64,000 bases of DNA, taken from contig CAIRNS010000002.1 in the NCBI GenBank assembly GCA_903880015.1, forward strand, positions 16,330 to 80,329, written 5' to 3'. Shown here in pieces: positions 1 through 64,000 of the stretch. Positions within the stretch are counted from its first letter, which is position 1. Every line of letters starts with the position of its first letter. The notes under the pieces were generated by a model that ran no database searches, had not been told where the DNA came from, and saw nothing but the letters and a program-made list of their open reading frames with translations. The position numbers and the translations under genes were made by a program. The stretch comes from an uncultured Elusimicrobia bacterium (GTDB lineage Bacteria > Elusimicrobiota > Endomicrobiia > Endomicrobiales > CAIRNS01).

Positions 1-204
1 CTGGGCGCAAAATTGGCAGTTCTCCGAACACGCCCCCGATTTTGCATTGATGATACTGCACAAATGCACGGCATCGCCCTTAAAGTGCCGGCGCAGTTGG
101 TTTGCGTAGCGAAAAAGCTCATTCTCGTCCGCTGCTACCAACCGCCGCGCCTCAGCGCGCGTCAAAGGAATTTGTTTGATACTTTTTTTAAATAGTTTTT
201 CCAT
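1..204 (-). CDS. bioB: Biotin synthase BioB, N-terminal 68 codons; the gene runs off the left edge
   Basis: Absent from the ORF track because it is open to the window edge. Reverse-strand translation from the ATG at 204-202 gives [78 protein letters not shown]-x3-C-x2-C-AQ is the classic BioB radical-SAM N-terminus. Confidence 0.75.
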
Positions 205-226
205 AACACCCCTCGAATAATATTCA

Positions 227-567
227 CGACACATCCTCCCACCCTCCTTTGTCAAAGCAGGGAGATACCATGTCTTGTCAAAAGAGAAAGATTGCATGAC
301 TACTGCACGGCAAATCCTCCCCGCCCCTCCTTTGTCAAAGGAGGGAGATACCATGTCTTGTCAAAAGAGAAAGATTGCATGACTACTGCACGGCAAATCC
401 TCCCCGCCCCTCCTTTGTCAAAGGAGGGAGATACCATGTCTTGTCAAAACAGGGAGAAGGCATGCCTAGACTCTCAAAGGAGCGGCACGGAACAGCCCTC
501 CGGCGAGTTGGTTTGTAAAATCATCCCCCTTTGACAAAGGGGGAAACAGGGGGATTTGATGTTGCCG
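227..567. repeat. Composite intergenic repeat: an 83-bp unit in ~2.6 tandem copies (227-460) plus one inverted copy of the same palindromic module (525-567)
   Basis: The palindrome CCCTCCTTTGTCAAAGGAGGG starts at 243 (imperfect), 326 and 409, an exact 83-nt period. The reverse-oriented module CCCCCTTTGACAAAGGGGG-AAACA-GGGGGATTTGATGTTGCCG lies at 525-567. Confidence 0.9.
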
Positions 568-676
568 TTTAAACGAAATCACTATTTTATTGTTCATTAT
601 CCGTTGAATGTCAACCGATTATTTTTACATGGTTGACTGTTTTGACATGCCTTTATCCCCGGCACAGCGCCTTCTT

Positions 677-1960
677 TTAATCTTCTATTTTAAATTGGAT
701 GGATTTTGATTTAACGATCGGCAGCGCATCGATAGCTTTGAGCGCTTTTAACAAATCGCCGTGATTGGTTGAATGCGTCAGCATGATAACCGGCACACCC
801 CGTTTAGAGGAATTGTGCGGTTCTTCCTGATACACGCGCGCAATAGAAACAGCGTGTTTGCCGAGCACCCCGGCGATTTTTGAGAGTACGCCGGGTTTAT
901 CAACCGCGTGAAACCGCAGATAATGCGCGCCTTCCGTTTTGTTGGGCGCAATAATATTGATTTTTTGCGACGGATCGTAGGTAATGTAGGGAACTTGTCC
1001 CGCGGTGCCGTTGGCAACCTGGCGCGCCAGAAAAATAATGTCTGATACCACTGCGCTTGCCGCCGGCATCTGCCCGGCGCCTTTGCCGTAAAACATGACA
1101 TCGCCGACAGCGTCGCCATGAATCTCGACAGCGTTGTATTCTTTTTCCACTGCTGCGAACGCATGCCTTTTGGGTACCAAACACGGCTGTACCGACAAAG
1201 AAAGTCCGCGCGGACCCCGGTGGGCCTGCCCGATTAGTTTTATCACATAGCCGAATTTCGCGGCGAAATACACATCCTCTTTGGTGACAGCCGTAATGCC
1301 GCGGGTATATATCTGCGGGACCTTGATCCAACTGCCCCACGCCAACGACGACAATATCGCCAATTTGTTAGCGGTATCAATGCCTTCGAGGTCAAACGAC
1401 GGATCTGATTCCGCAAACCCGGCTTTTTGGGCCTGTTTCAAGGCAACGGAAAAATCAATACTCTTTTTGGTCATCTCCGTGAGGATATAATTCGTCGTGC
1501 CGTTAAGAATACCGGATATTTTTTCTATGCGGTTTGCCGCCAACCCTTCATTGAGCCCCTGAATGACGGGAATAGCGCCGGCAACGGAGGCCTCGAAATA
1601 AACCAGCTTTTTCCGGGCGCGCGCCGTCGTAAACACTTCGTTCCAATATTTTGCGAGCACCGCTTTATTGGCGGTCACGACATTTTTTCCGGCTTTGAGC
1701 GATGAAAGAATAACCGTGCGCGCCGGTTCGTAGCCGCCGATAAGTTCAACGACAATATCAATGGCGGGATTGGCGATAAGATCCTGATAGCGCGGCACAT
1801 AGAGAGAAATCGGTTCAACAGGGCGGACATCGCAGATGCCGGCAATCTCCACCGGATACCCGACGCGGCTTTCGATAAGGCGCCGGTTCTGCTCGAGGAT
1901 TTTGACCACCCCTTTGCCAACCGTCCCGTAACCGACCAATCCAATTTTGATTGATTTCAT
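677..1960 (-). CDS. hom: Homoserine dehydrogenase
   Basis: 427-aa ORF with an N-terminal Rossmann motif (IGLVGYGTVGKG), a homoserine dehydrogenase core and a C-terminal ACT-like segment (YLRFHAVDKPGVLSKIAGVLG). AAGGA lies upstream of the ATG. Confidence 0.9.
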   Translation of the reverse strand: MKSIKIGLVGYGTVGKGVVKILEQNRRLIESRVGYPVEIAGICDVRPVEPISLYVPRYQDLIANPAIDIVVELIGGYEPARTVILSSLKAGKNVVTANKAVLAKYWNEVFTTARARKKLVYFEASVAGAIPVIQGLNEGLAANRIEKISGILNGTTNYILTEMTKKSIDFSVALKQAQKAGFAESDPSFDLEGIDTANKLAILSSLAWGSWIKVPQIYTRGITAVTKEDVYFAAKFGYVIKLIGQAHRGPRGLSLSVQPCLVPKRHAFAAVEKEYNAVEIHGDAVGDVMFYGKGAGQMPAASAVVSDIIFLARQVANGTAGQVPYITYDPSQKINIIAPNKTEGAHYLRFHAVDKPGVLSKIAGVLGKHAVSIARVYQEEPHNSSKRGVPVIMLTHSTNHGDLLKALKAIDALPIVKSKSIQFKIED

Positions 1961-2042
1961 GATATATCCTTGTTGTACTGTCTATCGTGAATTATCTCCC
2001 TCCTAAAAAAGGAGAGGCATGTGATTTTTGTGCCGGACATCC

Positions 2043-2198
2043 ACGGGGATGACGCTATTTCTGGAATGACACTGTTTCTAAAATGATGTCATTCTTGTGG
2101 TTTGTCTGTCATCCCCGAATGATAGTATCGGGGATATGGTTTAAACATCACTCAAACACCAACACCCTATTCCTGATTACACCCTCGGGAATGACAAC
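2043..2198. repeat. Family-2 hairpin repeats (GTCAT[C/T]CCCGA...TCGGG[G/A]ATATGG) with partial copies
   Basis: Core hairpin GTCATCCCCGAATGATAGTATCGGGGATATGG at 2108-2139. Half-sites GGGGATGAC, GGAATGAC, GTCATTC and CTCGGGAATGACAAC flank it. The same family occurs at 37600-37740. Confidence 0.75.
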
Positions 2199-2224
2199 TT
2201 TCCAATTTCACCGACAACAATATA

Positions 2225-3436
2225 TTATTTCCCGTGCGTCTTTATGAATTTTTTCAGGCGCAGAAGAGCATCGTGAAAGCGGTTGTCGTGCGTCACCAGA
2301 GAAATGCGGATGTAGCCCTCGCCGCTGGCACCGAATCCGATGCCCGGCGTTACCACAACGCCGGTTTCCTGTATGAGATGTTCTGCCAGATCCAGTGATT
2401 TCATATGCGCCAGCGCGGGCGGAATTTTTAACCACAGATACATAGTGCCTTTGGTTTCTTGCGCCGGCCAGCCGATCTTATTAAGGCCCGCAACCATTTT
2501 TTTCATGCGCCGTTCGTAAATCGCCGCCTGGGTATGGACGCAGTCCTGCGAATTTTCCAGTGCCGCAACCGCCGCTAACTGAATAAATGTCGGCGCGCCG
2601 TAGTCGAGGAACGACTTAAGTTTTTCCAGGGGCGCCAAAAATTTGCTCGGCCCGCACGCCCAACCGATGCGCCAGCCGGCCATATTAAAGGTCTTTGAAA
2701 ATGAATGAAATTCAAGGCCGACATCCCACGCGCCCGGTATCTCGAAAAAGGACGGCGCGACATAATCGCCGAATGTCAGTTCGGAGTAGGCGTTGTCAAA
2801 CACCACCAGAATGCCGTATTTTTTCGCGAATGCAACTACCGCAGGCAGAAACTTTTTATCGTCGATAACCGCCGCAGTCGGATTATTCGGATAATTCAAA
2901 AACATAAACTTCGCTTTTTTCGCGATGTTCGCGGGCACTTTGGTCAAATCCGGTAAAAAATTATTTTCAGCCACTATCGGCATCGAATACACCTGGCCGC
3001 CGGCAAGTATGACTCCGTTGAAATGCACCGGATACGCCGGATCGCACACCAGCACATAATCGCCGGGGTCAAGATACGCCGTGCACAAATGAGCGATACC
3101 TTCTTTGGATCCGATGAGCGAGATAATCTCTTTTGCGGGGTCAAGCTCGACGCCAAAACGATTTTCCATCCATGCCGCAACCGCTTTGCGAAACCGCGGC
3201 ATGCCCTTGGATTGAGGATACCGGTGCGTCAGGTGATGATTTTTCACCGTATCGCACAACCGGTCCACAATATGCGACGGCGTCGGAAAATCGGGGTTGC
3301 CCATCCCGAGATCGATGACATCCATCTTGGTTTTGCTTACTTCCGCCTTGAGCGCGTTAATGCGCGAAAAAATATACGGCGGTAACGCCGCCAGCTTTTT
3401 AGACGGTTTTATTTTGTCCATGCTAGAAACTTTCAT
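2225..3436 (-). CDS. Class I/II PLP-dependent aminotransferase (DapL / alanine-aspartate aminotransferase-like)
   Basis: 403-aa ORF. The N-terminus LPPYIFSRINALK...DVIDLGMGNPDFPTP, plus NYPNNPT and SFSKTFNMAGWRIG (PLP lysine region), is typical of this fold. AGAGGA lies 5-6 nt before the ATG at 3436. Confidence 0.85.
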   Translation of the reverse strand: MKVSSMDKIKPSKKLAALPPYIFSRINALKAEVSKTKMDVIDLGMGNPDFPTPSHIVDRLCDTVKNHHLTHRYPQSKGMPRFRKAVAAWMENRFGVELDPAKEIISLIGSKEGIAHLCTAYLDPGDYVLVCDPAYPVHFNGVILAGGQVYSMPIVAENNFLPDLTKVPANIAKKAKFMFLNYPNNPTAAVIDDKKFLPAVVAFAKKYGILVVFDNAYSELTFGDYVAPSFFEIPGAWDVGLEFHSFSKTFNMAGWRIGWACGPSKFLAPLEKLKSFLDYGAPTFIQLAAVAALENSQDCVHTQAAIYERRMKKMVAGLNKIGWPAQETKGTMYLWLKIPPALAHMKSLDLAEHLIQETGVVVTPGIGFGASGEGYIRISLVTHDNRFHDALLRLKKFIKTHGK

Positions 3437-3722
3437 TGCGTTCCTCTTCTTTCGTCACTTGCTCAGGCACATAGGCGGCATACTTCCATACCGCGTAGGT
3501 TATCAGGATGCATGCCAGACCGTACATCACTTCAAATACCGACCAGGTGTGCCATTGGGCACGGGTAATAAATTCCCACGGATGCGGCGAATAATAATTT
3601 GCTTCCGGCTCGCCAAAAAATATATCGAAAAAACCTTTGGCAGCCACCGTAACGCCCCAGATAAAGAACAACCAGCCGGCGGTTCGGACCAATCCGCGTA
3701 TTTTAATTTTTATCATTACCAT
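3423..3722 (-). CDS. Small integral membrane protein, function unknown
   Basis: 99-aa ORF with two hydrophobic helices (WLFFIWGVTVAA, MYGLACILITYAVW). It overlaps the aminotransferase start by 14 nt, suggesting co-transcription. Confidence 0.5.
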   Translation of the reverse strand: MVMIKIKIRGLVRTAGWLFFIWGVTVAAKGFFDIFFGEPEANYYSPHPWEFITRAQWHTWSVFEVMYGLACILITYAVWKYAAYVPEQVTKEEERNESF

Positions 3723-3839
3723 AGCAGTGACCGGTTTTATTCATAACTTACCGCGGCGCACTTGCGCGGTATCCATTATACAATGTTTTTATGGAGGATG
3801 TCATCACCACCGCCACGGGTTAACCCCTCGAACAATGGG

Positions 3840-3874
3840 AAAAGTTGGCGTCCATTACATCGGCGCCAACTTTT
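3840..3874 (-). terminator. Hairpin flanked by A and T runs downstream of the HU gene (possibly bidirectional)
   Basis: AAAAGTTGGCG-13 nt-CGCCAACTTTT forms an 11-bp stem. On the minus strand it is followed by UUUU. Confidence 0.45.
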
Positions 3875-3907
3875 GTCAGCAGTATCATATTTTCCCAATC
3901 GTATTAA

Positions 3908-4180
3908 TTATTGAATTAGTTTTCGCAAAGTGGTGGTCGGCTTGAACGAAACCTTTTTCCCGGGCGGGACCGGAATAATTTCTCCGGTTTTGGGGTTTCT
4001 CCCTTTGCGGGCCTTGCGGTCTTTTGACCGGAATGATCCCAACCCTGAAAGAGAAACAACTTCCCGTGTTTTCAACGCGTCTTGAATCACTTTGACCAGA
4101 GCTTTAATCGCCCGGTTTGCGTCACCACGCGTTAATCCTGAAACTTCCGCAACATGACGAACAACATCCGGCTTCTTCAT
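3908..4180 (-). CDS. hup: HU/IHF-family nucleoid DNA-binding protein
   Basis: 90-aa ORF. GLGSFRSKDRKARKGRNPKTGEIIPVPPGKKVSFKP is the HU beta-arm signature. Confidence 0.9.
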   Translation of the reverse strand: MKKPDVVRHVAEVSGLTRGDANRAIKALVKVIQDALKTREVVSLSGLGSFRSKDRKARKGRNPKTGEIIPVPPGKKVSFKPTTTLRKLIQ

Positions 4181-4340
4181 ACAATACCTCCATGCGAATC
4201 AGACGAACTTGTCACATCTGTTTTGTCGATTTTAATTGAAATATAATATATTTTATTGAATATGTCAAGGGCTTTTTCAAGTTATTTTTCTCAATACCGG
4301 TTCAATACTCCCCGCCCGCATCGAAACCAGGATTTATTTT

Positions 4341-4369
4341 TTGACAAAAAAGCTTTAAAGGTATATAAT
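4341..4369 (+). promoter_or_regulatory. Consensus sigma70-type promoter for the HNH gene
   Basis: TTGACA (4341-4346), a 17-nt spacer, then TATAAT (4364-4369). The ATG at 4382 is 12 nt after the -10 box, with no Shine-Dalgarno. Confidence 0.6.
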
Positions 4370-4381
4370 AATTTACATTAT

Positions 4382-4981
4382 ATGAGCGATGTTTTAGTTC
4401 TCAATCGAAGTTTTTATGCGGTACAGGTTACTTCGTGGCAACGGGCGCTGACCCTGGTATATCTTAATCACGCATCCGTTGTCGACCAGGAGTACCGCAC
4501 CTATTCTTTTGAGGACTGGCGCGAACTTTCCGCCATGATTCACGAGAACCCGGCGGGATATGTGACAACCCCCCAGTTCAAGATTGCCATGCCGGAAGTG
4601 ATTGCGCTTAAACTCTACGACCGCTTACCGGCAACCGATGTCAAGTTTACCCGGCGCAATCTTTACGAACATTATCACTATCATTGTTGTTATTGCGGCA
4701 GAAAATTTACAACGACGGAACTTAATCTTGACCATGTGACACCGCGCAGCCGCGGCGGCAGAACCTCGTGGGACAACATCGTCACTTCCTGTATCCCCTG
4801 CAACCTCAAAAAAGCCGACAAAACACCGGCCGAGGCAGGCATGAAACTGCTTATCGCTCCGACAAAACCGCACTGGCGGAGCAATCTGGCGATGATGATG
4901 CGCTCGCCCGTGAAAGTACGGACTTCCTGGCAACGATTTGTTGACAATGCGTACTGGAACAGCGAACTGGAAAAAGAATAA
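4382..4981 (+). CDS. HNH endonuclease-family protein
   Basis: The CCYCG...LDHVTPRSRGGRTSWDNIVTSCIPCNLKKADK HNH/zinc motif is present. I moved the start from the track value 4256 to Met43 (4382), because a perfect promoter lies inside the longer ORF and its extra 42 aa look non-protein-like. Confidence 0.8.
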   Translation: MSDVLVLNRSFYAVQVTSWQRALTLVYLNHASVVDQEYRTYSFEDWRELSAMIHENPAGYVTTPQFKIAMPEVIALKLYDRLPATDVKFTRRNLYEHYHYHCCYCGRKFTTTELNLDHVTPRSRGGRTSWDNIVTSCIPCNLKKADKTPAEAGMKLLIAPTKPHWRSNLAMMMRSPVKVRTSWQRFVDNAYWNSELEKE

Positions 4982-5002
4982 TATAATTAAGGAGACGCTA
5001 TC

Positions 5003-6361
5003 GTGGAAGAAATCAAAATTCACCTGACCGAAAAAGAAATCCCCGAACAGTGGTATAACATACAGGCCGACCTGCCGCGGCCGTTGCCGCCCATGATGAG
5101 TCCGGTAACCAAAAAACCCGCGACGCCTCCCGAGTTAACACCTTTGTTCCCCGAAGCGCTGATAATGCAGGAAGTAAGCAAGGAACGCTGGATTGATATC
5201 CCTGAAGAACTGCGTGACCTCATCCGTCAAAACCGCCCTACGCCGCTCTACCGTGCGCGCAGTCTCGAAAAATTGCTCGATACGCCGGCAAAGATTTATT
5301 ACAAATACGAAGGCGTTAATGCTTCCGGCTCACACAAACTCAACACTGCGCTCGCGCAGGCATGGTACAACAAGCAGGAGGATGTCAAACGCCTGGCAAC
5401 GGAAACCGGCGCCGGGCAATGGGGTTCCGCTTTATCGATGGCGTGCGCAATCCTGAATATGAAGTGCACCGTGTACATGGTTAAGGTATCCTATCAGCAA
5501 AAACCGTACCGAAAATCATTGATGCAGCTCTTCGGCGCAGAAGTGTTCGCCAGCCCCACCAACCGCACCAATGCCGGACGGTCAATACTCGCAGAAAACC
5601 CCGATTCACTCGGATCGCTGGGTATAGCCATTTCCGAAGCGGTAGAAGACGCAGCCACTCATGACGATACGAAATACACACTCGGCAGCGTACTCAACCA
5701 TGTGTTGATGCATCAGACGCTGATCGGACTTGAAGCAAAAAAACAACTTGAAAAAGCAGGCGATTATCCGGATATTGTTATCGGATGCGTCGGGGGCGGA
5801 TCGAATTTCGGGGGCATTGCCAACCCGTTTCTGATGGACAAACTGCAAGGGTTGCGCAAAAATCTACGCGTGATCGCCGTTGAGCCGGCGGCGTGCCCGT
5901 CCCTTACCAAGGGCGTTTATGCATATGATTACGGCGATTCGACCGGGCTTGGCCCCATCGCCAAAATGTATACGCTCGGCCACACATTTATGCCCGCGGG
6001 CATCCATGCGGGCGGACTGCGCTACCACGGCATGTCGCCCATCGTTTCGATGCTGTACAACGAAAAGATTATTGAAGCAGTATCGTACCTGCAGAACCCG
6101 GTATTTGAAGCTGCCGTGATGTTCGCGCGGTCAGAAAGCATCGTTCCTGCTCCCGAATCAGCGCACGCCATCCGCGCAGCTATTGACGAAGCGTTGAAGG
6201 CGAAAGCGGCCGGGGAAAAGAAAGTTATTCTCTTTAACCTTTCCGGACACGGGCACTTCGACATGGCCGCATACGATAATTATCTTTCCGGCAATTTAGT
6301 CGACTTTGCATATCCGACGGAAAAAGTGCACGAAGCGTTGTCGCATTTACCAAAAATCTAG
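5003..6361 (+). CDS. TrpB-like PLP-dependent enzyme (tryptophan synthase beta-chain paralogue, TrpB2 type)
   Basis: 452-aa ORF with a GTG start preceded by AAGGAG. It carries the PLP-lysine motif [19 protein letters not shown] and [11 protein letters not shown]. The long N-terminal extension is typical of TrpB2. Confidence 0.85.
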
Positions 6362-6393
6362 GGAAGGCCGTTGCAGCGACGAACCACTCAACT

Positions 6394-7269
6394 ATGAAAT
6401 ACACTATTGTTAAAAAGACACTGCTGGCGCCGAACATTTACCGCTTGGAAGTCAGTGCGCCTGAAATTGCGCGCCGGGCTAAAGCGGGGCAATTTGTGGT
6501 TCTGCGCGTCGCCGATACCGGCGAGCGGATACCCTTGACGATAACCGCCGCGGACACGATAGCTGAAACTATTACCCTCATCTTCCAGGACATCGGCAAG
6601 ACGACGGTGATGCTGGCGGCGCTCAACGAGGCGGATGTCATTAAGGATATCCTCGGACCTCTGGGTCATCCGACAGAGATGCAAAATTACGGCACCGTCG
6701 TCGCCATCGCCGGCGGCGTAGGGGCGGCAGAACTACTACCGGTAGTGACCGCCTTTAAAGCTGCCGGCAGCAAGGTAATCACCATCATCGGCGCGCGCAA
6801 CAAGGACCTCCTGATTCTTGAACCGGAATTGACTGCGGTTTCCGACAAGCTCATTGACATAACTGACGATGGTTCAAGCGGTCAAAAGGGGTTCGTATCC
6901 AATGTTCTCATGGACCTTATCGCCAAGCAGCTGCATATCGATATGGTGTATGCCATCGGCCCGATTCCCATGATGCAGGCAGTCAGCGGCATAACAAAAA
7001 CTGCGCAGATAAAAACGATTGTCTCGCTCAACCCGATTATGCTCGATGGTACCGGTATGTGCGGGGTGTGCAGAGTATCGATTGCCGGTGAAACAAAATT
7101 TGCCTGTGTCGACGGTCCTGAATTTGACGCGCATGCCGTCAACTGGGTGGAACTTATGTCCCGTCTTTCCCTGTACAAAAAAGAGGAAAAAATATCTTTG
7201 GACGCTCATCGCGCGGAATGTAAATGTCAGAATAACGATGCCAGCAATCAGGGAGAAATAACCCAATGA
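6394..7269 (+). CDS. nfnA: NfnA-type subunit (PyrK/sulfide dehydrogenase-like FAD/NAD-binding protein with 2Fe-2S)
   Basis: 291-aa ORF with AGQFVVLR and a ferredoxin-reductase fold, plus a C-terminal Cys cluster (MCGVCRV...FACVDGPEF). It is translationally coupled to the following GltD-like gene. Confidence 0.8.
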   Translation: MKYTIVKKTLLAPNIYRLEVSAPEIARRAKAGQFVVLRVADTGERIPLTITAADTIAETITLIFQDIGKTTVMLAALNEADVIKDILGPLGHPTEMQNYGTVVAIAGGVGAAELLPVVTAFKAAGSKVITIIGARNKDLLILEPELTAVSDKLIDITDDGSSGQKGFVSNVLMDLIAKQLHIDMVYAIGPIPMMQAVSGITKTAQIKTIVSLNPIMLDGTGMCGVCRVSIAGETKFACVDGPEFDAHAVNWVELMSRLSLYKKEEKISLDAHRAECKCQNNDASNQGEITQ

Positions 7270-8705
7270 GCACTGTTTCTAAAGGTCCTTCTTCTGATAA
7301 GCGTATGCCTATGGGTGAACGGCACCCCGCAGAGCGGGCTAAAGATTTCAACGAAGTCGGCCGCGGTTACACTCCCGAACAAGCAATACAGGAAGCGCGG
7401 CGGTGTTTGCAATGCAAAAAACCTACCTGCGTCAGCGGCTGTCCGGTGGAAATCAATATTCCTGCGTTTATTAAACAAATTGCTGAAAGTGCCCCGCTAA
7501 AAGCCAGCAGTGTTTTGCGGGAAAAAAGCACGCTGCCGGGCGTATGCGGCAGGGTCTGTCCGCAGGAAGACCAGTGTGAAAAGACCTGTATTCTGGCACC
7601 GAAGGGCGCCGCCATTGGCATCGGCGCACTGGAACGGTTTGCCGCCGACGCTGAGCGGAAACAGTCCGCCGAGAATTCTCTATCAAAAAATATATCGCCA
7701 AAAACAGCACATGCAAAGAATGCCCACCACGGTGGGAAGATTGCAATAATCGGCTCCGGTCCCGCAGGGCTTACCTGCGCAGGGGATTTGGCGAAAAAAG
7801 GTTTTACGGTCACGGTTTTTGAATCGTTACATGCTCTCGGCGGCGTTCTGCGCTATGGTATACCGGAATTCCGGCTTCCCCGCACCGTGCTTGAACAGGA
7901 GCTTGACACACTGAGAGGATTAGGCGTTTCGTTCGAACTCAACTGCCTTATCGGCAGAACAAAAACGATTGCTGATCTTTTTGCGGATAACTTTCTGGCC
8001 ATCTTTGTTGGAACCGGCGCGGGATTGCCCAGTTTTTTGAAAATACCCGGCGAGAACCTTAACAATATATTCTCGGCAAACGAATTTCTGGTGCGCATAA
8101 ATCTTATGCATGCCAATCAGTTCCCTAAATTCGATACGCCGGTATATGTAGGAAAAAATGTTGCCGTTATCGGCGGCGGCAATGTCGCGATGGATGCCGC
8201 GCGGACCGCGCTGCGCCTGGGCGCGGAAACAGTCACAATCGTATATCGCCGGACCGAAGCTGAAATGCCGGCGCGCGCCGAAGAGATTCATCATGCCCAC
8301 GAAGAAGGAGTTCAATTTAAATTTCTCTCCGCCCCTGAACAATTTATAAGCGATGAAAAGGGTGCCGTGCAGTCCATCGAATGCAGCGCCATGGAATTAG
8401 GCGCCCCTGACAACACCGGGCGACGCCGGCCGCAGGTGATTGCAGATTCTCGTTTTTTAATTCCGGCGGACATGGCCATCGTCGCCATCGGATCGAGCCC
8501 CAACCCGGTGCTTCCTTCATTGACCACCGGGCTTACAACAAACGCCGCGGGCCACATTATAGTCGACAAAAATTTCATGACATCTTTGCCGGGGGTATTC
8601 GCCGGCGGTGACATCGTCAGCGGAGAAACAGTCATTCAGGCTATGGGCATGGGAAAAAGGGCCGCGCGCTGCATAATCGATCACCTTGCGGATGGACGCG
8701 ATTAA
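7266..8705 (+). CDS. nfnB: NfnB-type subunit (GltD-like NADPH-dependent oxidoreductase, 2x[4Fe-4S] + FAD)
   Basis: 479-aa ORF with CLQCKKPTCVSGCPV, IAIIGSGPAGLTCAGDLAKKG and VFAGGDIV. There is a 4-nt overlap with nfnA. Confidence 0.85.
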   Translation: MSTVSKGPSSDKRMPMGERHPAERAKDFNEVGRGYTPEQAIQEARRCLQCKKPTCVSGCPVEINIPAFIKQIAESAPLKASSVLREKSTLPGVCGRVCPQEDQCEKTCILAPKGAAIGIGALERFAADAERKQSAENSLSKNISPKTAHAKNAHHGGKIAIIGSGPAGLTCAGDLAKKGFTVTVFESLHALGGVLRYGIPEFRLPRTVLEQELDTLRGLGVSFELNCLIGRTKTIADLFADNFLAIFVGTGAGLPSFLKIPGENLNNIFSANEFLVRINLMHANQFPKFDTPVYVGKNVAVIGGGNVAMDAARTALRLGAETVTIVYRRTEAEMPARAEEIHHAHEEGVQFKFLSAPEQFISDEKGAVQSIECSAMELGAPDNTGRRRPQVIADSRFLIPADMAIVAIGSSPNPVLPSLTTGLTTNAAGHIIVDKNFMTSLPGVFAGGDIVSGETVIQAMGMGKRAARCIIDHLADGRD

Positions 8706-8710
8706 TTTCT

Positions 8711-9433
8711 ATGAATCTATTTGAAGTCCTTTCCTATTCCCTTATCGCCGGCATGGCAATTATCATTGGCATGCTCTTGGTGTTAAAAAATGAAGTTGCG
8801 GCAAAAAAGCACGCATCGTTTATCATAAGCTTTGCGGCAGGCGTTATGCTGACAACCGCTTTTATTCACCTGATTCCCGACGCCATGGGACTCAACAACC
8901 GGACTGTCTTACTGGTTTTCGCCGGGTTTCTCGTGTTCTATCTTTTGCAGCAAGGACTTATGTTCCACGCGTGCGGCGAAGAAGAGTGTCCCGAACACAA
9001 GCTCGGCGTCATGTCTTCCATCGGACTTACTATCCATTCAGCGCTTGACGGAGTAGCCATTGCCGCCGGATTTGAAGCTGATTGGCGGCTCGGACTGGTA
9101 ACAACGATTGCCGTACTGATGCATAAAATGCCGGAAGGTATCACCATCACCGGGATTCTTTTGCATGCCAAGATGCCCCGCGTGAAAGTTATACGCTTTT
9201 CAGTTATCGTGGCGGCCGCAACGCCGATAACTGCATTGTTCGCATATTTTTTTCTCAAAAATGTCCCCGGGGACATCCTGGGCGGGCTACTGGCTTTGAC
9301 GGCGGGATCGTTCATTTATCTTGCCGCGGCCGATTTGCTGCCGGAGACACACCGCGTTCACCACCGCGCGAACGCATTGTTTTTCTTCGCCGGCATCGGA
9401 CTCATCGGCGTACTTGGACAGGTTTTGCATTGA
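8711..9433 (+). CDS. ZIP-family divalent metal transporter (ZupT-like)
   Basis: 240-aa polytopic ORF with HSALDGVAIA and HKMPEGITI motifs. Confidence 0.8.
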   Translation: MNLFEVLSYSLIAGMAIIIGMLLVLKNEVAAKKHASFIISFAAGVMLTTAFIHLIPDAMGLNNRTVLLVFAGFLVFYLLQQGLMFHACGEEECPEHKLGVMSSIGLTIHSALDGVAIAAGFEADWRLGLVTTIAVLMHKMPEGITITGILLHAKMPRVKVIRFSVIVAAATPITALFAYFFLKNVPGDILGGLLALTAGSFIYLAAADLLPETHRVHHRANALFFFAGIGLIGVLGQVLH

Positions 9434-9488
9434 CAGTTGGTTGTTGAAAATATATTATAAAATTAACCGTCTGATATAAGAGAATTAT

Positions 9489-10226
9489 ATGCTCAAACGC
9501 ATTAAAGAAGATATTGCCACCATTTTCCACCGGGATCCGGCCGCCAAGTCGTTGGCGGAAGTCATTATTTGCTATCCAGGGCTCCATGCGATACTATTCC
9601 ACCGGGTCGCACATCGGCTCTACCGGCATGGATGGTATCTGGGGGCACGGATCATTTCGCACATCGGACGATTCCTTACCGGTATCGAGATCCATCCCGG
9701 CGCAGAGATTGGACGCCGGTTCTTTATCGACCACGGCATGGGGGTCGTTATCGGTGAGACCACCGAGATTGGCGACGATGTTACCCTCTACAAAGGCGTA
9801 CTACTCGGCGGGACATCCCTTGAAAAGAAAAAACGCCATCCGACCGTTGGTAACGGGGTGGTGATCGGTTCCGACGCCATTGTCCTCGGCGCCATCACGC
9901 TGGGCGAGAATTCTCGCGTCGGTGCGGGTTCCGTCGTTGTTCACGATGTTCCTGCCGGGGCCACCGCCATCGGCGTTCCGGCACGCATCGGCTTAGGGTT
10001 TACCTCATCGGACATCGAACAGCTCGAGCACGGGAAATTACCCGACCCAATCGCTGAGGCGATAAAATTTGTGCTTAAGCAACAGGAAGAGCTTGAGGAA
10101 CGCATCGCTTCCCTTGAGATAAAAGAAGGAATCCCGACAACGGTTGACCATATGCTCTCAAAGAAAAAAGATGAAATAAAAAAAGAGTTTGAAGACGGCT
10201 CAACCTATATAGAATATTATCTTTGA
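9489..10226 (+). CDS. cysE: Serine O-acetyltransferase with a C-terminal coiled-coil extension
   Basis: FHRDPAAKS...[14 protein letters not shown]...[31 protein letters not shown], followed by hexapeptide repeats. Confidence 0.9.
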
Positions 10227-10243
10227 ACCCGGATATTGTTTTC

Positions 10244-10279
10244 AAACCACGTGGTGGCGCTAACTTTGTGGTTTTTTTG
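10244..10279 (+). terminator. Rho-independent terminator after cysE
   Basis: AAACCAC-17 nt-GTGGTTT followed by TTTTGTTT. Confidence 0.5.
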
Positions 10280-10325
10280 TTTCAGTGATTTTCTTGGGCA
10301 GAGACGCATAAGGAACAAAGGATGA

Positions 10326-10353
10326 GCGGGCGGACGCCAGGCCCGCCCCTACA
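10326..10353. repeat. Solo arm of the family-3 GC-rich repeat
   Basis: GCGGGCGGACGCCAGGCCCGCCCCTACA closely matches the right arm of the inverted repeat at 59163-59188. Confidence 0.7.
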
Positions 10354-10400
10354 CAGTACAGAACAAGCAAATATATAGAATCAATAATGAGGGATAGACA

Positions 10401-13400
10401 ATGACATTTATGACGGGGTTGAAGAACACACTGGGGAAGAAATTCGGCGTGCAGATGTTGATGGGGGCGATTTTTTTATCGGCACTGCTTATGGTTGCGG
10501 CGGGGAATGTTTGTGCCGAAGCTACGAAAAGAGTGTTGATACTTTACGATCAGGGGGCGGATAAGCGTGAGCCCGCTCTGACGGATGCTAAGTATCTCTC
10601 AAACCTGATGGGGCATTTCAACGCTACCGTGCGTTTGGCTCCGGTCGCCGCATATCAGCCGGGGACAATGGACCGCAACGACATTGTTTTTTATATTAAC
10701 TACGACAAGAAATTTACTTTGCCTACGGCGTTTAAAACGGATTTTTATCGATACAATAAGACCTTTTGCTGGTTAAATCATCACATCGCGCAGCTGGATC
10801 AGGAGTTCCTTAAAAAAACCTACGGATTCCATTATCAGGGATACAGCGAGAATCAGAAGTTCAATACTATTGACTACAAAAATGTCATCTTCCCGAAAGG
10901 CGATGACAATATCGAAATAGTGACCATAGACAATCCCGCTGTCGCCACAGTTATCTCTCACGCGTACGACCGAACCGGCAGGAAAATACCGTACATCGTG
11001 CATGCGAATAATTTCTGGTTCGTAGCTGATTCTCCCTTTTCTTATGCGACGGAACGCGACCGCTATATTGCCTTTGCCGATGTTCTGCATGATATTTTAA
11101 AGGAAGACCATCCGTCTCGCCATACGGCGCTCATCAGGATCGAGGACATCAGCCCCACCAGCGACGCCGATGCCGTTCGCCGCGTGGTGAACTACCTGCA
11201 CGGACAAAACATACCCTTTGCTATCGGCGTTGTTCCGCTATATATCGACCCCGCAGAGCGCACTGAACTTCATTTGTCCGATAATCCCAAACTGCTGGCG
11301 CTGTTGCGCGACATCCCGAAACACGGCGGGACCATTGTTCTCCACGGATATACTCATCAATATCACGGAAATTCCACGGACGACTATGAGTTTTGGGATG
11401 ACATCGCCGACAAACCGATTCGCGGGGATTCTGTTGAAAATGCATCTTTGCGCATCGAGAAATCCATTAAAGAATGTCTCGACAACAATCTGACACCACT
11501 GGCCTGGGAAACGCCGCACTATTTCGCTTCGCGCAACACCTATCTTGCCATCAAACAACATTTTAGCTGTGTCTTTGAGCGTTCGGGCACCATGGACCAC
11601 CTGGGCACTGACCAGTTTTTCCCCTATGAAGTGCATAATTTTTACGGCCAATTTGTCATCCCCGAGAATTGCGGATATGTGCCTATCGAAAAACCGGACG
11701 CTCAGCCAATCATCGACGCAGCGCGGCTCAATTTAACCGTGCGAGACGGGTACGCCAGCTTCTTCTTTCATCCGTTCATTGACCTGTCGTATCTCAAGAA
11801 AATCGTCACTTCGATTAAGGCAATGGGCTATGAATTTCGCGATATCAAAGACTTTTCTCCCCAGATGACCGCTCCTGACGCTGCCGTTATTTGCGGAAAC
11901 GCGAAAGTACTCATTACCACGCGGGACCGGTATATTTTCCAGCGCGAATATGATCGGACCGGCAAAGAAATAAAAGAAGATATTTTACAAAGCACCGGCA
12001 AACCGGTGACTATCAATGTCACCGCGCCGCAGGGTAACTTCTCTGTTATTAAACCTGCAGAAACGCTGGAACCGGGATTGATTGCCAGGGTCTGGCGATT
12101 CGCTAAAAAAGATTTTAATTTTTTCCGCTTTCTGCGTACCCCTAAACCGGGCGGGAAACTCAGCGAAATCAAAGATGTTGCTTTTATCGTCCCAACCGTA
12201 TACCCGCAGGATGTTGCTGATGCGCACGATTTGCAGTCATTCCGATTTTCCCTGTCCGTGGCCGGCATAAAGTTCAAAGACATAAAATCCGCGGATATTG
12301 CAGGCATGGACCTGCGGGATTACGATATTATTGTCGTACCGCTTGCTTCGGCGAAAACACTTTCACCCGACGCCATTGCCCACATTAAAGAAGCGGTTGG
12401 TTCGGGTGCGGGGCTGGTATTTGACGGCGCCAGCAAGATCAACGACGCCTTTGACATAAAAAACGCGGAAGACCCCATCAAAGTAAAACAAATACGCGAT
12501 TTCCAATTCCCGGATATTCCATTGTTTTGGCCGGCGCCGGTCGATGTATGGCCGGTCTATAAATCATCGGATAACGACTACCGCATTTTAGCCGTCGAAG
12601 ATTCATCGAATGCGACGCTGGTCATCAGCGGTAAATACGGCAACGGAACATTTTTATATTTTTCAACCTATTTTGACCCTTTGACCGACCGCGGATATAC
12701 GCGGTTTCCCTTTTTGATTGAAACGCTTGAAACCGTGTTCGATTATCAGTCGCTGACCGCGCGCAAAACCGTTGAAATGTATTTTGACCCGGGCATGCGG
12801 CAGTATATCAGCATCGAAAAACTCGCTAAACTCTGGCGGAAATACGGCATCAACAAGATTTATGCAGGCGGGTGGCATTTTTGGAACAAGTACACCTACG
12901 ACTATGCCCGTCTTATCAAGGTGTGCCATGAGAACGGCATTCTTGTCTATTGCTGGCTTGAACCTCCCATGGTCAACCAGAAATTCTGGAATCAACATCC
13001 TGAATGGCGTGAAAAGACAGCACAGCTCAAAGAGGGCAGTGGATCATGGCGACTGCTCATGAACCTCGCTGATCCTGCGTGCCGGGCAAAAGCATTTGAA
13101 GAGACAGATGATCTACTCTCTAAATACGATTGGGATGGCGTCAATGTCGCCGAACTTTATTTTGAATCAATGAGCGGTCCGGAACGACCCGACCTCTTCA
13201 CACCCATGAATAACACTGTGCGATCGGAATTTAAACAAAAATCCGGATTCGACCCCATAGAACTTTTCAGAGCGGAGAGCCCATACTATTGGAAAACAAA
13301 TGCTGCTGCATGGAATAAGTTTGCCATTTACCGCCGCGACCTGTGCACCGCGCTTAAGGTTTACTATCTTGACATGCTCGCGAAAGTGCAGAAAAAGAAA

Positions 13401-14396
13401 GGATCGTTTGAAGTCATTGTCACGGTAATCGACACCACTCTGGCGCCGGAATTCGAGTTATTCCTGGCTGAGGACATGGAGCGCATCCTGCAACTGCAAA
13501 AAAAATATGACTTTACGCTTCAGGTAGAAGATGCGTCCCCTTTCTGGACGGGGAAACCGGAACGCTATGCCCAGTTGGGCGACTACTACCAAAAAATCGT
13601 CAAGGATCCGACACGGCTTCAACTTGACTGCAATGTGCTTGATAACCACATAAAAGGCGCTGGCGGGTTGCCGGCTGAAAAACCCGTGGGCGAAGAAATG
13701 CGTCAGATTGCCTACAACATGGCGTTACCGGGGTGCCGTCCTGTCTTTTATTCGGAAGAAACCATCCGTGAATCGGATTTCAAAAACATCAGCACCGTTC
13801 TGGCGCGAGACGCCACTGTTACGAAAATTTCCGATAATCAATGGAGAGTTGTTACGCCGTCCATGATAACGCTGCATGCCGGGAAAAAGAATCTGGTTGT
13901 TTTTCTTGATAACGAACCATGGTACGCGATGGATGGTGATAGTATCATCGTTCCCGGCGGCGACCATACGCTCAGATTTGAACCTGAACCGCGGTATTTC
14001 GACATGAACAGCCTTCATGCGCGTCTTACCTATATTTCCGCCGATCTTACCTGGGCGAACTTTATCTCTAACGCCGTGGAATTCGCCTATCAAGCAGGCC
14101 CGTCGCCGTGCATTATCGTAGTCAATAAACGACCGGCAAAAGTATTTGTTGATGACAAGAAAATTGCTTTCACGGCACTTGAGTCCGACCATGGTTTCGC
14201 GATAAAACTTCCCAGCGGCACGCACAGCGTCCGTTTAGCCATGGGCGGCGGCATTGCGTATCTTATCGAATCATCCGGCGTTGTCATTTTTTCCCTTATC
14301 ATCATATTCGGTTTTTTTGCGAGCATTTTATTCATCGGGCTCTTTGTGTTGATACAGCTTAAAAGAAAATATTATAAAGGAAACACACCCACATGA
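10401..14396 (+). CDS. 1331-aa exported multidomain polysaccharide-modifying protein: DUF2334/deacetylase-like domain, flavodoxin/GATase-like domain, TIM-barrel glycoside-hydrolase-like domain, beta-sandwich, C-terminal TM anchor
   Basis: Signal peptide LSALLMVAAGNVCAEA. IRIEDISPTSD...IPFAIGVVPLY...HGYTHQY...WETPHY resembles DUF2334. WHFWNKYTYDY...LVYCWLEPP...WDGVNVAELYFE resembles GH-like TIM barrels. The terminal hydrophobic helix is followed by KRKYYK. Confidence 0.65.
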   Translation: MTFMTGLKNTLGKKFGVQMLMGAIFLSALLMVAAGNVCAEATKRVLILYDQGADKREPALTDAKYLSNLMGHFNATVRLAPVAAYQPGTMDRNDIVFYINYDKKFTLPTAFKTDFYRYNKTFCWLNHHIAQLDQEFLKKTYGFHYQGYSENQKFNTIDYKNVIFPKGDDNIEIVTIDNPAVATVISHAYDRTGRKIPYIVHANNFWFVADSPFSYATERDRYIAFADVLHDILKEDHPSRHTALIRIEDISPTSDADAVRRVVNYLHGQNIPFAIGVVPLYIDPAERTELHLSDNPKLLALLRDIPKHGGTIVLHGYTHQYHGNSTDDYEFWDDIADKPIRGDSVENASLRIEKSIKECLDNNLTPLAWETPHYFASRNTYLAIKQHFSCVFERSGTMDHLGTDQFFPYEVHNFYGQFVIPENCGYVPIEKPDAQPIIDAARLNLTVRDGYASFFFHPFIDLSYLKKIVTSIKAMGYEFRDIKDFSPQMTAPDAAVICGNAKVLITTRDRYIFQREYDRTGKEIKEDILQSTGKPVTINVTAPQGNFSVIKPAETLEPGLIARVWRFAKKDFNFFRFLRTPKPGGKLSEIKDVAFIVPTVYPQDVADAHDLQSFRFSLSVAGIKFKDIKSADIAGMDLRDYDIIVVPLASAKTLSPDAIAHIKEAVGSGAGLVFDGASKINDAFDIKNAEDPIKVKQIRDFQFPDIPLFWPAPVDVWPVYKSSDNDYRILAVEDSSNATLVISGKYGNGTFLYFSTYFDPLTDRGYTRFPFLIETLETVFDYQSLTARKTVEMYFDPGMRQYISIEKLAKLWRKYGINKIYAGGWHFWNKYTYDYARLIKVCHENGILVYCWLEPPMVNQKFWNQHPEWREKTAQLKEGSGSWRLLMNLADPACRAKAFEETDDLLSKYDWDGVNVAELYFESMSGPERPDLFTPMNNTVRSEFKQKSGFDPIELFRAESPYYWKTNAAAWNKFAIYRRDLCTALKVYYLDMLAKVQKKKGSFEVIVTVIDTTLAPEFELFLAEDMERILQLQKKYDFTLQVEDASPFWTGKPERYAQLGDYYQKIVKDPTRLQLDCNVLDNHIKGAGGLPAEKPVGEEMRQIAYNMALPGCRPVFYSEETIRESDFKNISTVLARDATVTKISDNQWRVVTPSMITLHAGKKNLVVFLDNEPWYAMDGDSIIVPGGDHTLRFEPEPRYFDMNSLHARLTYISADLTWANFISNAVEFAYQAGPSPCIIVVNKRPAKVFVDDKKIAFTALESDHGFAIKLPSGTHSVRLAMGGGIAYLIESSGVVIFSLIIIFGFFASILFIGLFVLIQLKRKYYKGNTPT

Positions 14397-15655
14397 TTAT
14401 CGACATTCTGGTAGAACTGCTGTACATTATCGTCGTAGCGCTTATCTGGGTTATGTTGGTGTATCAGGTTGTTCTGACCGCATCAGGATATCTTTACAGC
14501 CGCCGGAAGCTCAAAGGAAGTGCGATACCTGACGATCAACTGCCGCCGTTAACCATCATTATTCCGGCACGCAACGAAGAGCGGGTCATCGCCGAGACCG
14601 TGGCGTGCATGTTTCGCCTGGATTACCCTCACGACAAGCTTGAAGTGATTATCATCAACGACGGGTCAACCGACAGAACCGGCGCGATCCTTGCAGCAGT
14701 CAACGATCCGCGCTTAAAGGTCATTACTATCCCCTTAGCCGAAAGCGGCCAGGGAAAATCACGGGTACTTAATATCGCCGTCAAACAGGCAGCCGGCGAG
14801 CTGATAGCAATTTATGACGCTGACAACCGCCCCGAGCAAAACGCACTCAAGATACTGGTCAAGGAGCTTCTTGCTGACCGGCAGTTTATCGCAGCTATCG
14901 GCAAGTTCCGGACCATCAACCGCAACACATCCATCATGACTCGTTTTGTCAATATAGAGACCCAGGCGTTTCAGTGGATTATCCAGGCCGGACGCTCGTA
15001 TTTATTTGATATCGCGGTACTCCCCGGAACGAATTTTGTCATATGGAAAAATATCGTACTTGAGGCGGGTGGGTGGGACCACTCCGCGCTGACCGAGGAC
15101 GCGGAACTTTCCGCACGACTCTACCAGGCGGGACACGAGATTAAATTTGTCCCGCAGGCGGCCACCTGGGAGCAAGAGCCCGACACCGTGCGGGTGTGGC
15201 TTAAGCAACGCACCCGCTGGGTACGGGGAAACAATTATTTGCTGGTCAAATTATTGAAAGAATTTGGCAATTTCAAGAATAAAGCGATTGGCATTGAATT
15301 TCTTGCGTTCTCGATGATGTACTACCTTTTTTTTATTGCCATGCTGTTATCGAACATCTTTTTTGCGCTGGGCCTGCTTAATATCGTCACCATTCGTATT
15401 CAGGGGCCTTTTTTGGAACTCTGGATTGCCGCGTTTCTTCTGTTCGTCAGCGAGATCGTTCTCATGCTTTCACGAGAGCCAAACGAGGACAGCGCCAGCA
15501 ATATTTTTTATGTGATGGCAATGTATTTCACCTACTGTCAGCTCTGGCTGATTGTCGTCGTATCGGCATTCATCAAGGACTTCATAAAAAAAGAAAAGGC
15601 CGTCTGGTATAAAACCGAACGGACCGCAGAAATAAAATCAGCAGAAAATAAATAA
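14393..15655 (+). CDS. Processive family-2 glycosyltransferase (PgaC/IcaA/NodC/cellulose-synthase-like polysaccharide synthase)
   Basis: 420-aa ORF with IIIPARNEE, INDGSTD, YDADN, TEDAELS and QRTRWVRG (QxxRW), with TM helices on both sides. ATGA start/stop overlap with the upstream gene. Confidence 0.85.
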   Translation: MIIDILVELLYIIVVALIWVMLVYQVVLTASGYLYSRRKLKGSAIPDDQLPPLTIIIPARNEERVIAETVACMFRLDYPHDKLEVIIINDGSTDRTGAILAAVNDPRLKVITIPLAESGQGKSRVLNIAVKQAAGELIAIYDADNRPEQNALKILVKELLADRQFIAAIGKFRTINRNTSIMTRFVNIETQAFQWIIQAGRSYLFDIAVLPGTNFVIWKNIVLEAGGWDHSALTEDAELSARLYQAGHEIKFVPQAATWEQEPDTVRVWLKQRTRWVRGNNYLLVKLLKEFGNFKNKAIGIEFLAFSMMYYLFFIAMLLSNIFFALGLLNIVTIRIQGPFLELWIAAFLLFVSEIVLMLSREPNEDSASNIFYVMAMYFTYCQLWLIVVVSAFIKDFIKKEKAVWYKTERTAEIKSAENK

Positions 15656-15767
15656 TTGTCCCGTTGGCAGCAGTCATAACCGAAAGCGTACCAGGAACAT
15701 GATACCTGTCTAAATGATAGATACCATCACCCGATAAGAAAAGTACCGGGTGAAGAAACATAATTAT

Positions 15768-16046
15768 TTAACGATGGAATGAATTTTTGTTGATGTGCCT
15801 GAAGTGAACGAATACCCTGCCAACATTTTTGTCCTCTTTTTCCAGCCGGTTGTAAAGAACCTTAATCTGCGGACGCGCAAGAAACCTCAGTACACGCTTT
15901 TTTAACTGACCGCTGCCTGTACCGAAAATTATTTCTACCAGGGGAATTCTTTTCTCCACCGCTTCTGCGATAACCCGCGTGAGCGCTTCCTCAATTTCCC
16001 GGTCCTTATCGAATATCTCGTGCAAATCCAATTTTAATTTCGCCAT
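15768..16046 (-). CDS. Stand-alone Smr-domain protein
   Basis: 92-aa ORF with LDLHE (LDLHG-like) and IIFGTGSGQLKKRV (the HGxG-type Smr motif). Confidence 0.7.
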   Translation of the reverse strand: MAKLKLDLHEIFDKDREIEEALTRVIAEAVEKRIPLVEIIFGTGSGQLKKRVLRFLARPQIKVLYNRLEKEDKNVGRVFVHFRHINKNSFHR

Positions 16047-16050
16047 GGGT

Positions 16051-17556
16051 TCATAGTTCCTTCATCAGTGCTCTTGAGCGCGCGATAATGCCGTCCATTT
16101 CAACGCTTTCGCCTTTTCCCACTTTTATCAGATAGGCGGCGATACTCAGATTGCCCCTCAATGTAAAAAAAGGTACCTGCCGATTGAACGCAGAATCTTT
16201 ATGCTCGACATGTTTCAGGTATGCGTCAAGAAAGAGATCCTCGGAGTACTCACGCAGGACATCCGGACGGGCTGAGAACTGCCCGGCAAATTGCGCCAAG
16301 AAATAGCCGACATCAAATGCAGGCGAAAAAGTGATCTCGCTGTTAAAATCGATTACCGATATAAACTGCGTGTCTGGGTCGTGCATCAGGTCCTGCCCGA
16401 TGATGATGTTTTTTGGATGATAATCACCGTGACACTGCACAAAATGCCCGTGTGGCCCGCCTATAATCGCGCGTTCGAACTCTTCGACAGTTTTGATTAT
16501 CCGCGCCACGGTTTCGCGGTGAGGATTATTGGTAGTCGTAAAGGCCTGCCCATAGGAAGTAAAACGGTGTGCCTCTTTTTTAAGTAATTCTGCATCAGTG
16601 CGGGCGCCGGCGGGTCGGGTATGCAATCGCGCAAGCCATTGACCGGCGAGGGACAGGTACGCGGCGCCTGTCTTCGGGGTGACCGCCAAAAGCAAGTCGT
16701 AAAGATTTTTTCCCCGCTGCCCTTCTTCGATAAGGAGTTGTTCGGCATCATTGATTTCAATGAGACGAGGGACACGGAACCGCCCGGCGGCAAATCCGTG
16801 TGCACACAACGATTCAGTCAGACGGGCCGATTCTTTTGTTTTTTTCCATTTTTTATCGTCGTTTATTTCTTTGATGATGATGCGGTGGCGTTGTTCGTCT
16901 TCACCTTTGGTCCCGATTGTTATCTCGGTCACCAGCAGACCGCTGCCGGACTTGGGGATTTCTTTTATGAACGGCCGGCACCGGCGGTTCTTGATTTCTG
17001 CGGCAAGGTCCATAACGCTCATGGGATTATGATCAAACAAAGTAGGGAAAATACCGGCATTCGCCGCCGAATGCGTATCGCTGCCGCTGACCGCAGTAAA
17101 TTTATGAATGTGCCAATCCCGTAACCCGATATAGTTTTCCCGCATGGTATGATTGAGCGAAAACACCTCAATACCGTCGAACAGAGGGTTGAGCAGACCA
17201 CCGGCGGTAGGCATGTGTCCCTTGCGATACGGATGCGCCCAGACAAGGGCAGCCGACGGATACGCTGCGCGCAAATCGGCAATTCTGATAAAATCTTTGA
17301 TGGATTTATGCGCGCCGTATACCAGCACATGGCCGAGATCCGTTTCCACTTCCTGTGCGGCGAAAATACGGAAGTGAGACCCCACTTCCGCCTCAGCGCG
17401 CAGGCGGGCAATCTCCTCATCACTCCAGAGATAATGATGTTCGGTGATGACAATGCCCTGTATGCCCTTGGCAACAACACGTTTGACCAGCGTCACCGGG
17501 TCAATAGTACTGCATCGGGAATAACGGTCCGTATGGGTATGCAGTTCCAAAAGCAT
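16051..17556 (-). CDS. Fusion protein: N-terminal PHP phosphoesterase domain plus C-terminal APH/choline-kinase-like phosphotransferase domain
   Basis: LELHTHTDRYSRCS...VITEHH...GSDTH are PHP metal ligands. HGDYHPKNIIIG and ISVIDFN are the Brenner/APH catalytic and DFG-like motifs. Confidence 0.7.
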   Translation of the reverse strand: MLLELHTHTDRYSRCSTIDPVTLVKRVVAKGIQGIVITEHHYLWSDEEIARLRAEAEVGSHFRIFAAQEVETDLGHVLVYGAHKSIKDFIRIADLRAAYPSAALVWAHPYRKGHMPTAGGLLNPLFDGIEVFSLNHTMRENYIGLRDWHIHKFTAVSGSDTHSAANAGIFPTLFDHNPMSVMDLAAEIKNRRCRPFIKEIPKSGSGLLVTEITIGTKGEDEQRHRIIIKEINDDKKWKKTKESARLTESLCAHGFAAGRFRVPRLIEINDAEQLLIEEGQRGKNLYDLLLAVTPKTGAAYLSLAGQWLARLHTRPAGARTDAELLKKEAHRFTSYGQAFTTTNNPHRETVARIIKTVEEFERAIIGGPHGHFVQCHGDYHPKNIIIGQDLMHDPDTQFISVIDFNSEITFSPAFDVGYFLAQFAGQFSARPDVLREYSEDLFLDAYLKHVEHKDSAFNRQVPFFTLRGNLSIAAYLIKVGKGESVEMDGIIARSRALMKEL

Positions 17557-17602
17557 ATTCAGCCCCTCACATTGATACGCATGAAACTATGGATTCTTTT
17601 TG

Positions 17603-17632
17603 ATTGTATCACTTTAGGCAATGATGTGTAAA
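17603..17632 (-). promoter_or_regulatory. Possible promoter for the PHP-APH gene
   Basis: Minus strand reads TTTACA-N18-TACAAT. GAGGGG lies 6 nt before the ATG at 17556. Confidence 0.3.
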
Positions 17633-17659
17633 CTCAACGGCAGGTATTCAAATAACCCC

Positions 17660-19393
17660 TTACAAAGATTTTTTGCGGGAGGATGAGACAATATCCGCAT
17701 GGCGATTCTGGCAGTGAATGTCGCACCAGTCACTGATGCCGTGGAGAATTTTCTTCCGGTATATTTGCATAAATGAACTGTTCCAGAGTTCGAGAAGAGA
17801 TTGTTCTTTGAAATTGACGGGGAGAGACCGACAAAAACACTCCATGGAAATAGCGTCCGGAGATAGGGATATGCGCTTCCATGGCATGACACAGAAAGGA
17901 CTTTTCAGCGAAGTCTGTTTGCCGGCCGCGACATGCATCGCCGGAAGAGTGGGCGCCGATTTCCGCTCAAAGACCGCATCACAGCCGAGATTGAACTGTG
18001 CCCGGACGGTGATACCGTCCTTCTTCGCGTCGGCAATGACAGCGTGGCAGATGGCTGCCACATGCTTTGAATCCTTCTCAGTCAGATTTTCCTTTGCATT
18101 GCCTGCGCCTTCACGCAAGAGAAGATTCATGTCCCGAAAGCCATGCTTGCGGGCAAATTGATATGTTTTTTCTATTTCGCGATAATTATCTTTCATGACC
18201 ACAAAATTGAGCGTGAGGGAAGTGTCACTCTTGTTCTTTTCTCGATAGCGATTGACCAGCGCAATACTTTTCAGGAGGTCCGCAAATTTTCCATTTTTTC
18301 GTATTTCTTCATATTTCTTTTTCCTAACACTGTCGATGGAAAAACAAAGGTCAACATGGTGCGCGGTCAATTTGTCTGCCCATGCAGAGTCAATCAAAAG
18401 ACCATTGGTCGTCACAACCTGCCGCAGATTGCGATGTTTTCCCGCTTCCTCAATTAATCGAGGAAAATGCGGTGAAAGGAAAACCTCCCCCCCCAACCAC
18501 ACCACGCGTTCAAGAGACGGGAATAAACTGATTATCTCCCGGATGGTTTTGTTGGAAAGATCCCGCTTTTTTCCGCGCCACACACTACACATGCGGCATT
18601 GCAAGTTGCAGCGATTGGTGAGCGTCACCCACAAATGCCATGGCTTTGATGCAAGCGTTGTTTTTCCCGAAGCAATCTCAATTTCATTGAGCGCACTATT
18701 TTTTAAATACGGATCGCTGTATGCGAACTCTTTATTGATTGCTCCTTTGAGCCGCCGAATGATCGGGGAATGCCCCCCGCATTGTAAAGATTTTTGACGC
18801 ACCCGGCGCGTTGTCTCAATAATGTTCAGATACCGGGCGCGATCCCTCTGCTCGTTGCAGGTCGCGGCGCTAAATCCTTGTTTGAGCGCACGATTGAACC
18901 ATTCCTCTGCCCGCACAAACATATTGTTTTTTATACAAATCATGCCAAGAAAATAGCAGACAGCGCCGTTTTGTGGCTCCAGCATTAAAGCCTTCTGCAG
19001 ATGTTTTTTTGCGAGATTGCATTGATCCTTCCGATACCATATCTCACCCAATTCCCGGTGCGCCGCAGCGGACAATTTTTTGATTTTTGTCATGCGCGTG
19101 AACAAAGACAGGGCCTGAGCGTATTCACCGCGCGCCTTGTGTACTAACCCTATTTTAAACAACGCCCAATGATCTTCGGGGCACAGAGACCATGCCTTTA
19201 CGAGACACTCCTGCGCGCGATCATACATGCCCCGCAATAAATAGATCTCTCCTAATTCACGGTACGAGGCATTGCCCCCGACTCCCTGAGCGAGAGCTTT
19301 TTCAAGAACCGCCGTTGCGCGGACATTGTCGCCGGCCTGTTTGTGTTTCTGGCTTGCCAAAAGCGACTGACATTCATCAGTGTATCGTTGCAT
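17660..19393 (-). CDS. TPR-repeat / radical SAM / SPASM-like domain protein
   Basis: 577-aa ORF. The first ~190 aa are TPR repeats. The radical SAM box is TNRCNLQCRMCSVW, and a C-terminal Cys-rich auxiliary-cluster region follows (CVMPW...CFC...WCDIHC). Confidence 0.75.
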   Translation of the reverse strand: MQRYTDECQSLLASQKHKQAGDNVRATAVLEKALAQGVGGNASYRELGEIYLLRGMYDRAQECLVKAWSLCPEDHWALFKIGLVHKARGEYAQALSLFTRMTKIKKLSAAAHRELGEIWYRKDQCNLAKKHLQKALMLEPQNGAVCYFLGMICIKNNMFVRAEEWFNRALKQGFSAATCNEQRDRARYLNIIETTRRVRQKSLQCGGHSPIIRRLKGAINKEFAYSDPYLKNSALNEIEIASGKTTLASKPWHLWVTLTNRCNLQCRMCSVWRGKKRDLSNKTIREIISLFPSLERVVWLGGEVFLSPHFPRLIEEAGKHRNLRQVVTTNGLLIDSAWADKLTAHHVDLCFSIDSVRKKKYEEIRKNGKFADLLKSIALVNRYREKNKSDTSLTLNFVVMKDNYREIEKTYQFARKHGFRDMNLLLREGAGNAKENLTEKDSKHVAAICHAVIADAKKDGITVRAQFNLGCDAVFERKSAPTLPAMHVAAGKQTSLKSPFCVMPWKRISLSPDAISMECFCRSLPVNFKEQSLLELWNSSFMQIYRKKILHGISDWCDIHCQNRHADIVSSSRKKSL

Positions 19394-19400
19394 ACCGTTG

Positions 19401-19429
19401 ATTATATCTATTTGTTCTTCTATTCACAA
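19401..19429 (-). promoter_or_regulatory. Promoter placing the TPR-radical SAM start codon at or next to the transcription start (leaderless)
   Basis: Minus strand reads TTGTGA-N17-TATAAT-CAACGGT-ATG. Only 7 nt separate the -10 box from the ATG, and there is no Shine-Dalgarno. Confidence 0.5.
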
Positions 19430-19544
19430 ATGCGGCTGACCCACAAGCGGGAAGTGCATGTCTGACGGAATTTTGATATCATAAGGACCGCAGTGACAAC
19501 CAGCGGCAGCATATCGCGGCCGCATAAATTTCAGGGTGGGGGAA

Positions 19545-21434
19545 ATGTCTTTAATCAGCATGCGGGGAATACAGGTAACCTTTGACGGGCCTCCCCTTTT
19601 GGATAATCTTTCGTTCGATGTTCAGAAGGGGCAGCGCATCGGCATTCTGGGGCGCAACGGGGCGGGGAAATCCACGCTTTTGCGGCTTATTGCCGGTTCG
19701 ATGAGACCGGATGCAGGCGACATCATTCTTTCCGCCTCGTTAAAAGTTTCTTTTCTTACTCAGGATGTCCCCGACACGCTGACCGGCACTGCCTTTGAGG
19801 TCGTGGCCGCAGGAGCGGGACCGGCCGGTGAAGCACTGTCCGCATATTACCGCGCACTCGGCGCCGGTGATCACGAAGCGCTTCACAGCATTCAAGACGA
19901 TCTCACCGCGCACGATGGGTGGAAGGTCGAGGCAGTGGTTAAGCGGGTTCTTGATCAGGTCCAGGTCGCGCCGGACCTTGCCTTTGCTTCCCTATCAGGC
20001 GGGATGCGGCGCCGCGTTTTTCTTGCCCGGGCACTGGTGCGGGAACCGGATGTTCTGCTGTTAGATGAGCCGACCAACCATTTGGACCTGGAATCCATTG
20101 CGTGGCTCGAAACCTTTCTTCTGTCATCGCGGCTGACGGTATTGTTTGTGACCCATGACCGTCGGCTTCTGAGAAGATTAGCCGACCGCATCGTTGAGAT
20201 AGACCGGGGAAAAATCGTCGACTGGAGCTGTGATTATCCCACCTTCCTTCAACGAAAACAGGCGGTTCTTGACAATGAAGTACGGGCCTGGGAACTCTTT
20301 GACAAAAAACTCGCTCAGGAAGAAATCTGGATCCGCCAGGGGGTAAAGGCGCGGCGAACCCGCGCCGAAGGCCGCGTTACCGCGCTTAAAAAAATGCGTG
20401 AAGAACGACGGAAACGGCGAAACCTGACCGGCCAGGCCGTCATGACCATCAGTACGAGCGCCCGTTCGGGCGACCGTGTCTTGGAAGTGAAGAATATCTC
20501 ATTTGCTTTCGGCCCAACGCCCATTATAAAAAACTTTTCATTTTCGCTGACGCGCGGCGACCGTATCGGCATCATCGGGCCCAACGGCTGCGGTAAAACC
20601 ACTCTGCTCAATCTGTTGTTGGGCACTCTGACGCCGGACAAAGGACACATCGAGCGGGGCACCACCGTACTGCCGCTCTATTTCGACCAGCTCCGCACGG
20701 GGATTGATCCTGAAAAAACCGTCTGGGAAAATGTCGTCCCCACCGGCGGAGACACGGTTTTTATTAACGGGAAACCCCGCCACGCCATCAGTTATCTGCA
20801 GGATTTTTTATTCACTTCGGACCGGGCAAAAACACTCGTTAAAAAACTTTCCGGCGGGGAGCGCCACCGATTACTGCTTGCCCGTTTGTTTACCGTGCCG
20901 TCGAATCTTCTGGTGTTCGACGAACCCACCAATGACCTGGATACCGAAACCCTTGAACTGCTTGAGGAGGTTTTGTTGGATTATCAGGGGACTTTAATCG
21001 TGGTCAGCCACGACCGGGAGTTTTTAAACAATGTAGTTACTTCGGCCTTGATTTTCCGTCCGGGGCACACCGTAAAGGAATTTATCGGCGGCTACGACGA
21101 TTGGCAGCGCCAGCTCACCGCGGCAGACATTAAACCCGCCGCGGCTACAGTCATCAAAAAAACAAAGACCCCTGCACCGGATAATGCAGAGGCCGCACGA
21201 AAATTAACCTTCAAAGAAACCCAAGAACTCAAAACGCTGCCGGCACACATCGAATCGCTTGAAAACGAACAACGGGAGATCCTTCAGCAGTTGACAGATA
21301 TCGAGCGTTGCCGCCAACCCGGCTTTGTCGCTCAATCAAAATCCCGCCTCGCAACTATTACGGCCGAACTCGCCACCACATACGCCCGCTGGGAAGAACT
21401 CGAAGCTCAATTACGCTCTTATCTCCCTACTTAA
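19545..21434 (+). CDS. uup: ABC-F ATPase Uup
   Basis: MSLISMRG...GRNGAGKSTLL, two ABC cassettes, INGKPRH..SYLQDFLF and a C-terminal coiled coil; from memory this is closely collinear with E. coli Uup. I chose the ATG at 19545 over the GTG at 19536. Confidence 0.9.
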   Translation: MSLISMRGIQVTFDGPPLLDNLSFDVQKGQRIGILGRNGAGKSTLLRLIAGSMRPDAGDIILSASLKVSFLTQDVPDTLTGTAFEVVAAGAGPAGEALSAYYRALGAGDHEALHSIQDDLTAHDGWKVEAVVKRVLDQVQVAPDLAFASLSGGMRRRVFLARALVREPDVLLLDEPTNHLDLESIAWLETFLLSSRLTVLFVTHDRRLLRRLADRIVEIDRGKIVDWSCDYPTFLQRKQAVLDNEVRAWELFDKKLAQEEIWIRQGVKARRTRAEGRVTALKKMREERRKRRNLTGQAVMTISTSARSGDRVLEVKNISFAFGPTPIIKNFSFSLTRGDRIGIIGPNGCGKTTLLNLLLGTLTPDKGHIERGTTVLPLYFDQLRTGIDPEKTVWENVVPTGGDTVFINGKPRHAISYLQDFLFTSDRAKTLVKKLSGGERHRLLLARLFTVPSNLLVFDEPTNDLDTETLELLEEVLLDYQGTLIVVSHDREFLNNVVTSALIFRPGHTVKEFIGGYDDWQRQLTAADIKPAAATVIKKTKTPAPDNAEAARKLTFKETQELKTLPAHIESLENEQREILQQLTDIERCRQPGFVAQSKSRLATITAELATTYARWEELEAQLRSYLPT

Positions 21435-21474
21435 AACATATCTCCTGAACGCTACAATCCATTGTGTCGCGATA

Positions 21475-23895
21475 TTACTTTCCTATCAGGCGGGCGGCGG
21501 CGCGGGCGGCAGTGACGGCGTCGGGGGCGTAGCCGTCGGCGCCTATTTCTTCGGCATATGTTGCGGTAACGGGTGCGCCGCCGATAAGAATCTTTACGGT
21601 TACCCCTGCGGCGGCGCGGGCAAGGACGACGGCTTCCATTTCAGGCATGGTGGTAGTCATCAGCGCCGATAGACCAATTACATCCGCTTTTTCCTCTCCG
21701 GCTCTTACTACGATCTGGGCGGCGTCAATGTTTTTCCCCAGGTCAACGACATCCCATCCGTGGCTTTCCAGAACCGCTCCGACAATGTTTTTTCCGATAT
21801 CGTGCACATCGCCTTTGACCGTCGCCAAAACTATTTTCCCGGCTACCCATCCGCTCTGTTTTTTGAGCAGCGGCCGCAATACAGCAAATGCCGCCTGCGC
21901 GGTTTCCGCCGAGCGCATCACCTGCGGCAGAAAAAACTCTTTAGCCGCGAATTTTTTGCCCACCTCGCTCAGCGCCGGCAGGATTAACTGATTTGAAATG
22001 GTCAGCGGTTCCCAGTTGGCGTCGATAAGAAGGCCTACCAGCCCGGCTATTTCTTCGCGCGTGCCTTCGATAACGGCAGCGCTCACCTGACGATCAAGCG
22101 ATAATTTTTCAACAGCTACGGGCGCAGCGCGAACGACGGTTCCGTGTTTGGCGATATAGCGTTCACCGTTGGGATCTTTGCCCAACAGCAGCTTGCGGGC
22201 GAACAAATCATCGATGGACCAATCCTCCCGCGGATTCATTATGCCCATATCGAGCCCGGCTTCCCGGGCCATTTTGAGAAAGGTTGAGTTGAGCGCCTGC
22301 CGGTTGGGAAGGCCAAAAGAAACATTGGAAATTCCTAACACGGTTTTAGCGCGGGGCCAGCGCTGTTTTGACGCGCGGATCGCCGCCAGTGTCTCTTCGG
22401 TCTGACCGGGCATCGCGCTGACGGCCAGCGTAAGAAAATCGAAAATAATTTCAGATTCTGCAATGCCGTAACTATGTGCTTTTGCCATAATCCGTTCAGC
22501 AATTGCCAGGCGCTCCTGCGTTGTTGCAGGGATACCTTTCTCGTCGGTAGTCAGCGCAATAATCATGGCGCCATACCGTTTAGCCATCGGCAACAGAGTG
22601 TCCATCCGTTGTTCTTCGCCATTAACGGAATTGATAATCGGTTTTCCCGCGCACTGGCGGATGCCCGCCTCAAGAACTGCGGAAGAACTTGAATCAAGGC
22701 ACACCGGCGCCGCGACAACTTCCTGCACTTCTTCCACCGCTTTGATCATCAACGCTTTTTCATCGGCACCGGGCAACCCAAGATTAAGGTCGATAACCTG
22801 CGCACCGGCTTTTTCCTGAGCGACCGCTTCCCGGCGGACCGTCGCAAAATTGTTGGCGCCGAGTTCTTCCTGAAATTTTTTCCGGTTGGTGGGGTTAATG
22901 CGTTCGCCGATCATAATGAATTCCGTGGCGTGCGCAACATCGAACGCTTTCGTCCGGGAACTAAGCCATGTTCTGTGCGCGGCAGGACCGGCTCCCGTAG
23001 TGCGCGGCATCGGCTTTTTTCCTTTGAGTGCGCCGGCCAGCGCTTTGATAAATGCCGGCGTGGTCCCGCAACAACCGCCAAGCAGGGATATCCCTTGCTG
23101 ATAGGCCATCTCGCCCGCGGCAACAAACTCTTCAACGGTGCCGGGGAATACAGTACGGCGATTAATGAGCTGCGGCATGCCAGCGTTTGGTTTAAATGAA
23201 ATAGGCAGTGAAGTGTTCTCTGCCAAAAGTTTCGCCAAACGCCCCAACTCCTCGGGGCCTACGGAACAGTTCATGCCGACGATGTCAGCACCGAGGGCTT
23301 CAACAACTGACAGAAAGGAAAGCACATCCGTGCCGGTCACCGTCGTGCCGTCGGCGGTAAAGGTCATCTGAACAGCCACCGGGCCCGCAAAATGATCTTT
23401 CGCCGCCAGAAGCGCCGCTTTTACTTCGCGGATTTCCGCCATCGTTTCGATAAAAATAATATCAACGCCGGCGGCGGACAGCGCGCGCACCTGCTCAGAA
23501 AAAACAGCGTACGCTTCGTCAAACGAAACAGCGCCCAGCGGCGTCAGATACGCGCCTAGCGGCCCGATATCGCCACCGACCAATGCATTGTATTTTTGAG
23601 CAACTGCCCGGGTAATACTAACGCCCGCCGCGTTAAGTTCAGCCACCTGATGTTCAAGCCCGTACGACGCAAGTTTATGACGGTTAGCGCCAAAGGTATT
23701 GGCAATGACAATATCGCTGCCGGCTTTGAGATAATCTTCTTGAATTTCCTGTATCCGTTCGGGATACTTGATATTGAGTTCTTCCGGCGCCTCAACGCCC
23801 TGCAGATATCCGCGATTATGCAGTTCCGTCCCCATCGCCCCGTCGAGAATCAGAACCCGTTCCTGTAATAATTGTTTAAATGCCGTTGTATCCAT
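21475..23895 (-). CDS. metH: Cobalamin-dependent methionine synthase lacking the AdoMet reactivation domain (Hcy-binding, pterin-binding, B12 cap and B12-binding domains)
   Basis: 806-aa ORF with an Hcy S-methyltransferase domain ending GGCCGTTP, a pterin-binding domain (IGERINP), and the B12 motif GDVHDIGKN. Confidence 0.9.
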   Translation of the reverse strand: MDTTAFKQLLQERVLILDGAMGTELHNRGYLQGVEAPEELNIKYPERIQEIQEDYLKAGSDIVIANTFGANRHKLASYGLEHQVAELNAAGVSITRAVAQKYNALVGGDIGPLGAYLTPLGAVSFDEAYAVFSEQVRALSAAGVDIIFIETMAEIREVKAALLAAKDHFAGPVAVQMTFTADGTTVTGTDVLSFLSVVEALGADIVGMNCSVGPEELGRLAKLLAENTSLPISFKPNAGMPQLINRRTVFPGTVEEFVAAGEMAYQQGISLLGGCCGTTPAFIKALAGALKGKKPMPRTTGAGPAAHRTWLSSRTKAFDVAHATEFIMIGERINPTNRKKFQEELGANNFATVRREAVAQEKAGAQVIDLNLGLPGADEKALMIKAVEEVQEVVAAPVCLDSSSSAVLEAGIRQCAGKPIINSVNGEEQRMDTLLPMAKRYGAMIIALTTDEKGIPATTQERLAIAERIMAKAHSYGIAESEIIFDFLTLAVSAMPGQTEETLAAIRASKQRWPRAKTVLGISNVSFGLPNRQALNSTFLKMAREAGLDMGIMNPREDWSIDDLFARKLLLGKDPNGERYIAKHGTVVRAAPVAVEKLSLDRQVSAAVIEGTREEIAGLVGLLIDANWEPLTISNQLILPALSEVGKKFAAKEFFLPQVMRSAETAQAAFAVLRPLLKKQSGWVAGKIVLATVKGDVHDIGKNIVGAVLESHGWDVVDLGKNIDAAQIVVRAGEEKADVIGLSALMTTTMPEMEAVVLARAAAGVTVKILIGGAPVTATYAEEIGADGYAPDAVTAARAAARLIGK

Positions 23896-23956
23896 TATGG
23901 TATTCCTTATCCGCCTGGTTGAAACATCACCGGATGCATGTATCTGGCAAACAACC

Positions 23957-24154
23957 CGTCAAATCCACCCCGCCCCTCCTTTGCCAAAGGAGGGAGTTAC
24001 ATCCCGGTCAATTGTTAAAATGTGTGACACATCTCGCTGGCACCATTGACGCTATGCTCTTTCCACGCCGGGGAGTTACTTCTCTTCTTTCTTCAAAACT
24101 TTCGCAGTTGATTCTATCCCCCTTTGACAAAGGGGGACACAGGGGGATTTGCCG
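23957..24154. repeat. Family-1 repeat element bounded by inverted ~38-nt modules
   Basis: Left module CGTCAAATCCACCCCGCCCCTCCTTTGCCAAAGGAGGG (23957-23994). Right module CCCCCTTTGACAAAGGGGGACACAGGGGGATTTGCCG (24118-24154) is in reverse orientation. Confidence 0.85.
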
Positions 24155-24764
24155 TTCGTATGCCCAAAATTGCCGATACGGATTTTTCAGGCACCATCTG
24201 GCAATGATCGGTCAGGCGAATGCCGATTTGGTCAGCGGCAAGCCATTTCAAAAAATCCAACTGAGCCGATAATCCCCAATCGCCATAGCCCGGCGAAAAC
24301 CGCGGGGTTGCTACCTGGTTGTCTTTGGCGACTTCCGCGCGGATGCTTTCGTGGGTGAGCTCTGCCAGTTCTTCGGCGGCCACGGAACCGATTGCGTCGA
24401 GTATCAGCGCGCGGAATGTTTCTTTTCGCGCAAGATACTGAGCGCGTTTTTCTTCCACATGCGGGCCGATGGTCACCGCAAATCCGTACGCGACCGTGCA
24501 GTCAGCGAGAAGTCCGGCAATATGCGCGCTGGATATTATCAAGCCGGGCTCAAGTGATATAAGGGATTTTCCCGGGCGATTGATCGGGGCGTGGGCGATG
24601 GCCTGGCGAGGGACAATAAGCTTGCGGGCGATGTCAGTTTCTTCAACTATCGCTGCGGCCGTTGCCGCATCCAACACCGTTTTCCCTTTTGAATATCCCA
24701 ACCGCGCCAGCACTGCGGGCGCGGGTATCTTCAAAAGAACTTCGTGCCGACGGTTGTCGCTCAT
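24114..24764 (-). CDS. Stand-alone methionine synthase reactivation (AdoMet-binding) domain protein
   Basis: 216-aa ORF. RFSPGYGDW and surrounding blocks match the MetH activation domain. The last ~14 codons (RTANPPVSPFVKGG) and the stop lie inside the family-1 repeat. Confidence 0.75.
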   Translation of the reverse strand: MSDNRRHEVLLKIPAPAVLARLGYSKGKTVLDAATAAAIVEETDIARKLIVPRQAIAHAPINRPGKSLISLEPGLIISSAHIAGLLADCTVAYGFAVTIGPHVEEKRAQYLARKETFRALILDAIGSVAAEELAELTHESIRAEVAKDNQVATPRFSPGYGDWGLSAQLDFLKWLAADQIGIRLTDHCQMVPEKSVSAILGIRTANPPVSPFVKGG

Positions 24765-24844
24765 GACGAAAATATATCAAATAATACAGCCCCGCACAAA
24801 TGATTGCAACGATTCCGCATGGAAAAATCACATGGTGCCACGGT

Positions 24845-24873
24845 TTGCCAATTACTTGTTAAAGAGATAAAAT
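24845..24873 (+). promoter_or_regulatory. Possible promoter of the PorV-like/NHL gene pair
   Basis: TTGCCA-N17-TAAAAT, about 40 nt upstream of the start. Confidence 0.35.
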
Positions 24874-24914
24874 AAGGAGTAATTTCTTTTTGCTTCGGCG
24901 CAGAGCGAGGGTTG

Positions 24915-25919
24915 ATGAAACGATGGACGCTGGTGACTGCATTACTGCTGGTGGCTGGCCCCGGATTTAGCGCCGGAACAACAGCTGCAAATTTCCTAAA
25001 AATCGGCGTTGGCGCCAGGAATGTTGCCCTGGGCGAAACCGGTGCGACGGAAAAAGGCGTTGATGCCGCCTATTGGAATCCGGCAGGACTTGCCGTTCTC
25101 CCCTCTCCGGCTGCCGGTTTTATGCATGCCCGCCAGTTTGACGATGTCACTTTCGAACATTTTGCCTTCGCCTACCCCGGCACCTGCGGCACCTGGGGAA
25201 TTTCCGCTGATTATCTGACGATGGACAATATAGAGAAGTATGACAACACGGGCACAAAAATGAATCAGTCCTATCGCCCGTCAGACATGGCTGTATCTTT
25301 GTCCTACGCGCGTATGCTCGGACGGATTCCCTGGGGCGTCAATCTTAAATATATCCGTTCGGCTATTGACGATGCGGCGGCGGATGCGTATGCCGTCGAT
25401 ACCGGACTTCTTTTCGACCGGTATCTGCCCAAAGATTTCAGCGGCGGATTCAGCGTGCAAAACATCGGGACATCCATGAAGTTTATCCAAGAGGCCTATC
25501 CCTTGCCGTTAAACATGCGCATGGGGCTCAGCTGGCGGGCAACCCCGCGCGTGACCATCGTCGCCGACGCCAACAAGGCGTCCGATACGGATATTGCCGG
25601 CAACGGCGGCGTCGAATACCTTTTGCCGGTCGGAAAGAACATTTCAATCGCCCCCCGCGCGGGATACAAAACCTCGGTCAAAGGCATTGACGGCATGGCA
25701 GGGATTACCGCGGGCATCGGTATTGTCGTCAACGCAATTACATTCGATTATGCGCTGGTTTCCTACGGCGATCTTGATAACGCTCAGCGCGTTTCCCTCA
25801 TATACCGGTTTGCACCGACTGTCCGCGTCAAGAAAGTGATTATAAAGAAGAATCCCCCGCATATGCCTGCGGATATCTATGATGATGCCGCGACCGTACG
25901 AAAATATAATGCGCACTAA
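24915..25919 (+). CDS. PorV/PorQ-family-like outer-membrane beta-barrel protein
   Basis: Signal peptide, then TTAANFLKIGVGARNVALGETGAT...AAYWNPAGLA, which is the characteristic PorV/PorQ N-terminal block. Alternating beta-strand pattern. An internal beta-signal-like VSLIYRF is followed by a 32-aa tail. The ATG at 24915 is preferred over the TTG at 24912. Confidence 0.7.
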   Translation: MKRWTLVTALLLVAGPGFSAGTTAANFLKIGVGARNVALGETGATEKGVDAAYWNPAGLAVLPSPAAGFMHARQFDDVTFEHFAFAYPGTCGTWGISADYLTMDNIEKYDNTGTKMNQSYRPSDMAVSLSYARMLGRIPWGVNLKYIRSAIDDAAADAYAVDTGLLFDRYLPKDFSGGFSVQNIGTSMKFIQEAYPLPLNMRMGLSWRATPRVTIVADANKASDTDIAGNGGVEYLLPVGKNISIAPRAGYKTSVKGIDGMAGITAGIGIVVNAITFDYALVSYGDLDNAQRVSLIYRFAPTVRVKKVIIKKNPPHMPADIYDDAATVRKYNAH

Positions 25920-28900
25920 ACGATCGTTTCCTCTATCTTGCAAATCAATAACTCTGGGAACATCCCTCCTCATCGGGCTGTGCGCGGTGGTCCATGCCGG
26001 TATCCTTACCGGAAGCGCCAACGGCGTCCTCGGTGAGCCGGACTATACGCACACCAGTTCCTACGGGGGAACTCAGAATGGCATGTACCATCCTTACTCT
26101 GTCGCGATAGATACAACTAATAACCGGCTCTTTGTGAGCGAATATGACAATAATCGCATCCTCTGGTGGAACAATGCATCTTCGCTGACTGACGGCGTCG
26201 GCAACGGCACGCCGGCGGACGGCGTGCTGGGTCAGGCGAATTTCATCGCCAACACATCCAACCGCGGCAACGGCACAACGCCGAGTCAAAGCTCATTTTA
26301 CAACCCACGCGGCATCGCCACCGACGCGACCGGGAAACTGTGGGTTGCGGATTATTTCAATAATCGTGTCTTATGTTTCGATTTGTCTGTATCAACATTC
26401 AATGCCTGCTATGTTCTGGGCCAGGCAAATTACTCATCTGCGGTCGTCGCCAGAACTCAAACTGCGCTTACCGGACCCTACGGCGTGACGGTAGACCATG
26501 CCGGCAATATCTGGGTGGCGGACGCCATTAATAACCGTGTCCTGCGCTACAATGGTTCTATCATTGCCAGCAGCATGCCCGCTGACATTGTTTTGGGAAC
26601 ATCAACATTTACGGGCTTGGCGGGGTCGGGGGACATGACTGCCAATGCGCTTATCCGCCCCAGCAGCGTCAAGGTCGACGCTGCCGGCAATGTATATGTC
26701 GCCGAATATACCAATAACCGCGTCGTCCAGTTCACGGCGCCCATCAGCAGCGGCATGGCTTCGTCCGTCGTTTTGGGACAGTCAGGATATGGACTGAAAA
26801 CTCTTGCAACAACACAAAGCGGTATGGTAACCCCCTATGATATTTCTCTCGACGGCAGCGGCAATGTGTGGGTTGCCATGTACCAAGTCTCCGGCACTTT
26901 CGGCTCACGGATAGTCCGGTACTCTCTGCCGTTAGCATCCGGCATGAATGCCGATTTTGTCATCGGGCAATCGGGCTTTACCAATGCGGGCTATAACCGT
27001 ACCGCCGGTTCAGCGGGGGCGGCGGTAGCCAACGGATTGGCAAGACCGAACGGGATGGCGTTCGATCAATCAGGACGAATGTGGATTGCCGATAACAACA
27101 ATAATCGCGTTCTCCGCTACGATCTTTCCACTTCGACACACACAGCCGGACTGGTCCTGGGACAAAATGACTTTACGCATAAACAGGAAAACCAGATAGA
27201 CGGCAAAACTCTTTACAACCCTTATTCTGTTGCCGTCGATACGACTACTAACAGAGTGTTTGCCGCTGATTTAGGCGGCTGCCGGGTGCTCTGGTGGAAC
27301 AATCAAGACTCGTTCACGAATGGCGCCGCCGCTGACGGGGTGTTGGGACAAAACAGTTTCACCGATTATTCCGCTAACCGCGGACTTACCGTTTCCTCAG
27401 ACACATTGAACGCCTCCGCCAGGGTAATGATTGATCCTGCGGGCGATATCTGGGTGGCCGATAGCAGCAACAACCGGGTGCTCAGATATCACGGTGCATC
27501 GCTGACCAGCGGCATGCCGGCCGACCTCGTCTTGGGCCAACTAAACTTCGTGTCGAACTCTGCTGGAACAGCAACCAGCACCAGCCTTTCAGGCCCCTCC
27601 AGCGTCCGGTGTGACCGGGAAGGAACCATCTGGGTGGTGGATTCAGGATACCACCGCGTGCTCAAATACAAAAAATATTCTGATATGGCGAATACTGAGC
27701 CGGCGGTTCATGTGCTGGGCCAGTCCGTCATGACTGCCGGACTAAAGAATCGCGACAACAGTTTAACGGCAAACCAAAACAGTTTCTACCAGCCGACAGA
27801 TATAGGTTTTGACATCAATAATGCCCCATGGATAGTCGATGGCAACAATAATCGGGTACTGTTATTTTCCAGCGGCACGATTACCGACGGCATGAACGCG
27901 GCGTATGTAGTCGGGCAAACAGATTTTATCGGCCATGCCGCATCGACCGCGACCCTGCAAGGACTGAACCTACCCTACGGCATTACGTTTGACCGCGATG
28001 AACGGGCATGGATTTCAGACGGCGGCAATGCGCGCATCATGTGTTACGGGCCGGTCACGGCGAATGCGCCAAGCGCGGCGGTAACGCTCGGCCAGTCAGG
28101 ATTGGATCAATATTCCCTGAAAAATCCGCGAGGAATACTATCTGATCCGCAGGGTTCTCTGTGGGTCGCCGACGGGGATAATAATCGATTGTTAAAATTC
28201 AACGGACTGTCGATTGCCGGCGTCTCGCCCACCCAGGGCTCCGTCAGCAGCGGTGCAATGACTGCCGTCCTCACCGGCACGGATTTCAGCCCATCGGTAC
28301 AAGTCCGCCTTGAGCGCGCCGGACAGACCGCTATTGTCTCTTCCAGCGTGACCGTAACCGGCGAAACGGGATTGTCCGCAACATTTTCTCTCACGGGCGC
28401 TACCACCGGATACTGGGATGTTGTGACATCGACGCGGGGTTTTTCCGCGCGGAGCTCCAACGCGATACTGCTGGTTTCCAGCGCAGCCGCACAATCCGAT
28501 TTAAACAATGTTGTCGAAAATATACTGACATTCACCGTCGGAACCGTCCAGATCACCCTTGATATCCCCGGCGGGACATTCAACGATGCATTTACCATTG
28601 CCTGCATTGCCGGAACGCAGTCGGCGGGACTAAACCAATCCGGCTTTTTTGCAACCCCTATCGCTCTCGAAATCACCAATTCAAAAGGACTCCAGCCGCT
28701 GAGCGCCATGACCATCACCGTCGCCTACGCCGATGCCGATGTCGCCGGCATGGATGAATCAAAACTGACCATTTGCTATTATGACACGGCGCGGGCGCGC
28801 TGGATACAGGTTCCCTCAATACCGGACCCGCTCAACAATAAGATTACCGGAACGATTAATCATTTATCTTCGTTTAGGGTCTTCGCGCGGGTACCCTTGT

Positions 28901-29208
28901 TGACGCTCGCTGACGCCGTTGCGTATCCCAATCCCTACAAACCCGGTTCAGGAACTTCCTACGACGATTCCGTTATGGGAAAAGGCATTGTGTTCGGCAA
29001 TATCACGGAGAACGCGCGGATACGCATATTCACCATTTCCGGCGAGCTGGTAAAAGATATTTCCGTTACCGGAAGCAACGGGACATGCGTGTGGGACGCC
29101 ACCAACGACAACGGCGATAAAGTCGCTTCGGGCGTTTTTCAGTATTTCATCACCAACCCCGACAACAGTTCTCAAAAAGCCAAAGGGAAGATAGCGGTCA
29201 TCCGCTGA
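25909..29208 (+). CDS. Secreted NHL-repeat beta-propeller protein with Ig-like domains and a T9SS-type/FlgD-Ig-like C-terminal domain
   Basis: More than 12 repeats of the NNRV(L/I)(R/W)(Y/W) type, and an IPT-like segment (SPTQGSVSSG...). The C-terminus is VAYPNPYKPG...ARIRIFTISGELVKDI...CVWDATNDNGDKVASGVFQYFI...KGKIAVIR. The start is uncertain: 25879 or 25909 in the same frame. Either choice overlaps the PorV-like gene. Confidence 0.75.
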   Translation: MRTKRSFPLSCKSITLGTSLLIGLCAVVHAGILTGSANGVLGEPDYTHTSSYGGTQNGMYHPYSVAIDTTNNRLFVSEYDNNRILWWNNASSLTDGVGNGTPADGVLGQANFIANTSNRGNGTTPSQSSFYNPRGIATDATGKLWVADYFNNRVLCFDLSVSTFNACYVLGQANYSSAVVARTQTALTGPYGVTVDHAGNIWVADAINNRVLRYNGSIIASSMPADIVLGTSTFTGLAGSGDMTANALIRPSSVKVDAAGNVYVAEYTNNRVVQFTAPISSGMASSVVLGQSGYGLKTLATTQSGMVTPYDISLDGSGNVWVAMYQVSGTFGSRIVRYSLPLASGMNADFVIGQSGFTNAGYNRTAGSAGAAVANGLARPNGMAFDQSGRMWIADNNNNRVLRYDLSTSTHTAGLVLGQNDFTHKQENQIDGKTLYNPYSVAVDTTTNRVFAADLGGCRVLWWNNQDSFTNGAAADGVLGQNSFTDYSANRGLTVSSDTLNASARVMIDPAGDIWVADSSNNRVLRYHGASLTSGMPADLVLGQLNFVSNSAGTATSTSLSGPSSVRCDREGTIWVVDSGYHRVLKYKKYSDMANTEPAVHVLGQSVMTAGLKNRDNSLTANQNSFYQPTDIGFDINNAPWIVDGNNNRVLLFSSGTITDGMNAAYVVGQTDFIGHAASTATLQGLNLPYGITFDRDERAWISDGGNARIMCYGPVTANAPSAAVTLGQSGLDQYSLKNPRGILSDPQGSLWVADGDNNRLLKFNGLSIAGVSPTQGSVSSGAMTAVLTGTDFSPSVQVRLERAGQTAIVSSSVTVTGETGLSATFSLTGATTGYWDVVTSTRGFSARSSNAILLVSSAAAQSDLNNVVENILTFTVGTVQITLDIPGGTFNDAFTIACIAGTQSAGLNQSGFFATPIALEITNSKGLQPLSAMTITVAYADADVAGMDESKLTICYYDTARARWIQVPSIPDPLNNKITGTINHLSSFRVFARVPLLTLADAVAYPNPYKPGSGTSYDDSVMGKGIVFGNITENARIRIFTISGELVKDISVTGSNGTCVWDATNDNGDKVASGVFQYFITNPDNSSQKAKGKIAVIR

Positions 29209-29230
29209 TTATTTTCCGAAAAGGAATACT

Positions 29231-30277
29231 ATGAATCTACTTGCGATTATTCTCATCGTTATTGCCGGACTGCTTATTGTCGTTATAGTAGCCGGAATAT
29301 TTCTTGCTCAGGCGCAGCAGCGGCAGATGTTGAATACCGCCGAGAATATGAACCGACAGCTTAACGCGGTCTCTGACATAGTAAACCGCCAGCTCAACGC
29401 CGTCACCGAGCAGATGGCGGCATCGCAAAAAACCATCGGCGACCGGCTCGACAGCGCGGTTAAAGTTGTCGCGGATGTGCACAAGGGGCTGGGAAGTTTA
29501 AGCGAAGCGTCTACCCGGATATTTGAGGTCGGCAAAGATATTTCAAAGCTCCATGACATCCTGCACGCGCCGAAACTGCGCGGCGGGTTGGGCGAGCTTC
29601 TGCTCGGCGATTTGCTGGCGCAGGTACTGCCGAAACAAAACTATGTGCTGCAAAAAAAGTTTGCCAGCGGCGAAACGGTGGACGCCGTCATACAACTCGG
29701 CCAGGGGATGGTGCCGGTGGACGCAAAATTCCCGCTTGAGAATTTCCGTAAACTGTTGGACGCGCCGGATGAAGCCGAGAAAAAAGCTCAGCGGCGAAAA
29801 TTTACCGCTGATGTTAAAAAACATATCGACGCGATCGCGACCAAGTACATTCTTGCCGATGAAGGGACTTTTGATTTTGCCCTGATGTACATCCCTGCGG
29901 AAAATGTGTATTACGAAACCATCATCAAAGACGACATCGCGGGCGAAAACGCGGATATTGCCGCATACGCTCTGCAAAAACATGTCATCCCGGTATCGCC
30001 CAACTCGTTTTACGCCTACATGCAGGCCATCGTTCTCGGCTTGCGGGGCCTGCGGGTGGAGAAAAGCGCGCAGGAAATTCTTCAGCACTTGTCCCGCCTC
30101 AAAGGCGATTTCAGCCGGTTCCAGGATGAGTTCGATATCCTCGGCAAACACATCACCAACATCAAAAACAAATATGACGATTCCGCCAAACGCCTCGACA
30201 ATTTCGGCGCAAAACTCGCCGTCACCACGGAAAACCACCCCCCTGATGAGCTTCCTGCCCCCCATCCCGAAATATAA
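29231..30277 (+). CDS. rmuC: DNA recombination protein RmuC
   Basis: 348-aa ORF with an N-terminal TM helix, a coiled coil and the conserved RmuC core (RGGLGELLLGDLL...VDAKFPLE...MYIPAENVYYE). Confidence 0.85.
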   Translation: MNLLAIILIVIAGLLIVVIVAGIFLAQAQQRQMLNTAENMNRQLNAVSDIVNRQLNAVTEQMAASQKTIGDRLDSAVKVVADVHKGLGSLSEASTRIFEVGKDISKLHDILHAPKLRGGLGELLLGDLLAQVLPKQNYVLQKKFASGETVDAVIQLGQGMVPVDAKFPLENFRKLLDAPDEAEKKAQRRKFTADVKKHIDAIATKYILADEGTFDFALMYIPAENVYYETIIKDDIAGENADIAAYALQKHVIPVSPNSFYAYMQAIVLGLRGLRVEKSAQEILQHLSRLKGDFSRFQDEFDILGKHITNIKNKYDDSAKRLDNFGAKLAVTTENHPPDELPAPHPEI

Positions 30278-30368
30278 TGATTTTGCTGTTATATACTCTC
30301 ACTATTGCGACGGATTATTATACTCAAATACATTTGCCCGAAAAGCGCAAAAGTAGTACAATAGCAAC

Positions 30369-31697
30369 ATGCCGTTGGCGGATAGTACGCCGAGACCACG
30401 GGAGTCGACGATAAAGACAGATTCTGCGTTGGCAAAAATCCTCAGTATTTTTTTCTCATTCGTTCTCCTGGGCTGCATGGAAATCGGCGCCAGATTTATT
30501 GTGTTGCCTACTGACCGCCTGCAGGAAGTACTTACCATTCTTCGCCAAGACCCCGTACTGTTGTGGCGGGTTAGAGAACGGTTGGCTGTCCCGTTTCAGG
30601 GCAGGCGCGTAAAAACCAATGAACTGGGTCTGCGTAATCCCGCCATCGCTGCCCCGATTTCATCGGCTCTCAGAGTCGTCTGTATGGGCGAATCCCTTAC
30701 CTTTGGATGGGGAGTAAATGAAGAAGAGGCGTACCCCCGCGTACTTGAAAAAATATTGCAGGAACACGCCCCCAGTGACCGGCGCATCGAGGTTATTAAC
30801 GCGGGGCAGGTGGGATACTCTTCATATCAGGGCCTGCAATTCTTTGAAAAAGTAATCGCACCTCTCGCCCCGGATGTCGTTACCATTCCCTTTGTAGTCA
30901 ACGATGTCGATCTCTTTCGTTTTTTCCGCAACGACGGGAGAAGCGACCGGGAAGTTTTGTTGCCGAACCCCCTGCTCATGCGCGGCGAAGCCGTATTACG
31001 CCATAGCGCATTGTTTAGATTAATGACGAGAGCGGTCCATAAACTTACTACCAATGCCCCCGCAGTCGGGGCGGTGCGCGTTTCCCCATCAGAATATGAA
31101 GAAAATCTGCGGGCGTTGGTATCAGCGGCGCGCAAACGGGGGATTACGATTGTTTTTGTTAAAATCCCGGTCAATCTTCCCTCAACGCCGGCTCTTCCCG
31201 ATAAAGATAAGGACCAGGCCCAGAAATTAAAAATTGCGGGACAAGCCCTGTATGCCGGCGGTGATTATGCCGGTGCCGCACGAACGCTGGAACAGGCCGC
31301 TGTCGTAAATCCGTATGATGGAACCATTTTTACCGATTTAGGAATGGCATACAAGGGGAAAAAAGATCTCGCCTCAGCACGACGCGCATGGGCGCGGGCG
31401 AAAGATTGCGAAGCGTACCGATGCCGCGAGCGCGGGGACGCATATAATGGTATCATGGACCATGTGGCGCAATCCTTGGGCGTTCCCTTAGCGGATATCG
31501 TTTCTCTTTTTTCGCACTATGCCACACAACACAGCGAGCGTCTTTTTATTGATCCGCACCTTGATCCCATCCACCCCACCCCTCGCGGGCACGAACTGAT
31601 CGCCCGCGAACTGGCGAGAGTAGTTATGGAAAAACATGCGTGGTGGTTAAAAGAAAAAACGACTATATTGCACACGACACATTCGGAGGGAAAATGA
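30369..31697 (+). CDS. Membrane-anchored SGNH/GDSL hydrolase with a TPR-like insertion
   Basis: N-terminal TM helix. Block I is VVCMGESLTFGWG, with a Gly block NAGQVGYSS and VVND. A TPR-like segment (AGQALYAGGDYAGAARTLEQA...) sits before block V, DPIHPTPRGH. Confidence 0.65.
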   Translation: MPLADSTPRPRESTIKTDSALAKILSIFFSFVLLGCMEIGARFIVLPTDRLQEVLTILRQDPVLLWRVRERLAVPFQGRRVKTNELGLRNPAIAAPISSALRVVCMGESLTFGWGVNEEEAYPRVLEKILQEHAPSDRRIEVINAGQVGYSSYQGLQFFEKVIAPLAPDVVTIPFVVNDVDLFRFFRNDGRSDREVLLPNPLLMRGEAVLRHSALFRLMTRAVHKLTTNAPAVGAVRVSPSEYEENLRALVSAARKRGITIVFVKIPVNLPSTPALPDKDKDQAQKLKIAGQALYAGGDYAGAARTLEQAAVVNPYDGTIFTDLGMAYKGKKDLASARRAWARAKDCEAYRCRERGDAYNGIMDHVAQSLGVPLADIVSLFSHYATQHSERLFIDPHLDPIHPTPRGHELIARELARVVMEKHAWWLKEKTTILHTTHSEGK

Positions 31698-31864
31698 ACG
31701 ATTTAAAAACAAACCGCGAGATTCTACGACAGATCTTAGTTCTGATTATGATCAACCGCAAATGGTGGCTACTGCCGTTTTTTGTTGTGCTTGCTTTCTT
31801 AAGCCTGTTTGTGGGTTTGGCGGGCAACCAGAGCATTCTCCCCGCTATTTACGCACTGTTTTAG
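31694..31864 (+). CDS. DUF5989-like 56-aa membrane micro-protein
   Basis: MNDLKTNREILRQILVLIMINRKWWLLPFFVVLAFLSLFVGLAGNQSILPAIYALF. The RKWWLLP...P(A/F)IY(A/T)LF pattern matches my recollection of DUF5989. GGAGGG lies 4 nt upstream, with an ATGA overlap with the preceding gene. Confidence 0.6.
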   Translation: MNDLKTNREILRQILVLIMINRKWWLLPFFVVLAFLSLFVGLAGNQSILPAIYALF

Positions 31865-31951
31865 TACATCGCCTGACTTGTTTGCATTGACCATCACCTG
31901 AACGATACCGCACAAACAAACAGTGTTTTAACGAGAACAAGAGGATTATTA

Positions 31952-34027
31952 ATGAAGTTTTCGGCTCGCGCTATCTTGGTTCCCATCGGCTTTTTCCTGG
32001 TAGGATCTATTGTTTGTCTTTGCTTGCTTGAAATATCCATGCGTACCGCTGCATACTGCTACAATCACGCTCACCATAAGGACACTACGAATGCTGTCAA
32101 TAAAACTGCCCCTGTCGCCGTTGCCTGTTTCGGGGATTCGTTTACCGAAGGCGGTCATGCGCCGTATAAAGAAATTTACCCCTCTCAACTGCAGGAAATG
32201 TTCAATGCTGCCGGCGAGAATGTGCGCGTTACTAATTACGGGGTGTGTGAATCAAACTCGACCCAACTATACCGAAAATTGGTACAGGTCACCAAAACTG
32301 AACATATTGATTATTTGATTCTTTTGACCGGAGCGACGAATCGATTCAATTTCACGGGATACAATGACAGTCCGGCGGCTTACTTTATCAAAGGATTGCT
32401 CGTTGCCCGTCTTGCCCATGTCTTCTGGATTTATGTCAAAGATTACGAAGCCCGCCAGTTCGCTCACCACGCCAGTTCTCCTGCCCCATCTGATGGTGAA
32501 CTTTTCCGCTTATACGATGTTGATATTTTAGGGTTTAAGAGAGATTATACCCAAGGACAATTCCCCCTGATTGATGCAATACTGCAAAAACACAATATTG
32601 TTGTTGACTCCTTCGGATTATTCACGGCACAACAACTTCTCGACGCTTTTAATGAACTGCTTACCATGCCGAATCTTTCCCAGATTCTTCACAATGAAAA
32701 GGGACTCTCGACAGTTCGCCTGCACACAGAAAGCAAAGACACCATCAACATAAATAGGGACCGATTGGTCAATGTATATCCACACGCAGTGGTGGCGCTT
32801 CGCCCATTCTTTTTCGAAAGCATTGGATTAGAGAAACCTGTTTTGACCACATCGGATGGTAATCGTCCATTTTTATTCAATTTCTTGGAATTGGAAGGAA
32901 GTATGTCGATTGACACAACCCAACCCCAGATATTTCAGCAATCCCTTATTCGCGAAAAATTTGTGGCAATTAGCAAAGTGATACACCAAGCGCGGTTTTC
33001 TGATGCTTTGCTGCAACTGCGCCAGCTAGTAGCCACAGACGCGAAAGATCCTCGTATGTACGCCGCTATGGGGGAATGCTATGAAGGGATGGGCGATTTT
33101 TCTTCCGCGGAACAAATGTACCGCTCGCTAATCCCCCTATCTTTGGAACATGGCAACCTTGTGCTGGGGAAATTTTATGTACGCCGGGGAAATGATGTCA
33201 TGGCTGAACGATGTTTCCGTCAAACGCTTAACCACAACCCTCAAGATGGGTATAGGGAACTGGGCATGTTCTACCAGGACCGTCATAGATTTTCTGATGC
33301 GGAGAATGCTTTTAAACATGCTGCCATATATGTACCCCGTAGCGCAAATATTAATCTGATGAATCTTTACGCTGACAGTGGACGATTGGAAGAAGCAGAA
33401 ACAAGATATACCGACCTTCTCGACAATAGACCTGACACTGATTTAGCGCAATTCGCTATCTATTATTACGCCCAGCATGGCAGATATGCTGATACTATTC
33501 GTTGTTTAATTCAAGCTATCGACAAGGGGGTGCATGATATGACTCCCCTTTGTTTTTTGACGAAAATATTCCCGCTGCAAAGCACATATAGTGCCAGCGA
33601 TGTACTGAAAGTCATGGATCGGGCTGTCGCTCGAGAACCATTGTTGGCAAAAGAACCGACTTTCCTGAGCTACAGAAAATACTTCAAAAACTCCCGTGCA
33701 TTCGAGAAAAAGCGAGACGAGTGGTTGACGAACGACCTCGAAAGTATTGCACTGTTGTGCCGGGAAAAAGGCATACCCCTTATTGTTATGAATTATCCAA
33801 TCCCCTACTCTCCGATAAATAAAATATTGTTTTCTTTTGCCCACCGGAACGAATTCCCCTTCATCAATTTGGCACTGACGTTCTCGGCACTCATTGACCA
33901 ATACGGCATGAGCAAACACTTCATGCCTGACCATGGCCATTGTAATATGGAAGGGAATCGCATCATAGCTAACCGTGCATTTAGATTACTACAGGCATTG
34001 CGCACGCCCTACCCCAAGAAGAAATGA
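31952..34027 (+). CDS. Membrane-anchored SGNH/GDSL hydrolase split by a ~400-aa TPR-containing insertion
   Basis: N-terminal TM helix and block I VACFGDSFTEGG. TPR repeats follow (AAMGECYEGMGDFSSAEQMY..., ELGMFYQDRHRFSDAENAF...), and block V is MPDHGHCNMEGN near the C-terminus. Confidence 0.6.
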   Translation: MKFSARAILVPIGFFLVGSIVCLCLLEISMRTAAYCYNHAHHKDTTNAVNKTAPVAVACFGDSFTEGGHAPYKEIYPSQLQEMFNAAGENVRVTNYGVCESNSTQLYRKLVQVTKTEHIDYLILLTGATNRFNFTGYNDSPAAYFIKGLLVARLAHVFWIYVKDYEARQFAHHASSPAPSDGELFRLYDVDILGFKRDYTQGQFPLIDAILQKHNIVVDSFGLFTAQQLLDAFNELLTMPNLSQILHNEKGLSTVRLHTESKDTININRDRLVNVYPHAVVALRPFFFESIGLEKPVLTTSDGNRPFLFNFLELEGSMSIDTTQPQIFQQSLIREKFVAISKVIHQARFSDALLQLRQLVATDAKDPRMYAAMGECYEGMGDFSSAEQMYRSLIPLSLEHGNLVLGKFYVRRGNDVMAERCFRQTLNHNPQDGYRELGMFYQDRHRFSDAENAFKHAAIYVPRSANINLMNLYADSGRLEEAETRYTDLLDNRPDTDLAQFAIYYYAQHGRYADTIRCLIQAIDKGVHDMTPLCFLTKIFPLQSTYSASDVLKVMDRAVAREPLLAKEPTFLSYRKYFKNSRAFEKKRDEWLTNDLESIALLCREKGIPLIVMNYPIPYSPINKILFSFAHRNEFPFINLALTFSALIDQYGMSKHFMPDHGHCNMEGNRIIANRAFRLLQALRTPYPKKK

Positions 34028-35535
34028 ACCGAAAACTATTGTTTATCCGCACCTATATTCCCGCAGGGACCGGTGGCCCGCTCCCGCCAGTGGAGCTTTT
34101 GTCTTTGGCGGCCTTCCTCTTGCGCGACGATACCGCAAAAGCCGACATAAAGATTATCGACACAGGTCTGCTTCCTGCACCTATCATTGACGCTGTCCGA
34201 GAAATACTCGCCTCTTTTGCCCCTGATATTGTCTGTTGCAGCAGCCTCCCGTGGGAAGCTGGGCTTGTCCACGCTATCGCCGCGATAGCGCGCAACCAAG
34301 CCCGCCCGCCGATGTTTCTTGTGCATGGACAGTTGCCTGCCCTGCTCGGGGAAGATCTGTTGGGTGATGTGTGTATCGATGCGGCTATCATCGGCGATGG
34401 CGAAGAAATCCTGCGAGACATTATTGCCGGTTCTATCACCGCGACAGAACTGGCACGCGTTGATGGACTGCTGTGTCGCCAAGCAGGCGTTTCCCGTTTA
34501 ACGCGTGCACGAGAACCTTTACATAATCTTGATGATACCATCATCAGCCCTGAAGCATGGGCTTTGGTGGATATATATGCCTACAGCCGCCAGCAGGGAT
34601 GGAATGGCTCGCTCACTGAAAAAATATACTTGCCTATCGTTACTTCCCGTGGCTGTCCCTTCGGGTGCACCTACTGCAATATCCCGGCGACTGTCGGTAA
34701 AACTTTCCGGACACGCACCCCGGAGAGCGTAGTAGCTGAGCTTTCGTCACTGCATCGCGCTTTCGGAGTCAGGGAATTCCATATTTTTGACGCCGCGTTC
34801 AATGCCAACCCGGACCGCGCCGCCGAGATTTGCCGGCAAATCATTGCCGCCGGATTACCCATTACGTTGGCCTTCCCTCACGGACTGCGTGCTGATTGTA
34901 TGACCGAAGAACTAATTGCACTTCTCAGAAAAGCGGGCACTTATAAAATCGTTTATGGCATTGAAACAGCTTCGCCCCGCCTGCAGACAATGATTGGCAA
35001 GAATTTAAACTTGACGCAGACCCGTCGCGTCATTTCCGTTACCGCGCGCGAGGGGATCATCACCGGCGGGTACTTTATGCTGGGGCTACCGACAGAAACC
35101 ATTGATGAAATGCGACAAACCATTGCGTACGCCGTTGATTCTGAGCTTGAAGTAGCCAGTTTTTTTAAAATGCTTGATTACACTGAGTTTCGCCGAGCGT
35201 ATCGGGCTTGGGGGGATGCCCGGACCGACCAGAAATACGACCCCACTGCGTTCTCTGCGTTAACATATTTTTCACGAGACCGCGGATCTGACACGGTCCC
35301 CACCGCAACTCTTAACGCCCTGCTGGCAGAAGCTCAACGTGCATTTTACTTTCACCCGCGCCGCCTATGGCGGTTATGGCGGAAATCACACTCAAAACTT
35401 CATTTCCTAAACAATTTATTCAGCGCCGCTGTCACCATGTTTGCGGCCTACCTGCTTGTCGCCGGCTCGCGCTCCTCAGCGAAGAACACAATCGCCCCCG
35501 GATCGAAAAAAAAGAGATTTAAAGGTCTTCACTGA
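34024..35535 (+). CDS. B12-binding-domain radical SAM protein
   Basis: N-terminal Rossmann-like B12-binding-type domain, then SRGCPFGCTYCNI (CxxxCxxC). ATGA overlap with the upstream gene. Confidence 0.8.
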   Translation: MNRKLLFIRTYIPAGTGGPLPPVELLSLAAFLLRDDTAKADIKIIDTGLLPAPIIDAVREILASFAPDIVCCSSLPWEAGLVHAIAAIARNQARPPMFLVHGQLPALLGEDLLGDVCIDAAIIGDGEEILRDIIAGSITATELARVDGLLCRQAGVSRLTRAREPLHNLDDTIISPEAWALVDIYAYSRQQGWNGSLTEKIYLPIVTSRGCPFGCTYCNIPATVGKTFRTRTPESVVAELSSLHRAFGVREFHIFDAAFNANPDRAAEICRQIIAAGLPITLAFPHGLRADCMTEELIALLRKAGTYKIVYGIETASPRLQTMIGKNLNLTQTRRVISVTAREGIITGGYFMLGLPTETIDEMRQTIAYAVDSELEVASFFKMLDYTEFRRAYRAWGDARTDQKYDPTAFSALTYFSRDRGSDTVPTATLNALLAEAQRAFYFHPRRLWRLWRKSHSKLHFLNNLFSAAVTMFAAYLLVAGSRSSAKNTIAPGSKKKRFKGLH

Positions 35536-35659
35536 AAGATATATTAGATATAATTGCTGTACTAACATGATAAATCTGTTGACATAGTAAATGAACCCCC
35601 TGAAGGAAAAGTCACCCAAAACAATGTACCATCAGCAAAAATCAACATGAGGAGCATAT

Positions 35660-36553
35660 ATGCACACCATTAAAGCACTGATTGGCACCATGCGGGTTCC
35701 GTTTTTGGTATTAGCGCCGGCTTGTGTCGGCGTGGGGGTTGCAACCGCCTGCTGGCAAGTCCATGCATTAAACTGGTTACAGGTAATTATTGTTTTTATC
35801 GGCGGGCTCTCGGCCCATATATGCGTAAATGTGTTTAACGAGTATTTTGATTTCAAAAGCGGGCTTGACGCTACGACCCAACGCACGCCATTTAGTGGCG
35901 GAAGCGGCACACTGCCTGCGCAACCGGCGATGGAAAGAAATATCCTTTTGCTTGCCATAGCAAGCCTTCTCATTACTGCTTCTGTGGGTGTTTATTTTGT
36001 CTGGCTGCGCGGCTGGATGTTGTTGCCGCTCGGTATTTTTGGTTTGGTACTGCTGGTGACCTACACCATCTGGTGGGTTAACAATCCCTTAGCCTGCCTC
36101 ATGGCGCCCGGCCTCGGGTTCGGCGTCCTTATGGTTATGGGCACCCATTTTTCCTTAACCGGGTTCTACAGCTGGACAGCATTCACGGCATCTCTGGTCC
36201 CCACTTTTTTGGTCAGCAACCTGTTGCTGCTTAATCAATTCCCGGATGTTGAAGCCGATAAAAACACCGGTCGTCGGCATTTTCCCATTACCATCGGACG
36301 GAAAAACAGCAGTAATCTGTACGGCACATTTCTATTAATGACCTATGTTTCGATAGCAGGTGGCGTGCTCTTGGGAGTATTGCCAATATTTTGTCTGCTG
36401 GCTCTGTTAACGGCGCCGATTGCCTGGAAATCATATACGGGCGCATATAAACATGCCGATGATGTTCCATCCCTCATTCCCTCAATGGGCATGAATGTAG
36501 TGATAAATCTTGCCACGCCGGTATTACTCGCCATCGGGCTTTTTATCGGATAA
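35660..36553 (+). CDS. UbiA-family aromatic prenyltransferase (MenA-like)
   Basis: 297-aa polytopic ORF with NEYFDFKSGLD (NxxxDxxxGxD) and a second Asp-rich region, NQFPDVEADK. Confidence 0.75.
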   Translation: MHTIKALIGTMRVPFLVLAPACVGVGVATACWQVHALNWLQVIIVFIGGLSAHICVNVFNEYFDFKSGLDATTQRTPFSGGSGTLPAQPAMERNILLLAIASLLITASVGVYFVWLRGWMLLPLGIFGLVLLVTYTIWWVNNPLACLMAPGLGFGVLMVMGTHFSLTGFYSWTAFTASLVPTFLVSNLLLLNQFPDVEADKNTGRRHFPITIGRKNSSNLYGTFLLMTYVSIAGGVLLGVLPIFCLLALLTAPIAWKSYTGAYKHADDVPSLIPSMGMNVVINLATPVLLAIGLFIG

Positions 36554-36569
36554 CATCCGCCATAAAAAA

Positions 36570-36611
36570 ACGGCCTTCTTCTTTCCCGTTCAAGAGAAAG
36601 TTGAAGGCCGT
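36570..36611. terminator. Bidirectional rho-independent terminator between convergent genes
   Basis: AAAAAAA-ACGGCCTTC...GAAGGCCGT-CTTTGTTT. The 9-bp GC-rich stem is extended by 5 further pairs, with A and T runs on either side. Confidence 0.7.
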
Positions 36612-36627
36612 CTTTGTTTAAAGACAA

Positions 36628-37065
36628 TTATTTTGTTTTGCCTTCTTGGTGGCAATGTTTCTTCATTTTCTTTTCCATCTTTTCTTTGCGTTCTGCTTTC
36701 ATCTTGTCAAATTTCGCTGATTGTTCGGGAGTAAGAATCGCTTTTATGCTTGCATCGGTCGTTTCCATGTCCGCTTTGCAGGCCTCACGCATTTTCTGCA
36801 TTTCCGCTTTTCTCGCCTCTGCCTTCTCCTTCATGATGGCGGATATCTTTTCTTTCTGCTCCGGCGTGAGATTCAATTCCTTGCTCATTTTATCGAGATG
36901 CTTTGCCTGCATTTTATCCATGGATTTTCCCATGCCTTTATCGCACATCTGCGCTTGGCCGCACATCTGCATGGCGTCGTCCTGCGCATACGCCAAACTG
37001 TACCCCTGCATCCCTATCACACAACCAATGGCTATCAATATTGTTTTTTTCATTGTTTCCCTCAC
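36628..37065 (-). CDS. Spy/CpxP-family periplasmic chaperone-like protein
   Basis: 145-aa ORF with a signal peptide, two LTPEQ motifs (LNLTPEQKEKI, ILTPEQSAKF) and a Lys/Glu-rich helical sequence. Confidence 0.75.
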   Translation of the reverse strand: MRETMKKTILIAIGCVIGMQGYSLAYAQDDAMQMCGQAQMCDKGMGKSMDKMQAKHLDKMSKELNLTPEQKEKISAIMKEKAEARKAEMQKMREACKADMETTDASIKAILTPEQSAKFDKMKAERKEKMEKKMKKHCHQEGKTK

Positions 37066-37394
37066 TTTTTTCGCCCGAAACGCGTCCGGACTTAGCTGCG
37101 CGAACTTTTTGTTTGCATTTTCGGTAGCACTATTCCCCTACAAACAACATGCAACATTGTGCCTGGCAGAGCGGAGCCCGCCCCTCCTTTCGTTTCGGTT
37201 AAACCATAACTTCTATATTGTGCATTTCCACATCTTAACACCGCAAACCCATTTCCGCTTACATGAGATTAGACAATCCATTATACATAAAAGTTTCCTT
37301 AAGCTGACCTACTCCCCCTGCGCGACAATAAAGGGCATGCTTGCTAAATTGAGTTTTTAAGTTCCACTATGCTAAACCTAAGGAAAAATCAGGG

Positions 37395-37423
37395 TTGAAG
37401 CGCACGGTTATTTTTGATATAAT
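37395..37423 (+). promoter_or_regulatory. Promoter of tRNA-Glu
   Basis: TTGAAG-N17-TATAAT, ending 26 nt before the mature tRNA 5' end. Confidence 0.5.
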
Positions 37424-37449
37424 TCAGCAGAGTAAAATTTGTTTCAGCT

Positions 37450-37526
37450 GCCGCCATCGTCTAGGGGTTTAGGACATCGCCCTCTCAAGGCGGAGATCAT
37501 GGGTTCAAATCCCATTGGCGGCGCCA
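37450..37526 (+). tRNA. tRNA-Glu (anticodon CUC) with genomically encoded CCA
   Basis: Hand-folded cloverleaf. Acceptor GCCGCCA/TGGCGGC, D stem GTCT/GGAC, anticodon stem TCGCC/GGCGG with loop CT-CTC-AA, T arm ATGGG-TTCAAAT-CCCAT, discriminator G and CCA. 77 nt in total. Confidence 0.85.
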
Positions 37527-37599
37527 ACCTTTAAACCGGCATTTATAACAATATTGATTGTTTTGAGTTTTTTTCTGCATTGTTTCTGACCCCTCCGTT

Positions 37600-37740
37600 G
37601 TCATTCCCGAGGGGGTAATCGGGAATATGGTGCTGGCGTTAGGGATTTTTAAAACCATATCCCCGATAGAACCATTCGGGGATAACAGGCGGGCAAAGCA
37701 TTCGAGGTGACGGGCTGACGAGGCCTTTCGGGATGACAAG
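37600..37740. repeat. Family-2 hairpin repeats: two full copies in inverted orientation plus a partial copy
   Basis: GTCATTCCCGAGGGGGTAATCGGGAATATGG (37600-37630). Its relative in reverse orientation is CCATATCCCCGATAGAACCATTCGGGGATAAC (37655-37686). A partial copy CGGGATGACAAG lies at 37729-37740. Confidence 0.75.
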
Positions 37741-37808
37741 CTGACGAGATATTAGGGAATACCCGGTTTTTAGAAAGATAATCATGCAGCTTATTTCAGG
37801 GGGATGTA

Positions 37809-39080
37809 ATGATTGACATTAAATTAATTCGCGATAATCCCGGGGCTGTCGCACAAGCGCTTGCTGCGCGCGGACAGGCATTTTTTCTTGACGAACTGCT
37901 GGCCTGGGATGGAGAGCGCCGTCTGCTTATCGGAGAGATGGATATTCTGCGAGAGAAGCGAAACACATCGGCCGGACAGGTGGGAAAACTTAAACGGGAA
38001 GGCAAAGAGTGCGCGCCGGAAGTGATTGCTGAGATGGAAGGCGTGCGCAACGCCATTAACGAGAAAGAACGCGTACTGCTTGCCCTCGAACAAAAAATAG
38101 AGGATTTCCTTTTGCGTGTCCCGAACATCCCGGACGCAAGCGTTCCGCGGGGTACCAGCGAAAAAGATAACACGGTTGTCCGTCAGATAGGAGAACCGCC
38201 CGCGTTCGATTTTAAGCCCCTGGCCCATTGGGAGCTTGGCGAAAAACTAAACATACTTGATTTTAATGCCGCGGCAAAACTTTCCGGCGCGCGGTTTACG
38301 TTGCTCCGCGATGCGGGCTGTGTGCTGGAACGGGCACTGATAAGTTTTATGCTCGACACACACCGCGCCAACGGCTATGCGGAAGTGATGGTGCCGTACC
38401 TGGTCAACCGCGCGTCCATGCGGGGCACCGGACAGTGGCCGAAATTTGAAGAAGAACTTTTTTCCTGTAGCGCCGACGAACTGTATCTGATACCGACCGC
38501 CGAGGTGCCGGTGACCAACATACACCGCGACGATATGATTGACGAAAAAGATCTGCCCAAAAAATATGTGTGCTACACTGCCTGTTTCCGCAGAGAAGCC
38601 GGATCATACGGCAAAGACACTAAAGGGCTCATCCGCAACCATCAGTTCAACAAAGTCGAGGTCGTAAAATTTGTTAAACCTGAGGGCTCATTGGCGGAAC
38701 TGGAATCCCTGACACGGGATGCTGCTTCGGTTCTTGAAAAGTTAGGGCTTGCGTACCGCGTGCTTGAACTTTGTTCGGCAGACATCGGATTTTCATCGGC
38801 AAAGACCTACGACCTTGAAGTGTGGATGCCCAGCGAAAACCGGTGGCGCGAAATATCGTCCTGCTCGCTGTTTACGGACTTTCAGGCGCGCCGCATGAAC
38901 ACAAAAGTAAAGTATGCCGACAAACGCAAAGAATTGATCCACACCCTCAACGGCTCCGGCGTCGCCGTCGGCAGATGTTTCGCCGCACTCCTTGAGAACT
39001 ATCAACAAAAAGACGGTTCGATAATAATCCCCGAAGCCCTCAGACCCTATACGAAGTTCGACCGCATCGCGGTCGGTTAA
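37809..39080 (+). CDS. serS: Seryl-tRNA synthetase
   Basis: 423-aa ORF with an N-terminal coiled-coil arm and class II motifs ([15 protein letters not shown]). Confidence 0.95.
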
Positions 39081-39105
39081 CCCCGAAATTTATACTACAA
39101 CAACA

Positions 39106-40692
39106 TTAATCCCGATGAACGGTTGAAATGTGGAATGCCGGCGGCAAGTGTGCGGCAATGTATTGTTGGAAATATTCGGGAAGCGTGGGGCCGATTTTTA
39201 TATTTTTTATGCCGAGATACAAGAGCGTCAGAAAAATAGCTATGGCTTTCTGGTCGTACCATGCGATATCGTATTCTATCGGCAAATCGTTGAGGTCGCT
39301 GATGTGTAATGTGGCCGCCAGTTCCCGCGCAAAGGCAATCAGGGAATAGGTGTCGCTGCATTGACCGGCGTCAAGAACCCGGGGAATGCCTTCAATTGTT
39401 CCCGGCATGTGTTTAATATACCGGTATTTGGCGCATCCGGCAGTAAGAATAATCGTATCGCTCGGCAGCGACAAGGCTTTGTCCGTGTAATAACGGCGCC
39501 GCATATCCCGTCCGTCGCATCCCGCCATAACAACGAACTTTTTTATTTTCTCCCGGTGTATCAGATCAATGATCTTTTCTTTGTGCGCGCCCAGATATGC
39601 ATGGCCGAACCCGTGCGGGAAATCCGGTTCGTTCAACGATTCAGGCGGAAAACATTTTTTTGCCCGCGCGATAACTGCCGAGAAATCTTTTTTTCCGTTG
39701 AATTCCCCCATATGAGGAACTCCCGGATAGCCCGCAACGCTTGCGGTAAATATCCGGTCGGCATATGCCGGCTCAACCGGGACTATGCAATTTGATGTCA
39801 CCAGCACCGCACCGTTGAAGCGGGCGAATTCCGTCGTTTGCTGCCACCATGCGTTGCCGTAGTTGCCCACAAGATGCGGATATTTATTAAAAAACGGCAA
39901 ACTGTGAGCTAAAATCATTTCGCCGTTGGTGTAGACATCAACCCCGGCGTCAACCGTCTGGTCGAGCAGCATCTCAAGGTCTTTAAGCTCATGTCCCGAT
40001 ACCAAAATACCCGGTCGCGTGCCGACGCCGGCATGAACTATGACCGGTCCGGGTGTGCCGTATGCCTGGGAGTTGGCGCGGTCGAGCACATCCATCGCCA
40101 ACAGCGTGAACTTGCCCGCCTCCATCACCATGTTCATCAATATATCTTTATCGGTTTCCTGCGCGGCTGCGTTTAAGGCGCGAAACATAAAATCAAACAA
40201 TGCGTCATCGTAAACATTCAATATTGCCGCATGATAGGTATATGCCGCCATTCCTTTTAGCGCGTACGTGATTATTTCGCGGAGCGACCGCAGGTCGGGG
40301 TCGGCTGTTTGCAGGATACCTATATCCAAACTTTTGCGGAAGAATTCTTTATCGGTAGACGGCGTCCATGTGGCGCACTCAGGAAGGGCGGTCGCAAGCA
40401 CTCCGGCATGCGAGCGCAGTGTTTCACGCAGAGCAATAACTTTTTTTGAGTAATCAATAATGCGGCTGGCATCGAAATTGGTATTGGTTACTGTAGCAAA
40501 CAGACATTCAGCGGTAATTACCCCTGCTGTGCGCTTTTCAACCATGCTTCCCGCGTAAAACGACATCCCTTTGAGCAGCCAAATAAGCAGATCCTGCAGG
40601 TTGGCGGTCTCGTCTGATTTCCCGCACACGCCCAGAGCCGTGCACCCTTTTCCGCTCCCTGTTTCCTGGCACTGATAACAAAACATATTCAT
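39106..40692 (-). CDS. hcp: Hybrid cluster protein / hydroxylamine reductase
   Basis: 528-aa ORF with an N-terminal MFCYQCQETGSGKGCT cubane motif and conserved Hcp blocks (GHELKDL, NCIVP, MAGCDG). Confidence 0.9.
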   Translation of the reverse strand: MNMFCYQCQETGSGKGCTALGVCGKSDETANLQDLLIWLLKGMSFYAGSMVEKRTAGVITAECLFATVTNTNFDASRIIDYSKKVIALRETLRSHAGVLATALPECATWTPSTDKEFFRKSLDIGILQTADPDLRSLREIITYALKGMAAYTYHAAILNVYDDALFDFMFRALNAAAQETDKDILMNMVMEAGKFTLLAMDVLDRANSQAYGTPGPVIVHAGVGTRPGILVSGHELKDLEMLLDQTVDAGVDVYTNGEMILAHSLPFFNKYPHLVGNYGNAWWQQTTEFARFNGAVLVTSNCIVPVEPAYADRIFTASVAGYPGVPHMGEFNGKKDFSAVIARAKKCFPPESLNEPDFPHGFGHAYLGAHKEKIIDLIHREKIKKFVVMAGCDGRDMRRRYYTDKALSLPSDTIILTAGCAKYRYIKHMPGTIEGIPRVLDAGQCSDTYSLIAFARELAATLHISDLNDLPIEYDIAWYDQKAIAIFLTLLYLGIKNIKIGPTLPEYFQQYIAAHLPPAFHISTVHRD

Positions 40693-40724
40693 GCTGACAC
40701 CGCACTTGATATTGGCATGCCCAC

Positions 40725-40753
40725 ATTATAGGGGTTTAACAGGCGGGAGTCAA
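40725..40753 (-). promoter_or_regulatory. hcp promoter
   Basis: Minus strand reads TTGACT-N17-TATAAT. An 8-bp palindrome GGCATGCC (40714-40721) lies just downstream of the -10 box. Confidence 0.5.
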
Positions 40754-40780
40754 TGCACTGACGCTTACACAAACCCCCTC

Positions 40781-40809
40781 TTGACAAACTCTTGGCAGGG
40801 TGGTATAAT
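40781..40809 (+). promoter_or_regulatory. clpB promoter
   Basis: TTGACA (40781-40786), a 17-nt spacer, then TATAAT (40804-40809). Confidence 0.6.
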
Positions 40810-40835
40810 TGGCACTCATTGCGAAAGAGTGCTAA
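40809..40835 (+). promoter_or_regulatory. CIRCE element (HrcA operator) overlapping the clpB -10 box
   Basis: TTGGCACTC-ATTGCGAAA-GAGTGCTAA, compared with the consensus TTAGCACTC-N9-GAGTGCTAA (one mismatch). Confidence 0.75.
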
Positions 40836-40877
40836 TTAAATAACTTTTGTCATTGTTTCGACGAATGGAGGGGTCCC

Positions 40878-43457
40878 ATGAATACCAACAAACTAACCAT
40901 TAAAGCCCAGGAAGCGCTGGCCGATATGCAGACCATTGCCGGTGAGCATCAACAGCAGGAACTGGCTCCGGAACATCTTTTGGCGGCACTACTCAACCAG
41001 AAGGACGGCGTGGTGCCGGCAATCACCGAAAAAATGCAGTTAACCGCTGTGTTGAAAAAGAATATAGAAGAAGAGATTGCCAAACGGCCGCAGGTTTCAG
41101 GGGGACATGCGTATCTGTCTTCCGCGCTTGAAAAAGTTTTCTCCGCCGCGGAAAAAGAGGCGAAAAAACTCAAAGATGATTTTGTGTCTGCGGAACATTT
41201 GCTGTTGGGCATCATGGATGAAGGAACATCCGCCGCCGCGGTACTGCTCAAAAAGAACGCGGTAAGCAAGGACCAGATACTGCAGGCGCTCGTTGCCATT
41301 CGCGGAAGCCAGCGCATTACGGACCAGAACCCCGAGGATAAATATCAGGCGCTTGAAAAATACGGCCGTGATTTGACCGACCTCGCCCGCAAAGGAAAAC
41401 TCGATCCGGTGATTGGCCGCGATGAAGAGATACGGCGCACCATCCAGGTGCTGGCGCGGCGGACAAAAAACAATCCCGTACTGATAGGCGAGCCGGGCGT
41501 CGGTAAAACCGCCATCGTCGAAGGGCTTGCTCAGCGCATCGTTTCCGGCGACATTCCGGAAACGCTCAGAGACAAACGGGTTATCGCCTTGGACATGGGC
41601 GCACTGATTGCCGGCGCAAAATACCGCGGCGAGTTTGAGGACCGGCTTAAAGCCGTGCTCAAAGAAATACAATCCTCTGAAGGAAAAATAATCCTTTTTA
41701 TTGATGAACTCCACACCATTGTCGGCGCGGGAGCGGCTGAAGGTGCGGTCGACGCCGCCAACATGCTTAAGCCCATGCTCGCACGCGGCGAACTGCGGAT
41801 GGTCGGCGCGACCACCCTCGACGAATACCACAAACACATTGAAAAGGACGCGGCGCTGGAACGCCGATTCCAGACGATAACGGTCGGCGAGCCCACCGTT
41901 GACGACACTATCGCCATTTTGCGGGGGCTCAAGGAACGCTACGAAGTCCACCACGGCGTGCGCATTAAAGACACGGCCCTGGTCGCGGCGGCAACGCTCA
42001 GCGCCCGGTATATCACCGCCCGGTTCCTGCCGGACAAAGCCATCGACCTTATCGACGAAGCTGCCAGCCGTCTGCGCATAGAAATTGATTCCCTGCCGCA
42101 GGCGCTCGACATAGTGGAACGAAAGATTTTGCAGTTGGAGATCGAGCGCCAGGCAGTGCGCAAAGAGACCGATACCGCTTCAAAAGAGCGGTTACACAAG
42201 ATGGAAAGTGAGCTGGAGGAGTTGCGCGGTCAATCGGCAGTCATGAAAGGGCACTGGCTTAAAGAAAAAGACGCCATCGGAAAGATCCGCGCTATAAAAG
42301 GGCTCTTGGAGACGCTGAAACTGGACGAACAACGCGCGGAACGACAGGGTGACCTGGATAAAGTCGCTGAGATTCGCTATGGAAAAATCCCCGAGAATCA
42401 GCGGAAACTGGAAGAAGAGAATAAGATTCTTTCCGGCGTGCAGGGTGAAACAAAAATGCTTAAAGAAGAAGTAGATGAAGACGATATCGCCGCCGTGGTC
42501 GCCACATGGACCGGCATCCCCGTTACCCGGATGATGGAAGGCGAGATTGCGAAACTACTAAAAATGGAAAACCGCCTGCATGAGCGAGTCGTCGGGCAGG
42601 ATGAAGCGATTACCGCTATCGCTGACGCCGTGCGCCGGTCGCGGTCGGGCTTATCGGACCCCCACAAACCCGTGGGATCATTTATTTTTCTGGGGCCGAC
42701 GGGCGTGGGCAAGACGGAAGTGGCGAAAGCGCTGGCCGAATTCCTATTTGACGACGAAAAAAATCTTATCCGCATCGATATGTCGGAATACATGGAAAAA
42801 CACGCGGTATCACGCCTGGTCGGGGCGCCCCCGGGCTATGTCGGATTTGAAGAAGGCGGACAACTGACCGAAGCCGTACGCCGCCGCCCGTACGCGGTAA
42901 TCCTGTTCGACGAAATCGAGAAAGCGCATCCGGAAGTGTTTAATATTCTCCTGCAACTGCTGGACGACGGGCGCTTGACCGACGGGCAGGGACGCACGGT
43001 TGATTTCAAGAATACCGTTGTTATTATGACTTCAAACATCGGCTCCAACTGGATTCAGGAATCCGCCGATTACAATGATATGAAAAAAAAGGTCAACGAA
43101 GCCCTGACCGCGCATTTCAGGCCAGAATTTTTAAACCGGATAGACGAAATTATCATTTTCCGTCGGCTGGCTGCTGAACAACTGCAGGGTATCATCGACA
43201 TACAGCTCGCCGCAGTCCAGAAACGCCTGGCAGACCGCAAGCTAAACCTTGTCCTGACAAAAACCGCCCGGGCATTTTTGGCAAAAGCAGGGTACGACCC
43301 GGCATTCGGAGCCCGACCGCTGAAACGGTCAATCCAAAACCTGCTGCTTAATCCCTTATCGGCGAAACTAATAGCCGGCGAGTATGCGCAAGGCGACACC
43401 ATTGCGGTTGATAGCGCCCGCAAAGACGGCGTCGAGACCTTAGTCTTCAGTAAATAA
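40878..43457 (+). CDS. clpB: ATP-dependent chaperone/disaggregase ClpB
   Basis: 859-aa ORF with a Clp N domain, two AAA+ modules ([18 protein letters not shown]) and a long middle coiled coil. Confidence 0.95.
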
Positions 43458-43526
43458 ATTTTGTGTGTTTTTTAGAGGACCGCCGCGGGGTTTTGCGTGT
43501 GATTACATCATGTGGCATTGTTGCTG

Positions 43527-44822
43527 CTATGATGTATGCTTGCTTTTCTTGTTGTTTTTCCTGATGGGGCTTTTCTTGGAGCCGTTGTCTTCACGAATCA
43601 GTTCTTTTGTTCGCTCGCCCGTTACTATCATTTTCCCGCTCTTTTGATGTCCGTTGATATCGGAAATCAAATAAAAATACTCGCCCACGCCGACATTGAC
43701 ATCATTATCATTTTTCCCGTCCCAGGTGGCTTTATGGCTCACGCCATCGTTCCCGGCAGTTCCCGGCCTGATACTTTTCACCAATTTACCGGACATATCA
43801 AATATCCGTATCACTGCATCCTTGGGGATATGTTTGAAATGCAGGGTTCCGGTTTCTTCAGTCGAAAAATCAACCGGGTTCGGATACACGGCAATGCCGG
43901 ACAAAGGACGCCCTCCCAGCCCCGTCTTAAAGGCGTATCCCATGGACAGCATATGCGACCCGCCTATGTCGCCATACATGCCGAACGCATAATCAAACTT
44001 CATTTGTTGCCAGGTAATGCCTAATCCGAGATGTATACCAGAAATTCCGCCTGTCTCAGGACGGGTATTAAAGCCATCCCTGATAACCATTCCTTTTGCG
44101 ATTCTGTTCTCCATGCCGACGCCAAAAGACGGTTTACCGGACGGCGGGTAGTCCGCGTCCACGGCAATGCTCATAAACTGTTTGGGAAGAACTATGCTGC
44201 ACCCTAATTTCACATTGCTCGGTAAATCATTGCCTTTTATCTGACCGCCCATATTTTGAACTGCCATCCCCATGCGGAACATATCCGTAAAAAAATAGCT
44301 GGCGCCGACATCGCCGGCAAACCCCGAGGCAGAAACGACATCTATTGTCTGATTGATGCTCTTGGCACTGAATCCTAATGCTAATTTTCTGCCTATTTGT
44401 TTACCCCATCCGAACAAAACAGCGTACTCCATGCTGCCAAATGTTTGTCCGGTGGCTTGATAGTTCCCTGCAATATCTTCCGTGGTCTTGGCAATATCCC
44501 CCGTATAGAGCGATAGCGCACCTGCGGAAAATGTGCCATAGGCGGTCGGTTCAGCATATGCCATGTAATCATATTTTATGTCCTGAACATACTCCATATG
44601 CGTAAAGTCCACCACGGTTTTTTGGAGCCGCCCCAGATTTGCCGGATTCCAATACAGAGCATAGCCATCGATGACATCAGCCACGCCGGTTTCTCCCATC
44701 CCTGACGCTCGGGCGCCCGGGCCGATGGCCAAAAATTGAGCCGCAGTTGACCCCGTTCCCTTGGCATACGCCAAAGAACTTATGACGGCAATAATCACTG
44801 CGGCGATACGAAAACTTTTCAT
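43527..44822 (-). CDS. PorV/PorQ-like outer-membrane barrel fused to a T9SS-type/FlgD-Ig-like C-terminal domain and a Lys-rich tail
   Basis: Signal peptide, then GSTAAQFLAIGPGARASGMGETGVAD...ALYWNPANLG. The barrel ends at SMGYAF. Next comes IAVYPNPVDFS...IRIFDMSGKLVKSIRPGTAGNDGVSHKATWDGKND...YFYLISD..GHQKSGKMIV, then a KKSPIRKNNKKSK tail. Confidence 0.7.
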   Translation of the reverse strand: MKSFRIAAVIIAVISSLAYAKGTGSTAAQFLAIGPGARASGMGETGVADVIDGYALYWNPANLGRLQKTVVDFTHMEYVQDIKYDYMAYAEPTAYGTFSAGALSLYTGDIAKTTEDIAGNYQATGQTFGSMEYAVLFGWGKQIGRKLALGFSAKSINQTIDVVSASGFAGDVGASYFFTDMFRMGMAVQNMGGQIKGNDLPSNVKLGCSIVLPKQFMSIAVDADYPPSGKPSFGVGMENRIAKGMVIRDGFNTRPETGGISGIHLGLGITWQQMKFDYAFGMYGDIGGSHMLSMGYAFKTGLGGRPLSGIAVYPNPVDFSTEETGTLHFKHIPKDAVIRIFDMSGKLVKSIRPGTAGNDGVSHKATWDGKNDNDVNVGVGEYFYLISDINGHQKSGKMIVTGERTKELIREDNGSKKSPIRKNNKKSKHTS

Positions 44823-46540
44823 TTTACTACCCCGATTTTGCCGGTTTTTTTGTGACCGGGTTCATCGGTGATTAGATACAGGTACAATCCCATGCTGACA
44901 CCGTCACCATCCTCGTTTTTTCCGTTCCATTCGGCCCTGCCGCTGATACCATCGTTTTCTGCCGTCCCGGGCTTGAGAGTTTTCACCAATCCGCCGGTCA
45001 CATCGAATATCTGTACCTTTGCGCTATCGGTGAGATTGTCAAACTTTAACTTCCCGCGAACCGCTGTCTCAAAGCAAACCGGGTTCGGATATACAACAAC
45101 ACCGGACAAATCTGTCACTGCATTGGAAAGCGATGAGCCCGTATATGCTTTCAGACATACATTGGTATTGGTGTAAACAGTAGTAATATCACCCCATGCA
45201 GCGCCATCATGACTGATATAACTTTGCCCCGCAGCGGCAGTTGGACTGCTATAGCCGGAGATAGGATATTCCAGAGGGATGGGATAAGCGTACCCGGGGG
45301 TGGTCATTTTTACCACAACGCAAAAGGTCCGGTTGGCGCTGATAGGGATCGAGGAATCAAGCCGGATGGTATGATATCCGGTGACGGGAATCGTTCCGGT
45401 TTTTTTTCCTAATAATCCCGAAAACGACGACCCGCTAAAACTGTCATACACATATATCTCATAGGTTGCGTCCATCGCCGTAGAATAAAAACCTACTGCA
45501 TCTAACTGGTCATTGGAAGTTGCTGTAAAAACATTGGCGAACCACCCGGTAGTAGAGGAATACCCGGCCGCCGTACTCATGCCCAGCGGATCATACTGAT
45601 ATATGTGTTGATAGTTCCCATTTCTTTCAAAAACCGCGTTATCGGTGCCTATGTTAGTATCATAATAGGAAACATAGAAATAACCGGCATTGCCCCAGCT
45701 TGACCCCCAACTGTTTTTGACGATAAAGGCGCCATTGCCCGGCGGAACCGTGGAAAAATTTGTTTTATCATAATTGTCATCCCATCCGACTAACGCTACG
45801 CCATGATTGCTCACTGCTGTACCGCTGTAATAATATGCGGCATTGATTGGGTTGTAATATGTGGCACCTATATTCATGTATATAGAGGTCATAACAGCGC
45901 CTACATCGGTAATCATTTGCTTTATGTTGTCGTTGTCCGACACACTACTTCTGTCCGGGATAAAGAGTGCTTCTTGCACATGTGCTTGTACTGCTGATCC
46001 TGGGGGAGACCCGCCCTTGTTGGGATAGGGATCGTCGGATTCATACACCGGCCCGCCCCATCTGGTGAGATATGCCGTTGACATCCCATACGTACCGCCG
46101 CCGTCATAGCCAAGATCGAACCCGGAGAGATTTACAAGATTGTTTTCTGAAAAATCTTGTGTGTCGAGGGGTAAAAAATATGATTCCAATGCGCTGTAGG
46201 TGGCGAATGCCCAGCAGGTATTGTAAGCGCCCTGATCTCTAATCGGGGTAACCTTTCCCTGGCTGCGCAGATCATACGACGCAAGGTACCCGAGGGGCGC
46301 AGGTAGGCCATTGAGCCGTTTCGCCATGCGTTTCCCTCTGGTGTGGGAAAAATCTACCGGCGAAGGAATTAATCCTGAAGCATGATTATTTGTTGACTGT
46401 TTTGGTGCTTTTCCCTGCTGCATGTCGATCAAATAATTTTTGAACCCCGCGCTGACAGGGGCGCACTGCATGTCGGCATATGCAAACATACCTGGCCCCA
46501 TCAGTACAATCATAATAAAAGAGATGGCTTTTTTCTTCAT
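44819..46540 (-). CDS. Secreted papain-like (C1 family) cysteine peptidase with a T9SS-type/FlgD-Ig-like C-terminal domain
   Basis: Signal peptide MKKKAISFIMIVLMGPGMFAYA and the catalytic Cys motif DQGAYNTCWAFATYSALE. NHGVALVGWDD and VKNSWGSSWG match papain-family blocks (His region and the NSWG block). C-terminal VVVYPNPVCF...VQIFDVTGGLVKTLKPGTAENDG...WNGKNEDGD...YLYLITD..GHKKTGKIGVVK. The start is moved to Met34 (46540), and there is an ATGA overlap with the downstream PorV-like gene. Confidence 0.8.
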   Translation of the reverse strand: MKKKAISFIMIVLMGPGMFAYADMQCAPVSAGFKNYLIDMQQGKAPKQSTNNHASGLIPSPVDFSHTRGKRMAKRLNGLPAPLGYLASYDLRSQGKVTPIRDQGAYNTCWAFATYSALESYFLPLDTQDFSENNLVNLSGFDLGYDGGGTYGMSTAYLTRWGGPVYESDDPYPNKGGSPPGSAVQAHVQEALFIPDRSSVSDNDNIKQMITDVGAVMTSIYMNIGATYYNPINAAYYYSGTAVSNHGVALVGWDDNYDKTNFSTVPPGNGAFIVKNSWGSSWGNAGYFYVSYYDTNIGTDNAVFERNGNYQHIYQYDPLGMSTAAGYSSTTGWFANVFTATSNDQLDAVGFYSTAMDATYEIYVYDSFSGSSFSGLLGKKTGTIPVTGYHTIRLDSSIPISANRTFCVVVKMTTPGYAYPIPLEYPISGYSSPTAAAGQSYISHDGAAWGDITTVYTNTNVCLKAYTGSSLSNAVTDLSGVVVYPNPVCFETAVRGKLKFDNLTDSAKVQIFDVTGGLVKTLKPGTAENDGISGRAEWNGKNEDGDGVSMGLYLYLITDEPGHKKTGKIGVVK

Positions 46541-46669
46541 GGTTTCATTCCGCTTTTTTCCCCATCTCCTGCATCCCCTTACCTGACATGTCGGGATGTC
46601 CGCGCCCTTGAAAGAATTTACATGTATCTTTCCGTACATCTTGACCTACTGCGTGCGACTAGTTTAGCT

Positions 46670-46698
46670 ATTATAATGTATATATCCTCAGGCGTCAA
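46670..46698 (-). promoter_or_regulatory. Promoter of the peptidase/PorV-like operon
   Basis: Minus strand reads TTGACG-N17-TATAAT, about 125 nt upstream of the ATG at 46540. Confidence 0.5.
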
Positions 46699-46784
46699 GA
46701 ATTAAAAATAAGCGCAAATTATCCGATGTGCTGTTTTGTGCGTGGCCCCCCAATATGACCGGCGCCGCAGTGTGTTCGGGATGG

Positions 46785-47708
46785 TTATATGCCGTACTTG
46801 CGAGTGGCTGACTTAGTTAAATTTCCGTAGTTGAGGAAAACCGTTACTTCGCCGTTTGCTTTATTCTCGCGGCTGCGGTAATTCACGGAAACCAAATTCT
46901 GCATCAGATACAAGATATAGGTAAACTGCGTGGTCAGCTCCGCCGAAGTCGGCGATGTTATAAACCGGCCGTTAGTCGTGGAAGTAATGAAATTGAGCGT
47001 GGTGGCATCGACGCCGAAGCCGAGCCCGATGATATGCGCCGCAACACCCGTTTTGTTAACTTCATCCGCAACATTTTCTTGAGTGCGAAATAAGATACTC
47101 GCATTTTCCTGCCCGTCGGTTAGGACCAGTATGAATTTGCGCCCGGTCCGGGAGCGAAGCTCCTGGGCAGCAAGGCCGATTGCATCAAATAACGCGGTGT
47201 TACCGAACGCGGGAGGCAAATCAATGATTGATTTAAGCAGGGGCTTGCTGGTGGTAAACCCCACGCTGACGTTCGCCGTCGATGAAAAATCAATGATCTC
47301 CGCAGCATCCCCGGCCCCCAGATTGTCGATAAATTGTTTAGCGGCGGCGTTGGCATCGTCGGTCGCTGTGCCCGCCATGCTCCCGCTGCGGTCCATACAG
47401 ATGGACACTGACAACGGCTCATCGAGCTTGCTGACGCCGGTTAAGACAGAGGGATTATTGTTGTCTATAACGGTAAAATTGCCAATCTTAAAATCGGTCA
47501 GCGCGGTTCCGCTTTGGTCCGTCACCAAAACGAACACGCGCCCTTCGGGGAATGTGCGGCTATCATACTGCGGGCACTGCATGGAAACTGCGGTTGTCCC
47601 GCTGGCGGGCAGGGAAAGCACCGGGTCTTTTTTCCGGTCACAGCCGGAAAACATCATTATCGCCGCAATAAGAAAAACTCCGCTGTTCTTTATCACTGGT
47701 TGAACCAC
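46785..47708 (-). CDS. vWA-domain lipoprotein
   Basis: Lipobox-like MMFSGCD, an N-terminal beta-rich domain, the MIDAS motif DRSGSMAG, and LVLTDGQEN. Confidence 0.7.
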   Translation of the reverse strand: MVQPVIKNSGVFLIAAIMMFSGCDRKKDPVLSLPASGTTAVSMQCPQYDSRTFPEGRVFVLVTDQSGTALTDFKIGNFTVIDNNNPSVLTGVSKLDEPLSVSICMDRSGSMAGTATDDANAAAKQFIDNLGAGDAAEIIDFSSTANVSVGFTTSKPLLKSIIDLPPAFGNTALFDAIGLAAQELRSRTGRKFILVLTDGQENASILFRTQENVADEVNKTGVAAHIIGLGFGVDATTLNFITSTTNGRFITSPTSAELTTQFTYILYLMQNLVSVNYRSRENKANGEVTVFLNYGNLTKSATRKYGI

Positions 47709-48313
47709 CAGGCAACGCCCAGGTGAATACTGGTGTTCACTGTAAAGTATTCGCGCGAGGCGTAAACAAAATGTGCACGCGCTTCCGGCACCAACTCAAG
47801 GGAGTTGCTGATTTTATATCCCCATCCGGCGGAGAGCGACACTCCGGGGGAATAACTGATATTTGACCGGGCGCCCGTAGCCGGGGTGTCGATGCGTATC
47901 CAATCGGCATATCCGCCAAAACCTATCCCGGCAAACAATGATGATGTGCACGAATCGTTCACGGGGAAAAAAAATACTTGGCTCAGCGCAATGTCAAACA
48001 TGTCTTCAGTCGTACCATACACGCCCGCCGGGAGTACCATCGGAAAATAGTCGACCGACACGCGCCAAGCGTAGCGAGACCACCAGTGACCCCCCAGCGA
48101 ACCCTGGGGAATGTAGAAATCGGCGCCGAAATACGGTGAGCTCCCGTAGCTGGGGAATCCTGATTGCAAAAGGTTTGTGCCGGCGTTGACAGACATGATA
48201 TACGAGCACTGTTTACCGAGAACACCGGGTGATTGGCGACAAAAAGCAGGACTGGAGAGAAAAAGAAAGACGCAGACAGCAACGGCGCTTGCAAGAGATG
48301 CAGATATCTTCAT
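47693..48313 (-). CDS. Small outer-membrane beta-barrel protein (OmpW/OmpA-barrel-like)
   Basis: 206-aa ORF with a signal peptide, alternating aromatic/hydrophobic strands and an aromatic-rich C-terminus (HLGVAWWFNQ). It overlaps the vWA gene by 16 nt. Confidence 0.5.
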   Translation of the reverse strand: MKISASLASAVAVCVFLFLSSPAFCRQSPGVLGKQCSYIMSVNAGTNLLQSGFPSYGSSPYFGADFYIPQGSLGGHWWSRYAWRVSVDYFPMVLPAGVYGTTEDMFDIALSQVFFFPVNDSCTSSLFAGIGFGGYADWIRIDTPATGARSNISYSPGVSLSAGWGYKISNSLELVPEARAHFVYASREYFTVNTSIHLGVAWWFNQ

Positions 48314-48366
48314 CGGTAACTTATTTTTGCATAAAATTTATTGTCTGTCAAACGGCGGGCGGCAGG

Positions 48367-48396
48367 TTGAAGTGCGGATTGTACTTATGATATAAT
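48367..48396 (+). promoter_or_regulatory. Aconitase promoter
   Basis: TTGAAG-N18-TATAAT, 40 nt upstream of the ATG. Confidence 0.45.
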
Positions 48397-48436
48397 TTTA
48401 TGAGTATTATGCGATTGCAAGAAAGGTGTCACTGCA

Positions 48437-50371
48437 ATGAATATAACGCACCACATCATTAACAACCATTTGCTGTCGGGGACCATGGAAGTCGGCCGGG
48501 AAATAGGGTTGCGCATTGACCAGACCTTGACGCAGGATGCGACGGGGACGATGGCGTATCTGCAATTTGAAGCGATGGGTATTGCGAAAGTGAAGACGGG
48601 ACTGTCCGTCAGTTATGTTGACCACAATACCCTGCAGACCGGCTTTGAGAATGCCGACGACCACCGCTTTTTGCAATCGATTGCCGCAAAGCATGGTATT
48701 CATTTTTCACGACCGGGCACCGGGATATGCCATCAGGTCCATCTCGAACGCTTCGGCATACCGGGCCAGACGCTGATCGGGTCCGATTCGCATACGCCGA
48801 CCGCCGGAGGGTTGGGCATGCTCGCCTTCGGAGCTGGCGGGCTCGATGTGGCGTGCGCGATGGCCGGCCAGCCATTTTATATAACCATGCCGAAAATCGT
48901 CGAAGTGCATCTGACCGGGAAACTCAAAGACTGGGTCAGCGCAAAAGATGTTATCCTCGAACTCTTGCGTCAGCTGTCCGTAAAGGGCGGCCGTGGTAAG
49001 ATATTTGAGTTTTCCGGACCGGGCGTCAAAACCCTCAGCGTACCCGAACGGGCTACCATCACCAATATGGGCGCGGAACTGGGCGCGACAACATCGATTT
49101 TTCCGTCAGACGAAGTAACAAAACACTTTTTTGCGCAACAAAAACGCGCAAGTTCATGGAAGGAATTAGTGCCCGGCCCTGCGGCAACATACGACGAAAA
49201 AATCACGATTGACATGGGCGCCCTTGAACCGCTGATTGCCCTGCCGCACAGCCCGGACAATGTCAAAAAAATAAAAACTGTTGCCGGAACTGCGGTTCAA
49301 CAAGTGGCGATAGGGTCATGCACCAATTCATCGCTGGCCGATTTAATGCTAGTCGCGCATATGCTTAAAGGAAAGAAAGTTCACCCGTCGGTTTCCCTCG
49401 TTATTTCGCCGGGGTCTCAGCAGGTGCTGGTTATGCTGGCGCAATCCGGCATGTTAGCGGACATCATCGCCAGCGGCGCGCGGATTCTGGAATGTGCCTG
49501 CGGGCCCTGCATCGGGATGGGGCAGGCACCGTCGAGCGGTGCCGTATCTTTGAGAACATTCAACCGCAATTTCGAAGGGCGCAGCGGCACCAAAGACGCA
49601 CAGGTGTATTTATGTTCCCCGCATGTCGCCGTTGCCGCCGCACTGGCCGGAGAAATAGTTGACCCCCGGAACTTTTTTGGCGCCGAGCCCTCAATTCAGG
49701 TGCCCTCAACCTTTTTTGTTGACCAATCCAGTATCTATGCGCCATCAAAAAGCCCAACGAAAACTGATATTCACCGGGGACCGAACATCACCGCATTGCC
49801 GCTGTTCCCGCCGATGGCTGACCGTATCGCTGGGACAGTGTTGTTGACGGTAGGCGATAATATCACCACAGACCATATTATGCCGGCGGGAGCAAAAGTT
49901 TTACCCCTCCGGTCTAACTTGCCGGCCATTGCCGAGCATACCTTTGCCCCCGTAGACAAAGATTTCGCCGCTCGCGCAAAAAAAGCGGGAGGCGGTGTCA
50001 TTGTTGCGGGCGACAACTACGGCCAGGGCTCTTCGCGTGAGCACGCCGCGCTGGCGCCCCGTTATCTGGGCGTCACAGCGGTGATAGCCAAATCGTTTGC
50101 GCGGATACATCTGGCAAACCTCATCAATTTCGGCATTGTGCCGTTGACCTTTGCCAACCCTGCCGACTATACGACCATCGAACAAGGCGCCGTACTGGAA
50201 ATGAACGATTTAATGGCAACCATAAAAAATAACGGTGCAATAAAGGCCTCGGTTGCGGGAACAAAAAAAGTTATCCTCCTGCAATTGTCGTTAACCGACC
50301 GGCAAAAAGAACTGTTGTTCGCCGGCGGACTGCTTAACTGGATTAAAGCGCAGTCGCCGGAAAAAAAGTGA
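48437..50371 (+). CDS. Aconitate hydratase (~640-aa aconitase-family protein with catalytic and swivel domains fused)
   Basis: DQTLTQDATG, GSDSHT, SCTNSS, CGPCIG and the C-terminal swivel motif GDNYGQGSSREHAA. Confidence 0.85.
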   Translation: MNITHHIINNHLLSGTMEVGREIGLRIDQTLTQDATGTMAYLQFEAMGIAKVKTGLSVSYVDHNTLQTGFENADDHRFLQSIAAKHGIHFSRPGTGICHQVHLERFGIPGQTLIGSDSHTPTAGGLGMLAFGAGGLDVACAMAGQPFYITMPKIVEVHLTGKLKDWVSAKDVILELLRQLSVKGGRGKIFEFSGPGVKTLSVPERATITNMGAELGATTSIFPSDEVTKHFFAQQKRASSWKELVPGPAATYDEKITIDMGALEPLIALPHSPDNVKKIKTVAGTAVQQVAIGSCTNSSLADLMLVAHMLKGKKVHPSVSLVISPGSQQVLVMLAQSGMLADIIASGARILECACGPCIGMGQAPSSGAVSLRTFNRNFEGRSGTKDAQVYLCSPHVAVAAALAGEIVDPRNFFGAEPSIQVPSTFFVDQSSIYAPSKSPTKTDIHRGPNITALPLFPPMADRIAGTVLLTVGDNITTDHIMPAGAKVLPLRSNLPAIAEHTFAPVDKDFAARAKKAGGGVIVAGDNYGQGSSREHAALAPRYLGVTAVIAKSFARIHLANLINFGIVPLTFANPADYTTIEQGAVLEMNDLMATIKNNGAIKASVAGTKKVILLQLSLTDRQKELLFAGGLLNWIKAQSPEKK

Positions 50372-50380
50372 GGGCTTGTT

Positions 50381-51640
50381 ATGGAAGATATTAAGCAATC
50401 AGTAGTCCGTCAGGCAATGGCGGCAAAAACGGCAAGCAGGAAACTTGCCCTGCTATCCACTGAACAAAAAAATGCCATTCTACTGGCAATGGCTGACGCG
50501 CTGGACGCGCAGAAAGAAAACATTATTTTTCATAATGAAATTGATGTTGATGCCGCCAAAGAAACGGGGTTGGCGGCGGCGTTAATCGACCGTTTAACGC
50601 TCACTGAGCGGCGCATCAGCGAAATGGCACAGGGGCTGCGCGCGGTGGCTGCGCAAGCTGATCCCATTGGCGGAATTGTTGAGGATTGGACGCCGCCTTC
50701 GGGCATTCATATCACCCAGGTGCGCGTACCGCTGGGCGTAATCGCCATGATTTATGAGTCCCGCCCGAATGTGACGGTAGATGCGGCAGGATTATGCTTA
50801 AAAGCGGGCAACGCCGTTATTTTACGCGGCGGTTCTGAAGCGATCAATTCAAACCATATGCTCATTAAAATTATTACGGTTGCCGCGGCGGCGGCGGGAC
50901 TCCCTGATGGAGCCATACAGTTTATGGAAACTACTGACCGACAGGCGGTCGCCGAAATAATAAAGCTCGACCAGCTGATAGACCTCGTTATTCCCCGCGG
51001 CGGAGAAGAAATGATTCGGGACATACGGCAAAACGCAACCGTCCCGGTTCTTGCGCACGGCAAGGGCTTGTGCCACACCTACATTGACAAAGCGGCCGAT
51101 GCGGCTATGGCGAAAAAAATTGCCGTAAACGCCAAATGCCAGCGGCCCGGCGTTTGCAACGCCATGGAAACACTGTTAGTACATGCAGATATCGCCCCAC
51201 GACTGTTACCGGAACTGTTTGATTTGTATGTTCAGGCGGGTGTAGAAGTACGCGGCGATAAAAGCGCGAGGGCCATCGTTCCGGCAATGAAGGAAGCCAC
51301 TGAAGTTGACTGGTCAACAGAATATCTGGAACTGATTTTATCAATAAAAATCGTTGCCTCCCTTGATGACGCTATTCATCACATCAACCGGCACGGCTCC
51401 GGCCATTCTGAAGCGATTATTACCGGCGACTCCGAAGCCGCACGGCGATTTCTCAGCGAAGTGGATGCCGCGGCTATTTTTCACAACGCATCCACCCGCA
51501 TGCACGACGGCTCGGTATTCGGGCTGGGAGCGGAAATCGGTATTTCAACCCAAAAACTCCACGCCCGCGGCACCATGGGCGTCAAAGAGCTGACAACAAC
51601 AAAATACCTCGTATACGGCACGGGCAATATCAGAGAATAG
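50381..51640 (+). CDS. proA: Glutamate-5-semialdehyde dehydrogenase (gamma-glutamyl phosphate reductase)
   Basis: 419-aa ORF with IYESRPNVT, GNAVILRGGSEA, CNAMETLLVH and HGSGHSEAI. Confidence 0.9.
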   Translation: MEDIKQSVVRQAMAAKTASRKLALLSTEQKNAILLAMADALDAQKENIIFHNEIDVDAAKETGLAAALIDRLTLTERRISEMAQGLRAVAAQADPIGGIVEDWTPPSGIHITQVRVPLGVIAMIYESRPNVTVDAAGLCLKAGNAVILRGGSEAINSNHMLIKIITVAAAAAGLPDGAIQFMETTDRQAVAEIIKLDQLIDLVIPRGGEEMIRDIRQNATVPVLAHGKGLCHTYIDKAADAAMAKKIAVNAKCQRPGVCNAMETLLVHADIAPRLLPELFDLYVQAGVEVRGDKSARAIVPAMKEATEVDWSTEYLELILSIKIVASLDDAIHHINRHGSGHSEAIITGDSEAARRFLSEVDAAAIFHNASTRMHDGSVFGLGAEIGISTQKLHARGTMGVKELTTTKYLVYGTGNIRE

Positions 51641-51735
51641 CGGGCATGTATAGCTTCTAACAACTCGCTTAACTGAGAAGATACGCATATCGCTATTTGC
51701 AATCGTGCACTATTTGTTATAAAATGAATTTCGCT

Positions 51736-51987
51736 ATGAAAAAGTGGTGTCTGCTTATATCATTCTTTATGATTTTCCCGTCGCTCTGTCTGTGTATGCA
51801 AACGCAACCCCTGATTAGCGATTCAGGGTGTGTGAGCTACTTAGAATCAGAAGACAGCTCTGTTTCTATTGTTATCCCTGGATTAACAACCCCCTTACTT
51901 GAAAAAACTTCCTGTGTTTATTGCGATACTGTGCCTGAATATACGCAATTCATCAATACCATTGACCCCCCTCCTGTAATCATCTAG
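51736..51987 (+). CDS. Hypothetical small Cys-rich secreted protein
   Basis: MKKWCLLISFFMIFPSLCLC looks like a signal peptide. There is no recognisable domain, and the call rests on ORF evidence only. Confidence 0.25.
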   Translation: MKKWCLLISFFMIFPSLCLCMQTQPLISDSGCVSYLESEDSSVSIVIPGLTTPLLEKTSCVYCDTVPEYTQFINTIDPPPVII

Positions 51988-52099
51988 TACATTCCCAAGA
52001 TTAAGCTTGATTTTGCAACAATACCATTCTTTGTTTTTCTATGCGGCCACTCCGCATGGTTTTATCTGTACCTGAAAAATTATTACTAAAGAGACTATC

Positions 52100-54667
52100 A
52101 TGACTATCACTGCACAAACAGCACCGTATCAGGGCCTTACAAAAACCGAAGCCGAAGCTCGGCTTGCTGCAAACGGCTATAATGAACTCCCGTCTGCAAA
52201 AAAAAGGAATATTTGGCTTATTGCTTTTTCCGTGCTCAAAGAGCCGATGTTCCTTCTTCTAGTGGCCTGCGGTGCCATATATATGATACTGGGCGATGTG
52301 CAGGAAGCTCTGATACTGCTCGGATTTGTTTTTGTCATCATGGCAATAACATTTTATCAGGAACGGAAAACGGAAAGAGCGCTTGAAGCATTGCGTGATT
52401 TATCAAGCCCGCGGGCATCGGTTATTCGGGATGGAATGAAACTGAAGATCCCCGGCAGAGAAGTCGTGTGTGGCGATATTATAATACTATCTGAGGGAGA
52501 TAGAATCCCTGCTGATGCTGTCATACGGGAAGCATTAAACCTCTCGGTTGACGAATCGCTCTTGACAGGAGAGTCCGTCCCTGTATCAAAATACCCCGCT
52601 GAAACAAATACCCATACGGGTGAAGCCGTTAAACCCGGCGGGGACAATCAGCCGTATGTATTTTCGGGGACTCTTGTTGTTTCAGGCCAAGGATATGCAA
52701 CAGTTCATGCTACCGGCGTTCATGCCGAAATTGGCAAAATAGGCAAATCACTACAATCAATAGAAGAAGAAGATACCCTCCTTAAGAAAGATGTTTCGCG
52801 GACCGTTAAAATTGTCGGCATAACTGCCGGGCTCCTTTGTTTGATTGTCATAACGGTCTACGGGTTGACGCGGGCTGACTGGATAGGCGGTTTTCTTGCG
52901 GGGCTTACGCTTGCAATGGCAATGATACCTGAAGAATTCCCCGTTGTGCTTACGATATTTCTTTCATTAGGTGCCTGGCGGATATCCCAAAAAAGGGTTT
53001 TGACCAGAAGAATCCCCGCAGTTGAAACGCTCGGCGCCGCAACGGTGCTGTGTGTTGACAAGACAGGAACGCTCACCATTAATAAAATGAAGGTCCGGAA
53101 ACTCTGTGTACATGAAGTACTATACGACACAATCATTACCAACAATAAAGAATTGCATGAGAACTGTCATGCGATTGTTGAATATGGGACGCTGGCAAGC
53201 CAATCTGACCCGTTTGACCCGATGGAAAAAGCAATCAGGGAGCTAAGCGATATATACCTAAAAGATACGGACCATGTGCATTATGATGGGGAAATGGTAC
53301 AGGAGTATTCTTTGTCAAAAAACCTGCTTGCTATGTCCCGTGTTTGGAAACGCCAGGGAAGCGCAGACTACATCATAGCGGCAAAAGGCGCGCCGGAGGC
53401 AATTGCTGATCTTTGCCATTTAGATGCGCAAGCAATGGCAACGCTCAAACTATCCATAGAAAAAATGGCTGATGAAGGATTGAGGGTTTTAGGCGTTGCC
53501 TGGGCGCATTTTAAACCGTCCGTTCTCCCCAAAGAACAGCATGGGTTCGATTTCAAATTTGAAGGCCTCATCGGGCTTGCGGACCCTATTCGCGAGCAGG
53601 TCCCGGCTGCAATAAAGGAATGCTATCAGGCAGGGGTGCGGGTGATAATGATAACCGGTGATTACCCGGGCACGGCAAGAAATATCGCTTCCCATATAGG
53701 CCTTAAGAATATTTCTAGTTGTGTCACCGGACCCGAGCTTGACGCTATGAGCGACAGCGATCTGGCGACACGAGCAAAGGATACCAATATTTTTGCCCGG
53801 GTTGTTCCTGAGCAGAAGCTGCGCATTGTCAATGTCTTAAAAAGTTCGGGTGAAATTGTTGCCATGACGGGCGACGGCGTCAATGATGCGCCGGCGCTGA
53901 AATCGGCACACATCGGCATAGCCATGGGCGGGCGAGGCACGGATGTGGCCAGGGAATCGTCCTCGCTTGTTTTATTGGACGATGATTTTATGTCCATCGT
54001 CGCGGCTGTCAGGATGGGCAGGCGCATTTTTGATAATTTGAAAAAAGCGATTTCTTACATACTGGCGATACATGTTCCCATCGCGGGGTTAAGCCTGTTT
54101 GCGGTTATCTTCAAATGGCCTTTAATACTTTTTCCCATTCATGTAGTATTTCTTGAGCTCATCATTGATCCTGCCTGTTCGTTGGTGTTTGAAGCAGAAA
54201 AGGAAGAAAAAGGCGTTATGTCCCGACCACCGAGAAATATTAAAGAACCGCTTTTTTCCCTTGCTACGGTAGCGTATAGTTTAGTGCAGGGATCGGTTCT
54301 CCTCTTGGTCGTTGCCGGCGTATTTGTCATTTCACAACAACTGGGCGAAAGCGTTGAAACAGCGCGTGCCCTTGCGTTTACGACATTGATTGTCGGAAAT
54401 CTTGGCTTAATTATATGTAACCGGTCATGGGTTCTTGCTCTTCCGGCTATCATTCGGCAGAAAAATCCGGCTTTGGTATGGATAACAACGGGTGCGGTTA
54501 TTTTTATGCTGCTCAGCATTGAAGTTCCTTTTTTAAAAAATCTTTTCAAATTCGGCACACTCCATGCCGTTGACTTAGGATTATGTTTCGTTGCCGGCGT
54601 GACCAGTGTCCTGGCGTTTGAAATGATAAAAGCACTACGAAGACATCAAAGAAATAACACTATATAG
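52100..54667 (+). CDS. P-type cation-transporting ATPase (P2/Ca2+-type)
   Basis: 855-aa ORF with TGES, the phosphorylation motif CVDKTGTLT, and MITGD and GDGVNDAPALK, with ten predicted TM segments. Confidence 0.9.
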   Translation: MTITAQTAPYQGLTKTEAEARLAANGYNELPSAKKRNIWLIAFSVLKEPMFLLLVACGAIYMILGDVQEALILLGFVFVIMAITFYQERKTERALEALRDLSSPRASVIRDGMKLKIPGREVVCGDIIILSEGDRIPADAVIREALNLSVDESLLTGESVPVSKYPAETNTHTGEAVKPGGDNQPYVFSGTLVVSGQGYATVHATGVHAEIGKIGKSLQSIEEEDTLLKKDVSRTVKIVGITAGLLCLIVITVYGLTRADWIGGFLAGLTLAMAMIPEEFPVVLTIFLSLGAWRISQKRVLTRRIPAVETLGAATVLCVDKTGTLTINKMKVRKLCVHEVLYDTIITNNKELHENCHAIVEYGTLASQSDPFDPMEKAIRELSDIYLKDTDHVHYDGEMVQEYSLSKNLLAMSRVWKRQGSADYIIAAKGAPEAIADLCHLDAQAMATLKLSIEKMADEGLRVLGVAWAHFKPSVLPKEQHGFDFKFEGLIGLADPIREQVPAAIKECYQAGVRVIMITGDYPGTARNIASHIGLKNISSCVTGPELDAMSDSDLATRAKDTNIFARVVPEQKLRIVNVLKSSGEIVAMTGDGVNDAPALKSAHIGIAMGGRGTDVARESSSLVLLDDDFMSIVAAVRMGRRIFDNLKKAISYILAIHVPIAGLSLFAVIFKWPLILFPIHVVFLELIIDPACSLVFEAEKEEKGVMSRPPRNIKEPLFSLATVAYSLVQGSVLLLVVAGVFVISQQLGESVETARALAFTTLIVGNLGLIICNRSWVLALPAIIRQKNPALVWITTGAVIFMLLSIEVPFLKNLFKFGTLHAVDLGLCFVAGVTSVLAFEMIKALRRHQRNNTI

Positions 54668-54675
54668 GAGCATAT

Positions 54676-55599
54676 ATGCCGACTGCGAGCTGGGTTTTTT
54701 TCAACATATTTGTCATCATTTTGCTTTTGTTAGATCTTGGCGTATTCCATAAAGGCAACCGTGTCATAAGCATAAAAGAGTCATTGGTGTGGAGCATCGT
54801 CTGGACAGCAGTTGCCGTGGCTTTCAATGGCGGGCTCTATCTATTGAGCGGTAGTGAAAAGGCTCTTGAATTCTTAACCGTGTATATCGTTGAACGGTCT
54901 TTAAGCGTTGACAACATATTTGTGTTTATACTGGTATTTTCATATTTCAGGGTCAGGCCGGAATATCAGTATAAAATACTCTTCTGGGGGATAATCGGCG
55001 CGCTGGTCATGAGAGCTCTTTTTATCATTGCGGGCGTTGCCTTAATAGCGCAGTTTCACTGGTTGATATATATATTCGGCGGTTTGCTGGTTTATATCGG
55101 CATTAAGATGTGGTCCGGCGACAACAAGGAAATACATCCGGAAAATAATATAGTACTAAAGATATTTAAAAAACTTGTCCCCGTGACTGACGAAAATCCG
55201 GATGGCAGCTTTATTGTCACCAATGGCGGCAAATATTTTGCAACCCCTCTTTTTCTGGTACTTTTGGTTATTGAAACAACGGATATTATATTTGCCGTTG
55301 ATTCAATCCCGGCGGCACTGGCAATTTCAACGGATTCATTTATCATTTACTCAGCCAATGTGTTTGCGATATTGGGACTGAGAGCTCTATACTTTGCCGT
55401 GGCAGGGTGTATGGGTATGTTTAAATACCTACAGCACGGGCTCGCGATAGTGCTTTCATTTGTGGGCGTTAAAATGTTGCTCACGGATATCTATAAAATT
55501 TCTATATCGGTTTCGTTGGGATTTATAGCATGTGTCATTGGCGTTTCTATTATTCTTTCATTTATCCACAATAAAAAAGAGGCCCATTATGCGCAGTAA
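54676..55599 (+). CDS. TerC-family integral membrane protein
   Basis: 307-aa polytopic ORF with paired ERSLSVDNIFVF and TDIIFAVDSIPA motifs. AGGAG lies upstream. Confidence 0.85.
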   Translation: MPTASWVFFNIFVIILLLLDLGVFHKGNRVISIKESLVWSIVWTAVAVAFNGGLYLLSGSEKALEFLTVYIVERSLSVDNIFVFILVFSYFRVRPEYQYKILFWGIIGALVMRALFIIAGVALIAQFHWLIYIFGGLLVYIGIKMWSGDNKEIHPENNIVLKIFKKLVPVTDENPDGSFIVTNGGKYFATPLFLVLLVIETTDIIFAVDSIPAALAISTDSFIIYSANVFAILGLRALYFAVAGCMGMFKYLQHGLAIVLSFVGVKMLLTDIYKISISVSLGFIACVIGVSIILSFIHNKKEAHYAQ

Positions 55600-55690
55600 A
55601 AAATTAGTGCCGCGTATTGTCATCGCTTTACTATGCGGGTTCTTCGCTGTCAGTTTATATATCATAGGAACCGCTTTGATGATCAGGTAA
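55589..55690 (+). CDS. Candidate 33-aa single-pass membrane micro-protein (below the ORF-track cutoff)
   Basis: ATG at 55589 with AAGAGG 7 nt upstream. The sequence is MRSKKLVPRIVIALLCGFFAVSLYIIGTALMIR with a TAA stop at 55688-55690, and it overlaps the terC stop by 11 nt. Confidence 0.35.
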   Translation: MRSKKLVPRIVIALLCGFFAVSLYIIGTALMIR

Positions 55691-55722
55691 TGCAACAATT
55701 CTGACAGAATGGGAGGCGAGAC

Positions 55723-56289
55723 ATGAACAGCATGGCAAGAAGGATAGAAGATCAATTCTTTTACAAAATGGACCAAGAATTACTCAGGGAGCAAAAAGCA
55801 TTAATGCAGATGGAAAAAACAAAAAAAGAGATTAAAGAAGTTTCCGGAATACACGATGAAGGCGTTTTACTGAAACTGGTAGCGCTCAACATCCGACCTG
55901 AAACCGTGGTTTCCCTGGCACTCATCCCTTTGGTGGAAGTTGCGTGGGCGAACGGGTCGATAGGCAAAAAAGAAAAAGCTGCGACACTGACTGCCGTTAA
56001 CAGATTGGGCTGGGCAAAAGAAAGCATCGATTATACTCTGCTGGAACGCTGGCTGGAACATAAACCTGACCTCTCTTTACTAAGAGCATGGATTGATTAT
56101 GTCGGACACATATGCACAAAAATGAATGGTGATGAGATTACGAAATTGAAAACAGAGATAATGTCGAATGCCAGAATGATTGCAAATGTAAGCGGCGGCA
56201 TATTGGGCATAGGAAACATATCCCGCCAGGAAAAGGAAATTTTGATGATTATTGAGAATGCTTTTGTAACTGCTAACGGAGGGGAATAA
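55723..56289 (+). CDS. TerB-like (tellurite-resistance TerB fold) cytoplasmic protein
   Basis: 188-aa ORF. LIPLVEVAWANGSIGKKEKA and SGGILGIGNISRQEKEIL resemble the VAWADG-type TerB-family proteins as I remember them. This has not been confirmed by any search. Confidence 0.45.
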   Translation: MNSMARRIEDQFFYKMDQELLREQKALMQMEKTKKEIKEVSGIHDEGVLLKLVALNIRPETVVSLALIPLVEVAWANGSIGKKEKAATLTAVNRLGWAKESIDYTLLERWLEHKPDLSLLRAWIDYVGHICTKMNGDEITKLKTEIMSNARMIANVSGGILGIGNISRQEKEILMIIENAFVTANGGE

Positions 56290-56966
56290 TGTTTGAAGCG
56301 ATTGTAGAAGTTTTGCTTCATGGTGACCAGTATTTGAATGTTTTTGTCAATCATTACGGCTTTTGGTCCTATGTAATCCTTTTCTTAATTATTTTTATTG
56401 AAACGGGGTTAGTGGTGATGCCGTTCTTACCGGGCGATTCTTTGCTTTTTGCCGTTGGCGCTTTGGCTGCCGCCGGAACGCTTGATGTTGTATGGATAAT
56501 AACCATACTGTCCTTTGCGGGAATCATGGGGGACAGCGTGAACTATGCTGTCGGAAAATATTGCGGGAATCGCATCCTCAACACCACGCTCGGCCGCTTC
56601 ATTAAAAAGGACCATTTGGAGCGAACGCATAGTTTTTTTGAAAAGTTCGGGGGAAAAACGATTGTCCTTGCCAGGTTCGTTCCCATCATCAGAACTCTTG
56701 CTCCGTTTGTTGCGGGCATTGGCAAGATGAGCTATCCGAAATTTGCGGTCTACAATATACTGGGAGGCATTCTGTGGGTTGCCTCGCTCATTTTGGCGGG
56801 TTATTTTTTCGGCACTATCGGGATTGTAAAGGAAAATTTTGCCTTGGTAATCCTTGGTATTATTTTTATTTCTTTGCTTCCGGGCATCATTGAGTACGCT
56901 CGGCATATTCTCTCTAAAAAGGCTGCCAAGATGCAATGCCGCTCCGTTTCGGATGCCATAGAGTAG
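56289..56966 (+). CDS. DedA-family membrane protein
   Basis: 225-aa ORF with FIETGLVVMPFLPGDSLLFAVGALAA, GKTIVLARFVPIIRTLAPFVAG and a TAATG overlap with the upstream gene. Confidence 0.85.
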   Translation: MFEAIVEVLLHGDQYLNVFVNHYGFWSYVILFLIIFIETGLVVMPFLPGDSLLFAVGALAAAGTLDVVWIITILSFAGIMGDSVNYAVGKYCGNRILNTTLGRFIKKDHLERTHSFFEKFGGKTIVLARFVPIIRTLAPFVAGIGKMSYPKFAVYNILGGILWVASLILAGYFFGTIGIVKENFALVILGIIFISLLPGIIEYARHILSKKAAKMQCRSVSDAIE

Positions 56967-57121
56967 AACACCGTTTGAATTTTTTTTTCTGATAAGTTAT
57001 ATTATTATCAGCGTCAGAAAAACAATGAAACCAATCAATCTTGGCATTGGCATGTATTATATCAACAGGGCATAAACCACATACCGTGCAGCTGTTGAAA
57101 ACTTTTACAGGAGGGCATGTT

Positions 57122-58117
57122 ATGGACGCGGTTCGGGACATTCGGGAGATTAACGAGAAAGTACAGAAGGAAAGCGTGTTCATCGTACAATTGATGAACG
57201 AGATAAGCCAGGTGATTGTCGGTCAAAATTATCTTATTGAACGGATGCTGGTCGGACTGCTGGCAAACGGACATATACTTCTCGAAGGCGTACCGGGGCT
57301 GGCAAAAACCCTGGCGGTAAAAACGCTTTCTTCAGCCATTAAAACAAAGTTTCAGCGGATACAGTTTACCCCCGACCTTTTGCCGGCTGATCTTATCGGC
57401 ACGCTGGTGTACAGCCCGCAAAACGGCAGTTTCAGCGTCAAAAAGGGACCGCTTTTTTCGAACCTTGTGCTGGCCGATGAAATCAACCGTGCGCCGGCGA
57501 AGGTACAGAGCGCACTTCTGGAAGCCATGCAGGAACGCCAGGTGACTATCGGCGATACGACCTATCCTTTACCGGAACCGTTTCTGGTGATGGCGACACA
57601 AAACCCCATCGAGCAGGAGGGCACCTATCCGCTTCCCGAGGCGCAGGTGGATCGGTTTATGCTGAAATTAAAAATTACCTATCCCTCAAAAGCCGAAGAA
57701 AAACAGATATTGGAACGCATGACGCAGGGAAACACCATTACGGTCAAGCCCGTGATAACGCCCGAGGAGATTACGCGCGTGCGTCAAACGGTTCAAGAAA
57801 TATATGTTGATGATAAAGTGAAGAACTATATCGTAGATATAGTTTTTGCCACGCGCAACCCCGGGGACTACAAACTCGACAACCTGAAAAATCTGATTGC
57901 GTACGGCGCGTCGCCGCGGGCAACGATAAATTTAACGCTCGCCGCGAAAGCGTACGCTTTTCTGCAAGGGCGCGGGTATGTGACGCCTGAAGACATAAAA
58001 CTGATAGGCCCCGATGTATTACGCCACCGCATTATTCAAACATACGAAGCGGAAGCCGAGGAAATGACATCGGAAGACATTATCAAACAGGTTTTCGACG
58101 GCGTTGAAGTCCCGTAA
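57122..58117 (+). CDS. MoxR-family AAA+ ATPase
   Basis: LLEGVPGLAKT (Walker A), VLADEINRA (Walker B) and ATQNPIEQEGTYPLPEAQVDRF. AGGAGG lies 8 nt before the ATG at 57122, so the track start at 57041 was rejected. Confidence 0.9.
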   Translation: MDAVRDIREINEKVQKESVFIVQLMNEISQVIVGQNYLIERMLVGLLANGHILLEGVPGLAKTLAVKTLSSAIKTKFQRIQFTPDLLPADLIGTLVYSPQNGSFSVKKGPLFSNLVLADEINRAPAKVQSALLEAMQERQVTIGDTTYPLPEPFLVMATQNPIEQEGTYPLPEAQVDRFMLKLKITYPSKAEEKQILERMTQGNTITVKPVITPEEITRVRQTVQEIYVDDKVKNYIVDIVFATRNPGDYKLDNLKNLIAYGASPRATINLTLAAKAYAFLQGRGYVTPEDIKLIGPDVLRHRIIQTYEAEAEEMTSEDIIKQVFDGVEVP

Positions 58118-58136
58118 CGCGGGAATCCGTTGAGAA

Positions 58137-59042
58137 TTGGCTATAGCTCAATCCATGTTACCTAAAGAAATCATCGCTCAGATACGAAAAATTGAGATCA
58201 GGTCCGGCAAACTGGTCAACGAAATGTTTGCGGGCCAGTACTCCTCTGTCTTTAAGGGGCGGGGGATGGAGTTTGCCGAAGTTCGGGAATACCTGCCCGG
58301 TGACGACATCCGTTCCATCGACTGGAATGTTACCGCCCGGTATGGTCACCCCTATGTAAAGAAATTCACCGAAGAACGGGAAATGACTGTGCTGTTTCTG
58401 GTAGACATGTCCGGATCACAGCGGTTCGGCACACGGGGAAACTTTAAAGCGGAGCTGGCGGCTGAACTGACCAGCGTCCTGGCGTTTTCAGCCATAAAAA
58501 ATAACGACCGGGTCGGCATGGTCATGTTTACCGATAAAATCGAAAAAGTTATCCGCCCGAAAAAGGGGCGCAATCATATTCTGCGCATGATTCGCGAAAC
58601 GCTGTATTTCACCCCAACCGGGACCGGCACCAATATTACCCGTGCACTGCAGTATCTCAACGAATTGTGGCGACGAAAATCAGTCGTCTTTCTGATATCG
58701 GATTTTAACGACGCGGGATTTGACCAGGCGTTAAAGGTAACTGCACGGCGCCACGACCTGATTGCCGTCACGATTGCCGACGACCGGGAAAAAAACCTGC
58801 CCGATATCGGATTGGTAGAGCTTGAAGACGCTGAATCGGGACAGAAGATGACGGTCGACACTTCATCGGCACCCTTTATAAAAGAATATACGCGCCGTAC
58901 AGAGGAAAATGCCCAACGCCTAAAAACGCTTTTTACCCGGGCGCATGTCGATTCCATCGCGGTAACAACGGGCAAACCCTATATCGTGCCCCTAATACAG
59001 TTTTTCAGAACCCGCGAGAAACGCCAAGCCACCGGAAGATAA
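58137..59042 (+). CDS. DUF58-domain protein (MoxR partner, vWA-like fold)
   Basis: EFAEVREYLPGDDIRSIDWNVTAR and LVDMSGSQ. The start is uncertain: TTG at 58137 or ATG at 58155. Confidence 0.8.
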   Translation: MAIAQSMLPKEIIAQIRKIEIRSGKLVNEMFAGQYSSVFKGRGMEFAEVREYLPGDDIRSIDWNVTARYGHPYVKKFTEEREMTVLFLVDMSGSQRFGTRGNFKAELAAELTSVLAFSAIKNNDRVGMVMFTDKIEKVIRPKKGRNHILRMIRETLYFTPTGTGTNITRALQYLNELWRRKSVVFLISDFNDAGFDQALKVTARRHDLIAVTIADDREKNLPDIGLVELEDAESGQKMTVDTSSAPFIKEYTRRTEENAQRLKTLFTRAHVDSIAVTTGKPYIVPLIQFFRTREKRQATGR

Positions 59043-59072
59043 ATGGATGCTGTCTTGGTTGGCGTTGTTATT

Positions 59073-59188
59073 GTAGGGGCGGGCCTTGCGTCCGCCCGCA
59101 ATAGTGTTTTTCGAGATTTAAGGGAACTGGTTTTGGGGATCACCAACACGGTAACACCTGATCGGGCGGACGCGAGGCCTGCCCCTAC
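59073..59188 (+). repeat. Family-3 long inverted repeat (26-nt GC-rich arms, 64-nt loop) inside the MoxR/Bat operon
   Basis: GTAGGGGCGGGCCTTGCGTCCGCCCG (59073-59098) pairs with CGGGCGGACGCGAGGCCTGCCCCTAC (59163-59188). Read on the plus strand this gives 24 Watson-Crick pairs and 2 G:U pairs. Confidence 0.85.
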
Positions 59189-59212
59189 AAACGACAGACA
59201 TTTAACTATATC

Positions 59213-60100
59213 ATGAAATATATTTTGTGCGGTGTTTTATTATTATTGGCTTCGTTCGCGTTTGCGGGGCAACCGGATGTGCAGTTCTCGGTTGACCGCT
59301 CGACCATTACTATCGGCGATCCGGTTCGGGGCGATATTGCCGTTACGCTTTCTTCGGGGACAACGCTGGCTCCGCCGGAAAAACCTGCGGAGATTGGACC
59401 GTGGACGGTACAAGACCTTGCGACAGCGCCCGACAGCCGCGACCCGCTGGTGACACATATTATATACACGCTGACGACCTATACGACCGGACAGGTGGTA
59501 ATTCCCCCCATCGCCGTCGTGGTTGACCCTGCACATGCCCTTAAGACACAACCCATAACCATCACGGTCGCAAGCGTTCTGGACACATCCGCCCCTGCGG
59601 GGGATATCCGCGACATCAAACCGCCACTCACCATGCGTCTACCGCTCTCGGCGTATGTGCCCTGGATAGTGTTGGCGCTGGCAATTCTGGGAGGCGCGTT
59701 CTGGTGGTACCGGCGCTACCAGAAAAGATTGGCGGCGAAATTTCCTCAGCCGGAAGTTCCCCGCGTGCCGCCCGAGCAGCTGGCATTGGAACGGCTGGCG
59801 CAATTAAAAGCATCCCCCCTGCTGAGCGAAGGGAACATACATGAATTTTACATTATCCTCAGCGATATAATCCGCGACTATCTTGCTGGCGTGTATGCCA
59901 TAGAGACCCGCGACATGACGACCGGTGAAATTTATGCGCAGTTACGCCTCAAAGAAACCGACAAGAAAATACGCTTGAACATCAAATCCTTTTTCGATGC
60001 GTGCGACCTGGTCAAGTTCGCCAAGTACCGTCCCGATGCGAGTGGCGCCGGCAGGGACTTTGAACAAGCGGAGAACATCGTCACCGGTAAAGCATTATGA
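59213..60100 (+). CDS. Bat-operon membrane protein (BatD-like exported N-domain, one TM helix, DUF4381-like cytoplasmic C-domain)
   Basis: Signal peptide, the TM helix YVPWIVLALAILGGAFWWY, and a C-terminal FYIILSDIIRDYL...TTGEI block. The position between DUF58 and BatA is typical of these operons. Confidence 0.5.
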   Translation: MKYILCGVLLLLASFAFAGQPDVQFSVDRSTITIGDPVRGDIAVTLSSGTTLAPPEKPAEIGPWTVQDLATAPDSRDPLVTHIIYTLTTYTTGQVVIPPIAVVVDPAHALKTQPITITVASVLDTSAPAGDIRDIKPPLTMRLPLSAYVPWIVLALAILGGAFWWYRRYQKRLAAKFPQPEVPRVPPEQLALERLAQLKASPLLSEGNIHEFYIILSDIIRDYLAGVYAIETRDMTTGEIYAQLRLKETDKKIRLNIKSFFDACDLVKFAKYRPDASGAGRDFEQAENIVTGKAL

Positions 60101-61095
60101 GATTTGCATCACCCCTATATTTACTTATTCTCCTCATCGCCGGGCTACTGGCTGTCTGGTATGAATCCCGCAAGCGCCGCGGACGGGAAGCAGCAATCCG
60201 TTTTTCAGACATTGGCCCGTTTGGCGGTATCAACCAGTCGCCGCGGGTGAAATTGCGCCATCTGCCGCGGATAATGGGATATGCTGTCCTGTGCCTTGTC
60301 CTGCTGGCGCTTGCCCGTCCGCAAGCCGGGCAGCGGGGCGAGGAGATATTCAACCGCGGCATTGATATTATGTTGTTGATGGACACCTCAACAAGCATGC
60401 GCGCCATAGATTTCAAACCGGAGAACCGCTATGAAGCGGCTAAAAAAGTTGCCAAAGAATTCGTCGGTCAGCGCAAAAACGACCGCATCGGTATCGTGGT
60501 ATTTTCCGGTCTGGCGTATACCCAGTGCCCGTTGACCGCTGACCACGATGCAGTCTTGAACTTTATCGACCAGACCGCGATAGGGATGACGGAAGTTGAT
60601 GGCACCGCCATCGGGTCAGCTATCGCGACCGCAACGAACCGCTTAAAAGACAGTCCGGGAAAAAGCAAGATAATGATTCTTATCACTGACGGCAGAAACA
60701 ACGCCGGAGAAATAGACCCGTTAACGGCGGCCCAGGCGGCTGCGGCGCTTTCGGTTAAGATTTACACCATCGGCGCAGGACAACCCGGCGGCGCATTGTA
60801 TCCGGTTGATGATCCGGCGTGGGGAAGACAATATGTAAAAATCCCCGAACAAGAACTTGATGAGGACACCCTGGCAAAAATTGCGGAAACTACCAGCGGA
60901 CGCTATTTCCGCGCGACTGATTCGGCATCCCTTGAACGGATAATGAAGCAAATAAATGAATTGGAAAAATCCGAGATTAAAACGGTTAAATATACCAATT
61001 ACCGGGAATTGTTCCACTGGTTTTTATGGCCCGCGTTTTTCCTTCTTCTGTTGGAAGTGCTATTGTCGAACACATGGCTGAGGAAAGTACCGTAA
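60097..61095 (+). CDS. batA: vWA-domain membrane protein, BatA-like
   Basis: Two N-terminal TM helices, ARPQ, the MIDAS motif DTSTSM, ILITDGRNN and a C-terminal TM helix. ATGA overlap with the upstream gene. Confidence 0.8.
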   Translation: MRFASPLYLLILLIAGLLAVWYESRKRRGREAAIRFSDIGPFGGINQSPRVKLRHLPRIMGYAVLCLVLLALARPQAGQRGEEIFNRGIDIMLLMDTSTSMRAIDFKPENRYEAAKKVAKEFVGQRKNDRIGIVVFSGLAYTQCPLTADHDAVLNFIDQTAIGMTEVDGTAIGSAIATATNRLKDSPGKSKIMILITDGRNNAGEIDPLTAAQAAAALSVKIYTIGAGQPGGALYPVDDPAWGRQYVKIPEQELDEDTLAKIAETTSGRYFRATDSASLERIMKQINELEKSEIKTVKYTNYRELFHWFLWPAFFLLLLEVLLSNTWLRKVP

Positions 61096-61102
61096 CAAGG
61101 CA

Positions 61103-61285
61103 CGGCAAATCCCCCTTACCCCCTTTGTCAAAGGGGGAGTGAGACAACAACTCCTTTTTCTGGGGGAGGGTGAGACAACCGCTCCTTTTTGGCAAGGAGG
61201 ATAGTGGCAACAACTCTTTTTCGGGGGGAAGATATGAGCTTTTTGCTCCCTCCTTTGGCAAAGGAGGGCGGGGGAGGATTTGACG
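61103..61285. repeat. Family-1 repeat element between batA and batB, with inverted terminal modules and an internal degenerate ~30-bp tandem repeat
   Basis: Left module CGGCAAATCCCCCTTACCCCCTTTGTCAAAGGGGG (61103-61137). Right module CCCTCCTTTGGCAAAGGAGGGCGGGGGAGGATTTGACG (61248-61285). The interior holds 3-4 units of the form GGAG..GAGACAAC..CTCCTTTTT. Confidence 0.85.
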
Positions 61286-61304
61286 GTGACGGAACTATAC
61301 TATT

Positions 61305-62330
61305 ATGAACTTTGTTCATCCGTATTTTTTATTTCTTGAAATAATCATTCTTGTTCTGGCGGCTGCGTATATGTTTGCGTTTCGCGCCCGGCGGCGGGCG
61401 TTGGCTGCATTTGGCGAGAACGAACTTATGGAGCGCCTTTCATCTGCGGCCCCGGTCTGGCATATACTGCGGGCGACGATGGTTTTGGCCGCCACCGCGT
61501 GCGTTATTGTGGCGCTGGCACAGCCGCAGTTCGGCGCAAAGATGGTCGAAGCGAAACAACGGGGCTCGGATGTGTTGATTGCGGTCGATGTTTCCCAAAG
61601 CATGCTTGACGAGGACATCAAACCTAATCGCATCACCCGGGCTAAGACATTGCTGGCAGACCTTGTTCAGCAATTAGGCGGCAACCGCGTCGGGATTATC
61701 GCTTTTGCCGGTGTCGCGTTCTGGCAGTGTCCGATGACGCTTGACATTGCAAGCGTGAATCTTTTTTTAGACCTTATGGATACCAATCTTATTCCCCAAG
61801 GCGGGACCGCAATCGGCTCAGCCGTGCGGCTGGGCGTGCAGGGACTTTCAAAAGCCCCCGCCCGTACAAAGGCCATCATCCTTTTGACTGACGGCGAAGA
61901 TCACAAAAGCGACCCTGAAGGCGCCGCCGAGATAGCCGCTAAAGAAGGGGTTAAAATTTTCGCCGTGGGTTTCGGCAGTGCCACGGGCGAACCCATTCCC
62001 CTACGCGACGGACAGGGCGTGTTCACCGGATACAAGAAAAACAAAAAAGGCGAAGTGGTGATGTCAAAACTCGATGAAAAACTTTTATCTTCCATGGCTG
62101 CCGCAACCGGCGGCGCATATATCCGCGCACAGGACGGCACTATCGACACCGCACGGCTGGTTGATGCGATAAACGGTCTCGATAAAAACAAATTATCATC
62201 GCGGCTTAACCGCGAATATGAAGACCGGTATCAGTATCCCCTCGCGATGGGTTGCGTTTTCCTGGTAGCGGCGCTTTTCCTTCCGGAGAAAAAACGGCGT
62301 TTACAAAAGCTCGCCAGGGGCGGACAATGA
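61305..62330 (+). CDS. batB: vWA-domain membrane protein, BatB-like
   Basis: N-terminal TM helices, AQPQ, the MIDAS motif DVSQSM, ILLTDGEDH and a C-terminal TM helix. Confidence 0.8.
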   Translation: MNFVHPYFLFLEIIILVLAAAYMFAFRARRRALAAFGENELMERLSSAAPVWHILRATMVLAATACVIVALAQPQFGAKMVEAKQRGSDVLIAVDVSQSMLDEDIKPNRITRAKTLLADLVQQLGGNRVGIIAFAGVAFWQCPMTLDIASVNLFLDLMDTNLIPQGGTAIGSAVRLGVQGLSKAPARTKAIILLTDGEDHKSDPEGAAEIAAKEGVKIFAVGFGSATGEPIPLRDGQGVFTGYKKNKKGEVVMSKLDEKLLSSMAAATGGAYIRAQDGTIDTARLVDAINGLDKNKLSSRLNREYEDRYQYPLAMGCVFLVAALFLPEKKRRLQKLARGGQ

Positions 62331-62959
62331 ACAAACTACTGTGTATGATTGCCCTTTTCTTCCTGTGTGCCGGCGGAGCGCAGGGGTCTACCGCGGGAAA
62401 GATTCGCACCGGCAACAGTTATTATAAAAAAGGACAGTTTGACAAGGCGGCCGCCAGCTACCGGGAAGCGCAAATCACGGCGCCGCAAAACCCGAATATT
62501 GACTATAATATAGGTAACGCTCTGTATAAATCGCAAAACTTCGCCGAGGCGGAAACCGAATACAACAAGGCATTGCCGGTTGAAGACCCCGTGCAAAAGA
62601 GCAGGGTGTACTACAATCTCGGCAACAACGCGTACCGCCAGCAAAAAACGGATGAAGCACTGCAGTATTACAAGAAAGCCCTGAGCGCCAATCCCCGCGA
62701 CATTGACGCAAAATATAATATCGAATTTATCTCTGCCGCAAAAAAGAATAAGGATAAACAAAAAGACAAGGATAAACAAGACGAGAAGAACAAAAAACCG
62801 GGCAAAGACATGACGGGCAAACCGGACGAAAAGAAGTCCGGTATGTCAAAAGAAGACGCGCGGCGCATATTGCAGTACTACAACGAATCCGACAAAAATG
62901 CCGCAAAGAAACGCAAAATGCCGGTACCGGCCGCAGGAAAAACTGACGAGGACTGGTAA
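62327..62959 (+). CDS. batC: TPR-repeat protein, BatC-like
   Basis: Signal peptide MNKLLCMIALFFLCAGGAQG, three TPR units, a Lys/Asp-rich linker and a conserved SKEDARRILQYY tail. ATGA overlap with batB; the track start at 62252 was rejected. Confidence 0.75.
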   Translation: MNKLLCMIALFFLCAGGAQGSTAGKIRTGNSYYKKGQFDKAAASYREAQITAPQNPNIDYNIGNALYKSQNFAEAETEYNKALPVEDPVQKSRVYYNLGNNAYRQQKTDEALQYYKKALSANPRDIDAKYNIEFISAAKKNKDKQKDKDKQDEKNKKPGKDMTGKPDEKKSGMSKEDARRILQYYNESDKNAAKKRKMPVPAAGKTDEDW

Positions 62960-63019
62960 GCGTTTATTATCCATCTCGACATACACACATGACCCATGAC
63001 AGAGAGTATACGGAAAAAA

Positions 63020-64000
63020 ATGAAACGGTTATTATCCATTCTATTTTGTAGTTTTTTTGTGACCGGCATGCTAACACCGGCACCCCTGATGGCCGCTGAT
63101 ATCTCCATTTCCGCCGCTGTTGACCAGAATGTTATCAGTTTAGACGAACAACTGGTGCTGGAACTCAATGTTTCCGGCGGAAAAGCGGACCTTCCTTCCT
63201 CGCTGCCGGACATCCCGAATTTTACCGTGCAATCATCGGGACGGTCGGAAAACATTTCCATTATTAACGGTTCTATGTCGAGCTCAACATCGTTGCGATT
63301 TACTCTGGTGCCCCATGAGGCGGGAAAGTTTACCATCCCCTCTATCTCGATGACGGCAAAGGGAAAAACCTATCAAACACAACCTATTGCGGTTGAGGTG
63401 ACCGCCGCAGGCGCTGCAAGCGTCCAGCGTTCCGCCCCAGCGAGAACGGTAACGGCGCCGTCTTCTGCCGGAGCCAGTGACGGCAGGCCTCTGTATATCA
63501 CGGCTTCACTCGATAAAGCAACCGCGTATGTCAACGAAAAGATTGTCTATACATTCCGTTTTTTCCGCAGGGTTAATCTGCTCTCAAACCCGAATTATTC
63601 CCCGGCAAACTTTTCCGGATTCTGGAAAGAAGATCTGCCGCCAAAAAACTATCAGACGGTCATTAACGGACAACGGTATTCGGTCAATGAATTGCAGATA
63701 CTGCTGTTCCCGACCCGTCCCGGATTATTTAATCTGGGTTCCGCCGGACTGCAGTGCCAGGTGGAAGACATCAATCAGGCAGACCCCTTTGCCGGTTTTG
63801 CCGGCTTTTTTTCCGGCGGGCGCACACAACAACTGACAACCAATGTCGTCAGCGTTAAAGTGTTAGCGCTTCCTGAAACGGGTAAACCCAAGGACTTCAA
63901 TGGAACAGTCGGACAATTTAACGTTTCCGCCGCCCTGGACAAGCGCTCAGCCAAAGTCAATGAGCCGGTGACCTTATCGATAACCGTTGCCGGCACCGGC
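63020..64000 (+). CDS. batD: BatD-like protein, N-terminal 327 codons; runs off the right edge
   Basis: Absent from the ORF track because no stop falls inside the window. The frame from the ATG at 63020 stays open to 64000. It begins MKRLLSILFCSFFVTGMLTPAPLMAADISISAAVDQNVISLDEQLVLELNVSG and ends ...PKDFNGTVGQFNVSAALDKRSAKVNEPVTLSITVAGTG, which is typical BatD repeat architecture. Confidence 0.75.
   Translation, partial: MKRLLSILFCSFFVTGMLTPAPLMAADISISAAVDQNVISLDEQLVLELNVSGGKADLPSSLPDIPNFTVQSSGRSENISIINGSMSSSTSLRFTLVPHEAGKFTIPSISMTAKGKTYQTQPIAVEVTAAGAASVQRSAPARTVTAPSSAGASDGRPLYITASLDKATAYVNEKIVYTFRFFRRVNLLSNPNYSPANFSGFWKEDLPPKNYQTVINGQRYSVNELQILLFPTRPGLFNLGSAGLQCQVEDINQADPFAGFAGFFSGGRTQQLTTNVVSVKVLALPETGKPKDFNGTVGQFNVSAALDKRSAKVNEPVTLSITVAGTG

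What the first reader, a model, noticed from the sequence alone, without database searches (positions are those of the whole stretch)
24845..29208. Second PorV-like barrel coupled to a giant NHL-propeller protein with a related C-terminal domain, in the opposite gene order
A PorV/PorQ-like barrel (24915-25919) overlaps the start of a ~1100-aa secreted NHL-repeat protein (start 25879 or 25909). That protein's last ~95 aa carry a variant of the CTD seen at 43.5-46.5 kb: YPNPY...RIRIFTISGELVK...W.A.NDNGDKVASGVFQYFI...KGKIAVIR. There are therefore two independent PorV-like/CTD-cargo pairs within 20 kb, one ordered barrel then cargo and the other cargo then barrel, and both are translationally coupled. 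This suggests each cargo has a private outer-membrane partner, unlike the single shared PorV of described T9SS. This barrel also has a 32-aa extension after its beta-signal-like VSLIYRF.
Basis: partly seen in the sequence, partly recalled or inferred. Interest (0 to 1): 0.65.

Follow-up and report, generated by a model that had tools for sequence, protein, structure and literature searches.

The report
Dedicated PorV-like barrel with CTD cargo
A freshwater Endomicrobiales bacterium, outside the phyla known to use type IX secretion, encodes an outer-membrane barrel of the PorV/PorQ family overlapping a giant NHL-propeller protein whose tail resembles the retained anchor domains of PorZ and PorU; this barrel-plus-tail gene pairing recurs across many uncultivated phyla and most likely docks one specific protein on the cell envelope.

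Summary
Window 24915-25919 encodes a signal-peptide-bearing 14-strand barrel. It passes the NCBIfam PorV/PorQ family model (167.7 bits, cut-off 90) but fails the PorV, PorQ and PorV2 equivalog cut-offs. Its best fold matches are PorV chains (TM 0.66-0.68), ahead of FadL/TodX (0.55). The next gene (ATG 25909, 11-nt overlap) encodes an NHL-repeat protein of about 1100 aa. Its last 100 aa are 33-37% identical to the CTDs at 43.5-46.6 kb.

The host is Endomicrobiales (Elusimicrobiota), not Bacteroidota. The pairing is not chance: 64 of 95 related barrels have an adjacent same-strand CTD gene, against 4-14 expected. In Elusimicrobiota loci the figure is 26 of 30.

- Cognate barrel-CTD pairs are already known (PorQ-PorZ, PorV-PorU, PorP/SprF with type-B CTDs).
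- In a CTD-centred sample only 16% of CTD genes have a barrel beside them.
- The two "independent" loci lie in one cluster in a relative.

Best reading: a dedicated docking barrel for its neighbour's retained CTD, working like PorQ-PorZ. How the cargo crosses the outer membrane is unresolved. No T9SS core gene lies in the roughly 80 kb surveyed. I rate it a new variant of a known kind.

The parts
24845..24873 (+). Promoter-like site (TTGCCA-17-TAAAAT, 10 of 12) about 40 nt upstream of the barrel start
   Evidence: The number of such sites in the region is not above the shuffled expectation, so this is positional support only.
24915..25919 (+). Barrel 1 gene: PorV/PorQ-family outer-membrane beta-barrel, 334 aa (alternative TTG start at 24912)
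   Evidence: NF033709 167.7 bits, cut-off 90; AF2 pLDDT 89.1, pTM 0.83; PorV 8gl6_F and 6h3i_F are the top fold matches; profile vs PorV E 2.8e-32.
24915..24974 (+). Sec signal peptide of barrel 1 (residues 1-20, ...GFSA|GTT)
   Evidence: Read from the sequence. The family HMM match starts at residue 23.
24975..25811 (+). N-terminal helical plug-like segment plus about 14 transmembrane strands, ending in the beta-signal VSLIYRF (residues 21-299)
   Evidence: secondary structure, pLDDT above 90 throughout; most homologues end at this F.
25812..25916 (+). Clade-specific 35-aa C-terminal tail, predicted disordered, with conserved NPPHMPAD motif; inferred to be periplasmic
   Evidence: present only in the window, P0002, P0003 and P0004; pLDDT below 55. 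Periplasmic location is inferred from OmpA/TPR fusions at the same end in relatives.
25909..25919 (+). 11-nt overlap between the barrel stop and the cargo start (ATGCGCACTAA)
   Evidence: Tight junctions are also seen in L001 and L005, each with a 2-nt gap.
25909..29208 (+). Cargo gene: secreted NHL-repeat protein, 1099 aa from ATG 25909 (1109 aa from ATG 25879)
25909..25998 (+). Sec signal peptide of the cargo (MRTKRSFPLSCKSITLGTSLLIGLCAVVHA)
   Evidence: Read from the sequence.
26080..28218 (+). NHL beta-propeller region (approximate bounds; 7 NHL stretches, two TEN_NHL stretches)
   Evidence: NHL 156.8 bits; TEN_NHL 84.3 bits; ScyF/ScyE-like NHL matches, no PorZ match.
28219..28905 (+). Spacer of about 230 aa between the propellers and the CTD; no confident family
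   Evidence: only a faint choice-of-anchor Z repeat hit, E 0.21.
28906..29205 (+). C-terminal domain (100 aa), PorZ-type CTD, NHL subtype (YPNPYKPGSG insertion)
   Evidence: PorZ 5m11 E 7e-7, PorU 6za2 E 3e-5; PorZ C-terminus 61.8 bits; TIGR04183 only 11.4 bits.
29192..29217 (+). Terminator-like hairpin and T-rich tail overlapping the cargo stop codon
   Evidence: positional support only.
44819..46639 (-). Second pair, cargo: papain-family C1 peptidase plus lectin-like domain plus CTD (CTD at 44822-45109)
   Evidence: Peptidase_C1 90.2 bits, Lectin_like 177 bits.
43527..44822 (-). Second pair, barrel 2: PorV/PorQ-family barrel (residues 25-298) fused to its own peptidase-subtype CTD (43620-43904) and a Lys-rich tail; 4-nt overlap with the peptidase gene
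   Evidence: NF033709 134.5 bits; TIGR04183 24.5 bits; 32% identity to barrel 1; AF2 pLDDT 85.3.

Best explanation
Window 24915-29208 is a two-gene unit of a freshwater Endomicrobiales (Elusimicrobiota) bacterium.

Gene 1 makes a Sec-exported 14-strand outer-membrane barrel of the PorV/PorQ family, with a short periplasmic tail. Gene 2 overlaps it by 11 nt. It makes a Sec-exported NHL-propeller protein of about 1100 aa that ends in a 100-aa beta-sandwich domain. That domain is most like the CTDs of PorZ and PorU, which are retained rather than cleaved.

Most likely the barrel is the dedicated docking partner of its neighbour's CTD. It would hold the propeller protein non-covalently on the cell envelope in roughly 1:1 amounts. 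PorQ holds PorZ in this way, PorV holds PorU, and PorP/SprF-like barrels hold type-B CTD proteins.

Shown here: family and fold of the barrel, homology of the CTD, conserved synteny, statistical linkage of barrels to CTD genes, co-inheritance of barrel type with CTD subtype, and the host phylum.

Inferred: physical binding of the CTD to the barrel, retention of the CTD, surface exposure of the cargo, and translational coupling.

Not resolved: how the cargo crosses the outer membrane. The route could be a SprA-like translocon encoded elsewhere, or something else.
For: Barrel identity:
- NF033709 scores 167.7 bits against a cut-off of 90.
- The AF2 model has pLDDT 89 and shows a plug plus about 14 strands.
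- The best PDB folds are PorV 8gl6_F and 6h3i_F at TM 0.68 and 0.66, against FadL/TodX at about 0.55.
- The barrel profile hits PorV at E 2.8e-32 and TodX at 6e-5.

CTD:
- It is 33-37% identical to the other window CTDs.
- The CTD profile's best PDB matches are the PorZ and PorU C-terminal domains.
- The CTD alone scores 61.8 bits on PorZ's C-terminus.
- PMC10202324 states that the PorZ and PorU CTDs are retained to bind PorQ and PorV.

Linkage:
- The barrel-then-NHL order is conserved in L001 (barrel 59-61% identical) and L005 (46-47%).
- NHL-CTD cargo also sits next to barrels in L013, L031 and L063, in the opposite order.
- 64 of 95 barrels have an adjacent same-strand CTD gene against 3.9-13.5 expected. 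In Elusimicrobiota loci the figure is 26 of 30.
- Passenger domains vary (NHL, C1 peptidase, CARDB/Big_5, LamG/fn3, PQQ-like propeller, M6 protease) while the CTD is constant. The CTD is therefore what the barrel is linked to.
- CTD subtype tracks barrel type.

Rosetta-stone type evidence:
- Barrel 2 and its orthologues are fused to a CTD.
- Other family members are fused at the C-terminus to OmpA, TPR or CarboxypepD_reg domains. PorE has the same domain set, and PorE ties the PorP barrel with its type-B CTD cargo to peptidoglycan (PMC9143113).
Against: - No binding, localisation or expression data exist, and no RNA run holds the locus.
- The known PorQ-PorZ and PorP-cargo anchors all depend on the SprA/Sov translocon to get the cargo outside. 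No T9SS core gene was seen in about 80 kb of this genome, and the rest of the genome could not be searched.
- Barrel 2's fused CTD follows the last strand after a linker of only 6-9 aa. It should therefore lie in the periplasm, whereas PorV binds CTDs through its extracellular loops (PMC10994853). Docking might thus happen on the periplasmic side.
- Most CTD genes sampled from metagenomes have no adjacent barrel, so a private barrel is not a general requirement.
- Poribacteria barrels of the same family almost never have a CTD neighbour (1 of 11).
- The NHL CTD fails the curated type-A and type-B CTD models.
Confidence: 0.55

Rival explanations
1. Periplasmic tether. The CTD never crosses the outer membrane. 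The barrel, or its periplasmic tail, binds the CTD at the inner face of the outer membrane, so the NHL protein and the C1 peptidase are periplasmic enzymes or binders parked under the outer membrane.
For: Barrel 2 carries a folded CTD 6-9 residues after its last strand. Relatives carry OmpA or TPR domains at the same end, which places that end, and hence the fused CTD, in the periplasm. Barrel 1 has a conserved periplasmic tail found only in the NHL-partnered clade. No translocon gene was found nearby.
Against: In every studied case CTD proteins are surface-exposed or secreted, and PorV binds CTDs with its extracellular loops (PMC10994853, PMC9143113). Passengers such as CARDB/Big_5, LamG/fn3 and 2000-3000-aa repeat proteins look like surface adhesins. 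The fusion in barrel 2 is confined to one small clade.
Confidence: 0.15
2. Specialised carrier within a complete T9SS encoded elsewhere in the genome. Each barrel docks on a SprA-like translocon, collects only its cognate cargo and carries it away, exactly as PorP/SprF-like shuttles do for type-B substrates.
For: The closest structural relative is PorV in the SprA complex. Cognate shuttle logic is established for type-B CTDs (PMC12618676). Many of the same barrel-CTD pairs occur in FCB-group genomes that are expected to have a T9SS. Only about 80 kb of this genome could be inspected.
Against: The host is Endomicrobiales. I found no paper reporting a T9SS in Elusimicrobia or Endomicrobia, and reviews restrict the system and CTD proteins to Bacteroidota or the FCB group (PMC10202324, PMC11205867). 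No core gene lies in the surveyed sequence. The CTD resembles retained CTDs rather than cleaved ones.
Confidence: 0.2
3. Self-sufficient two-partner export. The PorV-like barrel itself mediates passage of its cognate cargo across the outer membrane as well as anchoring it, without SprA.
For: Tight 1:1 genetic coupling occurs in a phylum not known to have a T9SS. In L110 and L113 a CTD protein is instead followed by a stand-alone autotransporter beta-domain, which is a true translocator type. This hints that the neighbouring barrel may supply the export function.
Against: A plugged 14-strand FadL-type barrel has no known capacity to pass a folded or unfolded 1100-aa protein. PorV is a carrier, not a pore (PMC10994853). 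There is no direct evidence.
Confidence: 0.07
4. The barrel is a FadL/TodX-type channel for a hydrophobic substrate, and the adjacency reflects metabolic coupling with a neighbouring enzyme. Alternatively, the adjacency is fortuitous.
For: The barrel belongs to the FadL superfamily. NHL/SGL-type propellers can be lactonases or lyases.
Against: Fold and sequence similarity are much stronger to PorV than to FadL/TodX, and barrel 1 has no Pfam Toluene_X hit. The neighbour's constant feature is the CTD, not any enzyme family. Adjacency is 5- to 16-fold above chance.
Confidence: 0.03

Closest known systems
PorQ-PorZ pair of the Porphyromonas gingivalis T9SS attachment complex
   Same: A PorV/PorQ-family barrel is partnered with one specific propeller-containing protein through an uncleaved CTD. 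Barrel 1's best equivalog score is to PorQ (106.2 bits). The NHL CTD's best match anywhere is PorZ's CTD.
   Different: Barrel 1 misses the PorQ cut-off (220 bits). The NHL passenger shows no PorZ similarity outside the CTD. To my knowledge porQ and porZ are not adjacent genes in P. gingivalis, which I did not test here. The host is Endomicrobiales, and no SprA/PorU context has been shown.
PorV-PorU (sortase held on PorV by its retained CTD)
   Same: A cysteine peptidase with a retained-type CTD sits next to a PorV-family barrel, which mirrors the window's C1 peptidase-barrel 2 pair. The PorU CTD is the second-best PDB match of the CTD profile.
   Different: The peptidase here is papain-family C1 plus a lectin-like domain, not the PorU sortase (no NF033707 passenger match). 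Barrel 2 carries its own CTD.
PorP/SprF-like barrels with type-B CTD cargo (and PorE)
   Same: The logic matches: cargo genes are linked to their own barrel genes, the barrel anchors the cargo, and some cargo proteins are orphans that share a barrel (PMC9143113, PMC12618676). The PorE domain set (TPR, CarboxypepD_reg, OmpA) appears here fused to the barrels themselves.
   Different: The barrel family differs, with no PorP/SprF match for barrel 1. The CTD class differs too: TIGR04131 scores 13.4 bits against a cut-off of 35.
Canonical PorV, the general type-A CTD carrier on the SprA translocon
   Same: It is the best structural match (8gl6_F, 6h3i_F) and the best sequence match in the PDB.
   Different: Barrel 1 scores 74.4 bits against the equivalog cut-off of 250. 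Canonical PorV serves all type-A cargo (PMC12618676), whereas these barrels are linked one-to-one with a neighbouring gene.
NCBIfam 'PorV2' (NF052325) and 'T9SS-dependent M6-like inactivated metalloprotease' (NF052323)
   Same: The model names suggest that curators already recognise a PorV paralogue and a T9SS-dependent M6-like protein. L037 shows an M6-like CTD protein directly upstream of a PorV/PorQ-family barrel.
   Different: Barrel 1 scores 55 bits against the PorV2 cut-off of 325. I found no publication describing PorV2.
FadL/TodX hydrophobic-substrate channels and Treponema UPF0164
   Same: They share the 14-strand plugged barrel superfamily.
   Different: Similarity is much weaker (TM about 0.55; E 6e-5), and these channels have no known CTD partners.

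Membership tests
PorV/PorQ family (NCBIfam NF033709) | Whole-protein HMM score above the curated cut-off (90 bits) | tested here: met
   Barrel 1 scores 167.7 bits over residues 23-300. Barrel 2 scores 134.5 bits.
PorV/PorQ family (NCBIfam NF033709) | Signal peptide plus a FadL-type 14-strand barrel with an N-terminal plug | tested here: met
   The AF2 model has pLDDT 89.1 and pTM 0.83, with about 14 transmembrane strands after a helical N-terminal segment. The top PDB folds are PorV chains.
PorV proper (NF033710 equivalog) | Score of at least 250 bits | tested here: not met
   74.4 bits, and only the N-terminal two-thirds align.
PorV proper (NF033710 equivalog) | Docks on the SprA/Sov translocon and carries many type-A substrates | not testable with these tools
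Genetic linkage to a single neighbour argues against a general carrier.
PorQ (NF033711 equivalog) | Score of at least 220 bits | tested here: not met
   106.2 bits, which is the best of the three equivalogs but still below the cut-off.
PorV2 (NF052325 equivalog) | Score of at least 325 bits | tested here: not met
   55.2 bits.
FadL/TodX transporters (Pfam PF03349) | Pfam Toluene_X match, and closest fold being FadL/TodX | tested here: not met
   Barrel 1 has no Toluene_X hit at E <= 0.1. FadL/TodX give TM about 0.55 against 0.66-0.68 for PorV. The profile E-value is 6e-5 against 2.8e-32.
T9SS type-A CTD (TIGR04183 Por_Secre_tail) | Score of at least 23 bits on the C-terminal domain | tested here: not met
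   The NHL CTD scores 11.4 bits, E 0.24. For comparison, barrel 2's CTD scores 24.5 (met) and the peptidase CTD 20.7.
T9SS type-B CTD (TIGR04131) | Score of at least 35 bits | tested here: not met
   13.4 bits.
T9SS CTD superfamily (beta-sandwich sorting/anchor domain, FlgD_ig-like) | Significant homology to solved T9SS CTDs, located at the extreme C-terminus of a Sec-exported protein | tested here: met
   The CTD profile hits the PorZ CTD (5m11 residues 669-757, E 7e-7) and the PorU CTD (6za2 residues 1055-1139, E 3e-5). The PorZ C-terminus scores 61.8 bits. The domain ends at the last residue. The beta-sandwich fold is predicted for the paralogous CTD of barrel 2.
Type IX secretion system (whole machine) | Presence of core genes SprA/Sov, PorK/L/M/N (GldK-N), PorU and PorT in the genome | not testable with these tools
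   None are present among the window ORFs scanned or in the contig flanks, record 8.5-88.6 kb. The remaining genome of GCA_026388035.1 could not be scanned. I found no literature report for Elusimicrobia.
Cognate barrel-CTD anchoring pairs (functional class: PorQ-PorZ, PorV-PorU, PorP/SprF-type B) | Genetic linkage of one barrel to one CTD protein beyond chance | tested here: met
   64 of 95 barrels are adjacent against 3.9-13.5 expected, P <= 6e-32. The pair is conserved in L001 and L005.
Cognate barrel-CTD anchoring pairs (functional class: PorQ-PorZ, PorV-PorU, PorP/SprF-type B) | Physical barrel-CTD complex with an uncleaved CTD | not testable with these tools
   Only single-chain structure prediction was available. 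Indirect support comes from barrel-CTD fusions and from the resemblance to retained CTDs.

The most novel reading that the evidence does not exclude
PorV/PorQ-type barrels paired with PorZ-type CTD proteins may form an autonomous surface-display or anchoring module that works without the T9SS. It would be widespread in Elusimicrobiota and other non-FCB candidate phyla. On this reading the module is older than, or independent of, the SprA-based T9SS and could be the evolutionary source of the T9SS attachment complex. It would imply an as yet unknown route for moving large CTD proteins across the outer membrane.
Probability: 0.2. Interest if true: 0.8.

Novelty: new variant of a known kind. Interest (0 to 1): 0.55.

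Why it matters
Current T9SS reviews state that CTD proteins are restricted to Bacteroidota and that all type-A CTDs use the single carrier PorV. Dedicated barrels are described only for type-B cargo and for PorZ and PorU.

Here a PorV/PorQ-family barrel is wired one-to-one to a PorZ-type-CTD protein in Endomicrobiales. The same wiring recurs in most related barrels across many uncultivated phyla, and some of those barrels carry PorE-like peptidoglycan-binding or TPR domains in the same polypeptide.

If these genomes lack SprA, then barrel-CTD docking is an older, self-standing way to decorate the cell envelope, and the export route is unknown. If they do have SprA, the T9SS extends beyond the FCB superphylum and uses cognate carriers for type-A-like signals. 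Either outcome can be tested with a genome census and a simple co-expression or pull-down experiment. The finding would also help annotate thousands of 'PorV/PorQ family' and 'FlgD Ig-like' proteins in metagenome-assembled genomes.

Tried and rejected
1. Canonical porU-porV. The roughly 1150-aa cargo upstream of barrels in FCB-group loci (cluster 0) looked like PorU. It has no NF033707 match and no Pfam or NCBIfam match at all, so this was rejected.

2. Attachment-complex analogue (C1 peptidase as PorU, NHL double propeller as PorZ). The PorZ similarity is confined to the CTD, and the passenger regions show no PorZ or PorU match. I kept this only as a functional analogy.

3. FadL-type transporter. 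Rejected on fold and profile scores.

4. Tail as an assembly or frameshift artefact. Rejected, because the tail and its motif are conserved in three independent homologues and the locus is held by about 20 metagenomes.

5. Laxer barrel threshold to rescue 'orphan' CTD genes. No extra hits appeared between E 1e-4 and 0.1. The downstream ORFs of about 340-400 aa are unrelated genes: an ATPase, a GGDEF protein, an IS110 transposase, an AI-2E transporter and HisD.

6. Searches that failed technically. The 48-sequence barrel alignment and the 7-sequence CTD alignment were too divergent for the search for related loci, so I used narrower alignments.

7. Co-transcription. No RNA run holds the locus.

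8. Geometry of barrel 2's CTD relative to the barrel.

9. Literature on T9SS in Elusimicrobia or Endomicrobia, and on 'PorV2'. Nothing relevant was found.

Full report
**1. What is in the sequence**

The two ORFs exist as described. Barrel 1 runs from ATG 24915 (or TTG 24912) to 25919 and has a cleavable signal peptide, MKRWTLVTALLLVAGPGFSA. The cargo ORF runs to 29208. Its ATG at 25909 opens a classical signal peptide and overlaps the barrel's last 11 nt. A promoter-like site (24845-24873) and a terminator-like hairpin (29192-29207) bracket the two genes. Their number in the region is not above the shuffled expectation, so they give positional support only.

**2. The barrel**

- NCBIfam places it in the PorV/PorQ family (NF033709, 167.7 bits, cut-off 90). 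It falls below the equivalog cut-offs for PorQ (106 vs 220), PorV (74 vs 250) and PorV2 (55 vs 325). Pfam PorV is just under threshold (26.3 vs 27) and there is no FadL/Toluene_X hit.
- An AlphaFold2 model built on 48 homologues is confident (pLDDT 89.1, pTM 0.83). It shows a helical N-terminal plug-like segment, about 14 transmembrane strands and a disordered tail.
- Foldseek ranks two PorV chains from SprA translocon complexes first (8gl6_F at TM 0.68, 6h3i_F at 0.66), ahead of TodX/FadL at about 0.55.
- The family profile hits PorV at E 2.8e-32 and TodX at 6e-5.
- The tail after the beta-signal F299 is 35 aa long. It is shared, with an NPxHM(P)AD motif, only by the three closest homologues (P0002-P0004). 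Nearly all other members end at the aromatic residue.

**3. The cargo**

- It has seven NHL stretches (156.8 bits) and two teneurin-type NHL regions. The passenger resembles ScyF/ScyE-type NHL proteins and nothing in the T9SS.
- Its last 100 aa are 37% and 33% identical to the CTDs of the C1 peptidase and of barrel 2 at 43.5-46.6 kb.
- Against curated models this CTD fails type A (TIGR04183, 11.4 vs 23) and type B (TIGR04131, 13.4 vs 35). It matches the C-terminus of PorZ strongly (61.8 bits, E 4.5e-17) and that of PorU weakly.
- A profile of seven CTDs finds the PorZ CTD (5m11, E 7e-7) and the PorU CTD (6za2, E 3e-5) as its best solved relatives, followed by FlgD.
- According to PMC10202324, PorZ and PorU are the two T9SS proteins whose CTDs are not cleaved and serve to hold them on PorQ and PorV.

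**4. Host**

- The window's SerRS is 83% identical to an Endomicrobiales MAG protein, and every named hit is Endomicrobia or Elusimicrobiota.
- The window is part of GCA_026388035.1 contig JAPLKM010000002.1, and the locus occurs in many lake and freshwater metagenomes.
- Reviews restrict the T9SS and CTD proteins to Bacteroidota or the FCB superphylum (PMC10202324, PMC11205867). I found no paper on a T9SS in Elusimicrobia.
- No T9SS core gene lies in the window ORFs I scanned or in the contig flanks, about 80 kb in all. The rest of the genome could not be searched.

**5. Is the pairing real?**

- In a relative (L001, barrel about 60% identical) the genes lie in one cluster beside the same MetH-activation-domain gene as in the window. 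The order is C1 peptidase-CTD then barrel, C1 peptidase-CTD then barrel-CTD, and barrel then NHL-CTD. The window's two loci are therefore one ancestral cluster split by rearrangement.
- The barrel-then-NHL order recurs in an Endomicrobiales MAG (L005).
- I built barrel and CTD HMMs and scanned six-frame ORFs of the window plus 82 non-redundant loci fetched through barrel homology, 1.3 Mb in total.
- The window has exactly two barrels and three CTD ORFs, all in the two pairs.
- Overall, 64 of 95 barrels have an adjacent same-strand CTD gene, against 3.9 expected (13.5 under a conservative background; P 7e-65 or 6e-32).
- In Elusimicrobiota-labelled loci the figure is 26 of 30 barrels, and 28 of 32 CTD ORFs are adjacent to or fused with a barrel. 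In Poribacteria it is only 1 of 11.
- Cargo-then-barrel is the usual order (58 pairs), and barrel-then-cargo is rarer (13).
- Passengers are diverse: NHL, C1 peptidase, CARDB/Big_5, LamG/fn3, a PQQ-like propeller, an M6 protease, and a family of about 1150 aa with no known domain. The CTD is the constant element.
- All ten partner barrels I sampled are generic NF033709 members below every equivalog cut-off.
- CTDs split into an NHL subtype and a peptidase subtype that follow barrel type. Barrel 1's four nearest relatives are all NHL-partnered.

**6. The converse test**

- I started from NHL-type CTDs in metagenome contigs. Only 17 of 93 CTD ORFs with enough downstream sequence have a barrel just downstream, 1 of 69 has one just upstream, and 10 of 61 assessable on both sides have either (16%).
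- Among the closest CTDs (at least 44% identical) about half are paired.
- Relaxing the barrel threshold adds nothing, and the neighbours of the orphans I checked are unrelated genes.
- Most barrels of this clade are thus tied to one cargo, but most CTD proteins are not tied to a barrel. This mirrors the type-B CTD/PorP-SprF situation in Flavobacterium johnsoniae, where some substrates have cognate shuttles and orphans share one (PMC12618676).

**7. Mechanism**

The best-supported reading is that barrel 1 is the dedicated docking partner of its neighbour's retained CTD, working like PorQ-PorZ, PorV-PorU or PorP-type-B-cargo complexes (PMC9143113, PMC10202324).

Extra support comes from gene fusions:
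- Barrel 2 and its orthologues carry a CTD.
- Other family members carry C-terminal OmpA, TPR or CarboxypepD_reg domains. This is the domain set of PorE, which links the PorP barrel and its cargo to peptidoglycan (PMC9143113).

Two things remain unexplained:
- First, the export route in a phylum with no known SprA.
- Second, barrel 2's CTD follows the last strand after only 6-9 residues and should be periplasmic, whereas PorV binds CTDs through its extracellular loops inside SprA (PMC10994853). This keeps a periplasmic-tether model alive.

**8. Verdict**

Dedicated partners are real and widespread, but they are not unprecedented, not universal for CTD proteins, and the two loci are not independent.
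- I rate this a new variant of a known kind, of moderate to good interest. The interest lies mainly in where the pairing occurs (outside the FCB group) and in what it implies about the origin of the T9SS attachment and anchoring modules.

Noticed in passing
window 43527-44822 (minus strand); CTD at 43620-43904: Barrel 2 is a PorV/PorQ-family barrel fused to its own peptidase-subtype CTD plus a Lys-rich tail of about 30 aa. The fusion is conserved only in the closest clade (P0122, P0123, P0125). With a 6-9-aa linker after the last strand, the CTD should be periplasmic, which is hard to reconcile with PorV-style binding on the extracellular loops.
   Followed up: partly
L001 1760-12547 (also L002-L004): In a relative, two C1-peptidase-CTD/barrel pairs and the barrel/NHL-CTD pair are contiguous, next to the MetH-activation-domain gene that also flanks barrel 1 in the window (24114-24764). 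The window's 20-kb separation is therefore a rearrangement of a single cluster.
   Followed up: yes
L006 9992-11977, L027, L032, L039, L073 (TPR); L025 9426-10880, L048 1960-3864 (OmpA); P0006, P0009, P0010 (CarboxypepD_reg): Many PorV/PorQ-family barrels in Elusimicrobiota and neighbouring phyla carry C-terminal TPR, OmpA or CarboxypepD_reg-like domains. PorE, the periplasmic partner of the PorP barrel, has the same domain set.
   Followed up: partly
L040, L041, L047, L058, L059, L062, L070, L072, L075, L081-L083 and others (cargo ORF just upstream of the barrel at about 10001): A conserved CTD protein of about 1000-1200 aa with no Pfam or NCBIfam match (not PorU) sits directly upstream of a generic PorV/PorQ-family barrel. 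It occurs in Ignavibacteria, Rhodothermales, Bacteroidota, Marinimicrobia, Zixibacteria, Calditrichaceae and one Poribacteria genome (21 loci).
   Followed up: partly
L110 6274-7446 and L113 6274-7443: A stand-alone autotransporter beta-domain protein (PF03797, E 5e-35 and 4e-37, about 390 aa) starts 16 nt after a CTD protein of about 1140 aa. This is a different barrel type coupled to a CTD cargo.
   Followed up: no
L007, L010-L012, L015, L017, L018, L023, L066: Poribacteria encode close homologues of barrel 1 (35-38% identity) that have no adjacent CTD gene (1 of 11 paired). Family membership therefore does not by itself imply a private cargo.
   Followed up: no
window 46785-48313 (minus strand): Upstream of the C1 peptidase on the same strand lie a 206-aa signal-peptide protein with no family match (47693-48313) and a VWA-domain protein (46785-47708). 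They overlap by 16 nt and may belong to the same operon as the peptidase and barrel 2.
   Followed up: no
window 10401-15655: A 1331-aa DUF2334 protein with a weak melibiase-like region overlaps by 4 nt a PgaC/IcaA-like GT2 glycosyltransferase (14393-15655). This looks like an exopolysaccharide synthesis or modification pair.
   Followed up: no
window 57041-64000 and L171 5787-14324: This is a Bat/MoxR-type operon: MoxR AAA ATPase, DUF58, VWA proteins (BatA/BatB-like), a TPR protein, BatD and a further TPR protein.
   Followed up: no
L005 1-6963: An Endomicrobiales MAG encodes a giant protein (annotated as 9137 aa, no Pfam hit on record) about 1 kb upstream of, and divergent from, its barrel-NHL pair.
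   Followed up: no

Follow-up and report, generated by a model that had tools for sequence, protein, structure and literature searches.

In this study, we describe a two-gene unit on the minus strand of a 64,000-nucleotide stretch of DNA (hereafter the window) from an uncultured Elusimicrobia bacterium, in which the gene for a C1 cysteine peptidase is followed by the gene for an outer-membrane barrel of the PorV/PorQ family (Table 1). Both reading frames and the ATGA stop/start overlap between them are as an earlier, sequence-only reading of this DNA had described them, and the overlap suggests that the two genes are translationally coupled. The unit had also been credited with a promoter of its own. 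The TTGACG-N17-TATAAT element is indeed the best sigma-70-like match between positions 43300 and 48500; however, the number of such sites in this region (9) is no higher than in shuffled sequences (7.4 +/- 3.1 expected), and the element is therefore a candidate promoter only.

Table 1. Features of the peptidase/barrel unit and of a second barrel/partner pair, in positions of the window
Feature	Position	Strand	Basis or remark
PorV/PorQ-family outer-membrane barrel gene with C-terminal CTD and basic tail	43527..44822	-	431 aa
Barrel proper, aa 25-298	43929..44750	-	NF033709; PDB match PorV; homologue alignment
Last beta-signal-like strand, HMLSMGYAF	43929-43955	-	Barrel-only relatives stop at this strand
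Flexible linker KTGLGGRPLSG, aa 299-309	43896..43928	-	pLDDT below 50 at aa 301-304
Barrel's own CTD, aa 310-400	43623..43895	-	51% identical to cargo CTD; TIGR04183 24.5 (cut-off 23)
Disordered basic tail, aa 402-431	43530..43619	-	10 K/R, 4 D/E; predicted structure and sequence
ATGA stop/start overlap of peptidase and barrel genes	44819..44822	-	Read from sequence
Sigma-70-like promoter candidate TTGACG-N17-TATAAT	46670..46698	-	11/12 consensus positions
Secreted Cwp84-like cysteine peptidase gene with C-terminal CTD	44819..46540	-	573 aa from the MKKK start
Putative peptidase signal peptide MKKKAISFIMIVLMGPGMFAYA	46475..46540	-	Read from sequence: hydrophobic core after a basic N-region, cut preceded by A-Y-A
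Papain-family catalytic domain, aa 88-293	45662..46279	-	PF00112, 90.3 bits (cut-off 20.7)
Lectin-like domain as in Cwp84, aa 313-467	45140..45604	-	PF18560, 177.2 bits, model 1-156 in full
Cargo CTD, aa 478-573, at the extreme C-terminus, ends GKIGVVK	44822..45109	-	PorZ C-terminus match; AF2
Second PorV/PorQ-family barrel, 335 aa, without CTD	24912..25919	+	NF033709, 167.7 bits
NHL-repeat partner protein, 1109 aa, start overlaps second barrel gene	25879..29208	+	Same-type CTD
CTD of NHL-repeat protein	28906-29205	+	tblastn E 2e-15 to peptidase CTD; PorZ C-terminus 84.4 bits

The peptidase frame is open up to position 46639 (44819..46639, minus strand; 606 aa), and the true start is likely the MKKK at 46540. 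From there, the N-terminus reads as a Sec-type signal peptide ending in AYA. That the protein is a C1 cysteine peptidase, as had been proposed, is borne out by its papain domain with an intact catalytic set (Gln103, Cys109, His246 and Asn276), by a lectin-like domain matching PF18560 (Lectin_like) far above the cut-off of 27, and by the match of residues 25-467 to C. difficile Cwp84 (PDB 4ci7, E 4e-39). It is thus Cwp84-like, with the pro-region, papain-type and lectin-like domains of that surface-associated C1 cysteine protease (PDB 4ci7, 4d59). Cwp84, however, is held on the Gram-positive wall through cell-wall-binding repeats, whereas the attachment module here is a C-terminal domain (CTD) of the kind known from type IX secretion systems (T9SS) together with an outer-membrane barrel.

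The barrel protein likewise appears to begin with a signal peptide ending in AYA. It scores 134.5 bits against NF033709, the NCBIfam model of PorV/PorQ (cut-off 90), over the whole model (1-326) and residues 25-298 of the protein, in agreement with the family assigned to it earlier. Its AF2 model (pLDDT 87 for the whole, above 90 in the barrel part) has a FadL-like beta-barrel fold with PorV as the nearest solved structure (8gl6_F, E 1.5e-15); TbuX, TodX and FadL rank next. It stays below the equivalog cut-offs for PorV (NF033710, 57.7 vs 250), PorQ (NF033711, 106.7 vs 220) and PorV2 (NF052325, 78.8 vs 325), as do ten related barrels. The internal GYAF, taken in the sequence-only reading for a beta-signal, spans residues 295-298 and falls, in the alignment, where barrel-only homologues have their C-terminus. 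Beyond it follow the linker, a CTD that is predicted to be folded (pLDDT about 83-93) and the basic tail of 30 aa that had also been pointed out. This barrel and P0003, one of three relatives with the same architecture, share the motif RP(L/V)S at the junction; the tail is similar in P0002 and P0003 and missing from P0005.

BLASTP aligns residues 478-569 of the peptidase with residues 307-398 of the barrel protein without gaps at 47/92 identical positions (51%, E 1e-27), where a hand alignment had earlier counted 45/93. The shared domain appears, as supposed, to be of T9SS type and not a generic Ig fold. The barrel copy exceeds the TIGR04183 cut-off of 23, the peptidase copy reaches 20.8 on the same model, and the latter matches a model of the PorZ C-terminus with 54.9 bits (E 5e-15). 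Against PF18962 (cut-off 27) the two copies score 15.7 and 16.8, and the type B CTD model TIGR04131 gave 15.6 against a cut-off of 35. Structure points the same way, with AF2 predicting for the peptidase CTD a seven-stranded beta-sandwich (pLDDT 87.6) that resembles solved T9SS CTDs, PorZ being the best match (5m11, E 1.4e-6, TM 0.76, rmsd 2.3 A), ahead of PorU (6za2, E 1e-4) and the CTDs of RemA and NucA (8gl6_D, 8glk_D). In sequence and in predicted structure, the CTDs described here resemble those of PorZ and PorU most closely. A conserved lysine near the end is a criterion for type A CTDs (PMC10994853); in the peptidase and in the NHL-repeat protein encoded elsewhere in the window (ending in GKIAVIR) the CTD lies at the extreme C-terminus and has such a lysine near its end, and the barrel copy keeps the GK yet is followed by 30 residues.

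The fusion of this CTD to the barrel is real and rare. The reading frame is continuous, and the identical protein occurs on 7 contigs deposited at NCBI, JGI, ENA and Logan. Moreover, three proteins that are 43-46% identical to it and come from other samples and independent assemblies (P0002, P0003 and P0005, one of them found on 9 contigs) share the architecture, with the junction between barrel and CTD at the same alignment position. The same peptidase always precedes them with the same 4-nt overlap, so that the pairing proposed as worth a survey proved to be a conserved unit. It is kept in relatives at about 50% identity, where it is tandemly duplicated and has moved as a unit. None of 80 GTDB barrels surveyed carries a CTD, and we found no published description of such a fusion, in keeping with the earlier impression that it was undescribed.

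The pairing of a CTD protein with a barrel is, on the other hand, frequent. Our survey covered 80 GTDB species genomes chosen for their similarity to a CTD-containing query. Of 80 barrels of the PorV/PorQ family, 63 lay directly after a gene whose product ends in the CTD, as did 27 of 30 within the Elusimicrobiota. The composition of the query could have enriched the survey for pairs, though 43 of the 58 loci found through the barrel alone (74%) also have the barrel directly after such a gene. Among the fetched loci, 79/97 ORFs with a C-terminal CTD abut a barrel. In the closest barrel-only relatives, too, the barrel gene follows that of a CTD protein and overlaps it by 4 nt; this overlap is present in 12/27 Elusimicrobiota pairs and was seen in loci L001 (twice), L005, L006, L012 and L013. 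The partner proteins are very diverse, and some, of 142-193 aa, contain little beyond the CTD, as would be expected if that domain served for binding or anchoring. The second pair of the window, formed by the NHL-repeat protein and a barrel without CTD, is also found in L001. Pairs of this kind had been thought to be undescribed, which does not hold: porU, encoding a CTD protein, adjoins porV in P. gingivalis (PMC5445135), and genes for type B CTD cargo have been described as 'often genetically linked' to PorP/SprF shuttles (PMC12618676).

In the T9SS attachment complex of P. gingivalis, PorU and PorZ keep their type A CTDs uncleaved and are held about 1:1 by the PorV and PorQ barrels (PMC5562754, PMC10202324). 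The porU and porV genes adjoin each other with 75 bp between them and stand in the order found here, CTD protein then barrel (PMC5445135), and our barrel scores higher on PorQ than on PorV. However, the cargo here is an ordinary hydrolase and no secretion-system component, each cargo has one barrel with several pairs per genome, and the phylum lies outside the Fibrobacteres-Chlorobi-Bacteroidetes (FCB) group. The barrel also bears a CTD of its own and falls below all three equivalog cut-offs. In the type B systems (F. johnsoniae SprB-SprF; P. gingivalis PG1035-PorP), cargo genes are likewise linked to a dedicated barrel of PorP/SprF type, which secretion requires and which fixes the cargo to the cell surface (PMC12618676, PMC9143113). 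Here, in contrast, the CTD is type A-like and the barrel belongs to the PorV/PorQ family, neither profile search returning a PorP/SprF match for it; the gene-linkage logic alone is in common. Lastly, PorV itself, the general shuttle for type A cargo that acts at SprA's lateral gate (PMC10994853), shares the barrel family and fold, but the barrels described here are cargo-specific and many of their relatives carry a fused, peptidoglycan-binding OmpA domain, so that fixed anchors suit better than mobile shuttles.

We favour, at slightly better than an even chance, the view that the locus encodes a dedicated surface-display pair, in which the cargo peptidase comes with its own anchor barrel and the anciently duplicated CTD is a periplasmic appendage of that barrel. 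Both products would be exported by Sec, as their signal peptides suggest, and the barrel would be inserted in the outer membrane, judging from its family, fold and beta-signal. The peptidase would cross the outer membrane by a translocon that we assume to be encoded elsewhere in the genome. By analogy with PorZ-PorQ and PorU-PorV, its CTD would then dock non-covalently and stably on the cognate barrel, which probably holds the peptidase on the cell surface, and the 4-nt gene overlap would keep the two proteins in a ratio close to 1:1. The additional CTD of the barrel, an old copy of a cargo CTD, would hang in the periplasm on a linker of roughly 10 residues, at the place taken in related barrels by Ig-like spacers, TPR or peptidoglycan-binding OmpA domains. 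We read it as an appendage that may tether or position the barrel and may also contact periplasmic partners recognising cargo CTDs, and not as a cargo tag that would load the barrel's own surface loops.

The location of the appendage is suggested by its place in the protein. The barrel CTD comes after the final beta-signal strand, where relatives bear OmpA or TPR domains, and barrel topology therefore makes it almost certainly periplasmic, which argues against self-loading onto surface loops. Among the best 150 representatives of the family, 47 are at least 400 aa long, and the extensions inspected include OmpA, TPR, Ig+OmpA and TPR+CTD. A CTD-like domain also ends the periplasmic extensions of four barrels from other lineages, which carry it independently (P0234, P0174, P0154 and P0161).

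The means by which the peptidase would cross the outer membrane bears on an alternative that we consider unlikely, namely self-contained two-partner export, in which the barrel, alone or with BAM, would translocate and anchor its cognate CTD protein without any SprA/PorKLMN-type T9SS, the CTD/barrel pair being the ancestral core of T9SS cargo handling. The T9SS has been reported only from the Bacteroidetes and the wider FCB group (PMC4793230, PMC12398890), and a survey of 2484 genomes did not detect it outside the Bacteroidetes (PMC4793230). In the scanned ORFs of the 64-kb window (150 aa or longer) and in 10 kb on either side of it, in all ~84 kb of contig and a minor part of the genome, there was no SprA/Sov, PorK/L/M/N or GldK/L/M/N, PorU, PorZ, PorT or PorW. 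Likewise, the 89 genes adjoining such pairs in the Elusimicrobiota include no SprA/Sov, PorK/L/M/N, PorU or PorZ and no conserved third gene. These findings weigh both against the display pair favoured above, with regard to its translocation step, and in favour of self-contained export. The existence, in phyla outside the FCB group, of one barrel per cargo, often with apparent translational coupling, would suit a self-sufficient pair, and cargo of up to about 2400 aa encoded beside a barrel gene recalls two-partner or autotransporter logic. As in two-partner secretion (type Vb), the gene for a large secreted protein stands next to that for a dedicated outer-membrane barrel; the recognition domain here is C-terminal, however, and the resemblance is one of logic only, neither protein matching an Omp85/POTRA barrel family or an N-terminal TPS domain. 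Against self-contained export also stand the fact that FadL/PorV-type barrels with an N-terminal plug region are not known to let folded or long polypeptides pass, and the occurrence of the same pairs in FCB phyla that possess a T9SS.

It is doubtful, and in our estimate distinctly improbable, that the barrel CTD is a working cis-ligand, either forming a periplasmic heterodimer with the cargo CTD and so recruiting the peptidase, or serving as a placeholder or autoinhibitor at the site where the export machinery, or the barrel itself, recognises CTDs until cargo arrives. The window copy retains the type A hallmark motifs YPNP, IFD, LVK and GK at 51% identity to the cargo CTD, and the two show no trace of a recent gene conversion (identical codons 24/47 vs 18.6 expected); this speaks for a CTD-like constraint and suggests that the copy still does something CTD-specific, not mere spacing. 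The retention of the fusion in three or more diverged paralogues or orthologues and the independent CTD-like ends of other periplasmic extensions are consistent with such a role. Work by de Diego and colleagues in 2016 is said to have found that RgpB CTDs dimerize through strand exchange. In the relatives, however, YPNP, IFD and GK are gone from the barrel CTD, and its orthologues are 30-34% identical vs 56-67% for the cargo CTDs (48-56% for the peptidase body), so that the two lineages point in different directions. Since no GTDB barrel in the survey carries a CTD, the domain is dispensable for the module. The autoinhibited receptor envisaged in the sequence-only reading fits poorly, because known CTD binding takes place on extracellular loops of PorV inside SprA (PMC10994853), whereas the fused CTD almost certainly lies on the periplasmic side and its 11-residue linker would hardly reach.

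We regard as very improbable a nutrient-acquisition pair in which the barrel would be a FadL-type import channel for the products of the peptidase and the shared domain merely a common Ig-like module. A peptidase beside an outer-membrane channel is a frequent layout in nutrient-uptake loci, and the solute channels TbuX, TodX and FadL are the next structural matches after PorV. Nevertheless, the barrel scores with the PorV/PorQ family and not with FadL, the non-enzymatic partners of the same family include NHL, Kelch and PQQ-type propellers and CTD-only mini-proteins, and the CTD, not an activity, is the constant feature of the partners. Finally, a frameshift or misassembly that fused the 3' end of another CTD gene onto the barrel gene, for which nothing speaks except the rarity of the architecture, is ruled out by the unbroken frame, the seven contigs and the three diverged relatives that share the junction.

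The pairing of a CTD protein with a barrel is common across many phyla, and the unusual part of this locus is the barrel's own copy of the docking tag. A bolder proposal, to which we lend little credence, is that the pairs outside the FCB group, in Elusimicrobiota and others, are free-standing export-and-display devices without SprA/PorKLMN that represent an ancestral core of T9SS cargo handling, and that in this clade the barrel CTD acts as a cis primer or placeholder for the cargo CTD.

We find that the peptidase/barrel gene pair of the window is one case of a widespread, little-described class of putative cargo/anchor-barrel modules, and that pairing with a gene for a CTD protein is the rule for PorV/PorQ-family barrels of this kind. 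In the GTDB survey, 80 loci from species genomes were fetched with the barrel alignment A1, ORFs were called, and the products were searched with two HMMs, one for the barrel and an iterated one for the CTD. A CTD-ending gene lay directly 5' of the barrel on the same strand (-49 to +171 nt) in 63 of the 80 loci, a choice of loci that could favour pairs since the survey query included the CTD; among loci matched via the barrel alone, 43/58 (74%) were paired. Of the 97 ORFs that end in a CTD across all loci fetched, 79 adjoined a barrel. Twenty-seven of the 30 Elusimicrobiota barrels were paired with a CTD gene, twelve of them with a 4-nt overlap, and pairs also occurred in Aerophobetes, Armatimonadota, Zixibacteria, Marinimicrobia, Calditrichota, Ignavibacteria, Rhodothermales and Bacteroidota MAGs. 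The conservation of PorV-like/CTD pairs in related genomes, whose absence the sequence-only reading had named as an argument against a functional unit, is thus borne out. All barrels tested scored as generic family members only (PorV_fam). Their partners are diverse and include PQQ/BamB-like propellers, proteins of ~1900 aa, proteins of ~1100 aa without family match, and CTD mini-proteins. The closest barrel-only relatives, which stop exactly at the strand preceding the CTD in the window barrel, are also encoded downstream of a CTD protein. The upstream neighbours of these relatives comprise a CTD protein truncated at the contig end, so that only its C-terminal part is seen (P0006; 4-nt overlap), a ~2000-aa CarboxypepD_reg-repeat protein (P0007; gap ~60 nt), a 2191-aa Kelch protein (P0065; 4-nt overlap) and a 2449-aa S8 peptidase (P0081; 4-nt overlap). 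The 89 other genes near the Elusimicrobiota pairs were unrelated housekeeping genes, and no recurring third partner was found among them.

The window itself holds a second pair, with the order barrel then cargo, in which the end of the barrel gene overlaps the start of the gene for an NHL-repeat protein carrying a CTD of like type. Elsewhere, mini-proteins with little beyond a signal peptide and a CTD are encoded directly 5' of a PorV-family barrel, and three of these four barrels (L033, L035, L037) have a long C-terminal extension; that of L033 includes a region of thrombospondin type and a peptidoglycan-binding domain of OmpA/PA1041 type. In FCB-group loci the barrel follows a conserved protein of 1044-1429 aa. 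Pfam gave no match for seven of eight such partners and a weak Por_Secre_tail match for the other, and NCBIfam gave none for the two searched, but by our own CTD HMM every protein of this group clearly ends in a CTD. That these upstream proteins of ~1100 aa are PorU was rejected on these Pfam and NCBIfam outcomes; several of these loci encode a further CTD protein just 3' of the barrel, and together they look like an uncharacterised conserved cluster. As for other features of the region, the DUF2334 protein and the PgaC/IcaA-like glycosyltransferase may form an exopolysaccharide module, and the MoxR-to-BatD cluster is a complete Bat-type (aerotolerance-like) operon. The ORF pair upstream of the peptidase is absent beside the peptidase pair in relatives.

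Coordinates of the features discussed (window positions, or positions in the fetched locus where an L number is given)
Feature	Position	Strand	Remarks
Peptidase and barrel ORFs	43527-46639	(-)	two ORFs, ORF calling; peptidase ORF open from 46639
Peptidase pair from plausible start	43527-46540		start MKKK at 46540, peptidase of 573 aa
Peptidase/barrel overlap	44819-44822		ATGA; barrel start codon inside peptidase stop
ORF pair upstream of peptidase	46785-48313	(-)	206-aa ORF without family match, resembling a small barrel protein; 16-nt overlap with the start of a VWA-domain protein of 307 aa that has a lipoprotein-like signal (…FSGC)
Second barrel/cargo pair	24912-29208	(+)	barrel of 335 aa, NF033709 167.7 bits, no CTD
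CTD of NHL-repeat cargo	28906-29205		cargo of 1109 aa
Methionine-synthase/barrel/NHL arrangement	21475-29208		no peptidase pair in between
Counterpart of second pair, in a relative	L001 9101-13647
Region with tandem peptidase/barrel-CTD pairs, same relative	L001 2860-13647		two pairs, between methionine-synthase B12 domain gene and barrel/NHL pair
CTD mini-protein and barrel	L031 6707-8223; L033 6710-9165; L035 6860-9048; L037 5631-8185		mini-proteins of 142-193 aa
Conserved 1044-1429 aa protein and barrel, FCB group	L039, L051, L052, L062, L066, L068, L070, L074, L077, L084, L087, L088		barrel gene downstream, at ~7000
DUF2334 protein and glycosyltransferase	10401-15655	(+)	1331-aa protein, DUF2334 its sole match; 4-nt overlap
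MoxR-to-BatD cluster	57041-62330, on into L095	(+)	MoxR ATPase, DUF58 protein, BatA/BatB-like VWA proteins, then TPR and BatD genes
ORF and start of long gene	L094 20625-21284		~9 kb past the low-coordinate end of the window; 180-aa ORF, then start of gene for a 2349-aa protein, leaving the fetched stretch

The peptidase and the barrel share one C-terminal domain, as the sequence-only reading had it: residues 478-569 of the former and 307-398 of the latter align without gaps at 47/92 identities (BLASTP, E 1e-27). This domain appears to be of T9SS type and not a generic Ig fold. With the T9SS tail model TIGR04183 (cut-off 23), the barrel copy scored 24.5 and the peptidase copy 20.8, and among profiles the shared domain best matched the C-termini of PorZ (54.9 bits, E 5e-15) and of PorU. 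A separate AlphaFold2 model of the peptidase CTD alone has seven strands (pLDDT 87.6) and finds PorZ (5m11; E 1.4e-6, TM 0.76, rmsd 2.3 A) and PorU (6za2) as its best PDB matches, with the CTDs of RemA and NucA lower in the same list. PorZ and PorU are the very T9SS proteins whose CTD stays uncleaved and holds them about 1:1 on PorQ and PorV, respectively (PMC5562754; PMC10202324). Against a word-indexed protein database, a CTD-only query gave just six matches. Recent gene conversion between the two window CTDs was rejected because they are 64% identical in nucleotides and share the codon at 24 of their 47 identical residues, where codon usage alone predicts 18.6.

The peptidase has a Sec-type signal peptide ending in AYA, a Peptidase_C1 domain (90.3 bits, aa 88-293) and a Lectin_like domain (PF18560, 177.2 bits, aa 313-467), and among solved structures it is closest to Cwp84, a surface protease of C. 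difficile (4ci7, E 4e-39, aa 25-467). It looks enzymatically active, since the full papain-type set of Gln103, Cys109, His246 and Asn276 is kept. The barrel protein, of 431 aa with its own signal peptide, had been taken for a PorV/PorQ-like protein, and it does score as one: NF033709 gives 134.5 bits (cut-off 90) over aa 25-298, with the model covered end to end. It lies below the cut-offs of the equivalog models for PorV (57.7 bits, cut-off 250), PorQ (106.7, cut-off 220) and PorV2 (78.8, cut-off 325). An AlphaFold2 model built from 109 homologues (pLDDT 87 overall, >90 in the barrel part), used for confidence and secondary structure and not for the orientation of CTD and barrel, has as its top PDB match the PorV of a substrate-bound T9SS translocon (8gl6_F, E 1.5e-15), followed by TbuX, TodX and FadL.

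The fusion of a CTD to the barrel is real and old, yet rare. The identical protein occurs on seven contigs from several archives, under the NCBI name 'PorV/PorQ family protein [Elusimicrobia bacterium]', and the same layout, with the junction at the equivalent alignment position, is found in the homologues P0002, P0003 and P0005 (43-46% identical), whose genes each directly follow one for a Peptidase_C1+Lectin_like+CTD protein and overlap it by 4 nt. A frameshift or assembly artefact, the refutation that the sequence-only reading had foreseen for itself, was therefore rejected, since independent assemblies at this identity have equal architecture. In one relative two tandem pairs sit at the methionine-synthase/NHL site, and the window pair, in single copy, lies 15 kb from that site beside clpB, so the pair travels as a unit. 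An exhaustive HMMER search with the barrel over 1.84 billion representatives gave 11,534 barrel relatives; matches spanning both barrel and CTD were confined to the window protein and a single further 50%-identity cluster. None of the 80 GTDB barrels carried a CTD once ORFs were called and searched with the HMM; tblastn matches running to query residue ~400, which might have indicated widespread fusions, proved on ORF calling to come from the CTD of the upstream cargo. The barrel-borne CTD is thus a rare, conserved oddity, whose function we infer as follows.

The barrel CTD starts 11 residues past HMLSMGYAF, the strand that ends barrel-only homologues, and the established topology of FadL/PorV-type barrels, like that of the C-terminal beta-signal, puts this end on the periplasmic side. 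A length of at least 400 aa was found in 47 of the best 150 family representatives, and the extensions inspected include OmpA-like peptidoglycan-binding domains (homologue P0044; the PA1041/OmpA-type domain of L033, 165.7 bits), TPR repeats, Ig-like domains with OmpA behind them (P0173, P0233), and TPR with a CTD-like domain behind it (P0234). Since the CTD follows the last strand and relatives bear extensions of periplasmic type, the CTD and the basic tail behind it (10 K/R per 30 residues) are most simply read as a periplasmic appendage. PorV recognises CTDs on its extracellular loops, within SprA (PMC10994853), so self-loading of the barrel by its own cargo tag is unlikely, and the periplasmic position speaks against the autoinhibited receptor suggested in the sequence-only reading; the observations of that reading stand, and its interpretation was right in part. 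Between the window and its relatives, identity is 56-67% for cargo CTDs, 48-56% for the peptidase body, 47-52% for the barrel body and 30-34% for barrel CTDs. Judging from these values, constraint on the module appears to be tightest in the cargo CTD, as would suit a recognition domain. In the relatives the barrel CTD, with its YPNP, IFD and GK motifs lost, appears to be constrained less or in another way. Their retention in the window barrel CTD leaves room for a CTD-specific periplasmic role.

To our knowledge, the T9SS of Bacteroidota uses one PorV for all type A cargo, with only the PorU/PorV, PorZ/PorQ and type B/PorP pairs being cargo-specific, and Elusimicrobiota is a phylum without a known T9SS. 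The window pair follows the logic of PorZ-PorQ and PorU-PorV; porU and porV are adjacent genes with 75 bp between them (PMC5445135). A second parallel is type B CTD cargo with its PorP/SprF carriers, whose genes are 'often genetically linked' (PMC12618676; PMC9143113). Unlike these known pairs, the window pair combines a type A-like CTD with a PorV-family barrel devoted to a single cargo, its host belongs to Elusimicrobiota, and its barrel falls under every orthologue cut-off and bears a CTD of its own. In the limited library searched, no paper on Elusimicrobia or Endomicrobia was found that describes a T9SS, barrels resembling PorV or pairs of this kind.

We propose that Sec would carry both proteins across the inner membrane and that the beta-barrel assembly machinery (BAM) would insert the barrel, on which the uncleaved peptidase CTD would dock stably, so that the peptidase is displayed at the surface. 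The gene overlap may balance the stoichiometry of the two proteins, and the barrel CTD and tail would stay periplasmic, tethering or positioning the barrel. No T9SS core genes were found in the window, within 10 kb on either side, or among the 89 neighbours of the Elusimicrobiota pairs. A survey of 2484 genomes found T9SS only in Bacteroidetes (PMC4793230), and a later paper assigns it to the wider FCB superphylum (PMC12398890). That the CTD protein and the barrel form a two-partner system independent of T9SS seems rather improbable to us.

Members of the PorV/PorQ family appear here mostly as cargo-specific partners, barrels encoded directly 3' of PorZ/PorU-like CTD proteins in many phyla. 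The CTD-bearing barrel offers a natural construct whose CTD would sit at the periplasmic face of the partner barrel, a useful probe of the site and mode of CTD recognition. The pairs provide a simple rule by which surface-displayed proteins may be predicted in uncultured diderm bacteria, and a compact two-part handle that is a candidate for surface display. If the anchoring proposed here is true, stable 1:1 anchoring would be what this barrel family widely, and possibly originally, does, with shuttling as a specialisation.
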